DNA of 63,563 nucleotides, counting the filler, from Chrysochromulina tobinii (Eukaryota), in the NCBI GenBank assembly GCA_001275005.1. It is 6 parts of 6 records of this genome, joined end to end, with 100 filler letters (N's around TTAATTAATTAA, not from the genome) between each part and the next. Parts side by side here need not be neighbours in the genome. Positions count along the whole stretch, not along the records: positions 16,339 to 25,623 come from JWZX01000735.1; 5 more parts are not named here. One strand, given 5' to 3'. Of this stretch, positions 1 to 63,563 are shown piece after piece. The position numbers were made by a program, and so were the translations under genes. The notes under the pieces are model-generated. The model was not told where the DNA came from. It ran no database searches and saw nothing but the letters and a program-made list of their open reading frames with translations. How positions within the stretch are numbered: position 1 is the first letter of the stretch; every line of letters starts with the position of its first letter.

Positions 1-1032
1 CGACGAGACGACGACCAAGGGGAGCGCGTCCATGCCGTCGGAGGTCTCGACGGAGCGCGCGATGGACCACTTGTACTCGGCGCCCAGATGCTCGATGCCG
101 GCGAGCTCGAGCAACTGGCTCCACACGACGATGATGGTGAAGAAGCCCCAGAAGCGCCGCCCGTCGCCCGTCGCGTTGGTGTCGCAGAGGGACGCGCCCG
201 TCGCGGCGCTCCGCACGACGTCGCAGCCCGTGACGGTCGTGAAGGGTCCCAGCGGCGAGCCGCCGCGCGGCCAGCGGTAGCCGAGCGACCACGGGTCCGC
301 AGCGGCCGTCGTCGAAGCGAAGAGGGGGATGCGCGAGAGCAGGGCGCTCTGGCCGTACTTGCAGAAGGCGGTGCACTTCGTGAGGGGCGACAGGATCTTC
401 TTGGGACCCTCGATATGAATCTTCCGGTCCGTCAGCGCGAGGACGACCGCCTGGCGCCGGTTGGCGATGACCGAGCTCGCATTGAACAAGTCGTGCCCGC
501 CACCCACGTCTCCACCCACGGACCCGCCGCCCGACGACACGGGGGGGTAGATGGCCGCGACGCGGCCGTACGGCGCAAGCTGAACGTCGTTGATGGCTGG
601 CGACGCCATGACGAGCGCCGGCGCCGCGCGCGTGAACCATCTCTGCACGGCCTCGTGCGTCGGCGGTGGCCCCGACTCAACGAAGGTCGCCGCCGCGAGC
701 GACGGGTTGAGCGCGCCGCGCAGAACCGCGCCGAAGGAAACCGCGACGGACGAGAGGAGCGTCTGCGCGCGCACCTGGCGCGCGATCGCCTCCGAGTTAG
801 TGTACCTCATCATGACGCCGTGGCCCCCGCCGGCGAGCACAGCGAAGACGACAGCGGCGAGGCCCAGAAAGCGGCACGGTGCCGCGCGCAACTCGCGCCA
901 ACCGCGCCACGCCGACACGCGTGCACAGCGCGGCGCGCGTGCAGCGCGCTTCGCCGCGCCGGCGGCGCGCGGTGCCGGCGCGAGCTTGCGTTTCATGACG
1001 TCGTCGTCGACGACGGACAGGACGTGCACCAT
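1..1032 (-). CDS. CHASE-domain membrane sensor, N-terminal part; runs off the window start, so the output domain is not visible
   Basis: Hand translation from ATG 1032 (or 996) stays open to base 1, so the ORF track misses it. A hydrophobic segment (FLGLAAVVFAVLAGG) is followed by CHASE-like motifs: INDVQLAPYGRVAAIYP, GHDLFN, NRRQAVVLALTDRKIHIEGP, LLSRIPLF, FWGFFTIIVVW. Confidence 0.8.
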   Translation of the reverse strand, partial: MVHVLSVVDDDVMKRKLAPAPRAAGAAKRAARAPRCARVSAWRGWRELRAAPCRFLGLAAVVFAVLAGGGHGVMMRYTNSEAIARQVRAQTLLSSVAVSFGAVLRGALNPSLAAATFVESGPPPTHEAVQRWFTRAAPALVMASPAINDVQLAPYGRVAAIYPPVSSGGGSVGGDVGGGHDLFNASSVIANRRQAVVLALTDRKIHIEGPKKILSPLTKCTAFCKYGQSALLSRIPLFASTTAAADPWSLGYRWPRGGSPLGPFTTVTGCDVVRSAATGASLCDTNATGDGRRFWGFFTIIVVWSQLLELAGIEHLGAEYKWSIARSVETSDGMDALPLVVVSS

Positions 1033-1320
1033 ACATGGAATGTTTTCGCAGTGGTACGGGAAAACCGGGGCTTTTTTAGGGTTAAATTGCCGGCACCTTT
1101 TCGGGTCCGTCGATTCTCCATTAGTAGGAAAGTTTGCTTTTGGAGTCCGAACCATACCTGTACTCGCACGCACTCGAGGGTTTAGCGTACCTCCCCAAGC
1201 GATGAACGTGTACTACGGCGATCGTGTACATGTACTCGATGGGCGTTGTCGACCAAGTTGAGCCTTCTCTGGGTTTTCTTGTGAGAATGGTGTAGGATTC
1301 TGATTGGGGCGCTGACAATT

Positions 1321-1640
1321 CAGCGCTGTGGGGCGGGGGACTGAGGATTCAGCCGGTAAAGTCGGGGTGTGTAGGATTCAGCCGGTAAAGTCGGTGTGAG
1401 TGTAGGATTCAGCTGTTCACTCCCGTGTGTAGGATTCACCATCATCGGAAACGCGAATCCTACAATCCTTGGAGCCAGAGGACCACGCTCGCTCACCGAA
1501 TGCTGACGTCGCCGGTCGTGGATGCCCGTGCCCGGAACCGTGAATCCTACACACACCGGTGTGAACAGCTGATCCTACACACCGACTCGTTTACCGGCTG
1601 AGGATCATCAGACTTCAGAGTCAGTGCCGCCCCGCGCGCT
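1321..1640. repeat. Imperfect foldback (inverted repeat) built from GTGTAGGATTC subrepeats; MITE/foldback-like
   Basis: 1380-1438 (agccggtaaagtcggtgtgagtgtaggattcagctgttcactcccgtgtgtaggattcac) is an approximate reverse complement of 1540-1599 (gtgaatcctacacacaccggtgtgaacagctgatcctacacaccgactcgtttaccggct). Confidence 0.7.
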
Positions 1641-2080
1641 ACCCGCGCGCCGCGCCCGCACGGGCCGCGGCACCACGCGGGCGGGCGCTGAATCGTGAGC
1701 GGCCGCCCGCTATCCGTGAATCCTCCGGGCGCATTAACATATGAATACCTCGCATAGATTGTCGACCTCCATCCTCCTCAACGACCGGACCCAACGTGCA
1801 GACCCAACGTGCAACCTACCGGAAATCAAACGAAACACATCGGAATGGCTTGGCACACGCGCGGCCAAGCCCCCCCCCCTCACCGCACAGCTTCGATTCC
1901 TCACCCGCGCAGCGGAGCCTGGCCACGAAACACACACCGCAGTCTTCCTCTCTAAAAAGCCGCGCCACGCTCAGCGCCACACCACGTCAGGTAGTACGCG
2001 CCCCCACCACGATTTGCCGTACGCGCCGGCGTGTGGAACCAACATCTCCGAGATTGAATCTCCGGACCGTCGAGGGTGTC

Positions 2081-2254
2081 GTGAATGCACAACCATGCGA
2101 CCCCCCCTCGGCGTACTGCTGTTCACACCCCGAGGCCGCTCGAGCCTGCTGTGAATGCACAGCACCATGCGCCCTCGTGAATGCACACCCATGCGCCCCC
2201 TCCCCTCGGCGTACTGCTGTTCACCCCCGAGGCCGCTCGAGCCCGCTGTGAATG
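2081..2254. repeat. Two-copy tandem duplication of about 95 bp
   Basis: gtgaatgcac..ccatgcg..cccctcggcgtactgctgttcac.ccccgaggccgctcgagcc.gctgtgaatg occurs twice. Confidence 0.75.
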
Positions 2255-2501
2255 TGAACCGCGAGACAGAATCGGCGTGATCGGCGCGCCCCACTTGACG
2301 AAACACATGCGCACTCGCTGACACTCTGTACCATGCGCCACTCTGCCACCGCTGTGGGCAACCAGTCACGTGTGCCTTGCCTAATTCGGCTTGCCAGTCG
2401 ACTTGCCTAATCCGGCATGGTACTCGTCCTTTCACCGCCAAGGGTTTGGCGCGAGAGCTGGACTCGGACTCGGTCCATCCAGCCCACCTAGCCATCTTAT
2501 C

Positions 2502-5500
2502 TTAGGCAGTGAAGTCCTCCTCCTCCGTCTTCGGCTTGCCCACCTCGGTCGAGACCATCTTCTCAAGCTTGCGCAGCTCGGGCTCGGGCAGGTCGGACTT
2601 ATCGACGTACCTGTGGGAAAGGGAGGAGAGGGCGCCGTGGTGAGCACTTGCATGCAGCCGTCGTGCTCGAGCGCGCCTCCGCCATCTCGAGCTTGGCGAC
2701 GTACCGCTTGGCGACGTATCGCAATCAGAGTTCATCAGAGGTAATCCGATCGAATTGGGGTCGCAATCAATGCCGCGGCACGACGTACCGCTTGAGCGAG
2801 GCAATCAGAGGTCATCAGAGGCAATCAGAGGTCATCAGAGGCCATCAATGCGGCGGCACGACGTACCGCTTGAGCGAGAGAGCGAGGAGCACATCTGCGA
2901 ACTTGACGAGCCCTCCCGGTTTCTCGACCTTGAGCTTCTTCGCGATGGACCTGGCGCTGTTGGCGGCGTCGTCCTCGCCGAAGGTGCCGAGGGGCGGGGG
3001 CACCTTTGCAATGAGCTCCGGCAGCATGCTTTCAGGGAGCTTGTTGTTGGCCTCCGGATCGAGCTCAGCCCATGCTTCCATGAAACCGTCAATGTCGGAG
3101 GGCGAGACGAGGTCGGGGTTCTGTGAATGTGAACAACGACGGGTGGTGGGCATCAGTGGTCATCAAGGGCGATGGTCATCAAGGGTCATCAATGGTCATC
3201 AAGTGATCATCAGTGGTCATCAGTGGTCATCAGTGGTCATCAGAGGTCATCAGTGATCATTTTCGCACCTGCTCGGAGAGCGAGGTGAAGTTCTCGATCC
3301 ATGGTCATCAGAGGTCATCAGTGGTCATCAGTGGTCATCAGTGGTCATCAGTGGTCATCAGTGGTCATCAGAGGTCATCAGTGATCATTTTCGCACCTGC
3401 TCGGAGAGCGAGGTGAAGTTCTCGAGGATCACAGCGACCATCAGGTTGAGGAACACCAACGTGCCGAAGAGCTGGAAGGTGACGAAATACGGGATCGCGA
3501 CCCATGAGCCGCAGTCGACGCCCTCGGTGCACAGGCCGGACTCTTCCTGCACGAGCGAATCTTGGAGCAGCAGCGTCCAGCCGTCGCCGGTCACCGACTG
3601 GAGCAGCAGCAGCATACCTGTGGGGAGAGGAGAGGGCGCCGTGGTGAGCACATGCATGCAGCCGTTGGTCACCGACTGGAGAAGCAGCAGCATACCGTTG
3701 CCCACGGTCTGGAAGTTGCCATCAGTTGCCATCAGTTGCCATCAGTTGCCATCAGTTTCCATCAGTTTCCATCAGTTTCCATCAGTTGCAATCAGTTGCA
3801 ATCAGCAGCATACCGTTGCCCACGGTCTGGAAGTTGCCATCAGTTGCCATCAGTTGCCATCAGTTGCCATCAGTTGCAATCAGCAGCATACCGTTGCCCA
3901 CGGTCTGGAAGTTGGCATGAGATTCGACGTTGTCCTGAAGGACCAACGTCGCGAACAGGTGCATGCCGAGGACGGCATAGATGAACATGACGAGCGCGAG
4001 CAGCGAGCACACGTTGAACACGGGTGGGAGAGAGAGGATGATGGTCGTGACGAGGTCACGCAGCCCCTTGACGCCCTTGAGGATGCGCAGGATCCGCACG
4101 ATCCGGAGCAGGCGGAGCACGCGGAGCAGGAATGGCGGCACCGGCAGGTAGGCCGTCAGGTCCGCCGCGAGGTCGTCGATGAGTGCGGTGCAGACGAGCA
4201 CGAAGTCGAAACGGTTCCAGCCGACCGAGAAGTAGCCTGATGAGGGGGCGCAATCGGAGGTGCAATCAGTCGCAATCAGAGGTGCACTCAATCGCAATCA
4301 GAGGTGCCATCACTGATGAGGGGGCGCAATCGGAGGTGCTCAGTCGTGCTCAGTCGCAATCAGAGGTGCCATCAGTCGCAATCAGAGGTGTGCTCAGTTG
4401 CAATCACGTACCAATCGGGCCGAGCGAGAAGATCTTGAGTGCAAACTCGGTATAGTAGACGCTGATAAAGAAGCGCATCGCGTAGTTGTACGCATCGCCC
4501 TTGGTCATCTCGAAGCCGGAGATCGAGATGAACGCGTCGTCCTCAAACTGGTACGATTTGCACGCCATCAGCAGCGTGTTCAGCAGGATGATCGTGATGA
4601 TGAAGATGTCGAAGTTGACCGACATGACGAGCTTGAAGATGTACATGCGCATCGAGCCTTCGGGCGGCGGCACTCCCTTCATCGGCTTCGCGAGCACAGC
4701 TGTCTTGATCGTCTGGACCCATTGGAGCTGAGCGCCGGTCATGGTAGCCGAGCCCGCGCCCGTCTCGGCGGCGATCGAGTTGAACGTCTCGACGATCGCG
4801 CCGATGAAGAGGTTGAGCGCGATGAAGGCGCCGACGAACATCCACGAGATCGTGAAGAGTGCGGCGGGCGAGTAGTCGTTGCGCACGGGCGCCAGGCCGG
4901 GGCCCTTGGCGGCCATCGCCTGGAACATCTCCGTCTCCCAGAGATCGCCCGAGGTCTGTGTGGAGATCGTGAGGAGATCGTGAGGAGATTGTGGGGAGAT
5001 CGTGGGGGGGATCGTGATGAGTCGTGAGGAGATCGTGAAGAGATCGTGAGGAGGGGGCGGCAAAACAAGGGCGCTCAAGGGCAAATCGATGGCAATCGAG
5101 GGCAATCAACCGGGAGAGCGTACCTGGAGGAAGAGCGCGAGCATCGCCGAGCCGAAGTTGTCGAAGGAGTTGCCTGGAGGGTTCTCCCACGTGTTGCCCG
5201 CCGTCACGCACTCCTCGACGGTGGCGATGGTCGGATCCTCCGTGCACATCGCGAAGGTGCCGGCGAACATCTGCATACCGAGGATGGGGCAAAGTCGGCA
5301 ATCAAGGGCAATCAAGGGCGATCAAGGGCGATCAAGGGCATCAAGGGCAATCAAGGGCACTCAAGGGCAAAGTCGGCAATCAGAGAGGCCGTCAGAGGCC
5401 GTCAGAGGGCCATCAAGGGCAATCAAGGGAGATCGCACCTGCATGCCGAGGATGGCGAAGACCGCTTGGATGAAGAGGTAGACGGCAAGCACATTCATGA

Positions 5501-8500
5501 CGGCCGGGATCGAGGCGATGAGGGTCGCGACGATCACTTTCATCGACTCAATGCGACCGACGAGCCGCAGGGGGCGGAGTGCACGGAGCACGCGGAGGGA
5601 CTTGAGGGGGGCGAGCGCCTCAATGTCGAGCACTTCCGCGGCGATGACGGTGACGGAGACGAGGACGATGGCGAAGTCGAGTTGGTTCCAGCCGTTCTTG
5701 AGGTAGGCTCGCTCGGTGAAGAGGAAGCCATAGGCGATGATCTTGAGGAGCGCCTCGGTCACGAAGATGGCCTGATGAGGGGGGCAATCATGCGGCCCAT
5801 CAGAGAGGCCATCAGAGCAGCCATCAGAGAGGCCATCAGAGAGGCCATCAGAGAGGCCATCAGAGAGGCCATCCGAGAGGCCATCAGAGAGGTCATCAGA
5901 GAGGCCATCAGAGAGGCCATCAGAGAGGCCATCAGAGAGGCCATCCGAGAGGCCATCAGAGAGGTCATCAGAGAGGCCATCAGAGAGGCCATCAGAGAGG
6001 CCATCCGAGGCCATCTGAGAGGCCATCCGAGAGGCGATCAGAGATGTTCACAGCTCCAGCGGCACGCACCGTGAACACGTAGTTGGTGAGCGTCAGCTGG
6101 GCTTCGAGAGGCGATTCGGGGTCAAGGAGTGGCGAGTCGATGGCGAGCGAGACCGACGAGGCGATGATGATGAACAGGATGAACATCTCAAAGTTCGGGT
6201 GACGCACGAACCACTCGCAACACCTGTGGAAGACATGGCGAGTGCGTCATCAGCGCGTCGTCAGCGCGTCATCAGCGCGTCATCAGCGCGTCATCAGCGC
6301 GTCATCAGCGCGTCGTCAGCGCGTCGTCAGCGCGTCGTCAGCGCGTCATCAGCTTACCTGCGAATGCCGTTGCGCGGGCCGAAGAGGCAGAGCGAGTGCT
6401 CCTGGGGCCATGGCAATCAACGGCAATCAACGGCAATCAACGAACCACTCGCCTCACCTGCGAATGCCGTTGCGCGGGCCGAAGAGGCAGAGCGAGTGCT
6501 CCTGGGGCCAGGGCTTCTCGACGAGCAGGTCAGACTTGGGCGGCGGCTTGGGTGGCTCCTCCACGGGGATCGGCTCCTCGCCTGGGGGGAGGGGGGGGAG
6601 CGCCGTGGTGAGCACTTGCATGCAGCCGATCGAGCCGGCTGTTCGACGGGGATCGGCTCCTCGCCTGGCTCGGGCTCCTCTTCCTCGCCGAATGCCGAGA
6701 GCACCATGCCTGCACGCAGAAAGGGGGGGGGGCGAGTGTGGGGGGGGGCGATGAGAGCAGCCGGCGGGGAAGGGGGAGCGATGAGTGTGGCCAGCGGAAG
6801 CCTTCGGTGCTATCCATGGCAATCAACGTCAATCAACCGTAATCCATGGTAATCAACGGGAGCGTACCGATGAAGATGTTCATGATGAAGGGACGCAATC
6901 AGCGGCAATCAATCAGCATGCAATTCGAGTCTGCGTACCGATGAAGATGTTCATGATGAGGAACGAGCCGACGCACATGCAAGGCACAAAGTACCAGAGG
7001 ACCTTGGGGCCGAGCACCGCCGAGGCAGCGAGAGAGGAGTCGACCCACTCGCCCGTGAACAGGATGAAGACCGAGATCAGGCCGGGCACGAAGTGGTCGA
7101 AGTTGGCGTAGTATGGGTGCTCCTCGAGGTCCGGGTTGGGGCAGACGGCGCCCGGGCAAGGCACCTCGGAGTAGCCAGCATCCTCGGTGTAGATGCCGCC
7201 GAAGAACTGTGGCGCAGGGGATGGTCAGGAGCGGTCAGGAGCGGTCAGGAGCGGTCAGGAGCGGTCAGGAGAGGTCATCAGCGGTCAGGAGAGGTCATCA
7301 GCGGTCAGAAGAGGTCATCAGCGGTCATGATCAGCGGTAATCAGGAGACATCCATTGCGTCAAATGGATGCCGAGGCAATCAAGGGACCATCAAGGGACC
7401 ATCAAGGGAGATCAAGGGAGATCGCACCTGCATGCCGGCGAGCACGAAGACGAGCATGAAGAGGAAGGTGACGATCCCGAGCGACGAGATCTTGGGGAAG
7501 ACGCGGATGAGGGTCGCCACGATGCTATAGAGCCCTTTCCACGACTGCATCAGGCACGGGGGACGCGCTGTGGTGAGCACTTGCATGCAATGCAGGCCGT
7601 CCGCATGCAATCACGATGTTATAGAGCCCTTTCCAAGACTGCACGGCGCGCTGTGGTGAGCACTTGCATGCAATCAACGCACCTTCATCAGGCGCAGGGC
7701 ACGCGCGATCCGAAGGAGACGCAGCATCCGAAGGAAGGAGAGCTGCGGAATCTCGCCGTCCGCGAAGACCGTGAGCACCTCCGTCACGAGGATCTCGAAG
7801 AGGGAGAGGAGCACAATCGTGCCGTCGAGCACGTTCCAGTTGTCCGCCCAGTAGCCGCCGCAACTGATGAGGGAGGCAATCAGGCAGGCCATCAGTGCCA
7901 ATCAATGGCATAGAGTGTTCCAGTTGTCCGCCCAGTAGCCGCCGCCCCCGAGGCGGAGGAGCTTGAGTAGCTTCATCAGTGGCAATCAATGGCAATCAGT
8001 GGCAATCAGTGGCAATCACCCGAGGCCGAGGAGCTTGAGTAGCTTCATCAGTGGCAATCAGTGGCAATCAATGGCAATCAGTGGCAATCACCCGAGGCCG
8101 AGGAGCTTGAGTAGCTTCATCAGTGGCAATCAGTGGCAATCAGTGGCAATCAGTGGCAATCACCCGAGGCCGAGCAGCTTGAATAGCTTCATCAGTGGCA
8201 ATCGATGGCAATCAGTGGCAATCAGTGGCAATCACCCGAGGCCGAGCAGCTTGAGGAACATCTCGAAGGCGAAGAGGAGCGTGATGACGAGACCGACGGA
8301 CTCGAGCTGCGCCGCATACCTGTGGGGAGAGGAGAGCGGGAGTTTCGTCAAGGAGAGCGCGCCGTGCTGAGCACTGGCATGTGCGGGGAGGGGGGGGGTT
8401 CGGACGAGTTCGGGCTGGGCCGTTTACTCCTCGCTCATGCCCGCGTATGGCATGCACATCAGGACCATGTTGATCTGTGAAGAACCGTGTGAAGGGCCGG

Positions 8501-10970
8501 AGTTACGCGCGCCGTGGTGAGCGTGGGCGTGGGAGTTGCGCATCGGACATGTCGATAGCAATCAATGGCAATCAATAGCAATCAACGGCCATCAATGGCA
8601 ATCAATGGCAATCAACGGCAATCAATAGCAATCAACGGCCATCAACGGCCATCAATGGCCATCAACGGCCATCAACGGCCATCAATGGCCATCAACGGCG
8701 GATCAACAGCAATCAATAGAAATCAACGGCCATCAATGGCCATCAATGGCCATCAACGGCGGATCAACAGCAATCAATAGAAATCAACGGCCATCAATGG
8801 CAATCAACGGCGGATTAACGGCAGACCCGCGATCTTGAACGAAAGTCACCGAGCTGTTGCCGAGGCCATCAACGGCACTCAATGGCTACTCAATGGCAAA
8901 ATCACTTGCAGTCAACGGCAGTCAACGGCAATCAATGGCAATTGCAATCACTTGCAGTCAACGGCAGTCAACGGCACTCAAGGGCAATTGCAATCACCAG
9001 CACGAGAGCGATCGAGCAGTTGCCAAGGAAGGCTGAGTTGGCAACCTTCTCCATGAACCCAGGCTCCGCCGAGGGCTGTGAAAGCTTCTTAGAGGAGGCC
9101 GTTGCGTCCATCTCCGCAGCGCGCTTCTCCATCTCCGCGGCGGCCAGGTCGACGCGGCCGAGCTGCGTGAACTCCTCGAAGAGGACGGCGAGGAAGAGGT
9201 TGCGCACCTGTGGGGAAGAGAGAGGGCGCCGTGGTGAGCACGTGCATGCAGGGCGCGTGCACGGGCAGGAGGTGGTGACTCACGAAGCAGCCCGAGATGA
9301 TGATGACGCCGAGGTAGTAGAGGACCACCTGATGAGGGAGGCGATTGAGAGGGTCATCAGACGTGATGAGGGAGGCGATTGAGAGGGTCATCAGACGTGA
9401 TGAGGGAGGCGATTGAGAGGGTCATCAGACGTGATGAGGGAGGCGATTGAGAGGGTCATCAGACGTGATGAGGGAGGCGATTGAGAGGGTCATCAGATGG
9501 GTCCTCGAAGGGACACATGAGTGGCCATCAAACGCCTTCGGTCCAGGCCATCAGAGGTCATCAGAGGCCATCAGAGATCATCAGAGATCATCAGAGGCCA
9601 TCAGAGGCCATGCCTTCAGAGGCCATCAGAGGCCATCAGAGGTCATCAGATGCCACCAGTGGTCATCAGAGGTCATCAGTGGCGCTCGTACAAGGCTCGA
9701 GCCGGTGTAGTCCATGAGCGCAAACATCGAAGTCTCCCAAGTGTCCCACGTGGACGTTTGCATCAGCGTGACCGAGGCCATGAGCACGCTGTCGTAGGAC
9801 ATCATGTTGTTGAACGGCTGTGACTCGAAATACGCGCACGTCTGGTCCGCTTCGCACATATCGCCCTCCGGATTGCAGGCAACTTCAGTGTCGAAGTCGG
9901 CTTCGTCAGAGACGCCCGGCTTGAAGCCCTTGAGCGCGCACCTGCATGCAATGAGGGAGCCCATCAGCTGAGTTGGCCAATTAGGGACGCCTGGCTCTGC
10001 ATGCAATGAGGGAGCCCATCAGCTGAGTAGGCCAATTAGGGACGCCCGGCTCTGCATGCAATGAGGGAGCTCATCAGCCGAAAAGGCCAACGACAGCCGT
10101 CCAAAGCGCCGTCTCGAGCGCTCGCACCGGTAGTGGAGCATGCCATCAGCAATCAGGCGCAATCATGCGCAATCAGGTGCAATCAGGCGCAATCAGCAAT
10201 CAACAATCAGGCGCAATCAGCAATCGGACGCACCGGTAGTGGAGCATGCCCTGGAAGAGCTCCATGCCCACGATGCCGAAGACGACGAACACGAAGATGA
10301 AGAGCATCGTCACGTTGCCAAGCTTCGGAATCACGTCCATGATGCCCTCGACGATCACCTTGAGGCCGGGGATGATCTTCATCGCGCGGAGCGCACGGAA
10401 TGCGCGGAGCGCTCGGAGCGAGTTGACGTTCGGCAGGTCGATGCCCGTCAGCAGGATCGGCGCCCACGCGCACGACACCACCACGAAGTCAAGTTGGCAC
10501 CATCCATCGTGCAGATAGCAGTTCTTGTTGCCGATGATGCCGTACGCCAGCATCTTGAGGAGCATCTCGACCGTGTAGGCGTACAGGAAGAAGACTTCCA
10601 GCTGATCAATGAAATCCGCCTTCCACGTGCCGGGTGGGTCCATCGGAGACTCCCACGCCATCACGCTCACGTTGAGCAGGATCACCATTAGGATCAACGG
10701 ATCGAACCACCAAGTGTTGATGAACTCAATCGCCCAATTGCGCGGGATCATGTCCGGCTTCAGGCAAAGGAGCGACACGCCATTCGGATCATAGGTGCGG
10801 CCATCGGGCCTAATGATCTCGACCGGCTGTACAAAGCCAGAACCCTTGGGCGTCTTCGGCGCCGCACCCTTGCCGCCAGGCGCCGCACCCTTGCCGCCAG
10901 GCGGTGAGGGCGGCTTGCTTGGTGGTTTCTTTGCATCGGTCGGCGGCGACTTTGGATCCTTGGGTGCCAT
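2502..10970 (-). CDS. Four-domain voltage-gated cation (Cav/Nav family) channel alpha subunit, 19 exons, about 1404 aa
   Basis: Exons read by hand: 10970-10234, 9941-9692, 9328-9284, 9207-8998, 8474-8428, 8319-8236, 7863-7683, 7544-7428, 7206-6939, 6709-6665, 6581-6458, 6223-6070, 5771-5439, 5270-5124, 4955-4412, 4236-3892, 3617-3397, 3120-2867, 2610-2502. They total 4215 nt with consistent phases; 17 introns are GT-AG and one is GC-AG. Four S4 segments (LRALRAFRALRAMK, LRMLRLLRIARALRLMK, LKSLRVLRALRPLR, LRVLRLLRIVRILRILK), four pore loops, NLFLAV/NIFIG/NLFIGA/NLMVAV S6 motifs and a C-terminal EF-hand-like WAELDP...PPPLG region. Confidence 0.93.
5798..6030. repeat. Intronic 12-bp microsatellite (GAGGCCATCAGA)n
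   Basis: Read directly; lies in channel intron 6069-5772. The sense-strand unit is TCTGATGGCCTC. Confidence 0.95.
9331..9497. repeat. Intronic 34-bp tandem repeat, 5 copies, each carrying an acceptor-like CCTCCCTCATC word on the sense strand
   Basis: gatgagggaggcgattgagagggtcatcagacgt starts at 9331, 9365, 9399, 9433 and 9467. Confidence 0.95.
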
Positions 10971-11228
10971 GCTGCTCCCAGCTGCTTAGCCTCGACTCGA
11001 GCTTTGTCTCGACCTCCGCGCGCACACGTCCCGCTGGGAGTGCACGAGATGAGAGAGAGTTGGCCGCCAAAACGCAGTTCGGATCGTCGCCCAAAATGAA
11101 ACATGATTTTTAGGGACAAAAACCGAAAAAAAGGACGAAACCCAAAACACTGACGAAACTAACAAGTCGATTACAGTCGACTGTACCCCACCACATTGTC
11201 TCACGTCGCCGCACATACGAAGGCGAAG

Positions 11229-13546
11229 CTACAATTCGATCGTCAGATCGATGATGATGGGCAGGTGATCGAGAAGGAGCACGGGCATCGTCTGCACACG
11301 AGCGACGCGCACACGCGCGGTGCCATCGTGGCGGCGCTCCGTCTGCATGTAGGCATGGTCCACTGTGACGCCGGTCCAGTGCGAAAAGCGCGGCGCGCCA
11401 TTCTGCTGATGGAAGGAGCCGCGCTCAACACCCGGCAGGTCGTTGACGTGGGCAAAGCCTGCCTTTTCCAGCAGCCCCGAGGGGCCGTGAACGCCGTCGT
11501 CGCCGCGCGCATTGCTACACATGTGGCCCTTTGTAGTCAGAAAGTGCCACTCCGAGGCCGAATACTCGCTTCGCCGCACCTCGCTAAAGTCGGTGGCGAA
11601 CAGTACGCCGAGTCGGGGGCTGCTCTGCGCGGCCAGATGGGCCCGCGTGCGGCAAGCCTCGAGCGCGCAGGCCACCTCGGCTGCACGCAACCCGCGCGAC
11701 GGGTCGCCCGAATGATGATTGCGGTGGTGTAGCTGCGTGACGATGAGTCCGAGCGTCGGTGCGTCCGCTGTGGGGCCGAGCGGCAGCTCAACGTACCGCG
11801 CCGAGCGTGTCTCGCCATCGGCCTGGACGACGGTCGCCTGAAATTCGCCGTCGAGTGCACACGAGCCGCCATCGAGCAGGGCGCACCGCGAGGCAATGAG
11901 CGCCGGGTTGTCGCCACCTGTCTTCACGGGCGTGCGCATCAGCAAGAAGCCCTCGTCGCGCAGCGCCTTGTCGAGCAGCGCCATCTGCTTGGCTGCCTCC
12001 GGACAGTTGCGCAGCTGCGACGGGGTCGAGGCGGGGGGGCACAGAGGGGCGCACCCGTCAGGTGACACACCGAGCAGGGTCCAGGCACGCACGCAGGCTT
12101 GTGTGGTTTTCGGCGCGTCCGCACCTTGGGCCTGTTGTTCGACGTGTTGGCCGTCTCTTGCAGTAGCAGCACGTCGGCGCAGGTCGAAAGCAGGAATCGA
12201 GCAATCACCGCCGCGTCGTGGCACGTCTTGTCCGTGCCCCACGCATGCGTGCGCGCACCGAGTAGGCCATTGAGGTTCCATTGGAGCACGCGCACCTTGG
12301 CGGCGCCGAGGGTGCGCGGATTCTGCTCGTGCAGCATCACATGCGGCGGCAGCGCTTCCCTTGGCGCCGAGAGCACGTCCTCCTCGAAGAGCGAGATGAT
12401 CTGCTCTCGAGGAAGATCAAGAGCGGGCTGCAGTGCGCCTCGCTGCAGATAGCTCGAGGTCACCACCACGGCTGGCGATCGATTGGCTTGCTGGGCTCCC
12501 TCGCCCTCGTTTTGAGAGAGCCCCATGCTCCTCTTGCTCAGACGCATGAGCCACAGCAAGAGCATCAGCGAGAGCACCGCAAACAAAAAGGCAACGATCA
12601 TCACGGGCCGCATCGGCCAGTGATCGTCGTCGTCGGAGATTTGGACGGCTGGAAGCTCGTCGTGCGACCTGCGGGCGGCTCGCTTGAGAGAGGCCTGGAA
12701 GCTGCTTCCGATCTCGCGCTTCATGTCATCTAGCTGGCCACCTAGCTTCTGGATGGCGGACACGGCGCTCGCCGACGCGACGGCCGTGGTGGCACTGGCA
12801 CGCTCGAGCTGTCGGCTGGCAAACCTCGCTGCGCTCGCCGAAGCGTCGGCCACGGTGTGGCTGGCACGTCCGAAAGTCACTTGTACGCTGCTTCCGATCT
12901 CGCGCGTCTTGCCACCTAGCTCGAGGACGGCGGTACAGGCGCTCGCCGAAGCAACGGCAATAGTGTGGCTGGCACGCTCGAGCTGTCGGCTGGCAAACTT
13001 TGCCGCGCTCGCCGAAGCGTTGGTCACGGCACGACTGGCACGTCCGGCGAGCCTCGCCGCGCTCGCTGATGCGACTGCCATGTTGTGATTGGCGTGCCCG
13101 AGCTGTCGACGGGCAAACCTCGCCGCGCTCGCCGATGCGACGGCCATGGTGTGATTGGCGTGCTGGCGGGCGAATTTGTAAGCGCTCACCGTTGCGATGG
13201 CCATGTTGTCACTGGCGTGCCCAAGCTGTCGGCCGGCAAACCTCGCTGCGGAGGGCAGCTTTCGGAACGGCCAGGTGGCCGCCCACATCATAAAGTGGGT
13301 GAGCTCCAGAGCGAATGCAAGGACTGCATCGGAAGTGGTGGCCCACACGTACCCGACTTCACTGTTAAATGTGCGGACCGTGATTGAGAGCGCGTCGACG
13401 ATGGGATTACCTCCTCTGCTGAGGGCGCTGAGTACGAGTGACAGTGCGTCGGTGGGGTGGACTGCGCCGCTGCAGGCCACCTGGGCCACGGCGCTGCTGC
13501 GGTCGTCGCGGCTGGGCAAGAAGCGGGTCCACACGCTGCTCGTCAT
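11229..13546 (-). CDS. Membrane-anchored endonuclease/exonuclease/phosphatase (EEP) family protein with an N-terminal helical repeat region; 2 exons
   Basis: A GT-AG intron at 12124-12015 joins ORFs 13546-12125 and 12014-11229 in frame. EEP motifs: VRVLQWNL, ADVLLLQE, LFATDF, VDHAY, DHLPIIIDL. TM segment VMIVAFLFAVLSLMLLLWLM. Upstream ~21-aa repeats of the form FARRQLGHANHNMAVASASAA. Confidence 0.8.
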
Positions 13547-15415
13547 TCGCGGATTTGAGGTTCGCGGCGAGGTCGTGCGTAGGGCGTCGAAGTTCGCAAA
13601 AGCGGAGACGCAACCGGTGTGCGGGTGTACAAAGTCAACAGTCGTTGGGTTTCTAATAGGTTTCCTTCAATGGAGGAGCTGGTTTTGTCATTCGGTGTGA
13701 CTATAGAAGAGTGAGTGAGTTATTGAGACACAGACACACCGCGGAACAATACGGGGTACAGGTCGAGAAGTCGAGATACCTACTGAGGCTCATAGGGCAT
13801 CCCATAGCAGCACACGCAGCATGTATACAAGCTCGTGGCCATGTTTTGAATCCAACGGGTTCCTGTTCGGGCGTCGCTATGCTCTCTCACTCTCGCACTC
13901 ACTCACTCCTCACTACCAGTATAGAAGACCGCGACTTGACTTGACCTTTCGGTGTGGACTTTCGCCGCCTTTTTCCCAACTTCCCATGAGGAGGCTCGGG
14001 TCTTTGAAACCGCTGCGAAAAAAGTCTCCTTCGGGGCGTGGTCTCGACCTCTCGCGCTCCGTTGCCTCGCCGTGCCCAGCTGAGGCGTCATGACCGTTCT
14101 CACGTCGGGCTGAGCAGGTGGCACCTTGCAGGCTGTGTCAACGCTGTGCGCTGACGATCGAGCGACTTATTTTGGTGCTCGCTTCGAGATGGACGGTGCC
14201 GCAAACAATCAAGATCGGAGCCGGCTGTTTCTGGATGGGCAACCACCCGGCTCACTTTATGCGGGCTGCAGTGGTCGGTGGCGCACGCGTGCAGACGTGC
14301 CTTCGGCCGACCTCTCTGCAAGTGGGCCCGAGATTAGTCAGCCTGCACATTGACTTGCAGGCATGCGCCGGCTATGCTCCCGTACGCACCGTAGTGGAGA
14401 TGTGCACAGCAGCGGCAGAGTTTGGAGCTTCATCAGGCTGCTGATGGCTCTGGGATCGGCCTGTGGGATGTCCTCAACGGACCCGTGGTCGCTGACAGCA
14501 GCAGAGCACTCTCAGGCTTCGGCTTGACCGTGTCACATAGGGCTCTTGTGTGCATAATGTAGGTTTCCGGACTGCCAGTATGCGTCATACGTCGACCACT
14601 CTTCATCTTAGGATCGCACACCACTCTATAAGAGACACACCATCAAGAACAGGCGAGAGAATGTGTTTTGGAGCGCGACTTGTGGAGCTCTGTGGCCAAA
14701 CAGTTCACGGGTCGAAATTCGAGGCGAAGCCGGATTTCGATGCACATCTCCAAAGATCGCGAGACAGCACATAGCTGGAGGGCCATAGATGGAGTCTAGG
14801 GACTATATGGACTCATAAAACACAGAGAATCACGCCATCACAAGTCGCTCTGCATGGCCAAGTACCGAAATGCGACCAAAACGCGACCTCACGGGCCGTA
14901 CTCGGGGTCACAATGTGACATCTGAGTGGCAACAGTGACTCGGGATGGCGTGATTCACTGTGGAGAAAGAAATCGGGCGTCGTTTCACTCAAAAACACTC
15001 AAACCCGAGCCTCCTCATGCACAGTCTGTGAAGAGCCCATGAAGGGAGTCGGGCCTTGTCCCTCGTCCACGTGCGCGCGAACCGTCCCGCGTGCCCCTCA
15101 GTGTGGTGCCTCTGATTGCCCATCTTTGCCCACGAGTATTTTCAATGAATACACAAGGGGCTCCCAGCCCCTTGGAATACAACGAGTGCAACCTACGAGA
15201 GTGAGACCTGTGAGAGCAAAGAAGCAGAACATGCACGTCTGCAGTTCGATGCACATTTAGAGGTGTACATGTATGTCTCTAAATAGACTAGAACAGTTTC
15301 CGCCAACTTTTGGGGGGCTCTCCCTCTGTGAAACCGCCTATGCACAGTCTGTGAAGAGACCATGTGTGTCCTATTCACAGTTTACGTGGTGTTCATAAGA
15401 AAAGCACGTCGCCAA

Positions 15416-15956
15416 ATGGCGCATTGCCTCGCGACGATCGAGATCTTGGCCGGCGAGGAGCGCGAGCTCGCCGACTGCGCGCTCTCGCACGCAGCGTTGC
15501 GCGATCCGATTGTGGGCAGCGTGCGCCTCCTGCTCGATGGTCACCTGCTTTGCAGCCTGAACGCGGAGCGGCCGCAGCAAGCCGTGTGCATCTTGCTGCA
15601 GCAAGGCACGGCAATCCTGCGATGCGAGGGTGCGACCGGTGCCGCCGTGCATCTGCTCGGCCGCGCGGCCAACGCCTCCGCCGCATCGGTGAGCGCTGAA
15701 CGCGGCAGCGACCGTGTGGCTCGCAAGCGGCCGCAGCCGTCTCCGCCGTCGGGCGGGTCGACGGGTGGCGCGAGCAAGCGCACGCCGCGCCTGCGCTTCA
15801 ACCCGGAGGTGCTCGTCGCCGAGTACGTGCCCAAGCGAGGTGGGCCGAGCATGGGCATCTCGCCCGAGCGCGCGCTCGTCTCCCTCGACGAGATGGTGGC
15901 ACGCCAAGAGCAACGACGGCTCGAGGAGGCGGAGGCGGACGAGGACGACGAGGACT

Positions 15957-15987
<31 letters not shown>

Positions 15988-16238
15988 GTCGATGGAGGCG
16001 TTCGAGCAGATGATGCGACAGGGCGGCCCGACCGGCGCCAAGGGTGCGGCGCTCAGTGACGTGTATTCGAAGCTCGCCGAGCTGATTCTCAAGGAGCAGC
16101 AGCGGAAGCAGCAGCTGCCGATGGCGCCGGCGCCCGCACAGGCGGCACAGGCGGCGCGGCAGCAGCTGGAGGAGGAGGAGGAGGAGGAGGGCGAGGAAGA
16201 GGAGGGCGAAGAGGAGGAGGAGGAGGAGGAGGTCGACG
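15416..16238 (+). CDS. Acidic low-complexity hypothetical protein, 3' truncated by the contig end
   Basis: Open GC-rich frame from ATG 15416 to the linker, with D/E tracts. Confidence 0.6.
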
Positions 16239-16338
16239 NNNNNNNNNNNNNNNNNNNNNNNNNNNNNNNNNNNNNNNNNNNNTTAATTAATTAANNNNNN
16301 NNNNNNNNNNNNNNNNNNNNNNNNNNNNNNNNNNNNNN
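16239..16338. other. Artificial contig linker
   Basis: 44 N + TTAATTAATTAA (stops in all six frames) + 44 N. Confidence 0.99.
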
Positions 16339-17231
16339 TTGGCCTTGCGTTCTTCCCCCCGACCGGCCCCGCCGCCGTCGGACGCGCCAGTGTCCTCCTT
16401 CGCGCTGAGCACCGCGAGCTCGAGCCCCGCCCCCGTCGCGGCCTTCAGCTCGCGCACGACCACATCGAACGACGACTTCACGCGCGCCGCGTCGGAAAAG
16501 AGCACGGCCGCGACGCCCGCCTCGTCGCGCTGCTCGGCGACGGCGGGCTTCTCGATCGCGGCGTCGAGGTCGCCGACCGCCGCCTCGTACTTGGCCATGC
16601 CGTCCGCGTCGCCGCTCTTGATCACATTGAACACGCTCCCGTAGACCGACTGAAAGTCCTTGTTGCCCGCATCGATCGCCGTCTGGCACGCCTTGACCAT
16701 CGCCTTCGCCGCCTCCTCGCCCACGCCCTCGGTGCGCCTTTTAATCTCGGTGGCCATCACCTGATCCACCACGGCGAGCTGCGCACCCAGCGCGTCGACG
16801 GCCTCCTTGGAGTCTGGGGCGCGCGCCACGTTCAGCTCGAGGCCGTGCAGCAGGGCGCACGCTGCCTCGATGGCTTCGGTCTTGGCCAGTGTCTTAAAGG
16901 TATTGAGCGCCTCGGGCAGCTTGGCCGCGTGCTCGTCGTCGCCTTCCGTGGCCGCCGTCGACTTCATTGGGCCCAGCGCCTCGGCCGCCCTCTTTTGAAG
17001 CGGCCGGAGCGCTTCGGGCACCTCGGACCGGGCCTCGACCTCGCCAACCGGCGGCGTCTCGCCCTGCTTGGCCCCCTGCTCGAGCAGCCAGCGCCCCAGA
17101 TAGGTGAGCGGCCATTTTTCCGGCCGCGCGTCAGCCAGCGCATTGATGGCGGTGCTGAGAGCCGCCTCGAGCCTATCGCAGTGCTGGTCGACGAACGCAT
17201 TCCGCGCCTGCACGTCGCGTGCGGCGCGCAT
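16339..17231 (-). CDS. Hypothetical protein with an N-terminal Dpy-30/RIIa-like dimerisation motif, 3' truncated
   Basis: LEAALSTAINALADARPEKWPLTYLGRWLLEQ resembles the Dpy-30 motif. The frame is open to the linker. Confidence 0.6.
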
Positions 17232-17706
17232 CCGTCGACGCGCGGGAACAGATTCTCGGAGCCTGCCCTGCCTCACCGGTCCGGACCAACAGCGCCGGCT
17301 CACGACCGGCCCTTAAAATCGAAGATTTCACACAAAAACTGCCGAATCGAAGATGTCGGTTCATGATCACCCAATTATCACCGCACAATCTCTTGATTAG
17401 AACTTTCGAGGCTATTTTCAGACGAGGCGTCTTATCCCGCGATTGAATTATCTCCGAGTCAACAATAGCACAGGACCGCTGCGCGTGCGTCCGCCCCTCT
17501 CACAGCATGCCTTGCTTAGTTTTTTGGCATGCATTCACCGAGGCGATGACAACTTTTCTGGACCTTTCCGTTACACGCTCCTGCCCCGGAAACCGCTCTT
17601 GCGACCGGGGCTCCACTTGAACAAGGTAACCCTCCGGCCCGCTTGCTTGCGGGCCCTCCTGGCGCCCCTAGCTGGTGGCCCGTTCAACGGCAGGGGGCCC
17701 ATCTCC

Positions 17707-20700
17707 ATGGAGGCCATACGCACCTTGTGCAGCCCGCATCCGTGGGAGGAGGACCCCGCCGTGTTCGCGAGCGCCCTCGGTCAGCTCGCCGAAGTGGCGG
17801 CGATGGCGGACCTCGAGGATGCAAGCAAGCTGAGCAAGGCGGCCCGCGAGGCGGGCGCCCTGCAGCTCTGCTGCGACGCCGTGCGCCACGAGAGCGCGCG
17901 GGTGCATCAGCCGGCGCTCGCGGTGCTCGTCTGCTTCACGACCACGGAGGTCGACCCGGACGCGCACCTGAACCGAGCGATCGTGTCGGCGCACCCGCGC
18001 GGCTTCGAGGGCGTGGTCGAGCGGCTCTTCTCCGACGTGCCGCTCACGGTCGCCTTGGCGTGCGGCGCGCTGCAGAACCTGTGCCGCTCGGACGTTGCGC
18101 ACGTCGCCATGCTCTCCACATGCGGCGGCACCGAGCGGCTTCGATCGCTGACGATGTGCGGCCAGGACGGGATCGCCGTCGCGGCGAATGCATGCCTGAC
18201 GAACCTGCTCGGCTGGCATCGTGCCGCCTCCCGGGTACAGCTGCGATCGCTGATTGCCACTGATGACCGGCCTTTGCATGCAAGTGCTCATCGCAGCGCG
18301 CGTCCGCCTGGCAGGTCCAGCTGCGCTATCTGCGCCACCAGCGGCGCGTCATGGGCTTGCAGCTCAGGCGCATGAGTCATCTGAAGATGACGTCATTACC
18401 TAATTTGGGACGAGCTGCGCCCGCCCTCATCACCCTCGACGGCCAGCCCTCTCTCGCGACGGCCAGCCCGATTGTAAGTGCTCACTACGGCGCCGGGCCG
18501 CCCAGCATGCAAGTGCCCACCACGGCGGCGACGGCCAGCCCGGGCCCACCCTCGGTTTGCATCGCGCTCGTGCTCTTCAACCTTGTCGTGGCGTCGGCGG
18601 ACCAGGCTGAGTACCAGGCTGATGGCGCTCGAGACGGCGCTCGAGGTGGGAACGGTGCCCGGAGCCGATCCATCACGGATCCTAATTTGGGAGACCTCAC
18701 GGATCCTAATTTGGGAGACCTCGCGGATTTTCGAGCAGCACCGCCTCCTCCACCGCCAGCACCTCCTCCGCCGCCACCGCCGCCCGGGCTCCTCGCAGAG
18801 CAGTCGACCATCGCCGCCGCGGCGGCGGAGGCGCAAGCGGCCAGGGCCGACGCCGCAATGCAGAAGGTCGTGGTGGCGCGAGCGGCAGCAGCGGCTACAG
18901 CGGCGGCGGCGGCGGAGGCGGCCGCCGCCGCCGCGTCCACCGAGCCGCATGCCACTCCCAAAAAGGGACTTTCGTTGTTCAAGAGCGCTGGTCGGGCGGC
19001 GCTCACCGCCAATGCGATGCGACTGGAGCAGATACAGCGAGGTGATTGCATGCTGATTGCCTCCCTACTCATCGCCAATGCGATGCGACTGGAGCAGATA
19101 CAGCGAGGTGATTGCATGCTGATTGCCTCCCTACTCACCGCCAATGCGATGCGACTGGAGCAGATACAGCGAGGTGATTGCATGCTGATTGCCTCCCTAC
19201 TTGCATGCGACTGGAGCAGATACAGCGAGGTGATTGCATGCTGATTGCCTCCCTATTTGCATGCAATGCGAAGCGACTGGAGCAGATTCAGCGAGGTGTC
19301 GAGGAGCGGCGGCGTGCGTCCTAAATATGAGTGCATGCTGATTGCCTCCCTACTTGCATGCATGCACAGGAGTCGAGGAGCGGCGGCGTGCGTCCTAAAT
19401 ATGAGTGCATGCTGATTGCCTCCCTACTTGCATGCATGCACAGGTGTCGAGGAGCGGCGGCGTGCGTCCGCCTTGGCGGCCGAAATGTTCCGTCAAGCGG
19501 TGGCGTCGGAGCAGGCGGCGGCGGCGGAGGCGGCTCGCCTTGAGGCTGAGGAGCAAGCGAACGCTCGCAAGGCGGCCTTGGAGGCTGCACTGGCGGAGGT
19601 TTGATGAGCTTATGATGACCAATGATTGCCTCCCTCATCAACTCTGATGATGGCCCCTGATGCCCACATTGATTGCCTCCCTCATCACAGGTGGCCGCGG
19701 AGGCGGAGCGTGCACGCACGATGATTGCCTCCCTCATCAGCTCTGATGCCCACAGTGATTGCCTCCCTCATCACAGGTGGCCGCGGAGGCGGAGCGTGCA
19801 CGCACGGCAATGCATGCGGCGGCTGTTGCCAAGTGGGGAAAGGTAATCGCCTCTGATTGATGCCTCTGCCGGCTGCGCTTGAGTGCCCCTTCCTTAAGTG
19901 CCCCTGAGTGCCTGTATGCCTCGGAGTGCCGCTGAGTGCCCCTGAATGCATCTGAGTGCTTCACTCATTCGCTCGCCGTGGTCGACTGCGGACAGGCCGC
20001 GGCGTTGCAAGAAGCCGAGGCGGCGCGTACTGCGAGCGAGGTCGCTGTGGAACAGGTGATTGCATGCTGATTGCCTCCCTCATCAGAGGTCGCTGTGGAA
20101 AAGGCGCGGCTCCGCGTGGCTCGACGAGATGGCGCGGAGGTCTGATGATACTCTGATGAGCTGATGAGCTCTGAGGACCTACGATTGCCTCCCTCATCAG
20201 GCGCGGCTCCGTGTGCTCGACGAGGTGATTGCATGCTGATTGCCTCCCTACTTGCATGCTGATTGCCTCCCTCATCAGGCGCGGCTCCGCGTGCTCGATG
20301 AGGAGGCTGCACGTGCGACGGCGGAGGAAGCCGCGGCCGAGGCGGCTGCGAGGGCGTCGGAAGCGGCCGCGCGCGAGGCGGCCGCGTCGGCCGAAGCCGC
20401 CGCTGCCCGTGCCGCCGCGTCGGAGGCCAAAGGCGAGGCGGCGCTGATGGCGTCGGAGCTCGAGGCGAGATCGTCGGAGCTCGAGGCGAGATCGGCGGAG
20501 CTCGAGGCGAGATCGGCGGAGCTCACGATCTCGATGGAGCTCCGGCGGGAGGTTGAGCGTCGGGCCGCCGAGGAGCTCGAGGCGTGCCGTTTGGCGGCGC
20601 ACGCGGCGGCGCGCACGCGGCAGGCCGAGGTGAGGAGCCTGATTGCCATTGATTGCCTCTCTCATTGCATGCACGCGGCAGGCATTACGATTCTTTGTGT

Positions 20701-23597
20701 CCCGAGCCCTATTCCAAACCCTCACCCGAAGCAAAATCCTGAGCCTGCCCCCCTGGGCCTTGTGACATTGGGTGATGGCTTCGAAGGAACATGATTGCAT
20801 GCTGATTGCCTCCCTACTTGCATGCCTTCATAGGTGATGGCTTCGAAGGCGAGGCTCGCCGTCGCCGCATCGGGTCGCGAGCGTTTGGAGGAGACCCTCC
20901 GAAGGGCTGAAGGTCAGTTGAGCGAGGCCCAAGCTCAAGCGCAGGCCGACGTCCTGGCGAGGCTGGCGGCGGAGGAGGCGGCGGGGCGTGCGGCGGCGGC
21001 GGCGGAGGCGGCCGAGGCGCGGGCGCTCGCGGCCGAGGCGCTGGTGGTGCGTACGGAGGAGATGACGTCTGATTGCCTCCCTCATCAGCTCTGATGATGG
21101 CCTCTGATGCCCACAATGATTGCCTCCCTCATCACAGGTGCATACGGAGGAGATGACGGCCAGCCGCTTAGCCGCCGCAGAGGAGGAGGCAGCACGTGAG
21201 CCAGCTTCCGTGATGAGCATAAGAGTTTGAATGTGCTTGTGATGAGGGAGGCAATCACTGTGGGCATCAGAGGCCATCATGAGTTTGAATGTGCCTACGA
21301 TCGCCTCTGATGGCCTCCCTCATAAAGCACGGCCGCTGAGGGGCTATCCTCTGATTGCCATGGATGGCCTATGATTGCATCTGATGGCCTCTCTCATCAG
21401 GCACGGCCGCCCAGCTCCTCTGTGAATACGAGACCGCCGAGGCGGAGCGAAGGTGTGAATACGAGGCAGCCGAGGAAGAGCGAAAGCGTTGCCTTGATGA
21501 ATGGGGTGCAAAGATGGCGCAGGCGGAGGCGACGGCGGCGGCGGCGATTGAGGACGCAAACCTGCGTGTGATGGAGGCGGAGGCGGAGGCGGAGGCGCGG
21601 GCCGCGGCGGTGGCGCGAGAGAGTGCGGCTGCAGTCCAAGCAGCGCAGGTTTGATGACCAACTGATGGGCCTCTGATGGTCCCTCTGTTGGGCCTCTGAT
21701 TGGCCCTCTGATGGGCCTCTGATTGGCCCTCTGATGGGCCTCTGATGGCACACTGATGACCAATTGATGGCCCACTGATGACACACTGGTGGCCCTCATT
21801 CTGTTTCCGATCTGAGTGCCTTACGATTGCCATCTGATCGCCACCTTTCTGATTGCCCCCCTCATTGCATGCAGGTTGGCGCGGCCCGCCTGTTGGAGGA
21901 AGGCCTCGCGGCTGCCTGCTGATTGCCACCCTCATTGCATGCAGGTTGGTGCGGCCCGCCTGCTCGAGGAAGGCCTCGCGGCTGCCAAGGCATCGGAGGC
22001 AGCGGCCGTGCAGCATGCAATTGACGAATCCTCAGCCAAAGAGGCCGCCCAAAGCGCGCTCGCAATCGCCTCCGCGCGACACCTGAGCTCGCAAGCGGAG
22101 CTCGAATCTCAAATCGAGAGATTGCGAGCGGAGCTCGAATCTGAAGCTGCAAGATTGCAATCTGAGCTCGCGGAGCGGACGACCGAGGTGGCGCGCCTGT
22201 TCGCAGCCCTGAGCCGTGAACAGCAGGAGTGCCAGGCGCTGCAGGCGAAGGTGCTGCGAGGCGCGCGGCTGGCGTCGGCGCATACGCTCGAGTTGGCGGC
22301 GCTGCGGGGACGGCTCGCGCGGCGCACGATCCAGATGGCGGCCTTGGAGGAGGAGGTACGTGACGCAACCCAAGTGTCACCCGAGTGCCTCTGATGGAGT
22401 CTTGATTTCCTTGGAGGTTTGTGAATGCCACCTAATTGGAGGCACCTGATTGCCACTTAATTGCCACCTGATCGCCACCTAATTGCCACCTGATCGCCAC
22501 GGATTGCGGCCACACACACCGATGTCGAAGAACGGCCTTTGCTTGCATGCACATAGGTGCGAGCGACGCAGCTCGTCCTAAACATGATTGCATGCTGATT
22601 GCCTCCCTACTTGCATGCACATAGGTGCGAGCGACGCAGCTCGTCCTAAACATGATTGCATGCTGATTGCCTCCCTACTTGCATGCACATAGGTGCGAGC
22701 GACGCAGCTCGTCCTAAACATGCGAGATTGCGACGTGCATGCACTCAAGGCGCTCTTGCACGCCCGGGCGTCGCCGCCCACATCCCCCTCTCTCGGGCCT
22801 CATCTCGGCCCTAATCTCGGGCCTAATCTCGGGTCTCATCTCGGGCCTAATCTCGGGCCAGCGTGGTCAACCTCGGCCCCCGCACGCGGCCCGGCGCGTT
22901 CGAGCACAGGCTTGGTCTCAGGTCTCGTCAGCACAGGCATGGTCTCAGGTCTCGTCGAGCACTCGCGCCAAGTCGAGGCCGCCAGAGGCAATCTGTACAC
23001 TCACATGCAATCCCATGCCCTCCGCGGCCTGATGACCGACGCGAGGCCCAAGCCTCCCAACACGGCGCTACACAACCTCCTCGGTGCAGACTCATCCTCG
23101 GATGCTTCCGCTGCCGCCGCCGCCGCCGCTACCGCCGCGCCGGCTGCCGCTGCGTTCATCGCTGTGGACTCGCCCAATACAGCGCTCCAGCCCCCACCGT
23201 CGCTGCCTCGGCTACACGTAGCGCCGCCCCGTGCCGGAGCTGCACCGGAGATCGCGCTCGCAGCAGGTCCAGGCGCCGTACTGGGCGCCGGCGCAGGTCA
23301 CTCATGTGCATGCACCGGGGGAGCAGGTCACTCGTGTGCACGCATCTCGATGGGAGGTTGCATCTCGATGGGAGGGCTCTCGCCGTCATCAAGCCCCCCT
23401 CCCGAGATGCCACCTCCCGAGGAGGAGATGCGTTGGAGATCGCGAGCTCGCCCCCCCGCGCCCGAGCGAGCTCGCGAGCTCCACAGCCGAGCTCGCAATC
23501 TCAACCGAATCTCGATGCTCCTCGCCGACGAGATGCTCCAGGTGGGCGTCGTGGTGGGCAGCAACAAGGAGGACGGCGTGGCGGGCGGCGCCGGCGC

Positions 23598-23633
<36 letters not shown>

Positions 23634-23868
23634 AGTGGGTGTGGGTTTGGGTTTGGGGACAGGCGGTGCCGCTGGCGGCGGAAGGCTCGGAAGCTCGATC
23701 TCGCTGCCTTCCCTCGGATCTCATCCAATCTCGTCCGATCTCCATCGGATCTCGCTACCCTCCGTCGGAGCTGCCCATCGAGTGGGCGAGAGGGTGAGTG
23801 AGCGACTGGCGGCGCGAGAGCGAGAGCGCACACGGCTCCCGCCGAGGCTCCCTAGGCGCAAGGTGTGA
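17707..23868 (+). CDS. Large ARM-like/coiled-coil hypothetical protein, about 11 exons, about 1330 aa
   Basis: Exons read by hand: 17707-18234, 18315-19041, 19444-19598, 19777-19842, 19996-20055, 20279-20629, 20834-21046, 21138-21195, 21401-21648, 21945-22355, 22693-23868 (3993 nt, phases consistent, GT-AG introns). The N-terminus is ARM-like (LACGALQNLC, ANACLTNL) and the middle is an Ala/Glu coiled coil. Exon 2 may hide a further intron. Confidence 0.75.
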
Positions 23869-24112
23869 ACGTGAATGCGCAAGGCTCCCTAGGCGACAGC
23901 AGCAGCGGCCGCGCCGCCGCCGGGGGCGCACTAGGGATCTAGGGTAGACTAGTTGCCAGTCACCACCTTTTTATGCGAACATGCTCTTACTGCGCTGTAG
24001 CGTGTAGGTCTTCTGGCTCTGCTAAATGAGGATATATTGTCTTGTCTTAACCCTAATATTACGACCTTTACCCTGACCCTACTGAACACAGCACGAATTA
24101 TAATTGTCAAGA

Positions 24113-24176
24113 TGTGTGAAGTTGCCCTTGTAAGTAATTGTCAAAATTAGGCAACTTACAAGAGCAACTTCACACA
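24113..24176. repeat. Near-perfect hairpin: 23-bp arms, 1 mismatch, 18-nt loop
   Basis: tgtgtgaagttgcccttgtaagt (24113-24135) pairs with acttacaagagcaacttcacaca (24154-24176). Confidence 0.9.
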
Positions 24177-24416
24177 CACAACAGGAGCACTCCACACAAC
24201 CGAAGTCAGTAGTCATCACAACCCAGGGTGCCTGCCCAGCCAGTCAAGAGTTCACACGCCAGCCAGTTCACACGCCAACGTCTAGACGGAGCATGCAATT
24301 GACGACTTGGTGCTCTCGAGGTCGACTGCTGGTAGACTGGTGCTCTCGAGGACGACTGGTGCTCTCGAGGTCATAATCATGTGTGCACTCGAGTCCAGAG
24401 CACTCTCGACAGCCGC

Positions 24417-25623
24417 TCAACCTAGATCCAGCTGTGTCAGCATCCTGTTCACTTTCCATACCGCAACCAACGCATTGCTGCCATCTGCGCCGAGGCTGTT
24501 GCTGCCCATGCCGAGGTGCTTCAGCGTCGTGTTCGTCTTGAGCGCCACCGCGAGCGCCTTGCCACTCTTCGCGCCGAGCTTGTTGCCACCCAAGTCGAGC
24601 TGCGCCAGCGTCGTGTTCGCTTGGAGCGCCACCGCGAGCGCGCAGCCGCCCGCATCGCCTAACTTGTTGTTCTTGAGGCTCAGCTGCGTCAGCGTCGTGT
24701 TCGTCTTGAGCGCGTCCGCCATCGCCTTACCGCTCTCCGCGCCGAGCTCGTTGCCCCCCAAGTCGAGCTGCGTCAGCGTCGTGTTCGTCTGGAGCGCCGC
24801 AAACATCTTCAGGCCCTCGCCATCAGTCAACTTGTTCTCTCGCAGGCTGAGCGACGCCAGCCCACGCATCAGTTGCGCCACCACAGCGACCATCGTCGGC
24901 CGATCTCCCCCAATGAGCTTCTGGCTCAGGTCGAGCACATCTCCCACCCCGGCCGTCCGCTTCAGCCCCTTGCCAAAGGCGTCGCCCATCTCGCTGCCGA
25001 GCGTGACCGCGTTGGCCCAAAACGCCGGCCATTGCCACGGCGGCGGCGACCCCTCAGGGAGGTGGTACTTGCCCGTGCAGATGGCTCGTGCGGCAAAGTA
25101 CTCTTGGAAGGAGAGGTGCGACGACTGCATCTCAAGCGGCTCGACCTGCAGCAGGCTGAGAAGAGGGAGCCTATCCTGCAACACGCGCTCGCGAACCTGC
25201 GCGACCGCCGCCCGCTCCTCATCCCGCAGCGCCTGGACCGCACCTTCCAGGGCAGGAAGGACCATGCGCTGAAGACGCGGTGCGAACGTTAATGAGCCGG
25301 CCCCGAATGCACAGCACGATGGCGTACGGCCGGCGGCACCACCACCGTCGCCTCCACCATCACCTCGGCTATCACCACAGCCTTCTCCACCTTCGCCACC
25401 TTCACTTTCGCCACCTCCGTCTCCTCCTCTATCACCCCCTCCGTCACGCCCTCCGAGCGCCTGCGCCACGTGCTCGACCGCCACCTTGGCCTCGACCCCC
25501 GCCTTGGCCTTGGCCTCGACCGCCGCCTTGGCCTCGGCAGTGGGCTTACCCAGCCGCGTGCTGTGTACCTTGCCCATCGACTGCGCGACGACGGGCGGTG
25601 CTGCAGCAGCTGCTGCATGGGTG
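24417..25623 (-). CDS. NLRC3-like protein: post-NACHT helical region plus RI-type leucine-rich repeats, 5' truncated
   Basis: HLSFQEYFAA motif followed by 28-aa LRRs (LKTNTTLTQLSLKNNKLGDAGGCALAVA). A probable acceptor lies near 25268 and the upstream exon structure is uncertain. Confidence 0.85.
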
Positions 25624-25723
25624 NNNNNNNNNNNNNNNNNNNNNNNNNNNNNNNNNNNNNNNNNNNNTTAATTAATTAANNNNNNNNNNNNNNNNNNNNN
25701 NNNNNNNNNNNNNNNNNNNNNNN
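25624..25723. other. Artificial contig linker
   Basis: 44 N + TTAATTAATTAA + 44 N. Confidence 0.99.
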
Positions 25724-25779
25724 CCTCCCCCCCCCCCTTCGTACCGTGCGCGTGAGGTGCGCTCCCGCCTTGCTTGCAG

Positions 25780-27414
25780 GCGGAAGACCTTCTGGCGAAG
25801 CTGATGGCGAAGCAGCAGGAGCTCCTACGCATGCGCCAGGCCATCTCCGAGCTGCGCCAGCTGCACGATGGCGAGCCCGAGCCTGCGCCCGCGGCCGCGG
25901 CAGAGGAGGAGGAAGAGGAGAAGGAGGATGAGGAGGAGGGCGCGGAGGATGAGGCGGCGCTGCTGCAGGAGCTTCTGCAGAAGCGCGCGGAGCTGCAACG
26001 CATGCAGGCGGCCATCCAGCAGCTCGAGAGCCTCGGCAGCGACGCATTCTCGGGCATGGGAGGGGCTTATGAGGACGAGAAGGACGAGGAGGACGAGGAC
26101 GAGGACGAGGAGGACGACGACGACGAGGATGAGGAGGGCGAGCCGAAGACGGAAGAGGAGTGGCTCGCCAAGCTGGATGCGCAGCAGCAAGAGCTCGCGC
26201 GCCTGCGGGCGACCATTGCCTCCTTGGCGCCCGTGCCCAAGAAGGAGGAGGATATCGAGGAGGAGGAGGAGATCGAGGAGGAGGATGCAGACGAGGAGGA
26301 GGAGGGCGATCGCAAGGAGCTCGAGGAGATGCTCGCCAAGCTTCAGGCCAAGCGGGCTGAGCTCGGCGCCCTCATGCAGGCCAAGGCCGAGCTACAAAGC
26401 CGCCTCGACGAGGCCTTCGTCAAGACGGCGGCTGCGCCCGCGCCCCCGCCCCCCACCGCGCGTTCGAGCGGTGCGGGCGACGACGAGCTGCGCGCCATCC
26501 TCATGCACCGCCAGCAGGCGCAGAACGCGGTCGAGGAGCAGGAGCGCAAGATTGCGCAGCTCACCGCGCTCCAGGCCGAGCTCCGTGGACGCCTGTCTGA
26601 CCTCCAGGAGGAGGGCGGTGCGGAGAAGGACGGCGGAGCGGAGGAGGAGGAGGAGGAGGAGGAGGGGGAGCCTCAGACGACGGCCGATGCCGATCTCGCA
26701 GAGCGTGTCCTGATGCAGCTCGCTCGCAAGACCGATGAGTGCCAACAGCTCGCAGCCGTCGTCGAGGAGGCGCGTGCGGCCGGCATGGACCCTCAGAACC
26801 CTCGTCTGCAGCTCGCCGAGCGGAGCCTGGCCACGCGGTACCAGGAGATCAAGGAGCTTGCTGCGTTCGCCCACCGCCTGGGCCTCGACCAGGAGGAGGA
26901 GGAGGAGGAGGAGGACTCCCCTCAGACGCGTGCGCTGGTGCAACGCCAGTCCGCTGCTGCCACGTCGTCGGCCAAGGAGGCCTTCGAGAAGGTGCAGCGA
27001 CTCGAGCAAGAGCTCGCGCAGTGCGTCCAGGAGCTGCGCAGTGTCGACGCGAATGCGAGCGAAGCCGTCGCCCGCCACCCAGCCTTCCGCCGCATGCGTG
27101 CAGCCGTCGTCGAGAAGCTCGAGACGCTCCACGCCGAGCTCGTCGAGGCACGCTCGGCCTACGAGAAGCAGGTGACGCAGCAGCGCGCACTGATGGCGCC
27201 GGAAGTGGACGAGGACGAGGACGAGGACGAGGAGCAGCATGACTTGTCGCCCATGTTGCGCGCGGCCCTCGACAAGCTCTGGCAACGGCCGTACGATTGT
27301 CGCATCTTCACGCTGCAGCTCCTTCAGAGCCTCGCCCAGCTCGACGACCAAAGCCTGTGCATGATGACGTCGTGCTTTGCGCGCTATCTCGACAACCATT
27401 CGGAGCCGGCATAA
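25780..27414 (+). CDS. Acidic coiled-coil protein, last exon of a 5'-truncated gene
   Basis: Acceptor ttgcag ends at 25779. A long ORF with alternating coiled-coil and poly-E/D segments follows, ending in TAA at 27414. Confidence 0.75.
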   Translation, partial: AEDLLAKLMAKQQELLRMRQAISELRQLHDGEPEPAPAAAAEEEEEEKEDEEEGAEDEAALLQELLQKRAELQRMQAAIQQLESLGSDAFSGMGGAYEDEKDEEDEDEDEEDDDDEDEEGEPKTEEEWLAKLDAQQQELARLRATIASLAPVPKKEEDIEEEEEIEEEDADEEEEGDRKELEEMLAKLQAKRAELGALMQAKAELQSRLDEAFVKTAAAPAPPPPTARSSGAGDDELRAILMHRQQAQNAVEEQERKIAQLTALQAELRGRLSDLQEEGGAEKDGGAEEEEEEEEGEPQTTADADLAERVLMQLARKTDECQQLAAVVEEARAAGMDPQNPRLQLAERSLATRYQEIKELAAFAHRLGLDQEEEEEEEDSPQTRALVQRQSAAATSSAKEAFEKVQRLEQELAQCVQELRSVDANASEAVARHPAFRRMRAAVVEKLETLHAELVEARSAYEKQVTQQRALMAPEVDEDEDEDEEQHDLSPMLRAALDKLWQRPYDCRIFTLQLLQSLAQLDDQSLCMMTSCFARYLDNHSEPA

Positions 27415-28386
27415 ATGAGAACCGACGCAAACCAACCGTTACATACCAACCGTGTGCCGTCCGGAAAAGCATCGTGCCGAGCTGCACGCAGAGTCGCATC
27501 GTTGCGAAAGCTTGCATGAGATGCGTTGTGGAAAAGACACGCATACTCGCAAGGGTGCGAGGGGAGGGACGTGGTCTTGCTAACAGATCTGCGTCGGGGT
27601 CACGGGGGTCACCAGGAAGACCTGGCATGGTTGCCGTGCGATCATGGCGCTGGACTCGCCAACGAGGCGTCTCGTCAGGTCTTTGGGTTTGGGTGTGAGA
27701 GTGGTTCGAGTTGCCCTCCTGGGCTGATGCGTGCGCGTCCCCGCTGTGACTGTGTGCGCGGCGCCCCAGCGCGGCAGTCGTGACCACATGTCTTCAGGCG
27801 CGTATCGTGTGCCCGGAAGGCGGAAGTCCGGGTGGGATCCGGAGGCCGTGTGGAGGGCTCCGCGGGCGTGAGCGCCCTTGTTCCGCCGCGTTCCGCCCCG
27901 GGGCAAGCTGGGGCATGTCGGATTCGTGTGTGCGTGAGAGCGGTGACCGGACGCTGTGCGCGAAAGCCACGCGAAATCCGGATAAAAACGCGCAGATTAT
28001 TTTTAACGAATCCGGGCGCCGCGGCGCGCGGCGCGGGTCATCCGCGACAATCATCGGCCTCGGCCCTCGCGGGACGCGGACGGGACCCCCGCGGTCGGAC
28101 GGCTGCAACGTCGAACGTGCACTCTGCACAAGCTGCAAGCTCGAACGTAGTATACGATCGGCGTATACGATCGGCGTGAAGACAATTTAAAGACTATAAT
28201 AAGTGACGCACACGCGCGGCCTCCCGCCGCGCCCCGGCGCCCCTAGCCCGCGGGCGGAGCGTCCGGTCACGTGCGCACCGGTCGCGCGCCGTCCTCGAAC
28301 GCGTAATCTATAGGAAAGCAACCGAGACCCGCACGGACTCGCTCGCTCCGGCGGTGTCCTCGCGCGCGGCTGAATGCTGAGCTTGG

Positions 28387-30840
28387 TTACCAATCACTCA
28401 GGTCCAAGGCTTGCTGCGGCTGCCTGGGTTTGGGGAGAGTGTGGCTCTCCTTCCCCTGCAGCTTCCGCGAGGCTTTGCTGATCTCTGCTAGCCAGATGAA
28501 TTCAGCTGCCTTCTCATCTGGCACGACTTCGAACGCCAGCCGCTCGCTGCGATCGACAAGTGAGACATTCGCTCCAGCATCGACCAGAAAGTGCGCAGTC
28601 TCAACCTGCGCGGCGCGGGCTGCCGCATGCAGTGCGGTCTTGCCAGAACTGGGCTGCGCGTCGATCATGGCGCCTCTGGCGAGCAGCAAGCGCACTGCTT
28701 CGAGCGCTCCCGATGCAGCTGCCAGCTCCAATGGCCGGCGATCCCCCAGGTTGACTGTGTCTGGGGCAGCCTCGAGAAGAAGCTGGCAAACGGCTGCTTT
28801 CCCAGCAGCGGCAGCTACCGCAAGGGGCGTGACTCCATCGTAGTCGCTGGCTCGTGGGTCAACTCGAAGACGAAGGAGCTCTTGGGCGGCTGCAGCGGAG
28901 CCGGCAAGAGCTGCAGAGTGTAACGCACTCCTGCCACGCACATCCAGACACGCGGCGCCTGTTGGCTTTGCGTGCTCCCACAGAATCTGGAGTGCGCGAG
29001 GCCGGTTTGCCGTGGCTGCCAAGTGAAGCCCATTCTCGAGCTGCGAGCCGAAACCAAACAGCAGTGAGCCTCCTCCGGCATGCTCAGCACCGTGAGCTCC
29101 GCGTTGCAGCAGCACAAGTTGCCTTTGCAAGCGACCAGAGTCCTCATCGGGCGGCTCGCTCACCAGCAGGGCGCAGGCAAGTAGTTCATCTGCACTCCAC
29201 TGCACATCGACCACATAGCACAATCCATACCCGTCCTCTTTGTGCTCCTGCTGTTGTGGCAGAGCACCAGCAGCGAATGCGGCCGCAGCGTTGCGTGCAG
29301 CACGATGATCCAATGGGTGTAGGACAGCCAGCGCGGGCGTGACGCCACCTTCGGGGAAGAGCTTGTACCATTGCATGCACTCGGTGATCAAGTTGCGCAG
29401 CGGAAGCGCGGGTGTGCTCGGGGTCACCGAGTGCGGGCTCTCGACGACTTCAAGGGCGCCAGCAGGATCTTCCTCAGCACCCACGCCGACGCCCAGGCTG
29501 CGACTGCGTACGTAGAGATGGACAGTGAGCATCGCTCGTCTGTGGCGCATGCCGTCGTGGACTCCGCCCTTTTCTCCGCCCCCCACAACCGCCCGTCGCG
29601 TCAGGCGGAACACGTGTTGCTGAGAAAGGCTGCAATAGAGGCGCCTCCGTACGGTGGCATCCAGCGGCAGCCGCTCGTGCAAGTGCAGGAATGCGGCCGT
29701 AGCGCTCGCCTGCGGCGGCACCCAGCCGAGGGCTTTGGCCTCTTGCAAGGCGTTCCAGCACAGGGGCAACAGCGGCCTCTGCAACTCAAAGAGCAATAGT
29801 GTAGCGGCAGCGGCGAGGGACACTCCGGGAAGCACCGCCAGCGCCCGCAGACCCGCCCATGTCTCCATGGGTCTCAGCCAGTCGAGTGTCACACGGCCAT
29901 GCACCTCGCGGATGCGCCTCAGCAGAGCGACGATACGTGAAGCGCGCGAATCCCGCCAGGCCTGCTGGGCATCCTTGGGAGTGTCGTCGTAGAAATAGTC
30001 ATCCTCAGCAGCCTCGCAAAGTGCGAGGCTGACGTGCGACGTGCGGAGCGAGGCGACCGCTCCCCAGTCGAGCAGCTCGGTGGCTTGCTCGGTGGCTTCC
30101 GGCGGCATCGGCGCATCCCCACTCCGATTGGGGACCACGGCCTCGGCTCGCAGGCAACCAAGGAAGGCGACGAACAGTTCTGGCGTGAACCCAGACGGTG
30201 AGAAGGGGTCGGCCAGAAGCAGCTGCACCAGCGCCGCAAGCAAGTTGCACGAGGAGAGTCCCACCGCCTCTGGCCGAAGCAGGCTCCGCCCAGAAGCTGC
30301 GTCAGCGCTCGTGCGCTCTTGGTCACGCTTGAAGAGACCGCCGGAAAGGAATGCGTCGACGTCCGTAGCTTTTGGCATCCGCCAATGGGGGAACGGACTC
30401 TCTTTCCCTACTGCTGCGAATGCGCTTCCGCCGGCTGCTGCTGGTGCGTTGACGTTACCGGCTGTGCTGGCGGCAGCAGCATCTTCCTCGACCTCAACAA
30501 CAGGTGCTGGCGGCAGAGGATTTTCTATGATTGGTGAATCCGTCGGTGCCGTCTCGAGCTCGAAGGCGAATCTCCGTATGGCGTGGCGGGCTAGGCTGCC
30601 CTCGTATTGCTCGCGCGAAGCCAACGTGTCCCACAGCCTCACAAGTCGCCGCAAGATGGGCTGGGCGAGTTGCACAGAGCCATGCTGGAAAGCCTCACGG
30701 ATGCGTGCATTTTCCGCATCGCCGTCGGCCCGAATTGCGATGGCTAGCAAGATGCGCGCCGCCTCGTAATTGCCAGCACGGAGGGCTTGCTCTGTGCCTG
30801 TCGTCAAGGCCGCAGCAAGGTCTTGGTCGCAGCTAGGCAT
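28387..30840 (-). CDS. HhH-GPD (endonuclease III/DEMETER-like) glycosylase-fold domain, catalytically degenerate, fused to C-terminal ankyrin repeats
   Basis: DWGAVA...RASRIVALLRRIREVHGRVTLDWLR...LAVLPGVSLAAAATLLLFELQRPLLPLC...LGWVP...HLHERLP follows the HhH-GPD pattern. Ankyrin motifs GRSALHSAA, GVTPLAVAA, RPLELAA, GKTALHAAA. Confidence 0.8.
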   Translation of the reverse strand: MPSCDQDLAAALTTGTEQALRAGNYEAARILLAIAIRADGDAENARIREAFQHGSVQLAQPILRRLVRLWDTLASREQYEGSLARHAIRRFAFELETAPTDSPIIENPLPPAPVVEVEEDAAAASTAGNVNAPAAAGGSAFAAVGKESPFPHWRMPKATDVDAFLSGGLFKRDQERTSADAASGRSLLRPEAVGLSSCNLLAALVQLLLADPFSPSGFTPELFVAFLGCLRAEAVVPNRSGDAPMPPEATEQATELLDWGAVASLRTSHVSLALCEAAEDDYFYDDTPKDAQQAWRDSRASRIVALLRRIREVHGRVTLDWLRPMETWAGLRALAVLPGVSLAAAATLLLFELQRPLLPLCWNALQEAKALGWVPPQASATAAFLHLHERLPLDATVRRRLYCSLSQQHVFRLTRRAVVGGGEKGGVHDGMRHRRAMLTVHLYVRSRSLGVGVGAEEDPAGALEVVESPHSVTPSTPALPLRNLITECMQWYKLFPEGGVTPALAVLHPLDHRAARNAAAAFAAGALPQQQEHKEDGYGLCYVVDVQWSADELLACALLVSEPPDEDSGRLQRQLVLLQRGAHGAEHAGGGSLLFGFGSQLENGLHLAATANRPRALQILWEHAKPTGAACLDVRGRSALHSAALAGSAAAAQELLRLRVDPRASDYDGVTPLAVAAAAGKAAVCQLLLEAAPDTVNLGDRRPLELAAASGALEAVRLLLARGAMIDAQPSSGKTALHAAARAAQVETAHFLVDAGANVSLVDRSERLAFEVVPDEKAAEFIWLAEISKASRKLQGKESHTLPKPRQPQQALDLSDW

Positions 30841-32182
30841 CGGAATTCAGTTTTAATACACACAACACGTAAACAACGGAGCCGTGAAGAGAATACAGTA
30901 CAATGAAATACAGGCCAGCCGTGAGACACATGCAGACAGAGAGCCGAGAGAAAACCTGATAAAAGAGAGAGCGGCAGGCCCCAGTATGAACTCGGGAGGG
31001 AGCGCGCCCGCCGACATGGGCGGTGAACCCCCAGATGGGCGCGCCACAGAACTGGAAGGTTTTGAGGCCCGGGGTGTGAACATCCCGTTCACGTTCACGT
31101 TAGATCAATGATAAGGCAAGACGCACAGCCACCGGTTAAACATCCCTTTCGGGCCGGCCGAGTGAACCCCACCGTGAAGAGGAGAAAATAAGAGAACACA
31201 CTTGTTACGAAGTGACACCGCCCGTCGCCGGGGCGGATACAGGACCCCCTGTCGTGCCTCCTGGCAGTCACCAACTTACCATGGAGCACAAACATCTGAA
31301 CCACTGCGTTCGTCTCATGCGGTCATAAATGCGGTCAAGCGCACCCATCTTGGCATCGGCTGTTGAGGCCCCACCGCGTCGACCGCAGGCTCCGCACTCG
31401 AGGCTTCCTCAGTTCCTCTCCACGCTCTGTTTGAGGATAGAGGTATAGAGCCACGCATCGGCGAAAGCGGCTGCAAGCCTGTGGGCAGCACGCGCACACC
31501 TCATCCTTACTGCAGCACCGACCCGCGTGCTGTATCCAAACCCAGAAAACTCGACGGTTGCTTGCGGAATTGAACCCCTATTTTCGAAGCAAGTTACGAG
31601 CGACATGTTCTGGTAAAAACTAAAAAGACACATACTGTTCTTCTGTTCGGGGGGAGCCGGGACACACACGGGACACACGGGCACACGGATCACACAAGGG
31701 GGATCACATCATCACACCCTGGCGAACCTCACAAACAACCATTCCCAACGTACCTGTACCGGTACCCAAAGCTCCCCCCGGTGTTTTTGAACCGTACCCA
31801 AAGTACCCACTACCCGGTAAGCACTAACGCAGCAGCACGACCGCGCGACGACCGTGGATCCGCAAGTCATGGCAAGTGGATCCGTGGAATGTACGAATGT
31901 TCCGCGGCCGACTCAACAGCCGCAGCCCCGGAGCCGACCGCTTCCCGCGGCCGACTCAGAAGAAGCCGCCCCTTAATAAGAACGCGCCCCGCGCATGAGC
32001 GCGCGCGCCGAAGTGCAGTTTACCGGTACAGTACCGGTAACCGAAACCGATCAGGAAAACCCACGAGAATGTCGAGTGCCATGAGCTTCTAAGCGGCAGA
32101 CCGGCAACGTTCCGACTCACGGACGCACGCGCACGCAAGCCCTCGGCCATTCCTCGGCCCTACCGGTACAGTACTTGTCGAG

Positions 32183-33352
32183 ATGGCCTTTGGCTTTGCG
32201 GCCGGCATGATGGTCATGGCCGCGAGCCAAAACACCAAGGGGCACGCCAAGAACGCCGAGAACGCCAAGGCCGCTTTCCCCAAGGAAGCACTCACGGAGG
32301 CGGAGCTCAAGCGGTGGGTCGTCAAGCCGGGCCAGAGTGTCCCTGTGATCGTGCGACCACCCCTGGGCTCAAACGTCAGCATCGAGGGGTACCAGTCAAG
32401 CGAGATGGAGCTGACGTGGCTGACTGGCGATATCGCAAATGGCACGTTGTGCGATCACGCCAGAAAGCCCGCGATCACCGCGAACGCTCAAACTTGGGTC
32501 GAGTACTCAAGTCAACGAGGCGTGTGGGCGCCTGACCAACGCCCAGCAGCAAAGCCAACGCCGCAGCAAACGAAGGTGCTCTCACACTTTCTCGTGCGAG
32601 GGCATCAGGAGCCCATCGAGCCGCTGCACGGTGTGGCGCGCCATCCGTTTGGAGTAACGAAATGCGCCCAAAACGCCACCGGACATTCCGTGGGTCTATT
32701 TGACATAACCTACTTGGTGATTTACAACGACTGCGGCCGTCAACAGCGGCCCCAGCCGATGCCAAAGCCACGGGTTCTGCTATTTGATATGGGCGCTTCG
32801 CAGGGTTTCTACCAGATTCCTACGGGGGTGCCGGCGAAGGTGCACAATGGCGGTGACTTTTCCCCGTCAGTGCCGCTGTTCTACAGGCTGTACAAGGACA
32901 GGTGCTTGGAGCCCGACGCTATTTTTTGCTGGGAGCTTAACAAAGTCATCACGAGTTCGGACTGGTGGGGCGACGCGGGCCCCGAGATCCGGCGCAAAGT
33001 TCGCTTCTTCGAGGTGCCAGTAATGGAGGGGGAGCTGCATGATGCCATTGCAGGTGCACGCAACCCCAATTCATTTCTACAAATGCTCCAGCTCGAGGCC
33101 AACCCTGACGACTTTGTGGTGGTGAAGCTCGACATCGACACACCGGCGATCGAGCAGACCATAATCGCTACAATCACCCAGCGGCCCGACCTTGCCGCAC
33201 TGATTGACGAGCTGTTCTTTGAGTACCACTTTCACTTTGACGGTCTCAACTTCGGCTGGGGGTCTGTGCCGGAGCCGATCAGCGTCGACGCGGCGCTCGC
33301 CACAATGCACCGCCTGCGAGAGCTCGGCATCCGCGCGCACTTTTGGATCTGA
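32183..33352 (+). CDS. FkbM-like (Methyltransf_21-type) SAM-dependent methyltransferase-fold protein
   Basis: LLFDMGAS, AIFCWE, DDFVVVKLDID and LIDELFFEYH motifs in a single 389-aa ORF. Confidence 0.75.
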   Translation: MAFGFAAGMMVMAASQNTKGHAKNAENAKAAFPKEALTEAELKRWVVKPGQSVPVIVRPPLGSNVSIEGYQSSEMELTWLTGDIANGTLCDHARKPAITANAQTWVEYSSQRGVWAPDQRPAAKPTPQQTKVLSHFLVRGHQEPIEPLHGVARHPFGVTKCAQNATGHSVGLFDITYLVIYNDCGRQQRPQPMPKPRVLLFDMGASQGFYQIPTGVPAKVHNGGDFSPSVPLFYRLYKDRCLEPDAIFCWELNKVITSSDWWGDAGPEIRRKVRFFEVPVMEGELHDAIAGARNPNSFLQMLQLEANPDDFVVVKLDIDTPAIEQTIIATITQRPDLAALIDELFFEYHFHFDGLNFGWGSVPEPISVDAALATMHRLRELGIRAHFWI

Positions 33353-34205
33353 GCCCACGTAATCGGTCATGGTAACACGAAATGCACTTTAGGGTGAACC
33401 TCTGCCGACTGTGAATGCGCGGAGCCGAGCATGGCGGGGGCGAGGCGGGGGTGCCTCTTCCGCACGAGATCTCTGGCAATGCTAACGTGGGGAGCTGAAA
33501 ACAACTGGACATCATCGGGGCGACGACCGAGACGATTAATCTCGCGCGATCGGCGATGAGCGCGTGACCGCGTGCGCAAGTACCTTTACCTAGATCATCT
33601 AAAGTACTTATTTTGGGGATAACTTGGCAGATGACGAACTCTCGCATGCTCTCTACGCCCGACACAGATGATTAGAAGATGACTGCTGCCGCTAGATAGA
33701 AACTAGTTACTAGATAGCCACTAACCGGTCACTAGAGGGAGCGGGAGGGCCGGGCGGGGGCATCGAGTTGAGTGTGGCGACACAGTCGCGGACCCGGAAG
33801 CTCCACAGGCACGTCCTCACAATGCAGGGAGTGTGGTGCTCGAAGCGGTGTTTGAGCATGTGCAGGTCGAGCTGGGCGCGTCGTGCGCGATGCCGTAGCC
33901 TTCGTCATAAACATGCCGCCCGCCTGGAGGTAGCACAGTCGATGGCGCGCCCGACGCTGTCACGTGTACGTCACGTGCATCACAAACGCGTCGATAATTG
34001 CCGCGACTTGTGAGCAGCGTCGAGCCGAGCGATGCCTTGTCCCGGAAGCCGCCGCCCGTCACAAGAACCACTCCCGTACCGCGCCATTGTACGCGATGCC
34101 GAGGCTGGCGGCCCGCGCAAAGCATTCCGATACGCCGATCCTGAAAAGTGCGTATCCGCGCCTCGCGCCTCGTGTCCGGCGTCGCCACTCTGCAAGCCGC
34201 CGCTT

Positions 34206-35411
34206 TTAAGTGCTGCCTGAACTTTCTGCACTCGGCTGCACGGGACGACTTCTATCGGGCCAAGGCAATCGGTGGCACGAGCAAGTGATCTTGTCCCCGC
34301 GGTTGGGCGCCTGGGTATTGGCGGTGCCGCCGTCGTTGCCGCCGCGCTGCCGCGAGAAGCGCACGAGCTGAAGCTTGTGATTGAGCTGATGCGAGAGCCG
34401 TTCAAAGGCAAGCTGGGCGAGCGGCAGGTGTGAGGGTATCCAGTCGAGAACGAAGATTCCGCTCACGTCGCTCACGTCATACACGGAGGCAACTTGGCTG
34501 ATGGCCCCGGCGTACCTCGCAAACGGGCAGCGCTCGAGCAAGCCAGCGTCCTCGTGAAGTAGAGCACGAAAGCGCTCTTGCTGGCGGAGCATCGATGGCA
34601 CCGTCTTGAAGAGGCAGTTGGCGGCAGAACTAGCGAGCACGCGGCTGAGCGCCACGTGTGCAGGCCACCTACCGAGGGTCTTATTCCCTACGTTTCGGAT
34701 GTTGACGTTGGACCTGCCTGTTGACATGCCCTTCTTCCTACCCTCCTTGCTGCCCTCCTTGCTGGTATGCATGCCACGTCCGTGAAGCTGGCGTGAAGAG
34801 GCGCCCTTGGAGATAGCGTACGAGGCAATCGCGGGGTGAACGTGGTTGCAGAACTGCTGCGTGACCTCGAAGCGCAGCGCCGCGTGTTGATCTTCGTCTT
34901 TGCACGTGGGCCGTCGTTTGGTCGTCCACGCATCGAATGCGTGAGCTCCTACCACGCGCGTCGATCCGCGCAGTACGAGCCCGAAGCTGTTGGCATACGT
35001 GGCGTACTCCACGTTGATCGAACCCGCGCGTAGCACCGAGGTGGGCCGCGGCCCTGCAGAGCCGACCCAAGGCCCATCACGCAGGATGACCGGTGAAGTC
35101 TCACGCCGTGCGCAGTTTCTGAACTGTTGGACCCGCACGTCGCTCGCGTTGACCGACACCATCGTGAGTAGCGGTGCACCATATGCCGGCGGGTAGAAGG
35201 AGCTCGCGTGTCCGGGTCCGTAGCGGTCGATTGGGAGACGCAGATGTGTCGTGTCCGCCTCGTGCGCAGGATCGTGCGGAAGCGAGTTCCAGCTACCTTC
35301 ACACTCGAACGCTCGCACGAGCACGCCGTGCTGCGACTGAAAGAGAGTGCATGGCTCGCAGTCTGACGTTCCTGTGTGTCCACGATGATGGCACGCCTCA
35401 AGAGAGCACAT
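34206..35411 (-). CDS. Hypothetical protein (401 aa)
   Basis: Long ORF with globular-looking composition and an AT-rich upstream region; no family recognised. Confidence 0.55.
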   Translation of the reverse strand: MCSLEACHHRGHTGTSDCEPCTLFQSQHGVLVRAFECEGSWNSLPHDPAHEADTTHLRLPIDRYGPGHASSFYPPAYGAPLLTMVSVNASDVRVQQFRNCARRETSPVILRDGPWVGSAGPRPTSVLRAGSINVEYATYANSFGLVLRGSTRVVGAHAFDAWTTKRRPTCKDEDQHAALRFEVTQQFCNHVHPAIASYAISKGASSRQLHGRGMHTSKEGSKEGRKKGMSTGRSNVNIRNVGNKTLGRWPAHVALSRVLASSAANCLFKTVPSMLRQQERFRALLHEDAGLLERCPFARYAGAISQVASVYDVSDVSGIFVLDWIPSHLPLAQLAFERLSHQLNHKLQLVRFSRQRGGNDGGTANTQAPNRGDKITCSCHRLPWPDRSRPVQPSAESSGST

Positions 35412-35722
35412 GTTTTGTCAGCACACCTCTGTTCCTCGATCAATTTCCTCATCTATCTTCATCATTTAAATAAAATGAAAACAGGAAATCAAAGCAAAAA
35501 GTCGTTGGCATGCATAATGACGGGAAAAAGCTGAGCAACTCACTTGCGATTTGCGTTGCATCCCCTCGAGAGTGTTCCCTGTGAATTCTCGCCGGCCGTC
35601 GTGCTGAGCTCTTCTTTCCGGGGACGCTCGCGGTCGGTCACGGAGACAGCGGAAACATCTCTCTTGGCAGAAGGATCCCTCTCCCGAAGAGATCAGGGCT
35701 CTCCCAATCTGCCCTTGACACG

Positions 35723-36929
35723 ATGTGGCCCTCAAGGGCCGCCTATTCGCCATACCCACCATACCCAGGCTACGCACCACCGCCTCCTGGCTGGCCGGCG
35801 GCCACGCCAGCGCTGATGCCACATCATCTGCATCATCCAACTCCGCAGCACATGCTCCCGCCTTCTCCGATGCCATATGGCCACCACCACCACCACCCAA
35901 TGCCGCCGAATCCTCAGTCTCTGCAACATGCATGGCCGCCGCCAGCACGTCCCACCCAGGCGCAGGTGCCGGTGCCGCTGGCCACTCCGAGTGGGCCTGT
36001 CGCCAGCCCAGGAAGCCCGACCAAAGGCAGCCCTAGCAGCAAAGGCAAAGGTAAGGGAGTTACAGCCAAGGGCGGCAAAGGAGGCGGCAGCGGCAAGGGC
36101 AGCAAAGGCGGCAAGGGCAGCAAAGGCGCCGGCAAGGGCGGCGGTCGGGGCAAGGGCCATGACTCACGGAGCGACGGCGGCGGCGACGGCAGCTCTTATG
36201 CACACGATGATGGTGACGACGGCGATGGCGACGGCGATGACGAGGAGGCGGCTCTCGCGCGTCGGTTGGGCGTTGTCAAGCAGAGCGCCCCGATGAGCGA
36301 CGAAGAGCTCAAAGCGTATCTCGAAGCCCGGCGTAAGAATTGGCCAAGTTCGTCGAACGTGTTGCGCAAGCAGGCCGAGAAAGAGAAGTGCGCAGAGAGC
36401 GGCGGGCTTGGGCCTGCACAGCCGCAGCTGGGCGGTCGATATCGCGAGGGCACTGATCGCGAGGGCGGCCGTGGTAAGGGCAAGGGCGACCGTGGTAAGG
36501 GCAAGGGGGGCAAAGGCGGCAAGGGCAGCAAAGGTGGCAAAGGTGCCAAGGGCAAAGGCGGTGGGCGCGGCGGGCGCGGCGGCGGCGATGACGAGTCTTC
36601 CGGATGGTCCTCGCGTGCCGAGGCGGTCGGTGCCCAACACGGCGCGGGTGCCCAGCGTGGCGCGTGCCTCCCGCCGGCCCCGTCGAGCCTGCAGCGAAGC
36701 GCCGTACCGGGCGCATTGCCCGCGGCCCCTTCGGACGCGCTGCCTTTCGGCGAGGCGGCGACTGCGGCGGCAGTGCATGCACATGTGGCGGCGTCGCAGT
36801 CGCACGCGCGCACGGCGGCGCCCTCGACGGCGCCTTCGGAGGCGGAGGCGAGCAACGCGCTGAGTCTGCTGAGCGCGTTGTATGCCGATTCGGACGATGA
36901 GATGGAGGAGGTGGCGAGGGAGGGCGGGG
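35723..36929 (+). CDS. NUFIP1/Rsa1-like box C/D snoRNP assembly factor, 3' truncated
   Basis: SDEELKAYLEARRKNWPS matches the NUFIP1 conserved motif (EEIxxWxEERRKNYPT type). It also has an LSLLSALYADSDDE segment, a Pro-rich N-terminus and GKG/RGG low-complexity tracts. Confidence 0.75.
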
Positions 36930-37029
36930 NNNNNNNNNNNNNNNNNNNNNNNNNNNNNNNNNNNNNNNNNNNNTTAATTAATTAANNNNNNNNNNNNNNN
37001 NNNNNNNNNNNNNNNNNNNNNNNNNNNNN
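36930..37029. other. Artificial contig linker
   Basis: 44 N + TTAATTAATTAA + 44 N. Confidence 0.99.
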
Positions 37030-37679
37030 CATACCGCCCGGCCTACCGCCGCCCTGCCTGGCTCCGGCGCCTCCTCTGCCGCCGCCCTGCCCACCTCCAG
37101 CGCCTCCGCCCCCGCCGCCCCGCCCGCCGGTGCCTCCGACTCCGCCTTCAGCTTCGAAACTTCCGAAGATGCTGCCAAAGCAGCCTCTGCATCGGCGTCA
37201 GCCTCCGCTGCCTCAACCTTCACAACTACCAGAGTATCTGCAGCTTGGTAATTCGGAGCTGGGCTATCATCCTCCAGCGCGACCTTTGGTGCATCAGCCT
37301 TGCTCCTTGCGCGTTGTCGCTTCTGTTGCTGGTGTTGCTGAGGCGTCAACTCCGTCAGTGCAGCCTTTCGCTTCGCAACGGGCGCGGAAGGTAAAGAATC
37401 TGCTGCCTGAGATTGTGCTTCGAGCAGCTTGATGTGCTTCCTTAGAACGCGCGCCTCGAAATCACCATCATCATAATCTATGTCATACCGCTCATCTTCG
37501 TGGCAGGAGACCACGGTGCCCTCAAACCAGCCTGTCCCACCTCGGGCTGCATGGAATTTCGCCTCTACACGCGTGCCAATTCTTAGAGGTGCGTCGAAGT
37601 GCGGTGCGCGCCCGGGAGCATGCTCGTCGGGAAGAGCTGCGAGCGCTTCGGCACCGCGGCTTCGGCGGCCTTGCGACAT
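37030..37679 (-). CDS. Tudor-like domain protein, 3' truncated
   Basis: GTRVEAKF...WFEGTV...YDIDYDDGDFE Tudor-like signature. Confidence 0.75.
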
Positions 37680-37849
37680 TTTTATATAAGTTTCGTTGTG
37701 CGTTGGGGTTCGCGGGTTCGGGTTAGAAGGGGCTCAGCGCCATCTTCGTGCGCGCGCGCGCGCGTCATGTTTTCCTGTTCACAGCTTTCCTCGGAAGGCG
37801 ATCTCGCGGACCTCGCTCGCACGCTCGACACTCTCATCACCCCGAAGAC

Positions 37850-38665
37850 ATGTCCTTGCTTCGCGTGGGTTTTCTGTCGGTGATGCGTCGCGCGCCGACT
37901 CGGTACACGGTCGCTGCCGTGTGCCCTCGGCTGCCGTCGCTGAGCTCGCTTGTCCTGCCGCATCGCACACACGGTAGTGGCCATCACCGTGGCCTGTCCG
38001 CATCAGCCTCGCCCTCACATCCTTCAGACGAACATCCAGAGTTTGAGCGCGGCATGTCGCTCATGGATAGCGGCAAGGTTGGGGAGGCGATTGATGCTTT
38101 TGCTGCAGCAGCGGCACATGGCAGTGCTGGGGGTAACTACTTCCTTGCGCTCGCTTACGACAACCTCCTTGGAGAAAACGCGGCTGGTGAGCCGTGGGTG
38201 GAACCAGATGCGCAGGCCGCCTTCCGCTGCTACCAGCGCGCGACAGAGGCGGGACATGCGGAGGCGGCGATGAACCTTGCCCTGTGTTATCGCAACGGCG
38301 ATGGCGTTGAGAAGCACATTGGCAAGGCGATCGAGGTTCTCGAGCTTAGTGCAGCGCTTGGGAGCGATCGAGCGCAGTACAACCTCGGAGTGGCGCTCGA
38401 CCCTCTGTTGCCACCGTGGGGGACACCCGGCGCCACTTTGCCCGATAAGGCCATGGTTCGCAAGGATCCGGTCCGCGCCGCCGCCTTTTATCGGCAGGCG
38501 GCAGATCAGGGCCACGCGAAGGCCAAGGTCAACTTGGGCATCTTCCTGTACACAGCCACCGTCCCAGGCAGCAAGACTGATAAGGCGGGTGCGGAGGCCC
38601 TGTGGAAGGAGGCACACGAGGATGGTGTGCCCGAGGCGGAGATGTGCTTGCGCAACATGACGTGA
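37850..38665 (+). CDS. Sel1-repeat protein with a possible mitochondrial presequence
   Basis: GHAEAAMNLALCYRNGDGVEK, GSDRAQYNLG, AADQGHAKAKVNLG repeats. The N-terminus is Arg/Ser-rich and lacks acidic residues. Confidence 0.88.
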   Translation: MSLLRVGFLSVMRRAPTRYTVAAVCPRLPSLSSLVLPHRTHGSGHHRGLSASASPSHPSDEHPEFERGMSLMDSGKVGEAIDAFAAAAAHGSAGGNYFLALAYDNLLGENAAGEPWVEPDAQAAFRCYQRATEAGHAEAAMNLALCYRNGDGVEKHIGKAIEVLELSAALGSDRAQYNLGVALDPLLPPWGTPGATLPDKAMVRKDPVRAAAFYRQAADQGHAKAKVNLGIFLYTATVPGSKTDKAGAEALWKEAHEDGVPEAEMCLRNMT

Positions 38666-39130
38666 GTGAGAGGTTAGATGGATGGTGGAGAGCATGCTGA
38701 GCGCCAGCTTGGCTTCCCGCTCGGCAATGATGTATCGCTCGCCTCCGCGCCGTCATCGGATCCATCACGCGCCCGGGAATGTCAGAAGAACCCGGGACGC
38801 GGTAGTCGGTACGGCGGGGGGCACAGTCTAGGCACAATCCCGCACGTCGAAAGTTGTGACTTAGTGCGATGTGGGATGTGATGCGAGGATGTGTGCGGAT
38901 GGAAATGGAGCGGAGAACAGGACGTCTTGTAGTCTGTGCGCCCGCGCCGCGCGGCGTGGGAAGGGCGGCCCCGCCCACACGGCACGCCATAGCACGCACC
39001 GCACACGCCCGGCGCGGCGGGATTCACAAACGGCGGTTCTTCTGTACCGCGCGCGCGTCAGCCGTACAGGTCCGCCGCCCCGCGCCCCGCGTCGTCCCAC
39101 CTCACGCGACTCACCTGCTCTCTCAAGACT

Positions 39131-41854
39131 CTACTCGAGACCTCTCTGGACTAACTCTGGACTCTCCTCTCCCGGCGACTCCTGCTGGTTTGACGGCCCG
39201 CCTCCTCCGACCCATGCTTCAATCTGCACAGTTAACTGGCGTAGAATGCCTTGCTGCCCTTGGAGGGCGGCCCGGCGTTCAGAATTCCGTCGTTCAACTC
39301 GTGGAGCCAAAAGATAGCGGTGTATCTCCTGGATTCTTCTCGCGGCAACCTCTCTAGTTTGCGCCTCAAAAGCCGCCAGTTGATCTTCTCTCTTCTTCGC
39401 CAGTTCATCTTCCCACTTCTTCTTTTTGTTTGAATTGGCCTTGCGGCACGCGCGTCCGATGATGCCTGCTGCCTGCTCCTGCTCCTTTTCCCGCACCAGT
39501 CTCGGGCCCATGCGACGGCGGAACTGGCGCTGCAGAAAAACGGCCGCTGCGTTCATCGCAAGCCCCGTAGTGGGTGATGCAGTTGCAATCTTCCGTTCGA
39601 TGGGGGGGTTTTCCTCGAAGACGCGGAGCGGGGAGCGCAGATCCATAGACGTGCCCTCGCTGTCGCCATCGAATCGAATCACCGCAACGCCGTCCTCGCG
39701 CACCCGTTCGACCGTTCCCACCCTTTTTGACACCCGTCCACGCAGGCTCGACGTGTGGCCGTCCGGTGGGTTCTTGGGGCTGATGACGCGCAGCCGTGTC
39801 TCCGGCGAGCAACAGTAGACCAGGGGCGTCATCGCACTTGGGCGGACGTGCAAGTCCAAGAAGATGCCCATGGCCTTCAGCTGCACCTGCAGTGGCGACC
39901 CGTGCGTGCGTGGATCGATCCGCAACCAGCATTCCGGAAGATCCAGCCTCATCCGTCGTCTCAAGACACGCGCCACGAAAGCGGCGTCATCGTAGCATTG
40001 CTCCGGCGTGGGCTTCCACCCCGGCAAAAGCTCACCCACGCACTCAATGGTGCCGTTCACAGCAGCCAAGACCTCCGACCCACCCTGCGGTAGCTTCAAT
40101 GCCTCCTCCGAGGTGCTGCTGCCTCCGAAGTTGAGTACCACATGTTGCAGGCGCATGAGGGTCTCGAGGGGCTGCTTGCACTCGAGACGCAACTTTCGCA
40201 CCTGCTCATCGCCGCTGGTCTTGACGGCAGCGACCGACAGGCGATTGACTGCGGCTCGAATTTGCGCTGCTGGCCGTATCGTGCGCGGCGCAATTTCGAT
40301 AGAGCGTCTAACCTCGCCTTTGAAGTCGACTGCGAGGCTAGCAACAATGCAGGGCGGCCGCTGCAGCGGCACCTTCAGGGGCAACCATGGACTTACAATG
40401 ACGAGCCGAGGCACCTTCGGAGGCACCTTCTTTGGCGGCGCCAAGTCGGGTTGGTCGCAAGCTTCCAGTGACATTGGCTCCATAGAATCGGCATCAGATA
40501 GAGGCGGCGGCGGCGGCGGTGGCGGCAGTGGCGGCGCTGGCAGCACTGGCATGGAAGCGGGCGAGGTGGTGTCAATAATCTCATGATCGGCAGGTGTGGC
40601 AACGTCAGGAGCAGCGGCTTGAGCAGCGGTGACGGCAGGGTCGGCGACGGCAGGATCATGGACGGCAGGTTCAGCGACGGCAGACGAAACGACGGTGGGT
40701 TCAGCGACGGCAAGATCAGCGACGGCAGGATCGGCGATGGCAGGCGAAACGACGGCAGATTCAGCGATGGCAGGATCAGCGACGGCAGGCGAAACGACGG
40801 CAGGTGAAGCGGCAGCAGCGCCAGTAGCCGCTCGAGCAGCCGCTCGCGCCCCAGGCGCTCGAGCGTGGACAAGAACCAAAGTCGAAGGTCCCGAAGCAGG
40901 TGTGACGGGTCTAGAGGAACCGACTGATGAGGCTTTTTCGAGGTAAGCCATGGTAGTCGCCGATGCGGGACGCATGTATGGCCGCCAAGGCTCAGAACGA
41001 GTCGAGGACGCGGGATCCGACCGATAAGTTGCGATGCCGCGCTCGAGGCGTCGCCTGACTTTCTGAGCCCATCGTTTCTCCTCTTGCATCCGTTCGTTCT
41101 TGAGGTACCACTGGCGCCGATCGTGCGGGGTCTTACCGTCGATGATCCTAGTGTGACCACCATCGAGATGAGGTTTAATGCGACCGTTGGGGACATCGTA
41201 CTCGGTGATGACTGGCATGCCGCCCTCGGCGATGACTGGCTGCTCTGGTTTCCATGGCTGCACCGATGGAGCCTTGACCGTCGAGGGATACGCGTCGAGC
41301 GTGAGAATGGGACGGTTGGGAGAATAGCGGGCGTGCTCAGCCGAGGCCGATGGAACCTGCTTTTGGAAACCTGCTTTGAAAGCTTGGGAAGACTGTGAGG
41401 CTGTCACGTGCCCCTGTTCGCATGTCGGAGGGCTCCACGTCCTGGCCCATGTGATTGATCCTGCCATGACTGTCGCAGCATTCGTCGTCGCCGGCATTGC
41501 GACTGCCGCCGAAGCCACCACCTTGACCGGCGCCCGCTTGACGAAGCCAGTCCTCGTTTTGACGGTGAGCATTCGTGTGGCAGCCATGGACTCCGCAACT
41601 GGTGCAGTACCTTGGTTGTGCGACTCGAACTTGTCGAAGGCGACGCGCCCGGCGCCGGCCACCCCCACCTTATGGTAAGGGTTGTTTGATTGGGCCGCCT
41701 TGGGCGACATCGCCCTGAAGCCCGCTGACGGGGGCGGCGGTCGACGAGAAGGCATGGCATCGTATATGCGGAGCACGTCCATGGACGTGCGCCAGCGCCA
41801 GGGCACTTCGCGGGGCGAAAGCTTGCTGGATGGCGGACCAAAAGTCGTTTTCAT
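39131..41854 (-). CDS. Hypothetical protein with PAVAD-type 5-aa repeats, a poly-Pro tract and IQ-like motifs
   Basis: ORF of about 900 aa. 15-bp repeats at about 40630-40810; IQ-like AAVFLQRQFRRR and AARRIQ near the C-terminus. Confidence 0.65.
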   Translation of the reverse strand: MKTTFGPPSSKLSPREVPWRWRTSMDVLRIYDAMPSRRPPPPSAGFRAMSPKAAQSNNPYHKVGVAGAGRVAFDKFESHNQGTAPVAESMAATRMLTVKTRTGFVKRAPVKVVASAAVAMPATTNAATVMAGSITWARTWSPPTCEQGHVTASQSSQAFKAGFQKQVPSASAEHARYSPNRPILTLDAYPSTVKAPSVQPWKPEQPVIAEGGMPVITEYDVPNGRIKPHLDGGHTRIIDGKTPHDRRQWYLKNERMQEEKRWAQKVRRRLERGIATYRSDPASSTRSEPWRPYMRPASATTMAYLEKASSVGSSRPVTPASGPSTLVLVHARAPGARAAARAATGAAAASPAVVSPAVADPAIAESAVVSPAIADPAVADLAVAEPTVVSSAVAEPAVHDPAVADPAVTAAQAAAPDVATPADHEIIDTTSPASMPVLPAPPLPPPPPPPPLSDADSMEPMSLEACDQPDLAPPKKVPPKVPRLVIVSPWLPLKVPLQRPPCIVASLAVDFKGEVRRSIEIAPRTIRPAAQIRAAVNRLSVAAVKTSGDEQVRKLRLECKQPLETLMRLQHVVLNFGGSSTSEEALKLPQGGSEVLAAVNGTIECVGELLPGWKPTPEQCYDDAAFVARVLRRRMRLDLPECWLRIDPRTHGSPLQVQLKAMGIFLDLHVRPSAMTPLVYCCSPETRLRVISPKNPPDGHTSSLRGRVSKRVGTVERVREDGVAVIRFDGDSEGTSMDLRSPLRVFEENPPIERKIATASPTTGLAMNAAAVFLQRQFRRRMGPRLVREKEQEQAAGIIGRACRKANSNKKKKWEDELAKKREDQLAAFEAQTREVAARRIQEIHRYLLAPRVERRNSERRAALQGQQGILRQLTVQIEAWVGGGGPSNQQESPGEESPELVQRGLE

Positions 41855-42088
41855 CTCAAAAAGAAGCCCCTCTACCGGGTACACTCGAAGCTACGGGTTA
41901 TTTATGACTATGTACTCAGGTGAAATGTTTTGAGGCTCGACCGTTTGCACGATAGGATATTTGGAGATTCGAATGTACCGGGTATTCATGTTTCAATCCC
42001 CTTAAAAGTCGACTCGACGCTACCGGTAACCCTACCCCATCAAATCTCGTCTCAGGCTCCCTCTTGGAATCTACACCTGATCCTGCCC

Positions 42089-45000
42089 CTAACCTGTGAA
42101 GTGTGAATTAATAACATTCAATTCACACTTCACAGTTCCGAGCGCGGGCACCCGCACGCGCCCGAAGCGACATTCGTAGTGTGAGCCACCACCGAAGCCG
42201 GCGCCGACGAGGGTGAGGTTGATGCCGCCGACGGCGGGGCCGAGGGGCGGGAGGAGAGCGGAGACGACGGGCGTCGCCTCGAAGAAGAAAGTGAGCGCGC
42301 TGGGCGCAACGTCCTGCGCATTCAAGCTGAGGCGGAGGGCGGCGGGTCCGGGGGCGAGCGAGCCTGGCGAATAGCATCGGACGTGCGCGTCGTCGATCAA
42401 CGTGGCTGGGCACGACGGTGTCATCATTGAAATGGCATCGGTATAGGTGGCGCTCACCCGCGCCCAGCCAAGCGCCGCTCACGGTCACCAGCGTGCCAAC
42501 GGAGCCGCCGCCTCGGCAGTCGAAGCTCGTGCACTGGATAGAAAACGCGGGCCCTCTTGCGGGACTCGCCTCCAGCAGCAAGGGCTCGGGAGCGAAGGTG
42601 TAGTTGAACGTGGTGGGCTCGTAATGCTCGCCGTTGAAGCTCACAGCAAGCACGACGCGACCCGGCGCGTGGGGCGGCGTGAGGCAGCGAAGGTCACCCG
42701 TGGCCGCGTCGTACGAGGCGCGCACGATGGCGGCACCCTCATCGGGCGCACTGTCCCCTTGGCCGACGGTGGGCGCGCCCTCTCCTTCCCCAAAGCGGCA
42801 GAGGAGGAGCGAGCCGAACTCGAGGGTGACGCCGGAGATGAGGACGAGGCTGGAGCCGTTGGCGGGCCCGAGGGAGGGGCGCACGCCGAGCAGCCGAGGC
42901 GACGGCTCCTCCCCGGCGATGATCTCGAACCGAAGCGAAGGGGCGAGCGAGTACTGCTGGCCGTTGAGCGTCACGTCGAGGGTCAGTGGCAGCGCGGTGG
43001 ACACGGCGTCGCTCACGTGCGAGCGAGCGGCCGCGAGCACATCAGGTGGTATCGCGGGCGCTGGGCACACGAGCAAGAGCCCGCCGCCCCCGATTTCGAG
43101 TGCACGCGTCTCCACCACGCCGAGGGTGGGCGCGCGGTAACGGCAGCGCGCGTCGGAGCCGTTGGCGAGCCCGCGCCCGCTCAAAAGGATCGGCCGACCG
43201 CCCAAACTCGAATCGAAGGTGGGGAAGACGCTGATGAGGCTCGTGCGGTCCGTCAAGTAACGGAAGCGGAGATTGTCGGAGGTGAAGTCGTGGCCGTTGA
43301 GCGCGATCTCGATCGCGAGCTCGCGCATCGGCCCGCGCACCGAGGGCGGCGTGAGGCAGAGGGCGTGCGTCGCGTTCACAATGGTGGCGGGCACCTCGTT
43401 CGGTGGCAGCCCATGCAGCGCGCGGGCACCGACGCCGTGTGCGCCTTGCAGCGCGTCACTCGTCGTGAGGGCACTGAGCGCGCCAAAGCCGCGCCGCCAC
43501 AGCGCGCCGCCAAAGCGGCAGACGGGCAGCGTGCCATGGCGCGTGAGGTTGGCACCTCGCACGTCGACGAGCGTGCCGCCGAGTGCAGGCCCGGTGGTGG
43601 GCGAGAGGGCGAGCAGCGCGGGAGGGTCGTAGAATCGAAAGGGGAGGGAGGAGGAGGTCTCGTCTTGGCCGTTGAGAGAGATCTGAGGAAGGAGCACGCC
43701 GGCACGCACGCCGGCAGGCGTGGCGCAGTGCACAAAGGGGGCGGCCGGCGTCGTGTTGAGCGCGGGCAGCACCCTTGGGCCCGCCCACTGCGCATTCGCG
43801 TGCGCATCCAGCGCCACGCCGCCGCCCCCTGGCCCGAAGCGGCAATAGTACGACGAGCCATCGCGCAGCCCTTCGCCCGCCAAGAGCAGCAACGAGCCCC
43901 CCGCCGTCGGCCCGCTCGCCGGGGTGATGGCGCTCACAATCGGCCGCCCAATGTAGACGAGGGGAGGCGCAGCGGATTCCTCGTAGTCCTGCCCGTTGCG
44001 CGTGATGTGCAGCGGCGTCGGCTGCGCCTCGGCAGGCGCGCCCACCCAAAGCCGCACGCGGCGCACGCGGCAGGCATTCGCGCCCACGCCGCTCGCCGCC
44101 GCAAAGCCGAGGCGCCACGAGGGATGCGGTGCCCAAGCCGGGATGGGGGCGCCCCGCAGCAGAGCATGCCCGTGGTACAGGATGCTCAAGCCGGCGCGTG
44201 CGCCGCCGTGCGTGCCAAGGTCGTACGCGAGGACCACGGGCACGTACGAGTCCACGCCGCTTGCGCCCGCGCTACCCACCGTGCCGTTGGCGCCGCCGCC
44301 CGCTGACGACGACAGCCCCGCTGACGGCGACGTGCCGCTCGCAAAATTGGCGCTCGCCAAGAGGTCCGCCAGCTGGTGCGCCGTCGTGTTCGGATCCCAC
44401 GCCGCTCGCTCCAAGGCAGCCTGCCGCTCCCACGCCGCCCGCTCCCGATCGCCCTCGTACTCCTCCATCTCCGCCGGCGAGTACTCCTCCTCCGCCTCCG
44501 CCTCCTCCTCCGCCTCCTCCGTGCGGTTCCTCCGCACTGCTACCGCGGCCGCCGCCGCCGCCGGCTGGCCTGCGCGGCGCGGCGCGGGCGGCAGCGCCAG
44601 AGAGTGGAGCACCTGGTCGCCATAGAGCACCTCGAGCCTCGCTGGCCGAAGGCGCGAGAGGAAGCGGAGGCGGAGCCCGAGGCTCGCGCCGCCCGCACCG
44701 AGCCCGCCATCGTCGGAGAGCTCGCCGTAGCTCACGCTCGCCCCGTCGCCATCGCGGCCGAGCTCCAGCTCAAACGAGAGCACGAGGTGCGCCGCGCCGC
44801 CGTAGCGCACGCCCTGAGGCGCCGCACACACGGCCGTACCCTCGGCGTCGTACGTGCTCGAGGGCGTGAGCTCGATGCTGCCGTCGGGTAGGTGGCGGGC
44901 AGCGCCGTGCACGGAGCAGTCGGCGGACGTGGCCTCGAGCGCGGCGCCGGCGGTGGCGGCGGGCGGCGTGTAGCAGATGAGCTGATCGTCAGTCGCGAGC

Positions 45001-48000
45001 GGCTCCGCGGACACGACGACGACGCCAAAGCGGCAGCGGAGCAGCGCCGACGCACCGCCAAAGCCACTCCCACGCAGCGTCAGGCTCGTGCCGCCGGCAG
45101 CGCTCGCCGTCGGCGGGTGGATGGATGACACGACGGGCGGCACGTAATAGCGATACTCGAGCGGCGGCGTCGCAAAGTGCTCGTCGCGACCGTTGAGGCT
45201 CAGCCGGAGCGGCACCACGCCGCCGCTGCTTGCCAGGCCCAGCCCGCCCGCATCCGCCGCCGACGGTGCGATGCATCGGAGCACGTCGCCACCGCCGAGC
45301 TCGGCGAGGGTCGCGTTGACGACTCCGGCGCCAAAGATGCACCTACGGTCGTGGCCGCGCGCGAGGGCGGTGCCGTGGACGATGACGAGGGTGCCGCCCG
45401 AGGTGGGACCGAGCGCGGAGGTGCTCCCCAACGTGTCCACCACCGCACGCTCGGCCGTCGCGTGGACGAACTCGAAAGGCAACGGATTCACGGCCGTTGG
45501 GTCGGCGTCGAGCCACCGATCGTACGCGTGCTCGATGCCGTTGAGAGAGAGGCTCACGTTCACCAGGAGGCCCTCGCCAGGCGCGAGCGCCGTGGACGGC
45601 GCGTCGCACAGCACGGCCTCGTCGGAGGCATTGAACGAGGCGGCCACTGACATGTGTCCGAAGAGGCATCGGTAGTCGGTGCCGCCGCCGAAGTTGGCGC
45701 CGCGGAGGACGACGGGGGTGCTCAGGGCGGCCGCGCCCGTGCGTGGCGCGACTGAAGAGACGACCGGGGGTGCGCGGTACCCAAACGTGTGGGAAGCGAG
45801 CGCCTCGAATTGCTGGCCGTTGCGCGAGAGGAAGACTGGCACCTCGGCCGTGGAGCGAAGCGCGCCACTCGCAATCTGGACGTTGTCAATCCACTGCATC
45901 TGGTGCGAGGAGCCGCGGGAGCCATGGACGCCCACGCGCCACGTGGCCGCCGGCCGCCAGCCGTTGAGCGCCCACCCGTCCACGAGGCGCACGTCATCGT
46001 ACCAGAGGCTGAGCCGGCCTGCGACGATGCTCAGCTGCAGCCGGCGCCAGCTGCGCGAAGGCAGCGCCACCGACGGCAGCCACGCCGTGTACTCCTGCCA
46101 CGCCGCGCTGTGACTGACGCCCGGGCTCGAGGCGCGGGGCTGGTGGATGATTCGGACGTACGTGGCGACGCTCGCATTCGTCGCGTTCGCGTCGCGCGCC
46201 GCGCCGTAGCCGAGCAGCACGCGCACGCCCGCCGCGGCCTCCGCCTCTTCCTCCTCCTCCTCGTCGTTGCCCACGGTCGACGGAGGGCGAGAGGGCGACG
46301 GGGCATTACCTACCGCTTCGTACGAAGGCACTCGGCTTCGGAGTTCGCAGGCGCCGTCGCGCCGACGGCATTCGCCCGCGGCGATCGCCACATCGTCTGC
46401 TGTGAACGTCGTCGCCGACCAGTGCAGGTCAGGCCCCACCGCGGCGTACCCGCCCACGCCGGCGCCCCCGTCCTCCGCCTCCGGCGCGACCTCCGTTTCG
46501 TCCGTTTCGTCCGTTTCGTCCGGTTCGTCGCCGAGAGGGCCGAGGGCGGTGGGCAGCCGAGCGTTGCCAAAGCTGAGGCACAGTCCGTGTGGGTCGATGG
46601 CGTGACGGCTGCCCGCCCACGGCCCCGTCATGAGTACGTCTAGGCTCAGGACCAGGTGCTCGAGCGGTGGACGCGGCCCAAGCACACGCACCCGCAGCGC
46701 TCCGTAGTCGACGCGCCGCCATTCGGGGTAGCCCCGCACGGTCAGGCGCAGGGCGCCGCGCTCGATGCGCGCGAGCCCACTCAGCTCCACGGCTAGCCCG
46801 TGCTGCGCCCACGCCGCCGCTGCTGCCGCTGTGCCGTTGACACCATCGGACACTTCGCTGAATGTGAGCATCCGAGCGCCGTCGCCCGAGCGCTCGCGCG
46901 AGACGTCGCCATAAAAGGTGCGCGGCTCAGGCGCGAGCAGCGGAGCGAGGGCTAGGTGCGCGTGCGGCGAGGTGCACTGCACGCCTCCCACTGCGGCGTC
47001 GTACGTGGCGGGCACCACCGCATACCCAAAGCGGCACGCGTACGACAGCCCCCCGCCGAGCCCGTCGCCGCCACGCAGTGTGACATTGGTGCCGCCGATG
47101 CTAAGCCCCTGCGGCGGGAAGAGGTCAAAGGCGGCGGCGCGTGCGTAGTACGTGAACCCGAGCGGCGTCGGCTGGCCGCCATCGTACTGCTGAGCGTTGA
47201 GGGAGAGGCGCACGGCGGCGGAGCGAACAACGGCCGATGGCGGCGTCACGCATCGCATTGTGCCGTCGGCCAATGAGGCCGTGCCCATCACCTCAACGCC
47301 GTCGAATGCGCAGCGTGCGCCGCCCCGCCAGGCGCTCGGAGCTGCCACCTCGAGGAGCGCCATTGCCGCGCGCGCCTCGGCGCCGCCCTCGATGGTGACG
47401 ACCGTGCCGCCCACCACCGGTCCCCCCAAGGGCGCGACCACCGCCCAAGACGGCGGCACATAGTATGCAAAGCGCGCCGCCGCCTCGTGCCATTGATGGC
47501 CGTTCAGGGAGAGGGCGATACGCCCGTCCAAGGCCAGTCCGCCCGCGCCCAGCGCCGCCCCGCCGTCGTGAGAGCCGTTGAGGGGAGGGACGAGGCATCC
47601 GAGCGAACCGAGCGCGAGCAGCGGCGGCGGCACGGGCGGCGCAGACGGCCACTGCCAGCGGGCCGAGCGAGCGGGCGCGAGCAAGGCCCCCGGGGGCGGC
47701 GGCGCGCCCGGCGGCGAGGCGGGCGGCAGGAGGTGGCTCGTAGCGGCGCCGAGGCTCGCATTGGAGCACGCGGACACGTCAGCGAGGACGCGCACCCCTC
47801 CGAGCATGCAATGGAGCGGCGCGAGGCCCACGCACAGCGACGGGCCTCGCAGCGTGAGCCGCGTGCCGCCGTGCACAGGGCCCGCGTGCGGCGCGAACCA
47901 CGAGACGCGCGGCGGCTGCGCATAGGTCAGCAGCGGCCCTTGCGTCGAGAAGTCGGCGCCACCGTTGCCGCTCACCTCGACGGAAGAGGTCACGACGGAA

Positions 48001-51000
48001 GCAAAGTGGGCCGAGCGCACCGAGATGGAGCGCACGTGGTGATCGCCGCTCAGCAGGCCGGTTCGCGCGCCAAAGCCGATCCGCCAGTGGCTCTGCGGCC
48101 GCCAGAGCGGCCACAGCCGCGCTTCTGCCGCGCCTGCGTCGAGCGTCGTGCTGGCGCCCGGCATGCCGTCGGCCGAGGCACTCGCGGGCGTCGTCTCGGG
48201 CGCTTCTGCGAGCGTCACGTTGGCGAGGAGGGTGGTGGAGTGCAGCCGCACGCTCACGCCACCTGCCGCATCGACGGAGAGGCGGAGTGGCACGTACTGC
48301 GTGGACGTACTACGCAGCAGCGGCTCGGCGCGCACGCTCGCGAGCACTTGGCCGCCCAAGAGCAATTCCACGCTCATGTCAAGGTTGGTGCGCAGCCGCA
48401 GCACAAGCCCGGGGTACTCGCCCACACCAGCGTACTCGCCCGCCCCAGCGTACTCGCCCACCCCCGCACCGCCGCCCGCTGAGTAGGCCCGCTGCTCGCC
48501 GCCACCGCCGCCGCCGCCGCCGCCGCCATCGGACGAGGCGGGCTGCGGCCCCAACTCACCAAACGGCGCCGTCGTGGGCGGGCCGTACACGACGCTCAGC
48601 CCGTCCGAGTCGCTGCCGGCGCCGAGCAGCACCTCCGCACTCAGGCCAAAGTGGCTGAGCGGAGCATGCGGCTCCGAGGGGAGTACCCACGCGGATCCGC
48701 TCGCGAACGGGCCACCGAAGCGCGTGAGCACGAGTGTGCCGCCCTCGAGGCGCGCCGTACCGAGCATCTCGAGCGAGGCCGGCTGCGGCGGAGGCGGTAG
48801 CCAGCCGAGCGCCGCGCTCGACGAGCTCAGCCCGAGATCGAGCCGGAGCTCCGCCTCGTGCCCACCCGCGGCCGCAGCCGAGGGGGTGGTGCACACGAGG
48901 GTGCTCGGCGAGAGGAGCGTCGCGCGGATGAGCGAGCGCTCCCGCGTGGGGCTACCGTACCCAAACGCACAGAGGCTCGAGCCGTTGGGTAAGCTGGCGA
49001 AGCCATGCCCGTGCAAGGTGATCGGCACGCCGCCCGCGTGTGGCAGCAGCACAGGGCTCGGACCGGCGCCAAAGACGCTCACCGAACTGACAGTGGGGGC
49101 CGCATAGTACGCAAAGTAGAGAGGCTCCGTCGTCGTCACGTTGTCGGCCATGGCGACGGCGACGCTCACCGATCGCCGGTGGGCGAGCGTCGGCGCCGTG
49201 TCGAGCGCGACACTGAGGGCGGGCAGCGGCGGTGTGTGGCAGAGGAGCTCATCGTTCGTGCGGCCGACGTGGGCGGGAACACGCGCGCCGTCGATGAGGC
49301 ATGCGCACGCGTTGGGTGCAGCACACGAGGGGAGTGCCTCTCCTGTGATTGTGATCGTGGTGCCGCCGTCCGAGGGCCCGCTCGTAGGCACCAGACCGAC
49401 GAGGGCCCAGGTGGTGAAGATGGCGGCGTCCTCGCTCCAGTGCACGCCACCATCGTGACTCAGCCGAACCGCGATGCGAGAGGCGCTCGGGACGGCGCTC
49501 CGGACCGAGCAACCCACCAGACCGTCGGGTACGCACGTGCGCGCGAGGGCGCTCGGGATGGCGCTCGGGTCGGTGGGGCTGGCGCTGCCAGAGTGCGCGC
49601 CACCGCCACCGCCGTCGACACTGCTCTGAGGCACGGGGCGGCTGCTGCTATTGGCGACGACGAGGAGGGTGGCGGACGATACGTGCAGCGGCGGCACGCC
49701 CGAGCGCTCGGGACGGCGCTCGTCGGAAGCATCGAAGATTCCGCAGAGCAGTTCGATTGCCGCCACCGCCGCCGCCGCCTCCGCCGCGCCGTCCACCGCC
49801 GCCTCGGATGCATGCGCCAAGCTGGCCGTTGGCGTGGGGCGTGGCACGTTGCATGCATGCAAGGTGATGCTATGGCTCTGCAACGCGCCCCCCGGCTCAC
49901 GCCGACGCCCATGCGCGGGGTGCGGGAGCGCGCCCACGCGTGGCGGCACTCGGTCGTCGTAGAGCACAAGGCGGAGTGGCATCGAGTCAGGCTGCGGCGG
50001 TGGCCCTCGCAGGACCAGATCCACTTGCCCGATGGGTACGTCCTCCGCCAAAGTGACGAGACATCGAATCTCAGATCGAATCTCGGATCGCAAGGGTGAC
50101 GCGCTGGCGCCGAGCGCGGTCCCGAGCGCATCGTCGCCGCTGCCTGCCTCCAAATCGCCCACGACGTCGCCGCGGTCGATGGGCGCCGTCATGGGCGCCT
50201 CGAGCGGTGTGAACGGATTGTTCACGAGCGTGGCCGCAAACGGCCGCCCAGCGAGCACGCAATGCGTCCCAACGGCCGCAAAGTTACGACCCGTCACTCG
50301 CAGCTCGATGGGCCGGCGCTCGGCGGCCGCCCCCCTCGGCGCCAGCGCCCTCAGCGGTGATGGCAACGGCGTAACGCCTCCCGATGGGTAGCGCTCGCGG
50401 CGTGGCCTCATGCACGCGCGGTGCCTCCGAGCTGTTGTACAAGTGGAGGGGCAAGGCCGCGGCCGCATCGGCCGAGCTCCACAGCTCACCGGCCGCACCC
50501 GCCGCTCCGAGGTAGAGGGGGAGCGTGCCCGTGTGCGTGCGCACGTCGGGCAGCGGGCAGCTGGCGGTGCCTACCGAATCGCGTGCGGGCGCGAGCATCA
50601 CACCACCGACCGCGCCGATGGTCACCAACGGCACAGCGCCGCCCACGCCTGCTGGCAGGAGCGTCAGGTTGGCGCGCTCGAGTGACGGCGTGTCGCCGAG
50701 GCGGCACAGCAGCGGCGCGCTCGCGAGCCGGCGCAGGTTCGCCGCTCGCAGTGTCACGTAGGCGACGGAGGCCACGTCGATACACGATTGCGCGGCCGAG
50801 AGCGGCGTGGGAGCGCTGGCGCTGTCGTGGCACGTGAGCGGCTCGGGCGAGAGGGCGGACCAGCGTGCGCCGCCGTCGTGCGAGATCCGCAGCCTCAGGT
50901 CGCCAAGCAGTGACGTCGGCGGCACGGCGCACAGCACCTCGCCCGCACTCTCGTTGCGCAGGCCGCGCACGGGCGCGCCGCCGAGCGTGGCGCTCGCCCG

Positions 51001-51495
51001 GCCGACGGCCGATCCAAAGTCGCACATCAAGTGGTCGCCCGTGGGTGCAAGATTGCGCGCGCGCACGGTGACGACCGCGCCGCCGAGGCCGCCGCTGCTG
51101 CGCGCCGCGCATGCCACGCCGCTCGGAGCAAACGAGAGGAGCTCCGGCGGCACCTGCGCATCGTAGTAGACGATCGTCGCATTGCCGACGTCGACGGGCG
51201 AGACGGAGCCGCCGGCCGCGGTGACATTTCCGACGAGCCTGAGCGGTGCGGCACCTATGTCACGCAGCGACGTGGGCGCGAGGCAGAGGCACGTGCGCTG
51301 CTCAGTCCCGTTCGCGGTGGCCTCGCACGGAGAGGAGATGTCGCCGTCGAAGACGCAGCGCGGTCCGAGCGGGAGCGTCACCGGCGCACGCACCTCTAGT
51401 CGCGCGCCGCTGCGAGCGTCGACGGCGAGCGGCCTCACGTCGAGCGTAGGCAGCGTCGCAGCGAGCCAGGAAAGCCAATGCACCAGGAAAGCCAT
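42089..51495 (-). CDS. Giant secreted IPT/TIG-repeat protein with interspersed legume-lectin/ConA-like domains; two frame breaks and a truncated end (pseudogene or assembly errors)
   Basis: Signal-peptide-like MAFLVHWLSWLAATLPTL. Many PxSGPxxGGTxxxxxG...CxFG...CxxP...SLNG units, and DGLSVVYG...WRIGFGARTG lectin-like segments. Spread over ORFs 51495-50284, 50498-42123 and 42457-42089. Confidence 0.85.
42094..42135. repeat. Perfect 16-bp inverted repeat with a 10-nt loop
   Basis: ctgtgaagtgtgaatt (42094-42109) and aattcacacttcacag (42120-42135). Confidence 0.95.
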
Positions 51496-51604
51496 GTGGC
51501 GCCAATCACAGCCAATGTTGTAAACTTGGTCGCGTAGGTTGGTGATTGCAGGTTCATCAAACTACACAAAGGCAGCCTGGTGAGCGCGACATCCCGGTCC
51601 CTGC

Positions 51605-51704
51605 NNNNNNNNNNNNNNNNNNNNNNNNNNNNNNNNNNNNNNNNNNNNTTAATTAATTAANNNNNNNNNNNNNNNNNNNNNNNNNNNNNNNNNNNNNNNN
51701 NNNN
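51605..51704. other. Artificial contig linker
   Basis: 44 N + TTAATTAATTAA + 44 N. Confidence 0.99.
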
Positions 51705-51981
51705 GAAGCCCTAAATTCGAGGTTATGGCCTCGAGCATGCGCTGCGACGGGGAAGCGCGCCTCGATGAGGCAGAGCCGCGTCCCCCGTTTTCCGGCCGCT
51801 TTCTTGGAAGGTCAGAAACTTGGCGACAGTGACCAAATTAGAAACCCAATCAACCATGGAAATTTAGTGGGAAAGTTTAGTAGTGGGATCTGTGATCGCT
51901 GGCTAGGTGTGCACGAATCGAGATCTTGATTCTTCGTTTCTTGTCGTTTCGTCCGAAGTTTACACTCGAAGACTGACACGC

Positions 51982-53772
51982 ATGGCCGCGGCTGCCCCCG
52001 ACATACCGTCGACGGCGTACAGCTCAACGATTGGCAATGTGGTTGTCCCACCACAGTGTGCAGTGGCCAATGCCGCCGCCGCCGCCGGCCAGCGCCCGCA
52101 CCTTCGCTACGGATGGCACGCCAACGCCAACCCCCAGTCCATGAGACCCTACAGCCTGCCAGCAACAAGGGCGAAGGCGATCTGCTTGTCCCCGAAGAAC
52201 CCTCGTCCGCCAGTCCGGCGGTTGATCCAGCTGCAGAATCCGGCGGCGGGGATGGCTGGCGACCGCAGCGACTTCTTCCCTAACCGGCCGATGGATGTAC
52301 GTACGGATGGCACGCGGGCCACCCTCATTCGTGGGTACGGGCCGGCGGAGGGATTCCATCTGGAGCGCTTCTCGACGCTTGGCCGCCCAACTTCGTTTGA
52401 CAGCCACAGCGCGCCGGCCTCGTGGGCTCACTCCACCCATTCTGGCCAGCTGCCAGGCGGCGGCCCGCAAGGCCCAGGCAACCCCAGAATGGCCGCCCAT
52501 ATCCAGAACGGCAAGGTACCGGGTGTGCCGGTGGCCGGCCCCATGGTCATTCGAGAGCAGAGAAACGCCCGTGGCATTCTTGCGGTCAACTGCTGGGATG
52601 GCACCCGGCAGGAGATAGATGTGAGGGACATCGGCCCGGTGATGCTTGATGGCACGGCGAAAAAACTCTCCTTATCCAGAGAGCACTTCTCGGGCGTGCA
52701 GATCTCGGAGTCGATCCTCGGGAACCCGAGGGCGGCGCAGCTGCACAGGAAATCAATCGAGAATGGCGGGCCGGGTTTCAATTCCCACATGCTCACGATC
52801 AAGGCCAATGAGGGTTCGGATGGTGTAAATGTACGAGCTGATTGCCCCCGATTGCATGATGATTGCACATTGATTGCATGCTAATCGCGCCCAGTTCGAA
52901 TCTGCTGTTCACAGGGACTCATCATGGCAAACACCTTCATCCGAACGTGGGCCCTCATGACCGAGCAGCAGAAGAAGGCCCGCGGGCTGGAGTGGATCGT
53001 GGACCTCCTCGTGCAGCTCCCCGACAACTGCACGGTCCCGAAGTACGTCGATGATGACAACGTCGTGCCGCGCAGCGCGCACCTGGGTGTCAATGAGGAC
53101 GCCGCCTCCTCGGTGCAGCCGCAGATTCATTTTGCCCTGGTCTACTTTGGCGTGGCCCCTGAGTTCAGCGAGACAGTTGAGGCCCAAGAGGCGCACTCAG
53201 GAATGTTCGACCTGGTGCTTGAGTGCGGAGGCGATGACTCCATCCTGGTCCCAAAGGCCAAAGCCGACCTGAAGCACGGCCATAGCATCGGCATCTACTA
53301 CTCGGCGGACAATGCCACTGTCGGAATCGGACTTGGCACTTGCTGGCAGGTGAATTACCTCCTCCGTGCGATGAGTTTTCGCAATGGAAGCGGCGGTGTC
53401 GACACCTATTCGAACGCCCGCGACAAGATGGAGAGGATGTCGATAGATGCAGCCTTGTCTCACCACCCAGCCCCGGGCAATGTGCGAGCTGCCGCCGGCC
53501 CTCTCCCGACTGGGATCCGACAGGCAAACTGGCCGCCGCCATTTGACGAGGTCCACAGGTCCCTCACTTACCGCGGGGGGCTCGGCAATCTGAGCCTTCT
53601 CCAGCGGTGGGAGGTGTCTCTGGACACTGTAGCCACCTCAGATTCCAGCGGAGGGGGTTTAGCGGCCGAGGCCCGGGCCGTGGCAGCCGAAGCCCGGGCC
53701 AGCTCAGCTGAGCGTGCCCTCCTAATGGTGCAGCGACAGCTGCAGGCCAGTATGCAGCAGCAGCAGCTGTGA
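51982..53772 (+). CDS. Two-exon hypothetical protein with a probable FHA-like domain
   Basis: GT-AG intron 52831-52914 (containing ctgattgcc and gattgcatg words) joins the two ORFs in frame. LSREH and SDGVNG resemble the FHA SRxH and SxNG motifs. Confidence 0.6.
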
Positions 53773-54225
53773 ACTGACCAACTGACCAACTGGCATGAGG
53801 GGCGGTGGGCATGAGGGGCGGTGGGCATGAGGGGCGACGGGCGACTGAGAGTCCGAGCGGGACGGAGTGCCACTTCGCATGTGAATGCCATCGGAGTGCG
53901 AGCGGGATCGGAGTGCCATGTGAATGCCATCGCGCATCGGAGTGCGAGCTCAACTCGGAGTGAGTGCGAGTTTACGACCATGATCCATGTGAATGAAAAG
54001 CCATGTGTGCGTGTTGGTGTGTTGTGAATGAAAAGCTGGCACTTGAGCGAGGGAGAGCAGTCGCTGTTCAGTGCTGCTTATGGTCCACAAATGCATGTCG
54101 TCCTTGGCGCTCCCGGTATGCGAGTCGGCCAGCGAGCGCTGGGTGCTGTACCTGAAATTGTACCTGAACCTGTTATGTACCTATGCTTGTGTGTGACGTT
54201 TCACGGAATTTGAAATTGCAATTTG

Positions 54226-55908
54226 CTATTTGCAATTTGGAATCTGCAATCTCACTGTATATTTTGTGTGATTAGTCATAATCGATGTTGCGGCAAGGGC
54301 GGCGTGCTTGGTGTACGTGCTCGGCTGCGGCGGGCTTAATGGCGGGCTCGAAGGTGGCGAGGGCGTCAGGAGGTGCGGCGAGCTCGAATGCGGCGGGCTC
54401 GGAGGCGGCGAGGAAGGCGGCGATGGCGGCGGAGAGGGCGGCGGATAGGGCGGCGCCGAGGGCGGCGGCGGTGCAAAGGGTCGGGACGGAGAGGGCAGGG
54501 GCGACGGTGGTAGCGACGGCGGTAGCGACGGCGGTGGCGACGGTGGAGGTGAAGATGGCGGTGAAGGTGGCGGTGAAGGTGGCGGTGGCGAGGGCGAGGG
54601 CGATTTGAGCTTGAGGACATTCCTGCGAGCATTCAGTACGTACCTGATGAGGGAGCCAATCGATGTCAACGAGGCCAATCAAGCTGATGAGGGGGCCAAT
54701 CAAGCTGATGAGAGGTCCAATCGAGCTGATGAGGGGGCCACTCAAGCTGATGAGGGGAGCAATCAAGCTGATGAGGTCTCGTCTTCGAAGGCCTCGTCCT
54801 TGGCAACACCGCCACGGACAACAAGGAAGCCGCCGGCGCCGGCGCCGGCGACCGTCGGTGCGGTCATACGCTTGGTAGCGCCCGTCTCGGCGCCCGAGCC
54901 GCTCTCGGCAAGCGCGCCGTCGGTGAGGTGATGGCGGCGTTGAGGGCTGCAAAGGCCGCAAGCGCGGAGCACGCGAGCACGCGAGCGGCGACGGCGCGGC
55001 ACTCGCCACCCCCAGTGCTCCATCGCGCGATCGACGCACGCAGCAGCGTGTCCTGCTCGGTCGATCGCGCCTCAAGCACGCATGTCGATCGCACCTCAGC
55101 TTGAGCTCGTCCGCTGAAGCGTGGTCCACAGCTCGAGGGCACCTGGGTCGCTGAGCTCGCCTGCATGCAATCAGGGAGAAATCAGAGCGCAATCAGAGCG
55201 CAATCAGAGCGCAATCAGAGGGCATCTGGGTCGCCGAGCTCACCAGCACTCCACACGCAGCGCTCAAACGGAAAGAAGCGCGCGCCCAGCCACATGCCGC
55301 CCGCACTGCACATGCGAGGCCACGTGTCATTTCCGAAGCTCAAGGGCGGGGGCTGAGCGCCGTGCTGAGCGTCCCGATGCTCAGGCGGTCGAGCAGCGTG
55401 CTCACGCGCGCAGCGAGGGGAGTGGGCCTGGGCGCCGAGTTGGGCACCATCCAGTTGTGCGGTGCCCTGATCAGATCCGCGCGGCGCTCGTCCTTGTCCT
55501 CCTCGTCCTCCTCGTCGTCCTCCTCCGTCTCCTCGCCCACGCCGCCACCCTCGCCCTCGCCGCCACCCTCGCCGCGCTCGGCACGCACGAGGAGGGCGCG
55601 CGAGAGACGCGAATACAGCAGACGCGCACAGTCCGCAGGATCAAAGCGATGAGTGAAGCCAAGCAAGAGCGACAGCACCTCCCAAGTCGACTCCTCCGCT
55701 GCTGCCACGCACGCGTCGCTCTCGTCCGCCGCCGCCGCCGCCGCCGCCGCCGCCTCCTCGTCCGCATCCTCGCCCTCGTCCTCGTCCTCGTCGTCGGCAT
55801 GCCGCTCGCCCTCCACTGCAGCGTCCTCGTGGGCGCTCGTCGCGTCCTCGTGGGCGCTCGACTCGTCCGAATCGCTCACGACGTGTGTTTCGTGCCGCCC
55901 GAGTGCTT
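54226..55908 (-). CDS. Multi-exon low-complexity hypothetical gene or remnant ending in an SPPPP (extensin/pherophorin-like) tract
   Basis: Acceptor modules at about 55161 (ctgattgcatgcag) and about 54644 (cctcatcag); acidic and Pro-rich coding-like segments. I could not build a complete reading frame. Confidence 0.35.
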
Positions 55909-56100
55909 TCGACGAACTCCGAGCATGCAAGGGAGGGCCACGTGGAGTCTCGTCACTCGACGAACCCCGAGCAGGCAAGGGAGGGCCACGTGGAGTCTCG
56001 TCACTCGACGAACCCCAAACATGCAAGGGAGGGCCACGTGGAGTCTCGTCACTCGACGAACCCCGAGCAGGCAAGGGAGGGCCACGTGGAGTCTCGTCAC
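55909..56100. repeat. 48-bp minisatellite, 4 copies
   Basis: tcgacgaaccccgagcaggcaagggagggccacgtggagtctcgtcac x4, head to tail, alternating catg/cagg variants. Confidence 0.95.
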
Positions 56101-56329
56101 GTCACGGCTGCTCACGACGCGACCGTCGGTTGGATGGGGTGCAAAGGGACATACGAGGAGCGTGCCTGTGCGCGCGACGCGAGGGTAGAGAGCATCCTCG
56201 CCCCCAGCCACGAGGACGTCGCCGGCGGCGGCGGGACCAGCCGCGCTCACGACGGCGCCGTCGCGAGCATTACGAACGCTGTCGTGAGCGGCCGGTCCGA
56301 GCACCAGATCGTGATGACGTGCCGGCACG

Positions 56330-56976
56330 AGCGTCTCGGGCCGCTCCACCCACGACGGCACGATGTACCCAAAGACGCCGTGTGCCCCATTACAAGCACG
56401 GGCCCGCCGAAGCCCGTCAGGAATGAGTTCGCGCACGGCACCGAGTTCGAGCCGAGGGCCCAGCGGGAGGTCGTGCATGCAATCGGCGTCGTGTCGGTGG
56501 GCTCCGAGTCGGCGGCGGACCCCTGCACCTCGATGCGGCGCGAGAGCAACGCCACCTCGCCCTGCCAAGCGCCGTTCGCGCCGTGCGCAAACTGCGCTGC
56601 CGAGGTGAGCTGGAACGCCGCGCCGGCGGGTGCTCAGCACGAGCACCTCGTTTCGACGGTAATCGCGCGCGTCCTTGAGCGCCGTCGTTGTGAGGAGCAC
56701 CTGCTGCCCGGGCTCCCAGTTGACGGCGCGCTGCAGATAGACCGTCGTATCACCCGGGGACACCGGGGCCGCCAGCCGCGTCCACGTGCGGTAGAAGCGC
56801 TGGCCGTGCAGGTCGAGCGAGCCGGTCGAGGAAACGACGATGCCCTTGAAGGTAGGTGGCAGCGCGTCGCGCTCTGCCTTGGTCGGGGGCCGCGCACCGA
56901 AGAGCGTGATGGTCACACGGGTCGTCAAGCGACACGTCTGCGCCCCAGCACGAAGTGCGCCATCCACCTGGCATCC
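56330..56976 (-). pseudogene. G8-domain (TMEM2/CEMIP/fibrocystin-L-like) gene fragment with a frameshift
   Basis: VDGALRAG..C..ITLFG..KGIVV..GSLDLHG..TWTRLA..VNWEPGQQVLLTTT..NEV, then a frame change to GEVALLSRRIEVQG..GFGG. There is no N-terminus, and homology is lost after the GFGG segment. Confidence 0.7.
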
Positions 56977-59406
56977 ATGTTCATGTACTTACGCCTAAAT
57001 CGAGTGTGAAAAGAACCGTCCTCAAGCAGGAGAACTGCGTATGACCCGTTTTAGCATCACACACACACACCCCGTGCCAGTACCGGTAGCGGTAACTACC
57101 GATACCAAATTTGTCGAACCGCGCGGCGCGAACTGGAATCTGGAATCCACAAGTGAAGCCACCGACAAAGAGCGGCGTGCTACGCTTCGCCGGCGGTGTG
57201 TCGTGTGGCCCACGCCACGATCGCCGCCGCGCTTTCGCCAAGGCCGCTCGCCTCCGTCGTGCTACTACGCTGGGCGCCAGCTCAACCTCCGCCTCGTTGC
57301 GACGCATTGTGACCTTTCGGCGATGTGGAGCGATTAGGAGCGATCGCTACATGCAACAGCTCCTCTCACCGTCATCACTCGACGCCGCCGTGATCACGGC
57401 GGCGTCGAGTGACTTTTGCGTTCCCTTCGGGGGCCGACTGTTATGTACCTCACGGAGAATCTACTCTCGGGTGGCCTCTCCCGCGGTTACATCAGTCGGT
57501 ACCATATGTGTTCAGCCTCGTGCATGATGTGTCGTAGGCCGCATGACCCCCGCATGACCCCCACCGCCACCTCCGTCGCCGCTGTCCGCCGGAGCTCTTC
57601 CGAGAGCTAGGCGTTTAGCCGCCTACATCCCATCCCCCCCCATCCCAGCAAGCATGTCGTCATGGCATGTTCAATGATCATGTTGTGTATGCGTATGGCG
57701 ACGGCGTACCACGATCCCAGAAGTGGTGGCGGGGATGGGGGGGGGCGAAAAACCCAGCCGGTCCTTTTCCAGGTCGCCGCCGCCGCATCATTTCAGCCGA
57801 GCTCGACAGCGGATTGCCAAGTCACTCGGTGGCGGCTCATGCATCGTACGATGCAGCGTTCGAAAGCGTTTTTGCTGAGGGTGCCGCTGCCGTGCATCAC
57901 TCCCCGCACAAACGCGCCCTCGTACTCCGCCTCGACGGCGCGAGGACGCACGATCGGCTCGGAGGTGCGGAGGCGAATTGCGGCAAGGGTGAGTCAGTTC
58001 ACAGCCAATTATGTTTACACTTCGACACCCAAGACACCCACTCTCAAGCCGGAGGCTTGTTTGCGCATCCTCATGTACCCTCGCGTGAAAATGCCCTCTG
58101 AGCTTGACGGGTAAGCGCGCGACTCGCGACCAGTACTGTGAAGCATACGGTAAACCAGTGGCGCGAACAAATATGGCGTCTGCGTCGCTGCCCGCTCTCA
58201 GGGCCTCTCTGGGGATTCCAACCCTTATGCATCTGCACGAAAACCTGAACTCGGAAGATAGGCCCCTCTACGGGGGAGCCCCTGACACTCAGCAATAATG
58301 TGCAGATGCAGAGAGATCTTGACACTCAGCGTTGTATAGGCCACGGGGCTCGGCGCCTCGCAGATAGCATGGCGCGCCGCATCGCGTGGTGCGCGATCCA
58401 TATGGCGCCAGCGTCGCTGCCCACCCTAGCCGCCGCCATGTTCACTGCCACCCTCTCCACCGCCATCGTTTCCGCCATCGCCACCGCCCTCACGGTCCAC
58501 TACCGCCATCGCAATGCACCATTGCCTCCGCCCTCTCCTCCACCCTCGCCTCCGCCATCGCCTCCGCCTCCGCCGCCCCCATTACCCCCACCGTCGCCGC
58601 CACCGCCGCCCCCACCGTCGCCGCCACCGCCGCCGCAACCGTCGCCGCTACCGTCGCCACCCTTTTGAAGGCCACTGGTGAGCTCCGATGACCCCCGATG
58701 ACCCTGATTGGATCCTGATGACCACCGATTACCACTGATGACCTCTGAGCTGACGTCTGGCTCATGCGCTCACAGTTTTTTGACCACGCTTCTCCGCCAC
58801 TGTGGCCGGTCACGACCCGAACGAACTCACACACGACAGTCACACAGATAAACGCACACATGCATGACATATTTCGCGACGACTTTTTCACCGCATCAAC
58901 ACACTCCGCACTCACGAGCACTATCACACACAAAACTTCCGTCTACCCTGCTTTCTGGCTTCCCCCGATCTCAACATGCGTCACGGTCTCTCCTGTCTAC
59001 CTACTGGAAAACAGGCCCCGTTTACGAATCAGTTCTACTCTGAACTCTCGTCGGTTATAATTCACGAGCACCCAGTTCACAGCCAACGGTTATAATTCGA
59101 CACCGGAGCGGCCTACAAACAGAACGTCCCGTCACTGAAGCGCGACGCGAAACTCGACTGCGCGCCACCCGCCGAATTTCGAGATCACACAGACGGTCTT
59201 CACAGAAATGCATTATTTTGGTCGCACGGTCGTGATTTCTGGTTTCCCAGAACCGGGGGTTGCCCCTCGGCATTGTCACTCAAAACTGTGGGCCCTCCGC
59301 TCGGGAGGTTTCACGAGAATCCGGTGGGCCCTGAGGCCGATACAACGCGCTCGACCTCCTTTTGCATGCTTCGTCGCTCGCGGGCCATCGCGAGTGTGGC
59401 TCCGTC

Positions 59407-59723
59407 ATGGAAGTCTCCCTCGAAGTCCTAGACGACCTAGTGGCTAGGAACAAGAGCTGCGAGTTGTGCTCTCGTCCATTCCTGGGCGAGTCGCCAGAGT
59501 GCCCAACCTGCCACCGCTTAAAGAAGTGGAAGCGAGGCCACGGCGAGACACTGCGTGCAGTTGACACCACCCCGCTGCCAGGTAGCCAGGAGGGCGACGA
59601 TGAGGACAGCGGCGACGATTCTTACGACGCCACGACGCCGCCCGAGAAGAATGCTCCTTTGGTTCCACCTGGACAGCGCCCAACAGGAGTATGCGCCCAG
59701 GCACTGCTCGGCCTGTTTCCGTT

Positions 59724-59758
<35 letters not shown>

Positions 59759-60090
59759 CACCGCCGCCGCGTCCTTCGTCGACGTTTGCGATGCGGGCCT
59801 TCGCCATCTTCTCGCAGGCTCCAACCTCGTCGAGCTCCGCCTCGAGCGCCACCGCCTCGACGTTCGCGCTCGAGACAACTGCCACCATCGTGCCAGGAGC
59901 GGCGGATGCGCCGTCGCTGAACGAGCCAAGCACCCCATCGGTGGAGCCAGTGGAGCTGCTGTCTGAAGCAGACGCTCCCTCACCTACCACCCCTTCAAAG
60001 GTTCAAAGCATGACTGGCCACTTCCGGGACCGCCGTAGCCGAGCACCGATGCTAGTGCGACGCTCGCCGCTCGGCCGGCTGCCGCAGTGA
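59407..60090 (+). CDS. Hypothetical protein with a CxxC-CxxC zinc-ribbon-like motif and poly-Q
   Basis: CELCSRPFLGESPECPTC and a (CAG)n tract at about 59725-59757. Confidence 0.5.
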
Positions 60091-60417
60091 GTGACTCTGA
60101 GTGCGTGTCAGTGAGTGAATGAGAGAGAGAGAGAGTGGGTGAGTATCTCGACCTGTACTCCATATTGTACCACGGTGCGTCTGTGTCTCAATAACTCACT
60201 CACTCAATAACGCTTAACGGTCAGAGAGTGTTCATGCCCACATTTTCATTTAAACGTGATTAAAACATTAAAATCAGAGCATTTGCGTTATGACGAACGC
60301 GATTTTTGCCGAGGGTCGGGTGAAAACCCCCCAATGTTACCGCCAATGTTGCCGCCGGCTTTCGCCACGGCCGTTGTCTGCGCGAGAGAGCACACACGAT
60401 CGCTACGCCTCGGTGTA

Positions 60418-60761
60418 TCACTCGGGTCCCGACGACGACAACCCATGCCCCCCCTCCGCCGTTGCGCGCTCAACGGTCGGCTTCAACAACTGGACCGTGA
60501 TTTGAACCTGCGCAGTCTCCGGGAAGCGCTCGAGATGGCTGTCCACGTCCTGCACCAAGCTGACACTGAAGTTCGGGTCCAAGGGCCTGCTCAGCGTCAC
60601 CTTGCACTTGAGCTTCACCTTATTCCAGTCGTACGGCATGTACTCGTCACTCGAGCCCGCCTCAGTCACCGCGGCCGACTTGACGTGCAAGTCCACGACG
60701 CCCGTCGGGTCGGACATGGAGTCCAGCACCCAGCCACGCTCCTGCTTCTCCTTTCAGGTTG
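60418..60761 (-). CDS. C-terminal part of a hypothetical protein, 5' truncated
   Basis: Frame open from the linker to TGA at 60418 with GC3-rich codons. Confidence 0.5.
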
Positions 60762-60861
60762 NNNNNNNNNNNNNNNNNNNNNNNNNNNNNNNNNNNNNNN
60801 NNNNNTTAATTAATTAANNNNNNNNNNNNNNNNNNNNNNNNNNNNNNNNNNNNNNNNNNNN
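60762..60861. other. Artificial contig linker
   Basis: 44 N + TTAATTAATTAA + 44 N. Confidence 0.99.
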
Positions 60862-60862
60862 C

Positions 60863-63563
60863 GTCGCCTCAGCCGCGACCACGCAGGACGGCCAGGCTCG
60901 ATCGATCGACGAATCCAAGGTCGTCGAGAACAACGATGTGCGCTCTAACGTCTACGCGCGCGTCGACTCGACCTACTCGCTGGGCACGTACGACGGCGTA
61001 AGCTGGATGGGCTCGTACCAGAGTGGCCTCATGCCGATGGGCAGCGAGGTGGTGAACAACACGCACCTCTTCGGCTACTCGTCGTGCCAGGTCCTCGGCG
61101 CGTGCTCGCGAAGCAACCTACCCGGCTCCGCGTGCCAGGGCGGCCCCAACAACGGCTCCTGCTACCAGTCTTCCACTTCCGCGATCCTCACCTGCGGTCG
61201 CCTCATCGAGACCTTTGACCACTTCGGCCCGGGCGTCAACCCTCCGATCCACGTGGACGCGACGGCGCGCTCGTGCCCGCGCGGCACGCCCGGCGGCGCC
61301 ACGGGCAGGATCCACACCGTCAAGCGCTTCCTGTACGCCGGCTGTATGCTCTCGTCGGACGCCAAGTACGAGCCGGCGGCCGAGGTGCACGTGCCCGCCA
61401 TGTGCGCGGTCCCGCTGCACTGGCGGCAGGGCTGCCTGTTCCCGGGCGCGCTCAACTACATGCCCGGCGCCAAGGAGTCGGGCCGATGCTACTACAAGAC
61501 CGTGGGCTGCATGGACTCCACCGCGATCAACTACAACTCCGAGGCTACCGACAGCGACGGCAGCTGCATCGCGAAGGTGCTCGGCTGCACCGTCGGCCCG
61601 GGGCAATACTCGGGCGTCGACCCGAGAACACCCGGCTTCGAGTCGACGTTCCATGACGACCCCGGCCGGACGGATGGCGGCAGCGGCCGGGTCGTGCTGG
61701 CGGGTAATCGTCGCTACCCCGCCATGACCACGTACAACGAGGCGGCCAACGTCATGTCTGGCTGCGTCGTGGCCATCGAAGGCTGCATGGACTCGACGGC
61801 GGCCAACTACGACCCGCTCGCTACTGTCAGCACGCTGTCGTGGTGCGTCCCCTCTGTCAGGGGCTGCATGGACCCACTCGCCTTCAACTATAGCCCGATG
61901 ACGACCATCCACAATCAGACGCTCTGCAGCTACCAGGGCGGCTGCATGGACCGATCGGCGATCAACTATGACCCCAAGGCCAACGCGGCGGGCCCGTGCT
62001 ACTTTTCCCGGTCGGGCTGCCTCGACCCGGCCGCGCTCAACTTCCGCTGCTCCGCGTACGCGCTCACCCCGTGCTCCGTAGCCCCCGCGCTGTCCGTCAC
62101 GGTGCACAGCGCGGTCGTCTGCACCATGTCGCCTCCGCCGCCTTTCACCTTGCCGCTGCCCTCGCCGCCGCCACTGCCGCCGCCTCCTTCGCCATCGCCG
62201 CCGCCCTCACCTTCACCGCCGCCTCCCTCGCCGCCGCCGGCCGGCTGCACGAACACCGCCGCGTATAACTACCGCCCCTTCGCCAGAACCGACGACGGCT
62301 CATGCATCATCGGCGGGTGCACCGACTCGCGCTTCCCCGAATACAATCCGGCGGCCAGGTTCGACAACGGCGGATGCGCTCCGCCCGTCCCGGGCTGCAC
62401 GAACACGGCGGCCTTCAACTACCAGGCGAGCGCCACCTACTGCCCCACGGGTAACTGCTGCGTCTTCCCCGTGGTTGGATGCATGAACTCGGACGCCCTC
62501 AACTACAACCCGACCGCCACGTTCAGCAATGCAAACACCCATCCATGCCATCCCCGCGTCCGGGGCTGCACGAACTCGACAGCAGCCAACTACAACGCGC
62601 TCTACAACACCCCACTCCCAACCTCGTGCATCTTCTTGGGCTGCATGAACTCGCGTGACACCAGGTACTCTTCGATGGCGACGATCGACAATGGCTCGTG
62701 CCCGAACAACCCAGGCTGCATCGAGACTGGTGCGCTCAACTACAATGCGGTCTACAACGTGCGGCTGAATGGCTCTTGCTCTTACGGCGGCTGCACCGAC
62801 TCCACCTATGCCAACTACAGCGCGCAGAACACCTTCTTCATCCCGGGCTCGTGCGCGACGTTAGGCGGGCAAGGCCGCCGCCTCGAGGAGGACGCTCCGG
62901 GTCGCCGGATGCAGGCGTCGGGCTGCATGGACCCGGCCGCATCGACCTATTCGGCCACAGCCGCGTCGCACCTTCAGTCCGATTGCACGTACCACGTCCT
63001 GGGCTGCAAGAACACCGACGCGTTCAATTACCTGGCGTTGGCCACGGCGGGCAACCCAACTGCCAACACGTCGTGCATCGCGAGTGTCACCGGCTGCATG
63101 TCGCCCACGGCCATCAACTACAACAGCACTGCCAACACCGCTGGCACGTGCACGTACCCCGTCCAGGGTTGCATGAACTCTGCCGCCAGCAACTACATGC
63201 CCACGGCCAACGTCAACGCCGCCTCTTTGTGCACGTACATCATCAGCGGCTGCACGACCCCTCAGGCGCTGAACTACAACCCCTCGGCCACCGTCGACAA
63301 TGGCTGCCAGTTTCCGGTGAGGGGCTGTCCAATCCCGACGGCGTCGAATTATGTGGCCGACGTCACGGCTGGGTTCAACACCACGTGCGTTTACAACGTC
63401 CCGGGCTGCAAGTTTGCGGAGGCATCCAACTACAACCCGAGTGCCACGGTTGACAACGGCAGCTGCGTCGTGGCATCGCCGCCGCCGAAGCCGCCGCCGC
63501 CGTCGCCCCCGCCGCCGCCGTCGCCCCTACAGCCCCCCCCGCCGCCGTCGCCGTCGCCGCCGA
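60863..63563 (+). CDS. Extracellular Cys-rich repeat protein with about 23 GC(M/T)(D/N)xxAxNYxxxAxxxxGSC repeats and poly-Pro linkers; partial at both ends
   Basis: Frame starting at 60863 appears open to the window end, so the ORF track misses it. Examples: GCMDSTAINYNSEATDSDGSC (61505), GCTNTAAYNYRPFARTDDGSC (62243), GCKFAEASNYNPSATVDNGSC (63404). Confidence 0.88.

What the first reader, a model, noticed from the sequence alone, without database searches (positions are those of the whole stretch)
2611..9250. Shared intron 3' module A (TGCATGCAAGTGCTCACCACGGCGC...CCCACAG) reused in unrelated introns
Seen: near-identical ~45-nt cassettes close the introns at 2611-2656, 3618-3660, 6582-6624 and 9208-9250. 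Two copies lie in intron 7682-7545, degenerate ones near 8320-8382 and 8475-8523, and related words on the + strand of another contig (18276-18292, 18474-18525). All are in sense orientation and supply a CTCAC branch-point-like word, a pyrimidine tract and the AG. Known: introner elements (e.g. Micromonas, Aureococcus) are intron families similar over their whole length. Here only the 3' cassette is shared and the 5' part is locally derived. Inference: a mobile or templated half-intron cassette.
Basis: partly seen in the sequence, partly recalled or inferred. Interest (0 to 1): 0.8.

Follow-up and report, generated by a model that had tools for sequence, protein, structure and literature searches.

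The report
Cassette plus duplication makes new introns
In a haptophyte alga, unrelated genes carry short introns made of a 10-50-base duplicate of the neighbouring exon plus a shared half-intron cassette; three such introns in this ion-channel gene are missing in a close relative, so they are likely new, and they were likely copied in from the RNA of other spliced-out introns.

Summary
The cassette is real: 8 matches in the window, 0 expected, and 152 distinct sites across the window and 139 metagenome loci. The layout is exon copy - cassette - exon copy.
Type I (66 strict sites) carries the branch-like word, pyrimidine tract and AG, and takes its GT/GC donor from a 10-47-nt duplicate of the downstream exon. 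Mirror type II (21 sites) carries the donor; in 16 the AG comes from a duplicate of the upstream exon.
RNA contigs splice 7682-7545 and 6664-6582. A close relative lacks the introns at 9283, 6664 and 3891 but keeps their neighbours. Alleles at 3618 show zero, one or two cassettes. Whole introns and flanks of the parent copy move between unrelated genes; antisense copies exist; there are no terminal inverted repeats.
This is an introner-like mode of intron gain with long, variable target duplications. Likeliest mechanism (inferred, 0.45): target-primed reverse transcription of excised intron RNA. No enzyme was found. The scan noted the same footprint before on other DNA of this genome (e1-2577349).

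The parts
2502..10970 (-). Host gene: four-domain voltage-gated cation channel, 18 introns, 1408 aa when spliced
   Evidence: Open frame across 18 GT/GC-AG introns. About 70% identical to P0001/P0002, whose clusters hold Chrysochromulina tobinii and C. parva channels. Pfam Ion_trans. The donors near 9685 and 8991 were set only approximately.
6582..6664 (-). 83-nt GC-AG type I intron: exon copy 6664-6635 + linker + core 6624-6600 + pyrimidine tract + AG
   Evidence: Copy 25/30 identical to the exon start. An RNA contig in X13 skips 83 nt here. Site empty in P0187 and its cluster, in-frame allele in P0186.
3618..3695 (-). 78-nt type I unit (exon copy 3695-3666 + core 3660-3636 + tract + AG) at the 3' end of intron 3891-3618
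   Evidence: 28/30 copy. Empty in P0052 and P0091-P0094, single in P0111, double in P0067/P0096/P0098. Not RNA-tested.
9208..9283 (-). 76-nt type I intron with an older exon copy; core 9250-9226
   Evidence: 18/28 ungapped identity to the exon start; comparable matches in 10 of about 6,666 random in-frame pairs. Empty in 15 of 15 fetched members of the 22-member P0043 cluster. Not RNA-tested.
2611..2704 (-). Older type I unit (core 2656-2632) at the 3' end of intron 2866-2611
   Evidence: Decayed exon copy starts at 2704. The same site with a different tract is in L023. Not RNA-tested.
7545..7682 (-). 138-nt type II intron: own donor, two cores (7672-7648, 7589-7565), AG from a copy of the upstream exon end
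   Evidence: Spliced in RNA runs X11, X12 and X13, continuous in DNA run X1. 20/24 and 30/32 duplicates.
8320..8427 (-). 108-nt intron with a degenerate core (8382-8359) and an old copy of the exon start
   Evidence: 19/27 identity; frame kept.
8475..8524 (-). Core lacking its 5' part (8524-8509), near an intron acceptor; no clear exon copy
18235..18314 (+). Predicted 80-nt GT-AG intron with the long 5' cassette, core 18275-18299 and an 11-nt exon copy
   Evidence: 10/11 copy and an open frame after removal. No RNA cover; a contig from another locus shares 18248-18300.
18456..18542 (+). Two degenerate cores between perfect 15-nt direct repeats; 72-nt in-frame insertion, possibly left in the exon
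   Evidence: No RNA cover.

Best explanation
These introns consist of a shared 25-70-nt cassette set between two copies of 10-50 nt of the host exon, and they likely arise when a reverse transcriptase copies an excised intron RNA into staggered DNA nicks. Shown: the duplicate-cassette-duplicate layout, splicing of two such introns, empty sites in a relative, transfer of whole introns and parent flanks between unrelated genes, and antisense copies. Inferred steps: (1) the template is a spliced-out intron ending either at its AG or trimmed back to the GC-rich arm just past the branch A; (2) a nick primes copying from that 3' end; (3) copying stops at a variable 5' point and joins by about 4 nt of microhomology, or runs on to the GT; (4) filling the stagger duplicates the target; (5) selection keeps the sense insertions whose duplicate supplies the missing splice site, so that splicing restores the exon exactly. 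Each new intron would then be a new template, which would explain the two self-perpetuating lineages (type I with G and type II with A at core position 21).
For: 84 of 145 testable sites have an upstream copy anchored at the first exon base, above the 99% null; it begins GT in 59 and GC in 8. Strict type I: 66 sites, duplicate 10-47 nt (median 27), 22 perfect, intron 48-92 nt. Type II: 16 of 21 end in a copy of the upstream exon end (null 4%), and in 9 of 16 the copy starts directly after the core. Polarity: 83 of 335 copies of the 3' half lack the 5' part, while 3 of 232 copies of the 5' part lack the 3' arm; 26 copies lacking the 5' part at up to 1 mismatch against at most 4 for 150 coding control words. 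5'-junction overlap: mean 6.0 nt at 31 sites (4.0 by hand without two nested outliers) against null 1.6 +/- 0.3. L099 holds the L056 intron from GT to AG in an unrelated gene; L034, L049 and L137 share a whole intron at targets matching its last 12 nt. No parent exon is carried past the AG. Empty, single and double alleles exist. The presumed branch A is changed in 1 of 113 degenerate copies. Trimming of lariat tails is documented (PMC11146597, abstract and introduction); variable-length duplications and 5' truncation are non-LTR hallmarks (PMC9977147, passages).
Against: No reverse transcriptase, nuclease or autonomous element was found; no whole genome was available, and none appeared in 20 window ORFs. 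There is no poly(A) tail. The fixed AG and GT ends, the G before the duplicate (52 of 66 against 96 of 336) and the lack of parent exon are all expected from splicing selection alone. 35 of 66 type I junctions have bases that no other locus in the sample explains. Copies lacking the 5' part are not enriched for flanking repeats (14 of 85 against 67 of 595). Loci were fetched with the full core, which biases the end statistics. The hairpin shows structure-keeping changes (57 keep, 29 break; expected 30.5 and 67.5) but no two-sided compensation. Exon duplicates also occur in introns without the cassette, which fits a general repair process equally well.
Confidence: 0.45

Rival explanations
1. 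DNA-templated break repair (polymerase-theta-type end joining or fork template switching): at paired nicks the 3' end copies part of another intron's DNA by microhomology and returns upstream, and splicing selection filters the outcome.
For: Microhomology at junctions. Both orientations occur. About 12 of 18 channel introns and 26 of 87 module-B acceptors hold exon duplicates. A polymorphic 33-nt duplicate with only a 10-nt acceptor tail is in L100 and absent from L044. Break repair and tandem duplication are listed routes of intron gain (PMC3443670, passages).
Against: It does not predict the 5'/3' asymmetry (83 of 335 against 3 of 232) or the pile-up of ends exactly after the core (9 of 16; 16 of 111), nor copying that stops at both intron ends (L056 to L099).
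Confidence: 0.3
2. A tiny non-autonomous HUH (Replitron- or Helitron-like) element whose transposase recognises the core hairpin, giving variable target duplications and a fuzzy end carried from the parent copy.
For: Replitron-1 inserts after RG, carries parent flank at one end, makes variable duplications and has a terminal hairpin; one putative Replitron was found in C. tobinii (PMC10288648, passages and section 9). Type II matches these signs (AG before the insert in 20 of 21). A 5-bp hairpin is present.
Against: Type I is fuzzy at the opposite end. No terminal direct repeat was seen. Inserts of 35-72 nt are shorter than the roughly 52 bp that align at each Replitron end. The AG is demanded by splicing anyway.
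Confidence: 0.13
3. Old introns renewed in place: an extended branch-point consensus is homogenised by ectopic gene conversion, and junctions are duplicated locally and then trimmed.
For: 6 of 66 type I copies sit right behind an older acceptor. Tandem unit number varies between assemblies (L073 and L134). Branch positions are conserved.
Against: 3 of 3 tested sites are empty in a close relative that keeps the neighbouring introns, and empty in the outgroup; the simple one-unit allele P0111 has no older 5' part.
Confidence: 0.07
4. A classical MITE-type introner moved by a DDE transposase.
For: Splice-site recruitment from the target duplication is the same logic as in Symbiodinium, Polarella and a Chrysochromulina sp. 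family.
Against: No terminal inverted repeats (mean 2.0 nt against 1.8 shuffled). The duplication is 10-47 nt and variable instead of a fixed 3-8 nt, and the ends vary.
Confidence: 0.03

Closest known systems
Introners of Symbiodinium and Polarella glacialis classes 4/5 and 6/8/10 (bioRxiv 10.1101/2020.10.14.339549, parts 1-2 of 4 read)
   Same: [quoted passage not shown]
   Different: There the duplications have a fixed length per class (3-8 nt) and the Symbiodinium elements have inverted repeats. Here the duplication is 10-47 nt and variable, there are no inverted repeats, the element ends vary, and parent flanks hitchhike.
Chrysochromulina sp. introner family 5 (Gozashti et al., bioRxiv 10.1101/2022.06.06.494994, Fig. 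2C; passages and parts 1-2 of 5 read)
   Same: A haptophyte element about 70 nt long, without inverted repeats, that carries the 5' splice site and co-opts the 3' site: the logic of type II.
   Different: That family has a 4-bp duplication, and their pipeline needs similarity up to both intron ends, which type I introns would fail. Its sequence was not seen, so kinship is untested.
Intron gain by tandem genomic duplication or by break repair (PMC3443670, passages; PMC11782384, abstract)
   Same: Duplicated exon supplies splice sites, and direct repeats flank new introns.
   Different: Here a shared cassette copied from other introns supplies the second splice site and the branch point, and the process repeats across many genes.
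Replitron-1 and non-LTR (Penelope-like, Dualen LINE) insertions of Chlamydomonas reinhardtii (PMC10288648, PMC9977147; passages and one section)
   Same: Variable-length target duplications, 5' truncation (Penelope-like elements) and parent-derived fuzzy ends (Replitron-1).
   Different: Those are elements with known enzymes and were not reported there as intron makers; no enzyme is known here.

Membership tests
Introner / introner-like element (broad) | Many introns in unrelated genes share sequence | tested here: met
   152 distinct sites; unrelated flanks
Introner / introner-like element (broad) | Creates introns at new positions (empty sites in relatives) | tested here: met
   3 of 3 tested sites empty in a close relative; inferred from gene calls, not from its DNA
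Introner / introner-like element (broad) | Insert is spliced out of the mRNA | tested here: met
   7682-7545 in 3 of 3 RNA runs; 6664-6582 bridged in 1 of 3; the others untested
Introner (Gozashti 2022 definition) | Similarity extends to near both splice boundaries | tested here: not met
   5' parts of type I and 3' parts of type II are host-exon copies; only small subfamilies (L034/L049/L137, L056/L099, L007/L069) match end to end
MITE/DDE-type introner | Terminal inverted repeats | tested here: not met
   Mean 2.0 nt against 1.8 shuffled, 66 inserts
MITE/DDE-type introner | Short fixed-length target duplication | tested here: not met
   10-47 nt, median 27
Reverse-splicing introner (fungal ILE model) | Seamless whole-intron insertion without duplication | tested here: not met
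   Long duplicates at 84 of 145 sites; antisense copies
Non-LTR retrotransposition (TPRT) | Variable target duplication, fixed 3' end, truncated 5' end with microhomology | tested here: met
   partly confounded by splicing selection and by the search pattern
Non-LTR retrotransposition (TPRT) | Autonomous partner encoding reverse transcriptase and endonuclease; poly(A) or repeat tail | not testable with these tools
   No genome held; no poly(A) tail seen
Replitron | Rep HUH transposase and short terminal direct repeats | tested here: inconclusive
   No terminal repeat evident in the inserts; transposase not searchable; hairpin present without two-sided covariation
Rfam RNA families | Cassette matches a known structured RNA | tested here: not met
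   Only sub-threshold hits on 10-mer arrays in 2400-11000

The most novel reading that the evidence does not exclude
Ordinary spliceosomal introns act as their own mobile templates: excised intron RNAs are retro-copied into staggered nicks, and a 10-50-nt exon duplication completes the missing splice site. Introns would then beget introns with no transposon body, filling a once intron-poor haptophyte gene with 18 introns.
Probability: 0.4. Interest if true: 0.9.

Novelty: new variant of a known kind. Interest (0 to 1): 0.72.

Why it matters
How new spliceosomal introns arise is a long-standing question, and most recent gains have no visible source. Here the source, the target duplicate, the empty site and intermediate alleles are all readable, at an estimated ~1,700 stored stretches in the metagenome collection, in an organism that has mixed-culture DNA and RNA runs. 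Half-cassette introns would be missed by introner screens that demand end-to-end similarity, and they would decay into introns that look sourceless. RNA-templated and DNA-templated copying make different, testable predictions.

Tried and rejected
No whole genome or record handles were available.

The core pattern gave 0 hits in viral contigs and in prokaryote genomes. A shorter pattern gave 4 viral hits lacking the rest of the cassette, taken as chance.

Rfam gave only sub-threshold hits. The RNA test of the + strand copies failed for lack of cover of that gene in X12-X14; this is no evidence either way.

The summed depth over the cassette in DNA run X1 (about 17,000-23,000 against about 50) was not used as a copy number.

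P0007, P0011, P0036 and P0046 look chimeric and were dropped from the presence/absence reading. P0091 may be a partly spliced transcript.

The first duplication null (99 of 163 sites above its 99% level) was inflated by orthologous pairs and was replaced by the anchored test.

Whole-intron folding is not consistent across copies (z from -3.0 to +1.7). Local templating of the pyrimidine tail from the upstream exon was not seen (3.9 against 3.8 of 10). A repeat search was mis-specified and not rerun.

Ten paper searches found no description of this family. Most subscription papers are outside the library, and the supplements of the Gozashti and Roy papers, which list family sequences, were not seen and may bear on novelty.
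Full report
Setting. The window is five-times-gapped eukaryotic DNA. 10970-2502 on the minus strand is a four-domain voltage-gated cation channel: 18 GT/GC-AG introns give a 1408-aa open frame (two donors outside the cassette introns were set only approximately). Its best relatives, P0001 and P0002 (about 70% identical), cluster with C. tobinii and C. parva channels. The host is therefore a haptophyte related to, but distinct from, those species. No whole genome was held.

Observation. The 25-nt core occurs 8 times at up to 3 mismatches, and never in 100 shuffles. The four main cassettes are as described. RNA contigs from three runs skip exactly 7545-7682 while a DNA contig is continuous there. 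One RNA contig skips 83 nt, equal to the GC-AG intron 6664-6582 slid along its repeat. The other cassette introns rest on the reading frame and on homologues. The + strand gene had no RNA cover.

Anatomy. A metagenome scan returned 140 stretches (139 loci stored) from 5 of 64 parts, about 1,700 in all. There were no hits in viral contigs or prokaryote genomes. With the window, 194 matches reduce to 152 sites. At 84 of 145 testable sites, a copy of the sequence right after the first AG lies just upstream of the core, above the 99% null; it begins GT in 59 and GC in 8. The 66 strict type I sites have duplicates of 10-47 nt (median 27; 22 perfect), introns of 48-92 nt, and CCCACAG ends in 51. A mirror type II (21 sites) has its own donor about 29 nt before the core. 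In 16 of these the AG comes from a copy of the upstream exon end (null 4%), and in 9 of the 16 the copy begins directly after the core. Core position 21 is G in 69 of 79 type I and A in 18 of 21 type II sites. In the window, 6664, 3695, 9283, 8427, 2704 and 18235 are type I units of different ages, and 7682 is type II. There are no terminal inverted repeats.

Copying between genes. L099 contains the L056 intron from GT to AG, including L056's own exon duplicate, in an unrelated gene. L034, L049 and L137 share a whole intron at targets that match its last 12 nt, and L007 and L069 do likewise. Orientation is 89 sense, 7 antisense and 56 undecided of 152 sites; the classifier got 27 right, 2 wrong and 13 undecided on 42 held-out pieces. 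L044, L064 and L075 are clear antisense copies with flanking duplicates. Insertion therefore need not be sense, and selection likely makes the bias.

New positions. Prokaryote-style gene calls from relatives act as intron maps, because they run into intron sequence where introns exist. All 15 fetched members of the 22-member P0043 cluster (85% identical) start in the 9329 intron, cross the 9283 site without a break, and end at the next intron. P0052 and P0091-P0094 cross the 3891 site and read into the 3396 intron. P0187, with 7 cluster members, crosses the 6664 site and stops at the 6457 intron. Each of these clusters includes a member on a 44,885-nt contig. At 3618, alleles are empty, single (P0111), single with upstream arrays (the window) or double (P0067, P0096, P0098). 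Uninterrupted 1416-1460-aa calls on contigs of 9-21 kb in the C. tobinii/parva clusters indicate empty sites in the outgroup, and C. tobin averages one intron per gene (PMC4580454, passage). Parsimony gives gain. Caveats: this rests on proteins, not on the relative's DNA; four chimeric-looking proteins were dropped; P0091 may be a partly spliced transcript.

Mechanism. Of 335 copies of the 3' half, 83 lack the 5' part, while 3 of 232 copies of the 5' part lack the 3' arm. The excess survives a coding-aware null (26 against at most 4), but those copies are not enriched for flanking repeats (14 of 85 against 67 of 595). Of 111 duplicate-flanked sites, 16 end exactly at the core, with a second peak at the AG. 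At 31 of 66 type I junctions the duplicate overlaps the cassette by 6.0 nt on average (4.0 without two nested outliers, by hand) against 1.6 +/- 0.3; the other 35 have unexplained bases. The presumed branch A and five other positions are nearly invariant among 113 degenerate copies. The core can form a 5-bp hairpin with that A in the loop; substitutions favour pairing (57 to 29; expected 30.5 to 67.5), without two-sided compensation. A defined 3' end at the AG or just past the branch, variable 5' ends with microhomology, long variable duplicates and no parent exon fit target-primed reverse transcription of excised introns. Splicing selection explains part of this, however, and no enzyme was found, so I give it 0.45. 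DNA-templated repair gets 0.3, since 26 of 87 module-B acceptors and about 12 of 18 channel introns also hold exon duplicates. A Replitron-like HUH element gets 0.13.

Known systems. Splice-site recruitment from a target duplication is established for introners (bioRxiv 2020.10.14.339549, parts 1-2; bioRxiv 2022.06.06.494994, passages and parts 1-2; PMC11282704 and PMC12130899, passages), but with fixed 3-8-nt duplications. Fungal families insert seamlessly (PMC8469720, passages). Ten library searches found no account of this family; supplements listing haptophyte introner sequences were not seen. The branch-point consensus and the general TPRT picture are from my own knowledge.

Earlier scan. 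Finding e1-2577349, on another piece of this genome, reported a 66-nt intron with a 15-nt flanking repeat and related copies in metagenomes. I saw it after my own analysis. It agrees, gave the lead to the Polarella paper, and is not independent support.

Verdict. A real, introner-like process with an unusual footprint, in an intron-rich haptophyte lineage. That cassette plus duplication creates introns is well supported; the copying chemistry is open.

Noticed in passing
window 2502-10970 (-) and 19000-22750 (+): Most introns are filled with arrays of 10-12-nt units related to the 5' cassette, often between duplicated exon ends, and many end in a second shared acceptor module (module B).
   Followed up: partly
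L044 1226-1251 and L100: An antisense core supplies the stop codon of a gene that looks like a family-A DNA polymerase (recalled motif, not tested). Nearby, L100 has a 42-nt insertion (33-nt duplicate plus 10-nt acceptor tail) that L044 lacks.
   Followed up: partly
L075 1-85: An antisense core inside a duplicated AG|GT stretch of a DnaJ-like coding sequence (recalled likeness), forming a likely 70-nt intron; the reversed core contains a donor-like word.
   Followed up: partly
L073 2460-2610 against L134: An 82-nt duplicate-plus-cassette unit differs in copy number between assemblies.
   Followed up: partly
window 42123-50570 (-): A 2815-aa intron-free frame with IPT/TIG repeats, in contrast to the intron-dense channel gene.
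   Followed up: no
window 60863-63563 (+): A 900-aa cysteine-rich repeat protein without a Pfam match.
   Followed up: no
window 1310-1700: Intergenic near-inverted arrangement with 29-nt repeats upstream of the gene at 1-1030.
   Followed up: no
window 6357-6530: A 63-nt exon-end duplicate inside intron 6457-6224; an A>C difference at 6495 in all four runs laid may reflect this copy.
   Followed up: no
proteins P0007, P0011, P0036, P0046: Apparently chimeric gene calls joining different homologues or unrelated sequence, probably assembly artefacts in public data.
   Followed up: partly

What the first reader, a model, noticed from the sequence alone, without database searches (positions are those of the whole stretch)
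7864..8235. Introns contain copies of their own spliced exon-exon junction: candidate undescribed intron-building system
Seen: inside this intron, 7917-7967 reads CTCAAGCTCCTCCGCCTCGG-GGGCGGCGGCTACTGGGCGGACAACTGGAAC. This matches exon 6 end joined to exon 7 start at 47/51 nt, a join that otherwise exists only in mRNA or in an intron-less allele. The junction is GG|TT rather than AG|GT, so read-through of the donor cannot explain it. Three further exon-end-plus-donor copies precede it. The pattern recurs at 3667-3718, 19273-19321 and 20086-20128, in two genes on opposite strands and different contigs. Inference: introns are born, or repeatedly rebuilt, by iterative templated copying of the local sequence interleaved with shared branch-point/acceptor cassettes. 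Possible mechanisms are break repair with template switching or mRNA-templated synthesis. I know of no description of this combination, but I cannot search the literature here.
Basis: partly seen in the sequence, partly recalled or inferred. Interest (0 to 1): 0.92.

Follow-up and report, generated by a model that had tools for sequence, protein, structure and literature searches.

The report
Introns built by long self-duplications
In this haptophyte alga many introns consist of a 12-60-base copy of the exon that follows them plus a short shared splice-signal piece, and the exon-exon junction seen inside one intron is likely that intron's old front edge, buried by later duplications, which points to a still-active and apparently undescribed variant of intron creation.

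Summary
Intron 6 (8235-7864, minus strand) of a four-domain ion-channel gene is spliced in two RNA runs and holds a 47/51 copy of its own junction; the three other cited copies are also there. The intron is four 72-nt units plus an 84-nt tail with this organism's common intron form: a copy of the next exon's start, then a shared branch-point/acceptor cassette. The tail's donor has likely decayed (GT to GG), so the 'junction' is an old exon-intron boundary and needs no mRNA template. In 128 metagenome loci plus the window, 278 of 327 cassette acceptors are followed by GT/GC, 132 have an upstream exon-start copy (median 26 nt), and 27 of 30 internal junction copies have GT/GC exon starts. One allele pair 0.8% apart differs by two whole introns. 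Cassettes resemble their neighbours, and one sits inverted between 14-nt repeats. Verdict: an introner-like system with long, variable duplications, one fixed end and local templates; the enzyme is unknown. The scan noted the basic repeat-flanked intron before in this genome (e1-2577349).

The parts
2502..10970 (-). Gene A: four-domain voltage-gated Ca/Na channel, 19 exons, 18 introns, 1404 aa
   Evidence: Stop-free spliced frame, 73.5% identical to P0002; Ion_trans hits; several joints bridged by RNA contigs
7864..8235 (-). Intron 6, 372 nt = 4 x 72-nt unit + 84-nt tail
   Evidence: Spliced in X11 and X12; anatomy
7948..8235 (-). Four 72-nt units (8235-8164, 8163-8092, 8091-8020, 8019-7948): GTG donor start, 10-nt branch-point-like repeats, copy of the last 19-20 nt of exon 6; copies drift from the exon with distance
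7864..7947 (-). Inferred original 84-nt intron: 31-nt copy of exon 7 start (7947-7917, GT likely decayed to GG) + 53-nt X2 cassette (7916-7864)
   Evidence: Sequence; same form and size as 73 simple introns, median 80 nt; the decay is inference
7917..7967 (-). The flagged junction copy, 47/51: last exon-end copy joined to the old exon-start copy
   Evidence: covered without difference by an X12 contig
3618..3891 (-). Intron 16: two exon-end/donor units + 78-nt tail (29-nt exon-start copy + X1 cassette); junction copy at 3667-3718
6582..6664 (-). Intron 10: simple form, GC donor taken from a perfect 19-nt copy of the next exon, X1 cassette
   Evidence: boundaries from frame and homology
5271..5438 (-). 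Intron 13: mirror form, acceptor taken from a 16/17 copy of the preceding exon end
   Evidence: an X11 contig fits the spliced form
9942..10233 (-). Intron 1 with an internal junction copy (22/22, CG|GT)
2611..2866 (-). Intron 18 with two internal junction copies (20/20, 14/14, CG|GT)
19042..19443 (+). Gene B intron with three exon-end/donor units and a junction copy at 19273-19321 (AG|GT)
   Evidence: 48/49; frame open across the join; no RNA laid
20056..20278 (+). Gene B intron with a junction copy at 20086-20128 (AG|GC)
   Evidence: 40/42 with one gap; frame open across the join; no RNA laid
21223..21294 (-). Inverted 44-nt cassette copy inside a gene B intron, between 14-nt direct repeats; its three best matches are gene B's own cassettes

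Best explanation
The junction copy is likely the intron's own former 5' boundary: the intron ends in a copy of the next exon's start plus a shared acceptor cassette, and later duplications across the donor likely buried that boundary. Step 1 (form shown, origin inferred): a 30-70-nt piece from the 3' end of a nearby intron is copied into a staggered break, which duplicates 12-60 nt of the target. If the duplicate starts with GT or GC it serves as the donor, the cassette supplies branch point and AG, and the mRNA is unchanged. Step 2 (inferred; one allele pair differs by such a unit): a further insertion or duplication that spans an existing donor is also silent, moves the donor upstream and leaves exon end + exon start inside the intron; slippage then multiplies the unit and the old donor can decay. 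Enzymatic step (inferred, about 0.4 on its own): nick-primed reverse transcription of the 3' end of a just-excised intron RNA near its own gene, as in target-primed retrotransposition. This would explain an end at the AG, a variable other end, variable long duplications, local templates and either orientation.
For: Intron 6 = 4 x 72 + 84 nt. Distance from internal junction to acceptor is 51-98 nt in 17 of 23 cases with GT/GC donors, like the 67-92 nt (10th-90th percentile) of 73 simple introns. 288 of 466 cassette acceptors have an upstream copy of the following sequence, against 12-24 in five swaps. 278 of 327 non-redundant acceptors are followed by GT/GC, and 27 of 30 internal junction copies have GT/GC exon starts. 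Duplications in the 73 simple introns: median 25 nt, range 12-60, 27 perfect, 95% mean identity. L016 and L067 (0.79% mismatches) differ by two whole introns and by one 94-nt unit that creates an internal junction copy. Local templates: best cassette match is a neighbour in 15.9 of 54 (X1; 2.6 expected) and 17.2 of 128 (X2; 1.6 expected). End at the AG without a GT/GC at the duplication start: about a dozen clean cases among the 31 listed, and the inverted copy at 21223-21294, whose best matches are gene B's cassettes (41, 40, 38 of 43; others at most 35). 68 and 65 DNA contigs share the cassette and leave it at 7864.
Against: No enzyme was found: 0 of 195 long ORFs hit a reverse transcriptase, transposase or Rep family among the Pfam hits shown (under 1 Mb sampled). 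Most fillers in the donor-spanning units are 10-nt-type repeats that do not end at AG, and several cassette copies stop 2-6 nt short at a microhomology, which fits DNA-level template switching better. Plain tandem duplications without a cassette also occur. 135 of 327 acceptors have no clear duplication; 29% of 110 testable ones show a decayed copy against 7% in the null. No convincing carry-over of a parent's exon sequence was found (1 doubtful candidate). Microhomology at the variable end is weak: 1.44 nt in 24 testable cases against 0.41 in shuffles, and about 0.8 once boundary overshoot is allowed for (the correction is my estimate). The inverted case is a single example and ends in AA, not AG. 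Acceptors were found by motif, which favours AG ends, and only gene A has RNA support. All three allele differences come from 1 of 11 pairs, their direction is not polarised, and two assemblies otherwise identical over 7 kb differ by a repeat unit (L016/L030), so unit numbers from short reads are unsafe.
Confidence: 0.7

Rival explanations
1. Same architecture, but the insertion step is DNA-only: break repair or fork restart with microhomology-guided template switching to a nearby intron (polymerase-theta-type end joining or MMBIR; pathways recalled). The fixed AG end then comes from selection for spliceable products and from AG|GT being the commonest microhomology. This rivals only the enzymatic step.
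For: Fillers without an AG end and chimeric 10-nt repeats that borrow target letters; cassette copies ending early at microhomologies; G at -1 in 57 of 73; cassette-free tandem duplications; Daphnia neointrons with 4-12-bp repeats are read as staggered-break repair (PMC4202315, passages).
Against: The cassette ends at its AG in about a dozen cases where the duplication does not start with a donor, and at the matching position in one antisense copy; no clear case runs on into a parent's exon (not searched exhaustively).
Confidence: 0.35
2. The cassettes are tiny non-autonomous elements moved by a Rep/HUH transposase of the Replitron type. This also rivals only the enzymatic step.
For: Replitron-1 inserts with one fixed end, one fuzzy end and variable-length target duplications, and a Replitron-like locus is reported in Chrysochromulina tobinii (PMC10288648).
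Against: Terminal direct repeats of 6 nt or more in only 7 of 71 inserts; at least two unrelated cassette families; templates are local; no carry-over of parent flank shown; no long element ending in a cassette among 135 sites searched (1 copy at 767 nt). The paper calls the Replitron-1 signature non-canonical.
Confidence: 0.1
3. The junction copies are templated from spliced mRNA or an intron-less allele.
For: Intron-less alleles do exist in populations. In L016 the added unit carries a longer exon-start copy (23 nt) than the unit shared with L067 (11 nt), which a simple duplication of the L067 state does not give.
Against: 27 of 30 cases are read-through compatible; the flagged copy mismatches the mRNA at the junction itself; junction-to-acceptor distances equal simple-intron lengths; no distal junction is copied. 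The L016 case also follows from a later 8-nt loss or the reverse order of events.
Confidence: 0.07
4. Plain tandem genomic duplication of an AGGT-containing exon segment, with shared cassettes arising later by convergence.
For: A recognised mechanism (PMC3443670, passages); AG precedes the donor in 28 of 73 simple introns.
Against: 45 of 73 lack AG before the donor, so the acceptor must be imported; perfect duplications already carry a full cassette; the pattern TGATTGCCTCCCTCATCAG has 16 window matches against 0.01 expected.
Confidence: 0.04
5. Assembly artefact or cDNA chimera.
For: Short-read assemblies disagree on unit number (L016/L030, L025/L062); no long reads were available.
Against: The copy differs from the mRNA at 4 of 51 places; an RNA-run contig carries it with intron flanks on both sides; the pattern recurs in many assemblies and in alleles 1-2% apart.
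Confidence: 0.02

Closest known systems
Introner-like elements of Symbiodinium and Polarella glacialis classes 4/5 and 6/8/10 (10.1101/2020.10.14.339549, parts 1-2 of 4 read)
   Same: The element carries the 3' splice site, the 5' splice site comes from the target duplication, and downstream exons start with the donor dinucleotide.
   Different: There the duplication is fixed per class at 3-8 nt, and the Symbiodinium elements have inverted repeats. Here it is 12-60 nt and variable, the 5' end is ragged, inverted ends are rare (5 of 71) and templates are local.
Introners of marine Chrysochromulina MAGs (PMC9860276, passages and part of the supplement table)
   Same: Same genus-level group; short GT-AG repeat introns; the figured family has target duplications and no inverted repeats.
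   Different: The figured family has a 4-bp duplication, carries the 5' site and co-opts the 3' site. That pipeline needs similarity near both intron ends, which introns with a site-specific 5' half would mostly fail (my inference).
Intron gain by tandem genomic duplication and by staggered double-strand-break repair (PMC3443670; Daphnia neointrons, PMC4202315; passages)
   Same: A duplicated exon segment supplies a splice site; direct repeats at intron ends; repeated later breaks lengthen young introns.
   Different: Daphnia repeats shared with an exon are 4-12 bp; the tandem model needs AGGT in the duplicate. Here the acceptor is imported as a cassette shared across the genome.
Replitron-1 / Replitron-N1 of Chlamydomonas (PMC10288648, parts 1-4 of 7 and passages)
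   Same: One fixed end, one fuzzy end, variable-length target duplications.
   Different: 0.9-3.6 kb elements with terminal direct repeats and a Rep transposase; not described as making introns in the passages read.
Target-primed reverse transcription by non-LTR retrotransposons and SINEs (recalled, no call)
   Same: Fixed 3' end beside the downstream duplicate, truncated 5' end, variable duplication length, either orientation.
   Different: No autonomous partner, Pol III head or poly(A) tail is seen; the inferred template would be an intron's own 3' end.

Membership tests
Introners (transposon-derived repeat introns) | Many introns share sequence and sit at unrelated sites | tested here: met
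   327 non-redundant cassette acceptors in about 0.86 Mb selected for the cassette
Introners (transposon-derived repeat introns) | Similarity reaches both intron ends (working definition in PMC9860276) | tested here: not met
   The 5' 12-60 nt is site-specific exon copy; the commonest first 6 nt of the insert occurs in 5 of 71
Introners (transposon-derived repeat introns) | Precise presence/absence between close relatives | tested here: met
   Two introns absent in L067 against L016; 1 of 11 allele pairs, direction not polarised
Introners (transposon-derived repeat introns) | A splice site recruited from the target duplication | tested here: met
   73 simple introns with the GT/GC donor at the start of the duplicate; splicing of these is inferred except in gene A
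MITE-type (TIR) introners | Terminal inverted repeats | tested here: not met
   6 nt or more in 5 of 71 inserts (null 0.7%), no shared motif
MITE-type (TIR) introners | Fixed 3-9-bp target duplication | tested here: not met
   12-60 nt, median 25; the search needed 11 or more matches, so short duplications among the 135 no-copy sites are not excluded
Replitrons | Short direct terminal repeats | tested here: not met
   7 of 71 inserts, null 1.9%
Replitrons | Fixed end, fuzzy end, variable duplication (Replitron-1) | tested here: inconclusive
   Geometry matches; parent-derived fuzzy end not shown
Replitrons | Rep HUH transposase in the genome | not testable with these tools
   No genome is held; the paper found no Pfam domain for this protein, so could not see it
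SINE-like retroposons (target-primed) | Fixed 3' end, truncated 5' end, variable duplication | tested here: met
   site finding favours AG ends
SINE-like retroposons (target-primed) | Autonomous partner with reverse transcriptase sharing the 3' end | tested here: inconclusive
   None in 195 ORFs or upstream of 135 sites; a small part of the genome
Tandem genomic duplication introns | Both splice sites come from a duplicated AGGT | tested here: not met
   45 of 73 lack AG before the donor; the acceptor is in the cassette
mRNA-templated insertion | Copies of junctions that do not exist in genomic DNA, or of two successive junctions | tested here: inconclusive
   None convincing among 30 or in gene A; low power for two-junction copies

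The most novel reading that the evidence does not exclude
Spliceosomal introns in this alga reproduce in cis: the 3' end of an excised intron RNA is reverse-transcribed into staggered nicks of its own gene, duplicating 12-60 nt of target that becomes the new donor. Introns would seed more introns in the same gene without any transposon of their own, and the process is still segregating in natural populations.
Probability: 0.3. Interest if true: 0.92.

Novelty: new variant of a known kind. Interest (0 to 1): 0.72.

Why it matters
How new spliceosomal introns arise is still open, and the introners in the papers read are mostly short DNA-transposon-like elements with 3-9-bp duplications. Here half of each young intron is the gene's own sequence, the rest comes from a nearby intron, and alleles with and without the intron coexist in an organism that grows in culture and has RNA data. 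That makes an RNA versus DNA route directly testable. It also explains why most cassette acceptors are followed by GT/GC, why introns cluster in some genes while long neighbours have none, and why surveys that need end-to-end intron similarity would likely miss this class. Such introns can also mislead gene prediction and read mapping.

Tried and rejected
No whole genome is held. The cassette pattern and the channel orthologue found nothing in viral contigs. The first read-laying at 90% likeness was swamped by cassette repeats, so its joint table was not usable; only the long pieces and loose ends were used. DNA runs showed no piece over 7910-7975 at 99%, but also none over exon parts; treated as no result. 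A tree to polarise gain against loss placed the window's protein outside both Chrysochromulina paralogue clusters (quick tree, support 94), so it does not polarise. Relatives P0002 and P0001 have cluster members of 1416-1429 aa on contigs of 6-21 kb, which hints at intron-less genes, but their DNA could not be fetched and full-length calls are biased towards intron-less genes. Of 25 opposite-strand cassette pairs, 24 were printed and only the window case was a clear antisense insertion; most were chance hits of the GC-rich X1 core. The negative correlation of duplication and insert length (rho -0.67) is partly built in by boundary calling and the 130-nt cut-off and is not used as evidence. Clustering of cassettes (variance/mean 2.45) is inflated by seed selection. 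Searches for parent carry-over and for long autonomous elements were negative. A recalled report of 10-11-bp tandem repeats in Emiliania introns was not found in the library and stays a lead; arrays here peak at 10 bp (270 arrays).

Full report
Setting. The window is a chain of contigs joined by N spacers. The finding lies in gene A (10970-2502, minus strand), a four-domain voltage-gated channel. A 19-exon model gives a stop-free 1404-aa protein, 73.5% identical to P0002 and 70.7% to P0001. Both clusters contain Chrysochromulina tobinii and C. parva proteins, so the organism is likely a related but different haptophyte. Sixteen public runs hold the stretch, ten DNA-like and six RNA; one of them may be the window's own source.

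Observation. All four cited copies are present: 47/51 at 7967-7917 with three exon-end-plus-donor copies before it, 51/52 at 3667-3718, 48/49 at 19273-19321 and 40/42 with one gap at 20086-20128. Intron 6 is spliced at exactly 8235-7864 in RNA runs X11 and X12, and the joined form is not listed for DNA runs X2 and X4. An X12 contig covers 7868-7985, copy and intron flanks, without a difference. Junction copies occur only in their own intron (4 of 18 cognate, 0 of 306 other pairs), and 161 of 162 exact intron/CDS 14-mer matches lie at the intron's own junction.

What the flagged intron is. It splits into four 72-nt units and an 84-nt tail. Each unit begins GTG, continues with 10-nt branch-point-like repeats and ends in a copy of the last 19-20 nt of exon 6. 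The tail is a 31-nt copy of the start of exon 7 followed by a 53-nt cassette ending in the acceptor. The junction codes Gly-Cys and the Cys is kept in P0002. An ancestral GG|GT needs one silent change in the exon and one change in the copy that removes a competing donor, and it matches the GTG at the present donor. The total number of changes equals the alternatives, so this rests on the pattern below and is inference.

The pattern across the genome. L054 is identical to the window's second contig and is not independent. Of 466 cassette-ended sites, 288 have an upstream copy of the sequence that follows them, against 12-24 when that sequence is swapped between sites. After removing redundancy and repeat-like flanks, 327 remain: 278 are followed by GT or GC, 132 have an exon-start copy without an exon-end copy, 30 have only acceptor-plus-exon copies, 30 have an internal junction copy and 135 have no clear copy. 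Among the 132, 73 start with GT/GC and span at most 130 nt. These simple introns are a duplicate of 12-60 nt (median 25; 27 perfect) plus a cassette of two main families, X1 and X2, with a fixed AG end and a ragged start; median total length is 80 nt. Of the 30 automatically called internal junctions, 27 have GT/GC exon starts; the others are the flagged TT and two unclear calls. In 17 of the 23 cleaner cases the distance from the internal junction to the acceptor is 51-98 nt, the size of a simple intron. These introns are defined by motif, not by RNA.

Evidence of recent activity. Eleven pairs of loci that look like alleles (0.6-2.3% mismatches, about 14.8 kb aligned, about 21 acceptor-like sites) were compared. 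One pair, L016 and L067, differs by a two-unit 132-nt intron at an AG|GT site with an 18-nt or longer duplication, by a 68-nt intron with only a 4-nt redundancy, and by a 94-nt unit that creates an internal junction copy in L016. L067 keeps other introns, so it is not cDNA. Other pairs differ only in repeat number or cassette-free indels. Direction is not polarised. Collapse in assembly is possible for the 94-nt unit, unlikely for the 132-nt intron and not available for the 68-nt one.

Where the cassette comes from. The best match of a cassette is a neighbour within 3 kb on the same strand far more often than chance: 15.9 of 54 for X1 (2.6 expected) and 17.2 of 128 for X2 (1.6 expected). Later gene conversion between neighbours could also give this. 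Inside a gene B intron, a 44-nt cassette lies inverted between 14-nt direct repeats at 21223-21294; its three best matches are gene B's own cassettes. Slippage cannot invert, and splicing does not select an antisense end, yet the geometry is the same. About a dozen of the 31 non-GT/GC cases printed also show a near-perfect duplicate starting right after the cassette's AG.

Mechanism. Shown: the anatomy, its excess over chance, splicing of intron 6, presence/absence in one allele pair, local similarity. Inferred: insertion at a staggered break, selection for GT/GC-starting duplicates in exons, and silent re-insertion across existing donors as the source of junction copies (confidence 0.7). For the enzymatic step I favour nick-primed reverse transcription of an excised intron's 3' end (about 0.4), because splicing defines exactly that end and releases the RNA next to its gene; the geometry of target-primed retrotransposition is recalled knowledge. 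DNA-level template switching is close behind (0.35): most donor-spanning fillers lack the AG end, some cassette copies stop early at microhomologies, and microhomology at the ragged end is only weakly raised. A Replitron-type transposase is possible (0.1). No candidate enzyme was seen in 195 long ORFs.

Comparison with what is known. Introners that carry the acceptor and take the donor from the target duplication are described in dinoflagellates with fixed 3-8-nt duplications (10.1101/2020.10.14.339549, parts 1-2 of 4; supplements not seen). Introners are reported in marine Chrysochromulina with a 4-bp duplication and the opposite polarity, and that pipeline requires similarity near both intron ends (10.1101/2022.06.06.494994 and PMC9860276, passages; supplement places 1-32 and 37-66 of 214, give only yes/no/unknown for duplications). 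The 2025 follow-up does not name haptophytes, Replitrons or SINEs in its main text (PMC12130899, term search). Tandem duplication and break repair are reviewed in PMC3443670 (passages); Daphnia neointrons share 4-12-bp repeats with an exon (PMC4202315, passages). Replitron-1 has the same end geometry (PMC10288648, parts 1-4 of 7). PMC11282704 (passages) and PMC12403724 (abstract) added nothing closer. Ten searches showed no description of long variable duplications with local cassettes or buried junctions; the library lacks most subscription papers.

Verdict. Real, genome-wide and probably active. It works like an introner but fails the usual membership features (end-to-end similarity, fixed short duplication, inverted ends). 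The flagged junction copy is a by-product of this system, not evidence of an mRNA template. Class: new variant of a known kind. Interest 0.72; 0.92 if the cis RNA route is right (probability 0.3).

Noticed in passing
window 21223-21294: Inverted copy of gene B's own acceptor cassette between 14-nt direct repeats inside an intron; the only clear antisense insertion found.
   Followed up: yes
L016:4644-4711 against L067: A 68-nt GT-AG intron with an X2 cassette but no long duplication (only a 4-nt redundancy) is absent from the other allele; its 5' part matches nothing else in the data. It may be a whole intron moved from elsewhere, a short-duplication introner, or a precise loss.
   Followed up: partly
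window 5271-5438 and 7545-7682: Mirror-form introns whose acceptor comes from a 17-24-nt copy of the preceding exon end; this class was not surveyed in the loci.
   Followed up: partly
L016 (94-nt unit), L034 near 3468 on +, L025: Some donor-spanning units leave an exon-end copy of 18 or 24 nt between an internal AG and a GT, a possible in-frame micro-exon.
   Followed up: no
window introns and loci: Tandem arrays peak at a 10-nt period (270 arrays; 369 of 823 arrays of 8-12 nt contain TGAT or TGAC), often chimeras of a branch-point-like motif and local target letters.
   Followed up: partly
window about 42200-51500: A GC-rich minus-strand stretch of about 9 kb that looks like one long repeat-domain gene with no cassette matches, in the same window as genes with 14-18 introns; read by eye only.
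   Followed up: no
L064 against L048; L004 against L002: Cassette-free tandem duplications of 60 and 180 nt between close copies, suggesting a general tendency to duplicate locally.
   Followed up: no
L026:8122-11885: Argonaute/Piwi gene pieces (ArgoMid and Piwi hits) on the minus strand.
   Followed up: no

What the first reader, a model, noticed from the sequence alone, without database searches (positions are those of the whole stretch)
19042..19443. Ordered gradient inside one intron: upstream copies, then junction copy, then downstream copy
Seen: three copies of the upstream exon end plus donor, then a 49-nt spliced-junction copy (19273-19321, 1 mismatch), then a copy of acceptor plus downstream exon start, then the real acceptor. 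Each piece is separated by TGCATGCTGATTGCCTCCCTA. Intron 20056-20278 is similar, with a junction copy at an AG|GC join although its donor is GTGATT. Inference: the colinear order suggests that an originally intron-less site was copied several times with a constant cassette added each cycle, like a stuttering templated polymerase.
Basis: partly seen in the sequence, partly recalled or inferred. Interest (0 to 1): 0.8.

Follow-up and report, generated by a model that had tools for sequence, protein, structure and literature searches.

The report
Intron birth scars in an alga
This intron in a gene of a Chrysochromulina-type alga holds ordered copies of its own exon ends and of the uninterrupted exon junction, close relatives appear to lack it, and it was likely born and enlarged in steps by short duplications filled with splice signals copied from other introns, a pattern that recurs in many of this alga's predicted introns and makes intron gain testable.

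Summary
Intron 19042-19443 holds three copies of the upstream exon end, a 58-nt copy of the spliced junction (2 mismatches) and one copy of the downstream exon start, separated by six cassettes. It is not a one-off: of 359 predicted introns from this organism and close populations, 199 carry copies of their own flanks, 28 a junction copy, and 38 are simply an 18-42-nt copy of the next exon plus an acceptor cassette (shuffles: 0-1). Read-through proteins from other samples form an allelic ladder at this site: no intron (9 sequences), stop after the downstream copy (2), cassette plus junction with 0, 1 or 2 upstream units (4), and junction-less forms (6). So the site was intron-less and was built in steps, not in one stutter; the order follows from tandem geometry. 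The acceptor cassette carries a tag from another intron of the same gene. Best reading: target-duplicating insertions of copied intron 3' ends, then slippage. Template (DNA or intron RNA), enzyme and direction of the first step are unresolved; no long reads or RNA span this intron. Not found in ten paper searches or in earlier scan notes.

The parts
17707..23868 (+). Host gene, predicted 1330 codons and 10 introns; Ala/Glu-rich, no confident Pfam family in the N-terminal part of two relatives
   Evidence: open frame after removing 10 GT-AG introns; 87-90% identity to P0125, P0126, P0165-67, P0169-70 over the N-terminal ~400-460 aligned residues
19002..19041 (+). Upstream exon end (U), source of the 5' copies
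19042..19443 (+). The intron, 402 nt, GT-AG, absent in close relatives
   Evidence: frame; P0165-P0172 and P0174 uninterrupted; splicing not shown by RNA
19042..19067 (+). Donor (first 3 nt equal the downstream exon start) and cassette 1
19068..19110 (+). U copy 1 (-40..+3), 1 mismatch
19134..19176 (+). U copy 2 (-40..+3), exact; with its cassette a 66-nt tandem unit
19205..19232 (+). U copy 3 (-25..+3), exact
19264..19321 (+). Junction copy (-32..+26), 2 mismatches; inferred remnant of the intron-less site left between two duplications
   Evidence: read-through in P0121, P0122, P0127, P0136
19322..19367 (+). Acceptor-type cassette with a 5' tag shared with intron 22356-22692
19368..19395 (+). 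Internal acceptor and downstream-exon copy (-2..+26), 1 mismatch; 74-nt tandem unit
19396..19443 (+). Second tagged cassette with branch-like motif, pyrimidine run and the real acceptor
19444..19469 (+). Downstream exon start (D), the 26 nt that are duplicated
22356..22692 (+). Intron of the same gene, likely template of the tagged cassette; the tag derives from its own downstream exon at 22710-22722
   Evidence: 13-nt motif found 5 times, all in this gene, in 95 sequences
20056..20278 (+). Second intron of the gene with junction copy (20086-20118) then downstream copy
20630..20833 (+). Intron with the same cassette variant and a 17-nt downstream copy; spliced out in an RNA contig
   Evidence: run X17 record 23 joins 20627 to 20832
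18235..18314 (+). 80-nt intron that starts with a short copy of the next exon; absent in 12 related sequences, read through in 3
7864..8235 (-). Intron of a voltage-gated channel gene with the same layout: three U copies, junction copy, acceptor cassette
   Evidence: boundaries from spliced alignment to P0002; parse
21223..21294 (-). 44-nt antisense cassette between 14-nt direct repeats; 35 nt match the 3' end of intron 19599-19776 exactly

Best explanation
The intron holds ordered copies of its exon ends and of the uninterrupted junction, and it was likely built in steps: a repair event at staggered nicks would duplicate 20-45 nt of exon and fill the gap with the 3' end of another intron, usually of the same gene, copied by a template switch. 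Step 1 (inferred): at the intron-less AG|GT site, 26 nt of downstream exon are duplicated around a cassette copied from intron 22356-22692; the first copy supplies the GT donor, the cassette supplies branch point and AG, and the protein is unchanged. Step 2 (inferred): a second such event duplicates the upstream exon end plus 3 nt around another cassette, which moves the donor outward and strands the original junction in the middle. Step 3 (copy-number variation shown at protein level, mechanism inferred): slippage or unequal crossing-over multiplies the 66-, 56- and 74-nt units across each splice site, and recombination between cassettes deletes the middle in some alleles. In exons only events that splice out cleanly would survive. 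Shown: anatomy, recurrence, allele series, same-gene tag. Not shown: enzyme, DNA versus RNA template, splicing of this intron, direction of step 1.
For: Allele ladder from read-through proteins: uninterrupted in P0165-P0172 and P0174, which end where the frame runs into intron 19599 and lie on contigs up to 9417 nt, so they read as genomic; ending right after the 26-nt downstream segment with no donor-side cassette in P0125, P0126; cassette plus junction in P0122, P0136, with 1 extra unit in P0121 and 2 in P0127; no junction copy in P0123, P0124, P0128, P0130, P0131, P0135. The tree orders them intron-less / P0126 / P0125 / cassette group with supports 100/99, 99/96, 100/100. Step-1 form in 38 of 359 introns (33 loci), duplication 18-42 nt, 36 of 38 ending in one of two acceptor cassettes; step-2-type form in 13 of 359; junction form in 28 of 359 (21 loci); shuffled flanks 0-1 of 359; distal exon windows 2 of 172 against 92 of 172. 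Intron start equals downstream exon start over 6 nt or more in 73 of 359 against 5.3 in shuffles. Independent of my gene model: 110 of 192 acceptor cassettes have an upstream copy of what follows them, against 0-4 in random pairings; 10 of 18 homology-fixed channel introns and 3 of 4 transcript-fixed introns of L080 carry copies. Same-gene copying: private 18-mers shared within a gene in 32 of 293 pairs against 5.2 expected; tag with 5-nt microhomology unique to this gene.
Against: No DNA of the other alleles was seen; P0125 and P0126 could end at a contig end or a point stop, or be recombinants. The tree has only a midpoint root, which places the intron-less group inside the step-1 group, so exact loss between the 26-nt repeats fits as well as gain for that step. 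261 of 293 private 18-mer pairs are between different genes, so copying in trans or convergence of the repeats is common. No excess microhomology at the acceptor join (1.53 against 1.51 nt). Inner-older test is weak: 4 against 1 for upstream arrays, 2 against 2 for downstream arrays, and p=0.07 for this intron. The gene model is my own, self-trained, and missed 1 of 18 channel and 1 of 4 L080 boundaries that were in its first training set. Loci were picked by the cassette; among 275 introns without the search pattern 132 carry copies, 17 junction copies, 23 the step-1 form. No RNA contig crosses this junction.
Confidence: 0.5

Rival explanations
1. Same stepwise history, but the filler is copied from excised intron RNA by target-primed reverse transcription: a bottom-strand nick primes on the intron's 3' AG end, copying stops at a variable point, and a second nick 18-42 nt away makes the duplication.
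For: Fixed 3' end at the acceptor and ragged 5' end in the 38 step-1 introns. The four antisense cassette hits inside predicted introns (3 loci), where splicing of the host gene cannot select the end, also stop at the acceptor and sit between direct repeats. Same-gene sharing is flat from under 0.5 kb to 4 kb (8/232, 8/252, 10/330, 5/252) and lower in neighbouring genes (2 of 235, p=0.05).
Against: No reverse transcriptase or partner element was looked for or found. 101 of 129 upstream or junction copies are not preceded by the type-A cassette end. Sense bias of 399 to 4 is not expected of priming in trans (strand calls partly depend on the cassette). Neighbouring genes on the other strand would lower sharing under a DNA model too. 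No Rfam match reached a gathering score.
Confidence: 0.25
2. The intron is old and simple (the 39-43-nt junction-less form); the junction copy was patched in later from spliced mRNA or cDNA, and the relatives lost the intron exactly.
For: Six alleles lack the junction copy; the midpoint root allows loss; a partly spliced transcript could supply both junction and tag.
Against: 0 copies of another intron's junction in 2262 same-gene pairs; donors match the downstream exon start far above chance; P0125 and P0126 appear to carry the downstream stop without the donor-side cassette; junction copies are the most diverged class.
Confidence: 0.1
3. A trans-acting introner or SINE-like family inserts the cassettes, and same-gene likeness reflects bursts of insertion at one time.
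For: Two cassette types end 236 of 359 introns; marine Chrysochromulina MAGs have introners (10.1101/2022.06.06.494994, passages; PMC9860276 supplement rows).
Against: No fixed length, no fixed short duplication; only the last 20-45 nt are shared; the tag comes from an exon of the same gene. C. tobinii and C. parva occur only in the table of screened genomes in the held, truncated supplement.
Confidence: 0.08
4. One stuttering polymerase run copied the site several times, adding a cassette each cycle.
For: Colinear order; only 5 substitutions in about 400 nt; shorter alleles could be deletion products of one large array.
Against: Half-way forms are common genome-wide and appear at this site in relatives; spacers of two origins; junction copies older than single-side copies.
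Confidence: 0.05
5. Misassembly of short reads through a high-copy repeat.
For: No contig of three runs covers the junction copy or spans the intron; two loci identical elsewhere differ by a 65-nt unit (L022/L041), so unit counts can be assembly errors.
Against: A second assembly is identical; four proteins from other records encode cassette plus junction; 28 other junction copies, with private mismatches.
Confidence: 0.02

Closest known systems
Intron gain by tandem duplication of an AG|GT proto-splice site (ATP2A1, PMC3265369; Drosophila, PMC2891723)
   Same: A duplicated exon segment supplies a splice site and the protein is unchanged.
   Different: There the intron is the duplicated exon itself and cases are rare (1 of 252 candidates in PMC3265369, Discussion read). 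Here the duplication is only 18-42 nt, a copied intron end supplies branch point and acceptor, events recur at one site, and 79 of 359 predicted introns keep such a scar.
Introners that carry one splice site and take the other from the target duplication (10.1101/2022.06.06.494994; PMC11282704; PMC12130899)
   Same: Many introns share sequence; one splice site is carried, the other co-opted from a target duplication.
   Different: Described cases have short fixed duplications (3-8 bp in the passages read; 4 bp, 5' site carried, in Chrysochromulina sp.) and family-wide likeness. Here duplications are long and variable, the 5' end is ragged, only the 3' end is shared, and the source is biased to the same gene.
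[quoted passage not shown]
   Same: Direct repeats flank a filler; the focal filler joins through 5 nt of microhomology to a nearby template.
   Different: Daphnia fillers have no known source (PMC3265369, Discussion); here the filler is nearly always an intron 3' end.
Non-LTR retroelement or SINE insertion by target-primed reverse transcription (general features recalled, not from a call)
   Same: Fixed 3' end, truncated 5' end, variable duplication.
   Different: No poly(A) or simple tail, longer duplications, strong sense bias, no partner element known.

Membership tests
Tandem-duplication (proto-splice site) intron gain | Duplicated exon segment that contains or starts at the AG|GT site | tested here: met
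   junction copy and 26-nt downstream copy; 38, 13 and 28 of 359 introns
Tandem-duplication (proto-splice site) intron gain | Protein unchanged relative to the intron-less allele | tested here: met
   predicted spliced frame matches P0165-type sequences across the site
Tandem-duplication (proto-splice site) intron gain | Intron made only of duplicated exon sequence | tested here: not met
   six non-exonic cassettes of 23-48 nt; 36 of 38 step-1 introns end in a cassette
Introner (transposon-derived intron family) | Many near-identical full-length copies | tested here: not met
   unrelated introns share 30 nt or more in 0.6% of 3000 pairs; step-1 introns are 63-182 nt with unique 5' parts
Introner (transposon-derived intron family) | Short target duplication of fixed length | tested here: not met
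   18-42 nt in 38 introns; my detection floor was a score of 13, so shorter ones are not counted
Introner (transposon-derived intron family) | Terminal inverted repeats | not tested
   no search for inverted repeats at intron ends; the cassette folds into a weak internal hairpin, z -1.7 to -2.0
Introner (transposon-derived intron family) | Autonomous partner element | not testable with these tools
   no whole genome is held
Non-LTR/SINE insertion (TPRT) | Fixed 3' end, variable 5' end, variable duplication | tested here: met
   for step-1 introns; not for most upstream copies
Non-LTR/SINE insertion (TPRT) | Poly(A) or simple-repeat 3' tail | tested here: not met
   inserts end in the acceptor AG
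Non-LTR/SINE insertion (TPRT) | Insertion in both orientations where unselected | tested here: inconclusive
   399 sense to 4 antisense in predicted introns; strand calls are partly circular and most copies may descend from exon insertions
Break-repair filler (NHEJ/TMEJ) intron gain | Filler templated from nearby DNA with junction microhomology | tested here: inconclusive
   5-nt microhomology and same-gene tag here; no excess at the acceptor join in 38 introns
Break-repair filler (NHEJ/TMEJ) intron gain | Dependence on polymerase theta or ligase IV | not testable with these tools
   needs knock-outs

The most novel reading that the evidence does not exclude
Excised spliceosomal introns act as their own mobile templates in this alga: their 3' ends are reverse-transcribed into staggered nicks of the gene that made them, each insertion duplicates 18-42 nt of target and takes its donor from the duplicate, and every new intron can seed the next. 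This would be a self-propagating, element-free route to mass intron gain, still segregating in lake populations.
Probability: 0.25. Interest if true: 0.93.

Novelty: new variant of a known kind. Interest (0 to 1): 0.76.

Why it matters
How new spliceosomal introns arise is a long-standing question; duplication-born introns are known from a handful of cases and mass gain is credited to transposons. Here about a fifth of predicted introns (79 of 359) keep a readable birth scar with a long target duplication and a copied acceptor, and one site shows intron-less, half-way, expanded and collapsed alleles. A culturable alga with such alleles would allow intron birth, its template and its enzyme to be tested directly. 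Screens that look for families of near-identical introns would likely miss this class. It also warns that copies of splice junctions inside introns can mislead gene annotation and read mapping in these genomes.

Tried and rejected
No whole genome is held, and the records behind the loci are not searchable, so statistics rest on 89 of 133 fetched loci plus the 6 window contigs, 435,981 nt; 44 loci were dropped as duplicates, alleles, copies of this contig, two probable transcript contigs and one contig from a bacterial bin. The cassette has 0 matches in viral contigs and 1 in prokaryote genomes. Rfam gave three sub-threshold matches only. RNA runs X16 and X17 hold 7% of the words and do not cross the junction; run X21 gave one partial contig. 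The idea that the cassette variant is unique to this gene failed narrowly: 8 of 9 copies are here, 1 is in L118; the longer tag is unique. The idea that all cassettes end at the acceptor failed for upstream copies. cDNA as general template: 0 of 2262. The window row dropped out of the tree because my read-through shifted frame in intron 18235; 13 of 27 sequences were used. My first coordinates for five introns (four of the host gene, one of the channel gene) were off by 1-3 nt and were corrected. Ten paper searches found no description of this layout; passages of PMC4580454, PMC2784329, PMC3152781 and PMC12130899 had nothing on it. The Emiliania huxleyi genome paper is not held; I recall it reporting 10-11-bp repeats in introns, unchecked. 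The PMC9860276 supplement was cut when stored and bioRxiv supplements are closed, so an introner call for these species cannot be excluded. Four look-ups of earlier scan notes gave nothing on this layout.

Full report
Setting. The window is six contigs joined by N-linkers; the finding lies on 16339-25623. A channel gene in the window has its closest hits in clusters that hold Chrysochromulina tobinii and C. parva proteins, so the organism is a haptophyte of that group. No whole genome is held.

Observation. The 21-mer occurs six times exactly in the intron and 13 times in the window at up to 3 mismatches, against none in 100 shuffles. The intron parses as donor plus cassette, upstream-exon copies at 19068-19110, 19134-19176 and 19205-19232, a 58-nt junction copy at 19264-19321 with 2 mismatches, a tagged cassette, an acceptor plus 26-nt downstream copy at 19368-19395, a second tagged cassette and the acceptor at 19443. 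Removing it and nine other introns leaves 1330 open codons. One of those, 20630-20833, is spliced out in an RNA contig; this intron is not covered by RNA. A second assembly with other contig ends is identical. Contigs of three DNA runs confirm the flanks and several inner joints but leave 19074-19092 and 19264-19320 uncovered.

It is a general pattern. In the channel gene, whose 18 introns I fixed by spliced alignment to P0002 with two boundaries corrected by hand (1405 codons, one stop), 10 carry flank copies and intron 8235-7864 repeats the focal layout. In L080, 3 of 4 introns fixed by the spliced contig L012 carry copies in order. A scan for the cassette returned 135 stretches of about 810 estimated. 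Without any gene model, 110 of 192 acceptor cassettes have an upstream copy of the sequence that follows them, against 0-4 in five random pairings and 7 of 146 downstream windows; some of the 192 are units inside arrays. With a self-trained gene model on 95 sequences, 199 of 359 introns carry flank copies, 28 a junction copy of at least 10 nt on each side, 38 start with a downstream copy and 13 end with an upstream copy; shuffles give 0-1. The three scar classes together are 79 of 359. Order is colinear in 34 of 36 mixed pairs and 17 of 19 introns. Limits: the model errs (1 of 18 and 1 of 4 known boundaries), and loci were chosen by the cassette; among the 275 introns without the search pattern the counts are 132, 17 and 23.

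The simplest unit. The 38 step-1 introns are an 18-42-nt copy of the downstream exon, starting at GT or GC, then a filler with a ragged 5' end and a fixed 3' end at an acceptor; 28 end in cassette type A, 8 in type B, 2 in neither. This is an insertion with a long target duplication whose first copy gives the donor. Across all introns the start equals the downstream exon start over 6 nt or more in 73 of 359 against 5.3 in shuffles. A second duplication on the upstream side strands the old junction between two cassettes (inference), and junction copies are indeed more diverged, 5.4% against 2.0% and 3.0%. The inner-versus-outer test within arrays was weak (4 against 1; 2 against 2).

Alleles of this very site. 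Two protein searches with the flanking exons returned 6 and 7 hits, and cluster look-ups added members. They are read-through translations, so they report intron structure. Of 26 sequences listed: nine (P0165-P0172, P0174) run straight through the site and end where the frame enters intron 19599, as the window's does, on contigs up to 9417 nt, so they read as intron-less genomic alleles; two (P0125, P0126) have no donor-side cassette and end after the 26-nt segment, where the tagged cassette begins with a stop; P0122 and P0136 have cassette plus junction, P0121 one extra unit, P0127 two; six (P0123, P0124, P0128, P0130, P0131, P0135) go from cassette to acceptor with no junction copy; P0133 ends within the cassette, P0134 starts within it, and P0129, P0132 and P0173 do not cover the site. 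The tree of 13 long rows runs intron-less, P0126, P0125, cassette group, each step starred. This fits stepwise building. It does not fix direction: the midpoint root would make the empty site an exact loss between the 26-nt repeats. I saw no DNA for these records. Intron 18235-18314 is also absent in 12 of them and read through in 3.

Source of the cassette. The acceptor-side cassette begins with a tag that matches the exon after intron 22356-22692 and that intron's own downstream copies; the 13-nt motif occurs 5 times, all in this gene, and the join uses 5 nt shared by both exons. Private 18-mers are shared within a gene in 32 of 293 pairs against 5.2 expected, flat with distance; most pairs are still between genes. 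An antisense 44-nt copy of the end of intron 19599-19776 sits between 14-nt repeats at 21223-21294. No intron holds another intron's junction (0 of 2262), which argues against spliced cDNA as the usual template.

Mechanism. Most likely (0.5): staggered nicks, template switch to another intron's 3' end on DNA, duplication of the target, selection for clean splicing, then slippage and recombination of units. The same history with excised intron RNA as template gets 0.25: fixed ends in the three antisense loci favour it, while ragged ends before 101 of 129 upstream or junction copies and the 399 to 4 sense bias do not. cDNA patching of an old intron 0.1, a trans-acting family 0.08, one stuttering run 0.05, misassembly 0.02. 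The stepwise history itself, common to the first two, stands at about 0.75.

Comparison. It works like tandem-duplication intron gain (PMC3265369, abstract and Discussion read; PMC2891723, passages) but fails its feature that the intron is only exon sequence. It works like introners that co-opt a splice site from a target duplication (10.1101/2022.06.06.494994, passages; PMC11282704, passages; PMC12130899, passages) but fails fixed short duplications and full-length family likeness. It resembles break-repair gains (PMC3296678, PMC3488318, passages), with a known filler source. In the held part of the PMC9860276 supplement, C. tobinii and C. parva appear only as screened genomes. Ten searches found no account of this layout; subscription papers and closed supplements were not seen.

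Verdict. Real, general in this organism, a new variant of intron gain by target duplication with captured acceptors. Interest 0.76.

Noticed in passing
window 16239-16338, 25624-25723, 36930-37029, 51605-51704, 60762-60861: N-linkers show that the window is six joined contigs; neighbourhood across them is not biological.
   Followed up: yes
window 2502-10970, minus strand: Four-domain voltage-gated channel gene, 1405 codons, 18 introns, several filled with 10-12-nt tandem repeats; one GC-AG intron (6664-6582) starts with a copy of the next exon.
   Followed up: yes
window 21223-21294: Antisense cassette between 14-nt direct repeats, copied from an intron 1.5 kb upstream and ending at its acceptor; similar antisense cases in L029 and L107.
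   Followed up: partly
L040 4001-4416; L003 4001-4350: Arrays of up to 7 units, several of which each run from GT to AG; they could be removed one by one (recursive splicing). Untested.
   Followed up: no
window 19042-19176: The 66-nt upstream unit is an open, in-frame reading; alleles P0123, P0128, P0130 and P0131 stay in frame through the whole intron, so retention might be tolerated there.
   Followed up: no
L059/L090, L060/L069, L107/L111, L015/L088: Allelic loci about 1-4% apart differ by whole cassette-plus-exon units of 37-75 nt; polymorphism or assembly collapse.
   Followed up: partly
gene model over 95 sequences: 51 of 356 predicted donors are GC; a second cassette type with a different branch motif ends 50 of 359 introns.
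   Followed up: no
window 18673-18728: A 24-nt coding repeat varies in copy number among the related proteins; the relatives also carry a 21-nt in-frame duplication ending at the intron site, without cassette.
   Followed up: no
L133: A contig in a bacterial genome bin holds the cassette; probably algal contamination.
   Followed up: no
L118: Another gene with the same cassette variant and a two-step layout: downstream copy, cassette, short junction copy, second cassette.
   Followed up: partly
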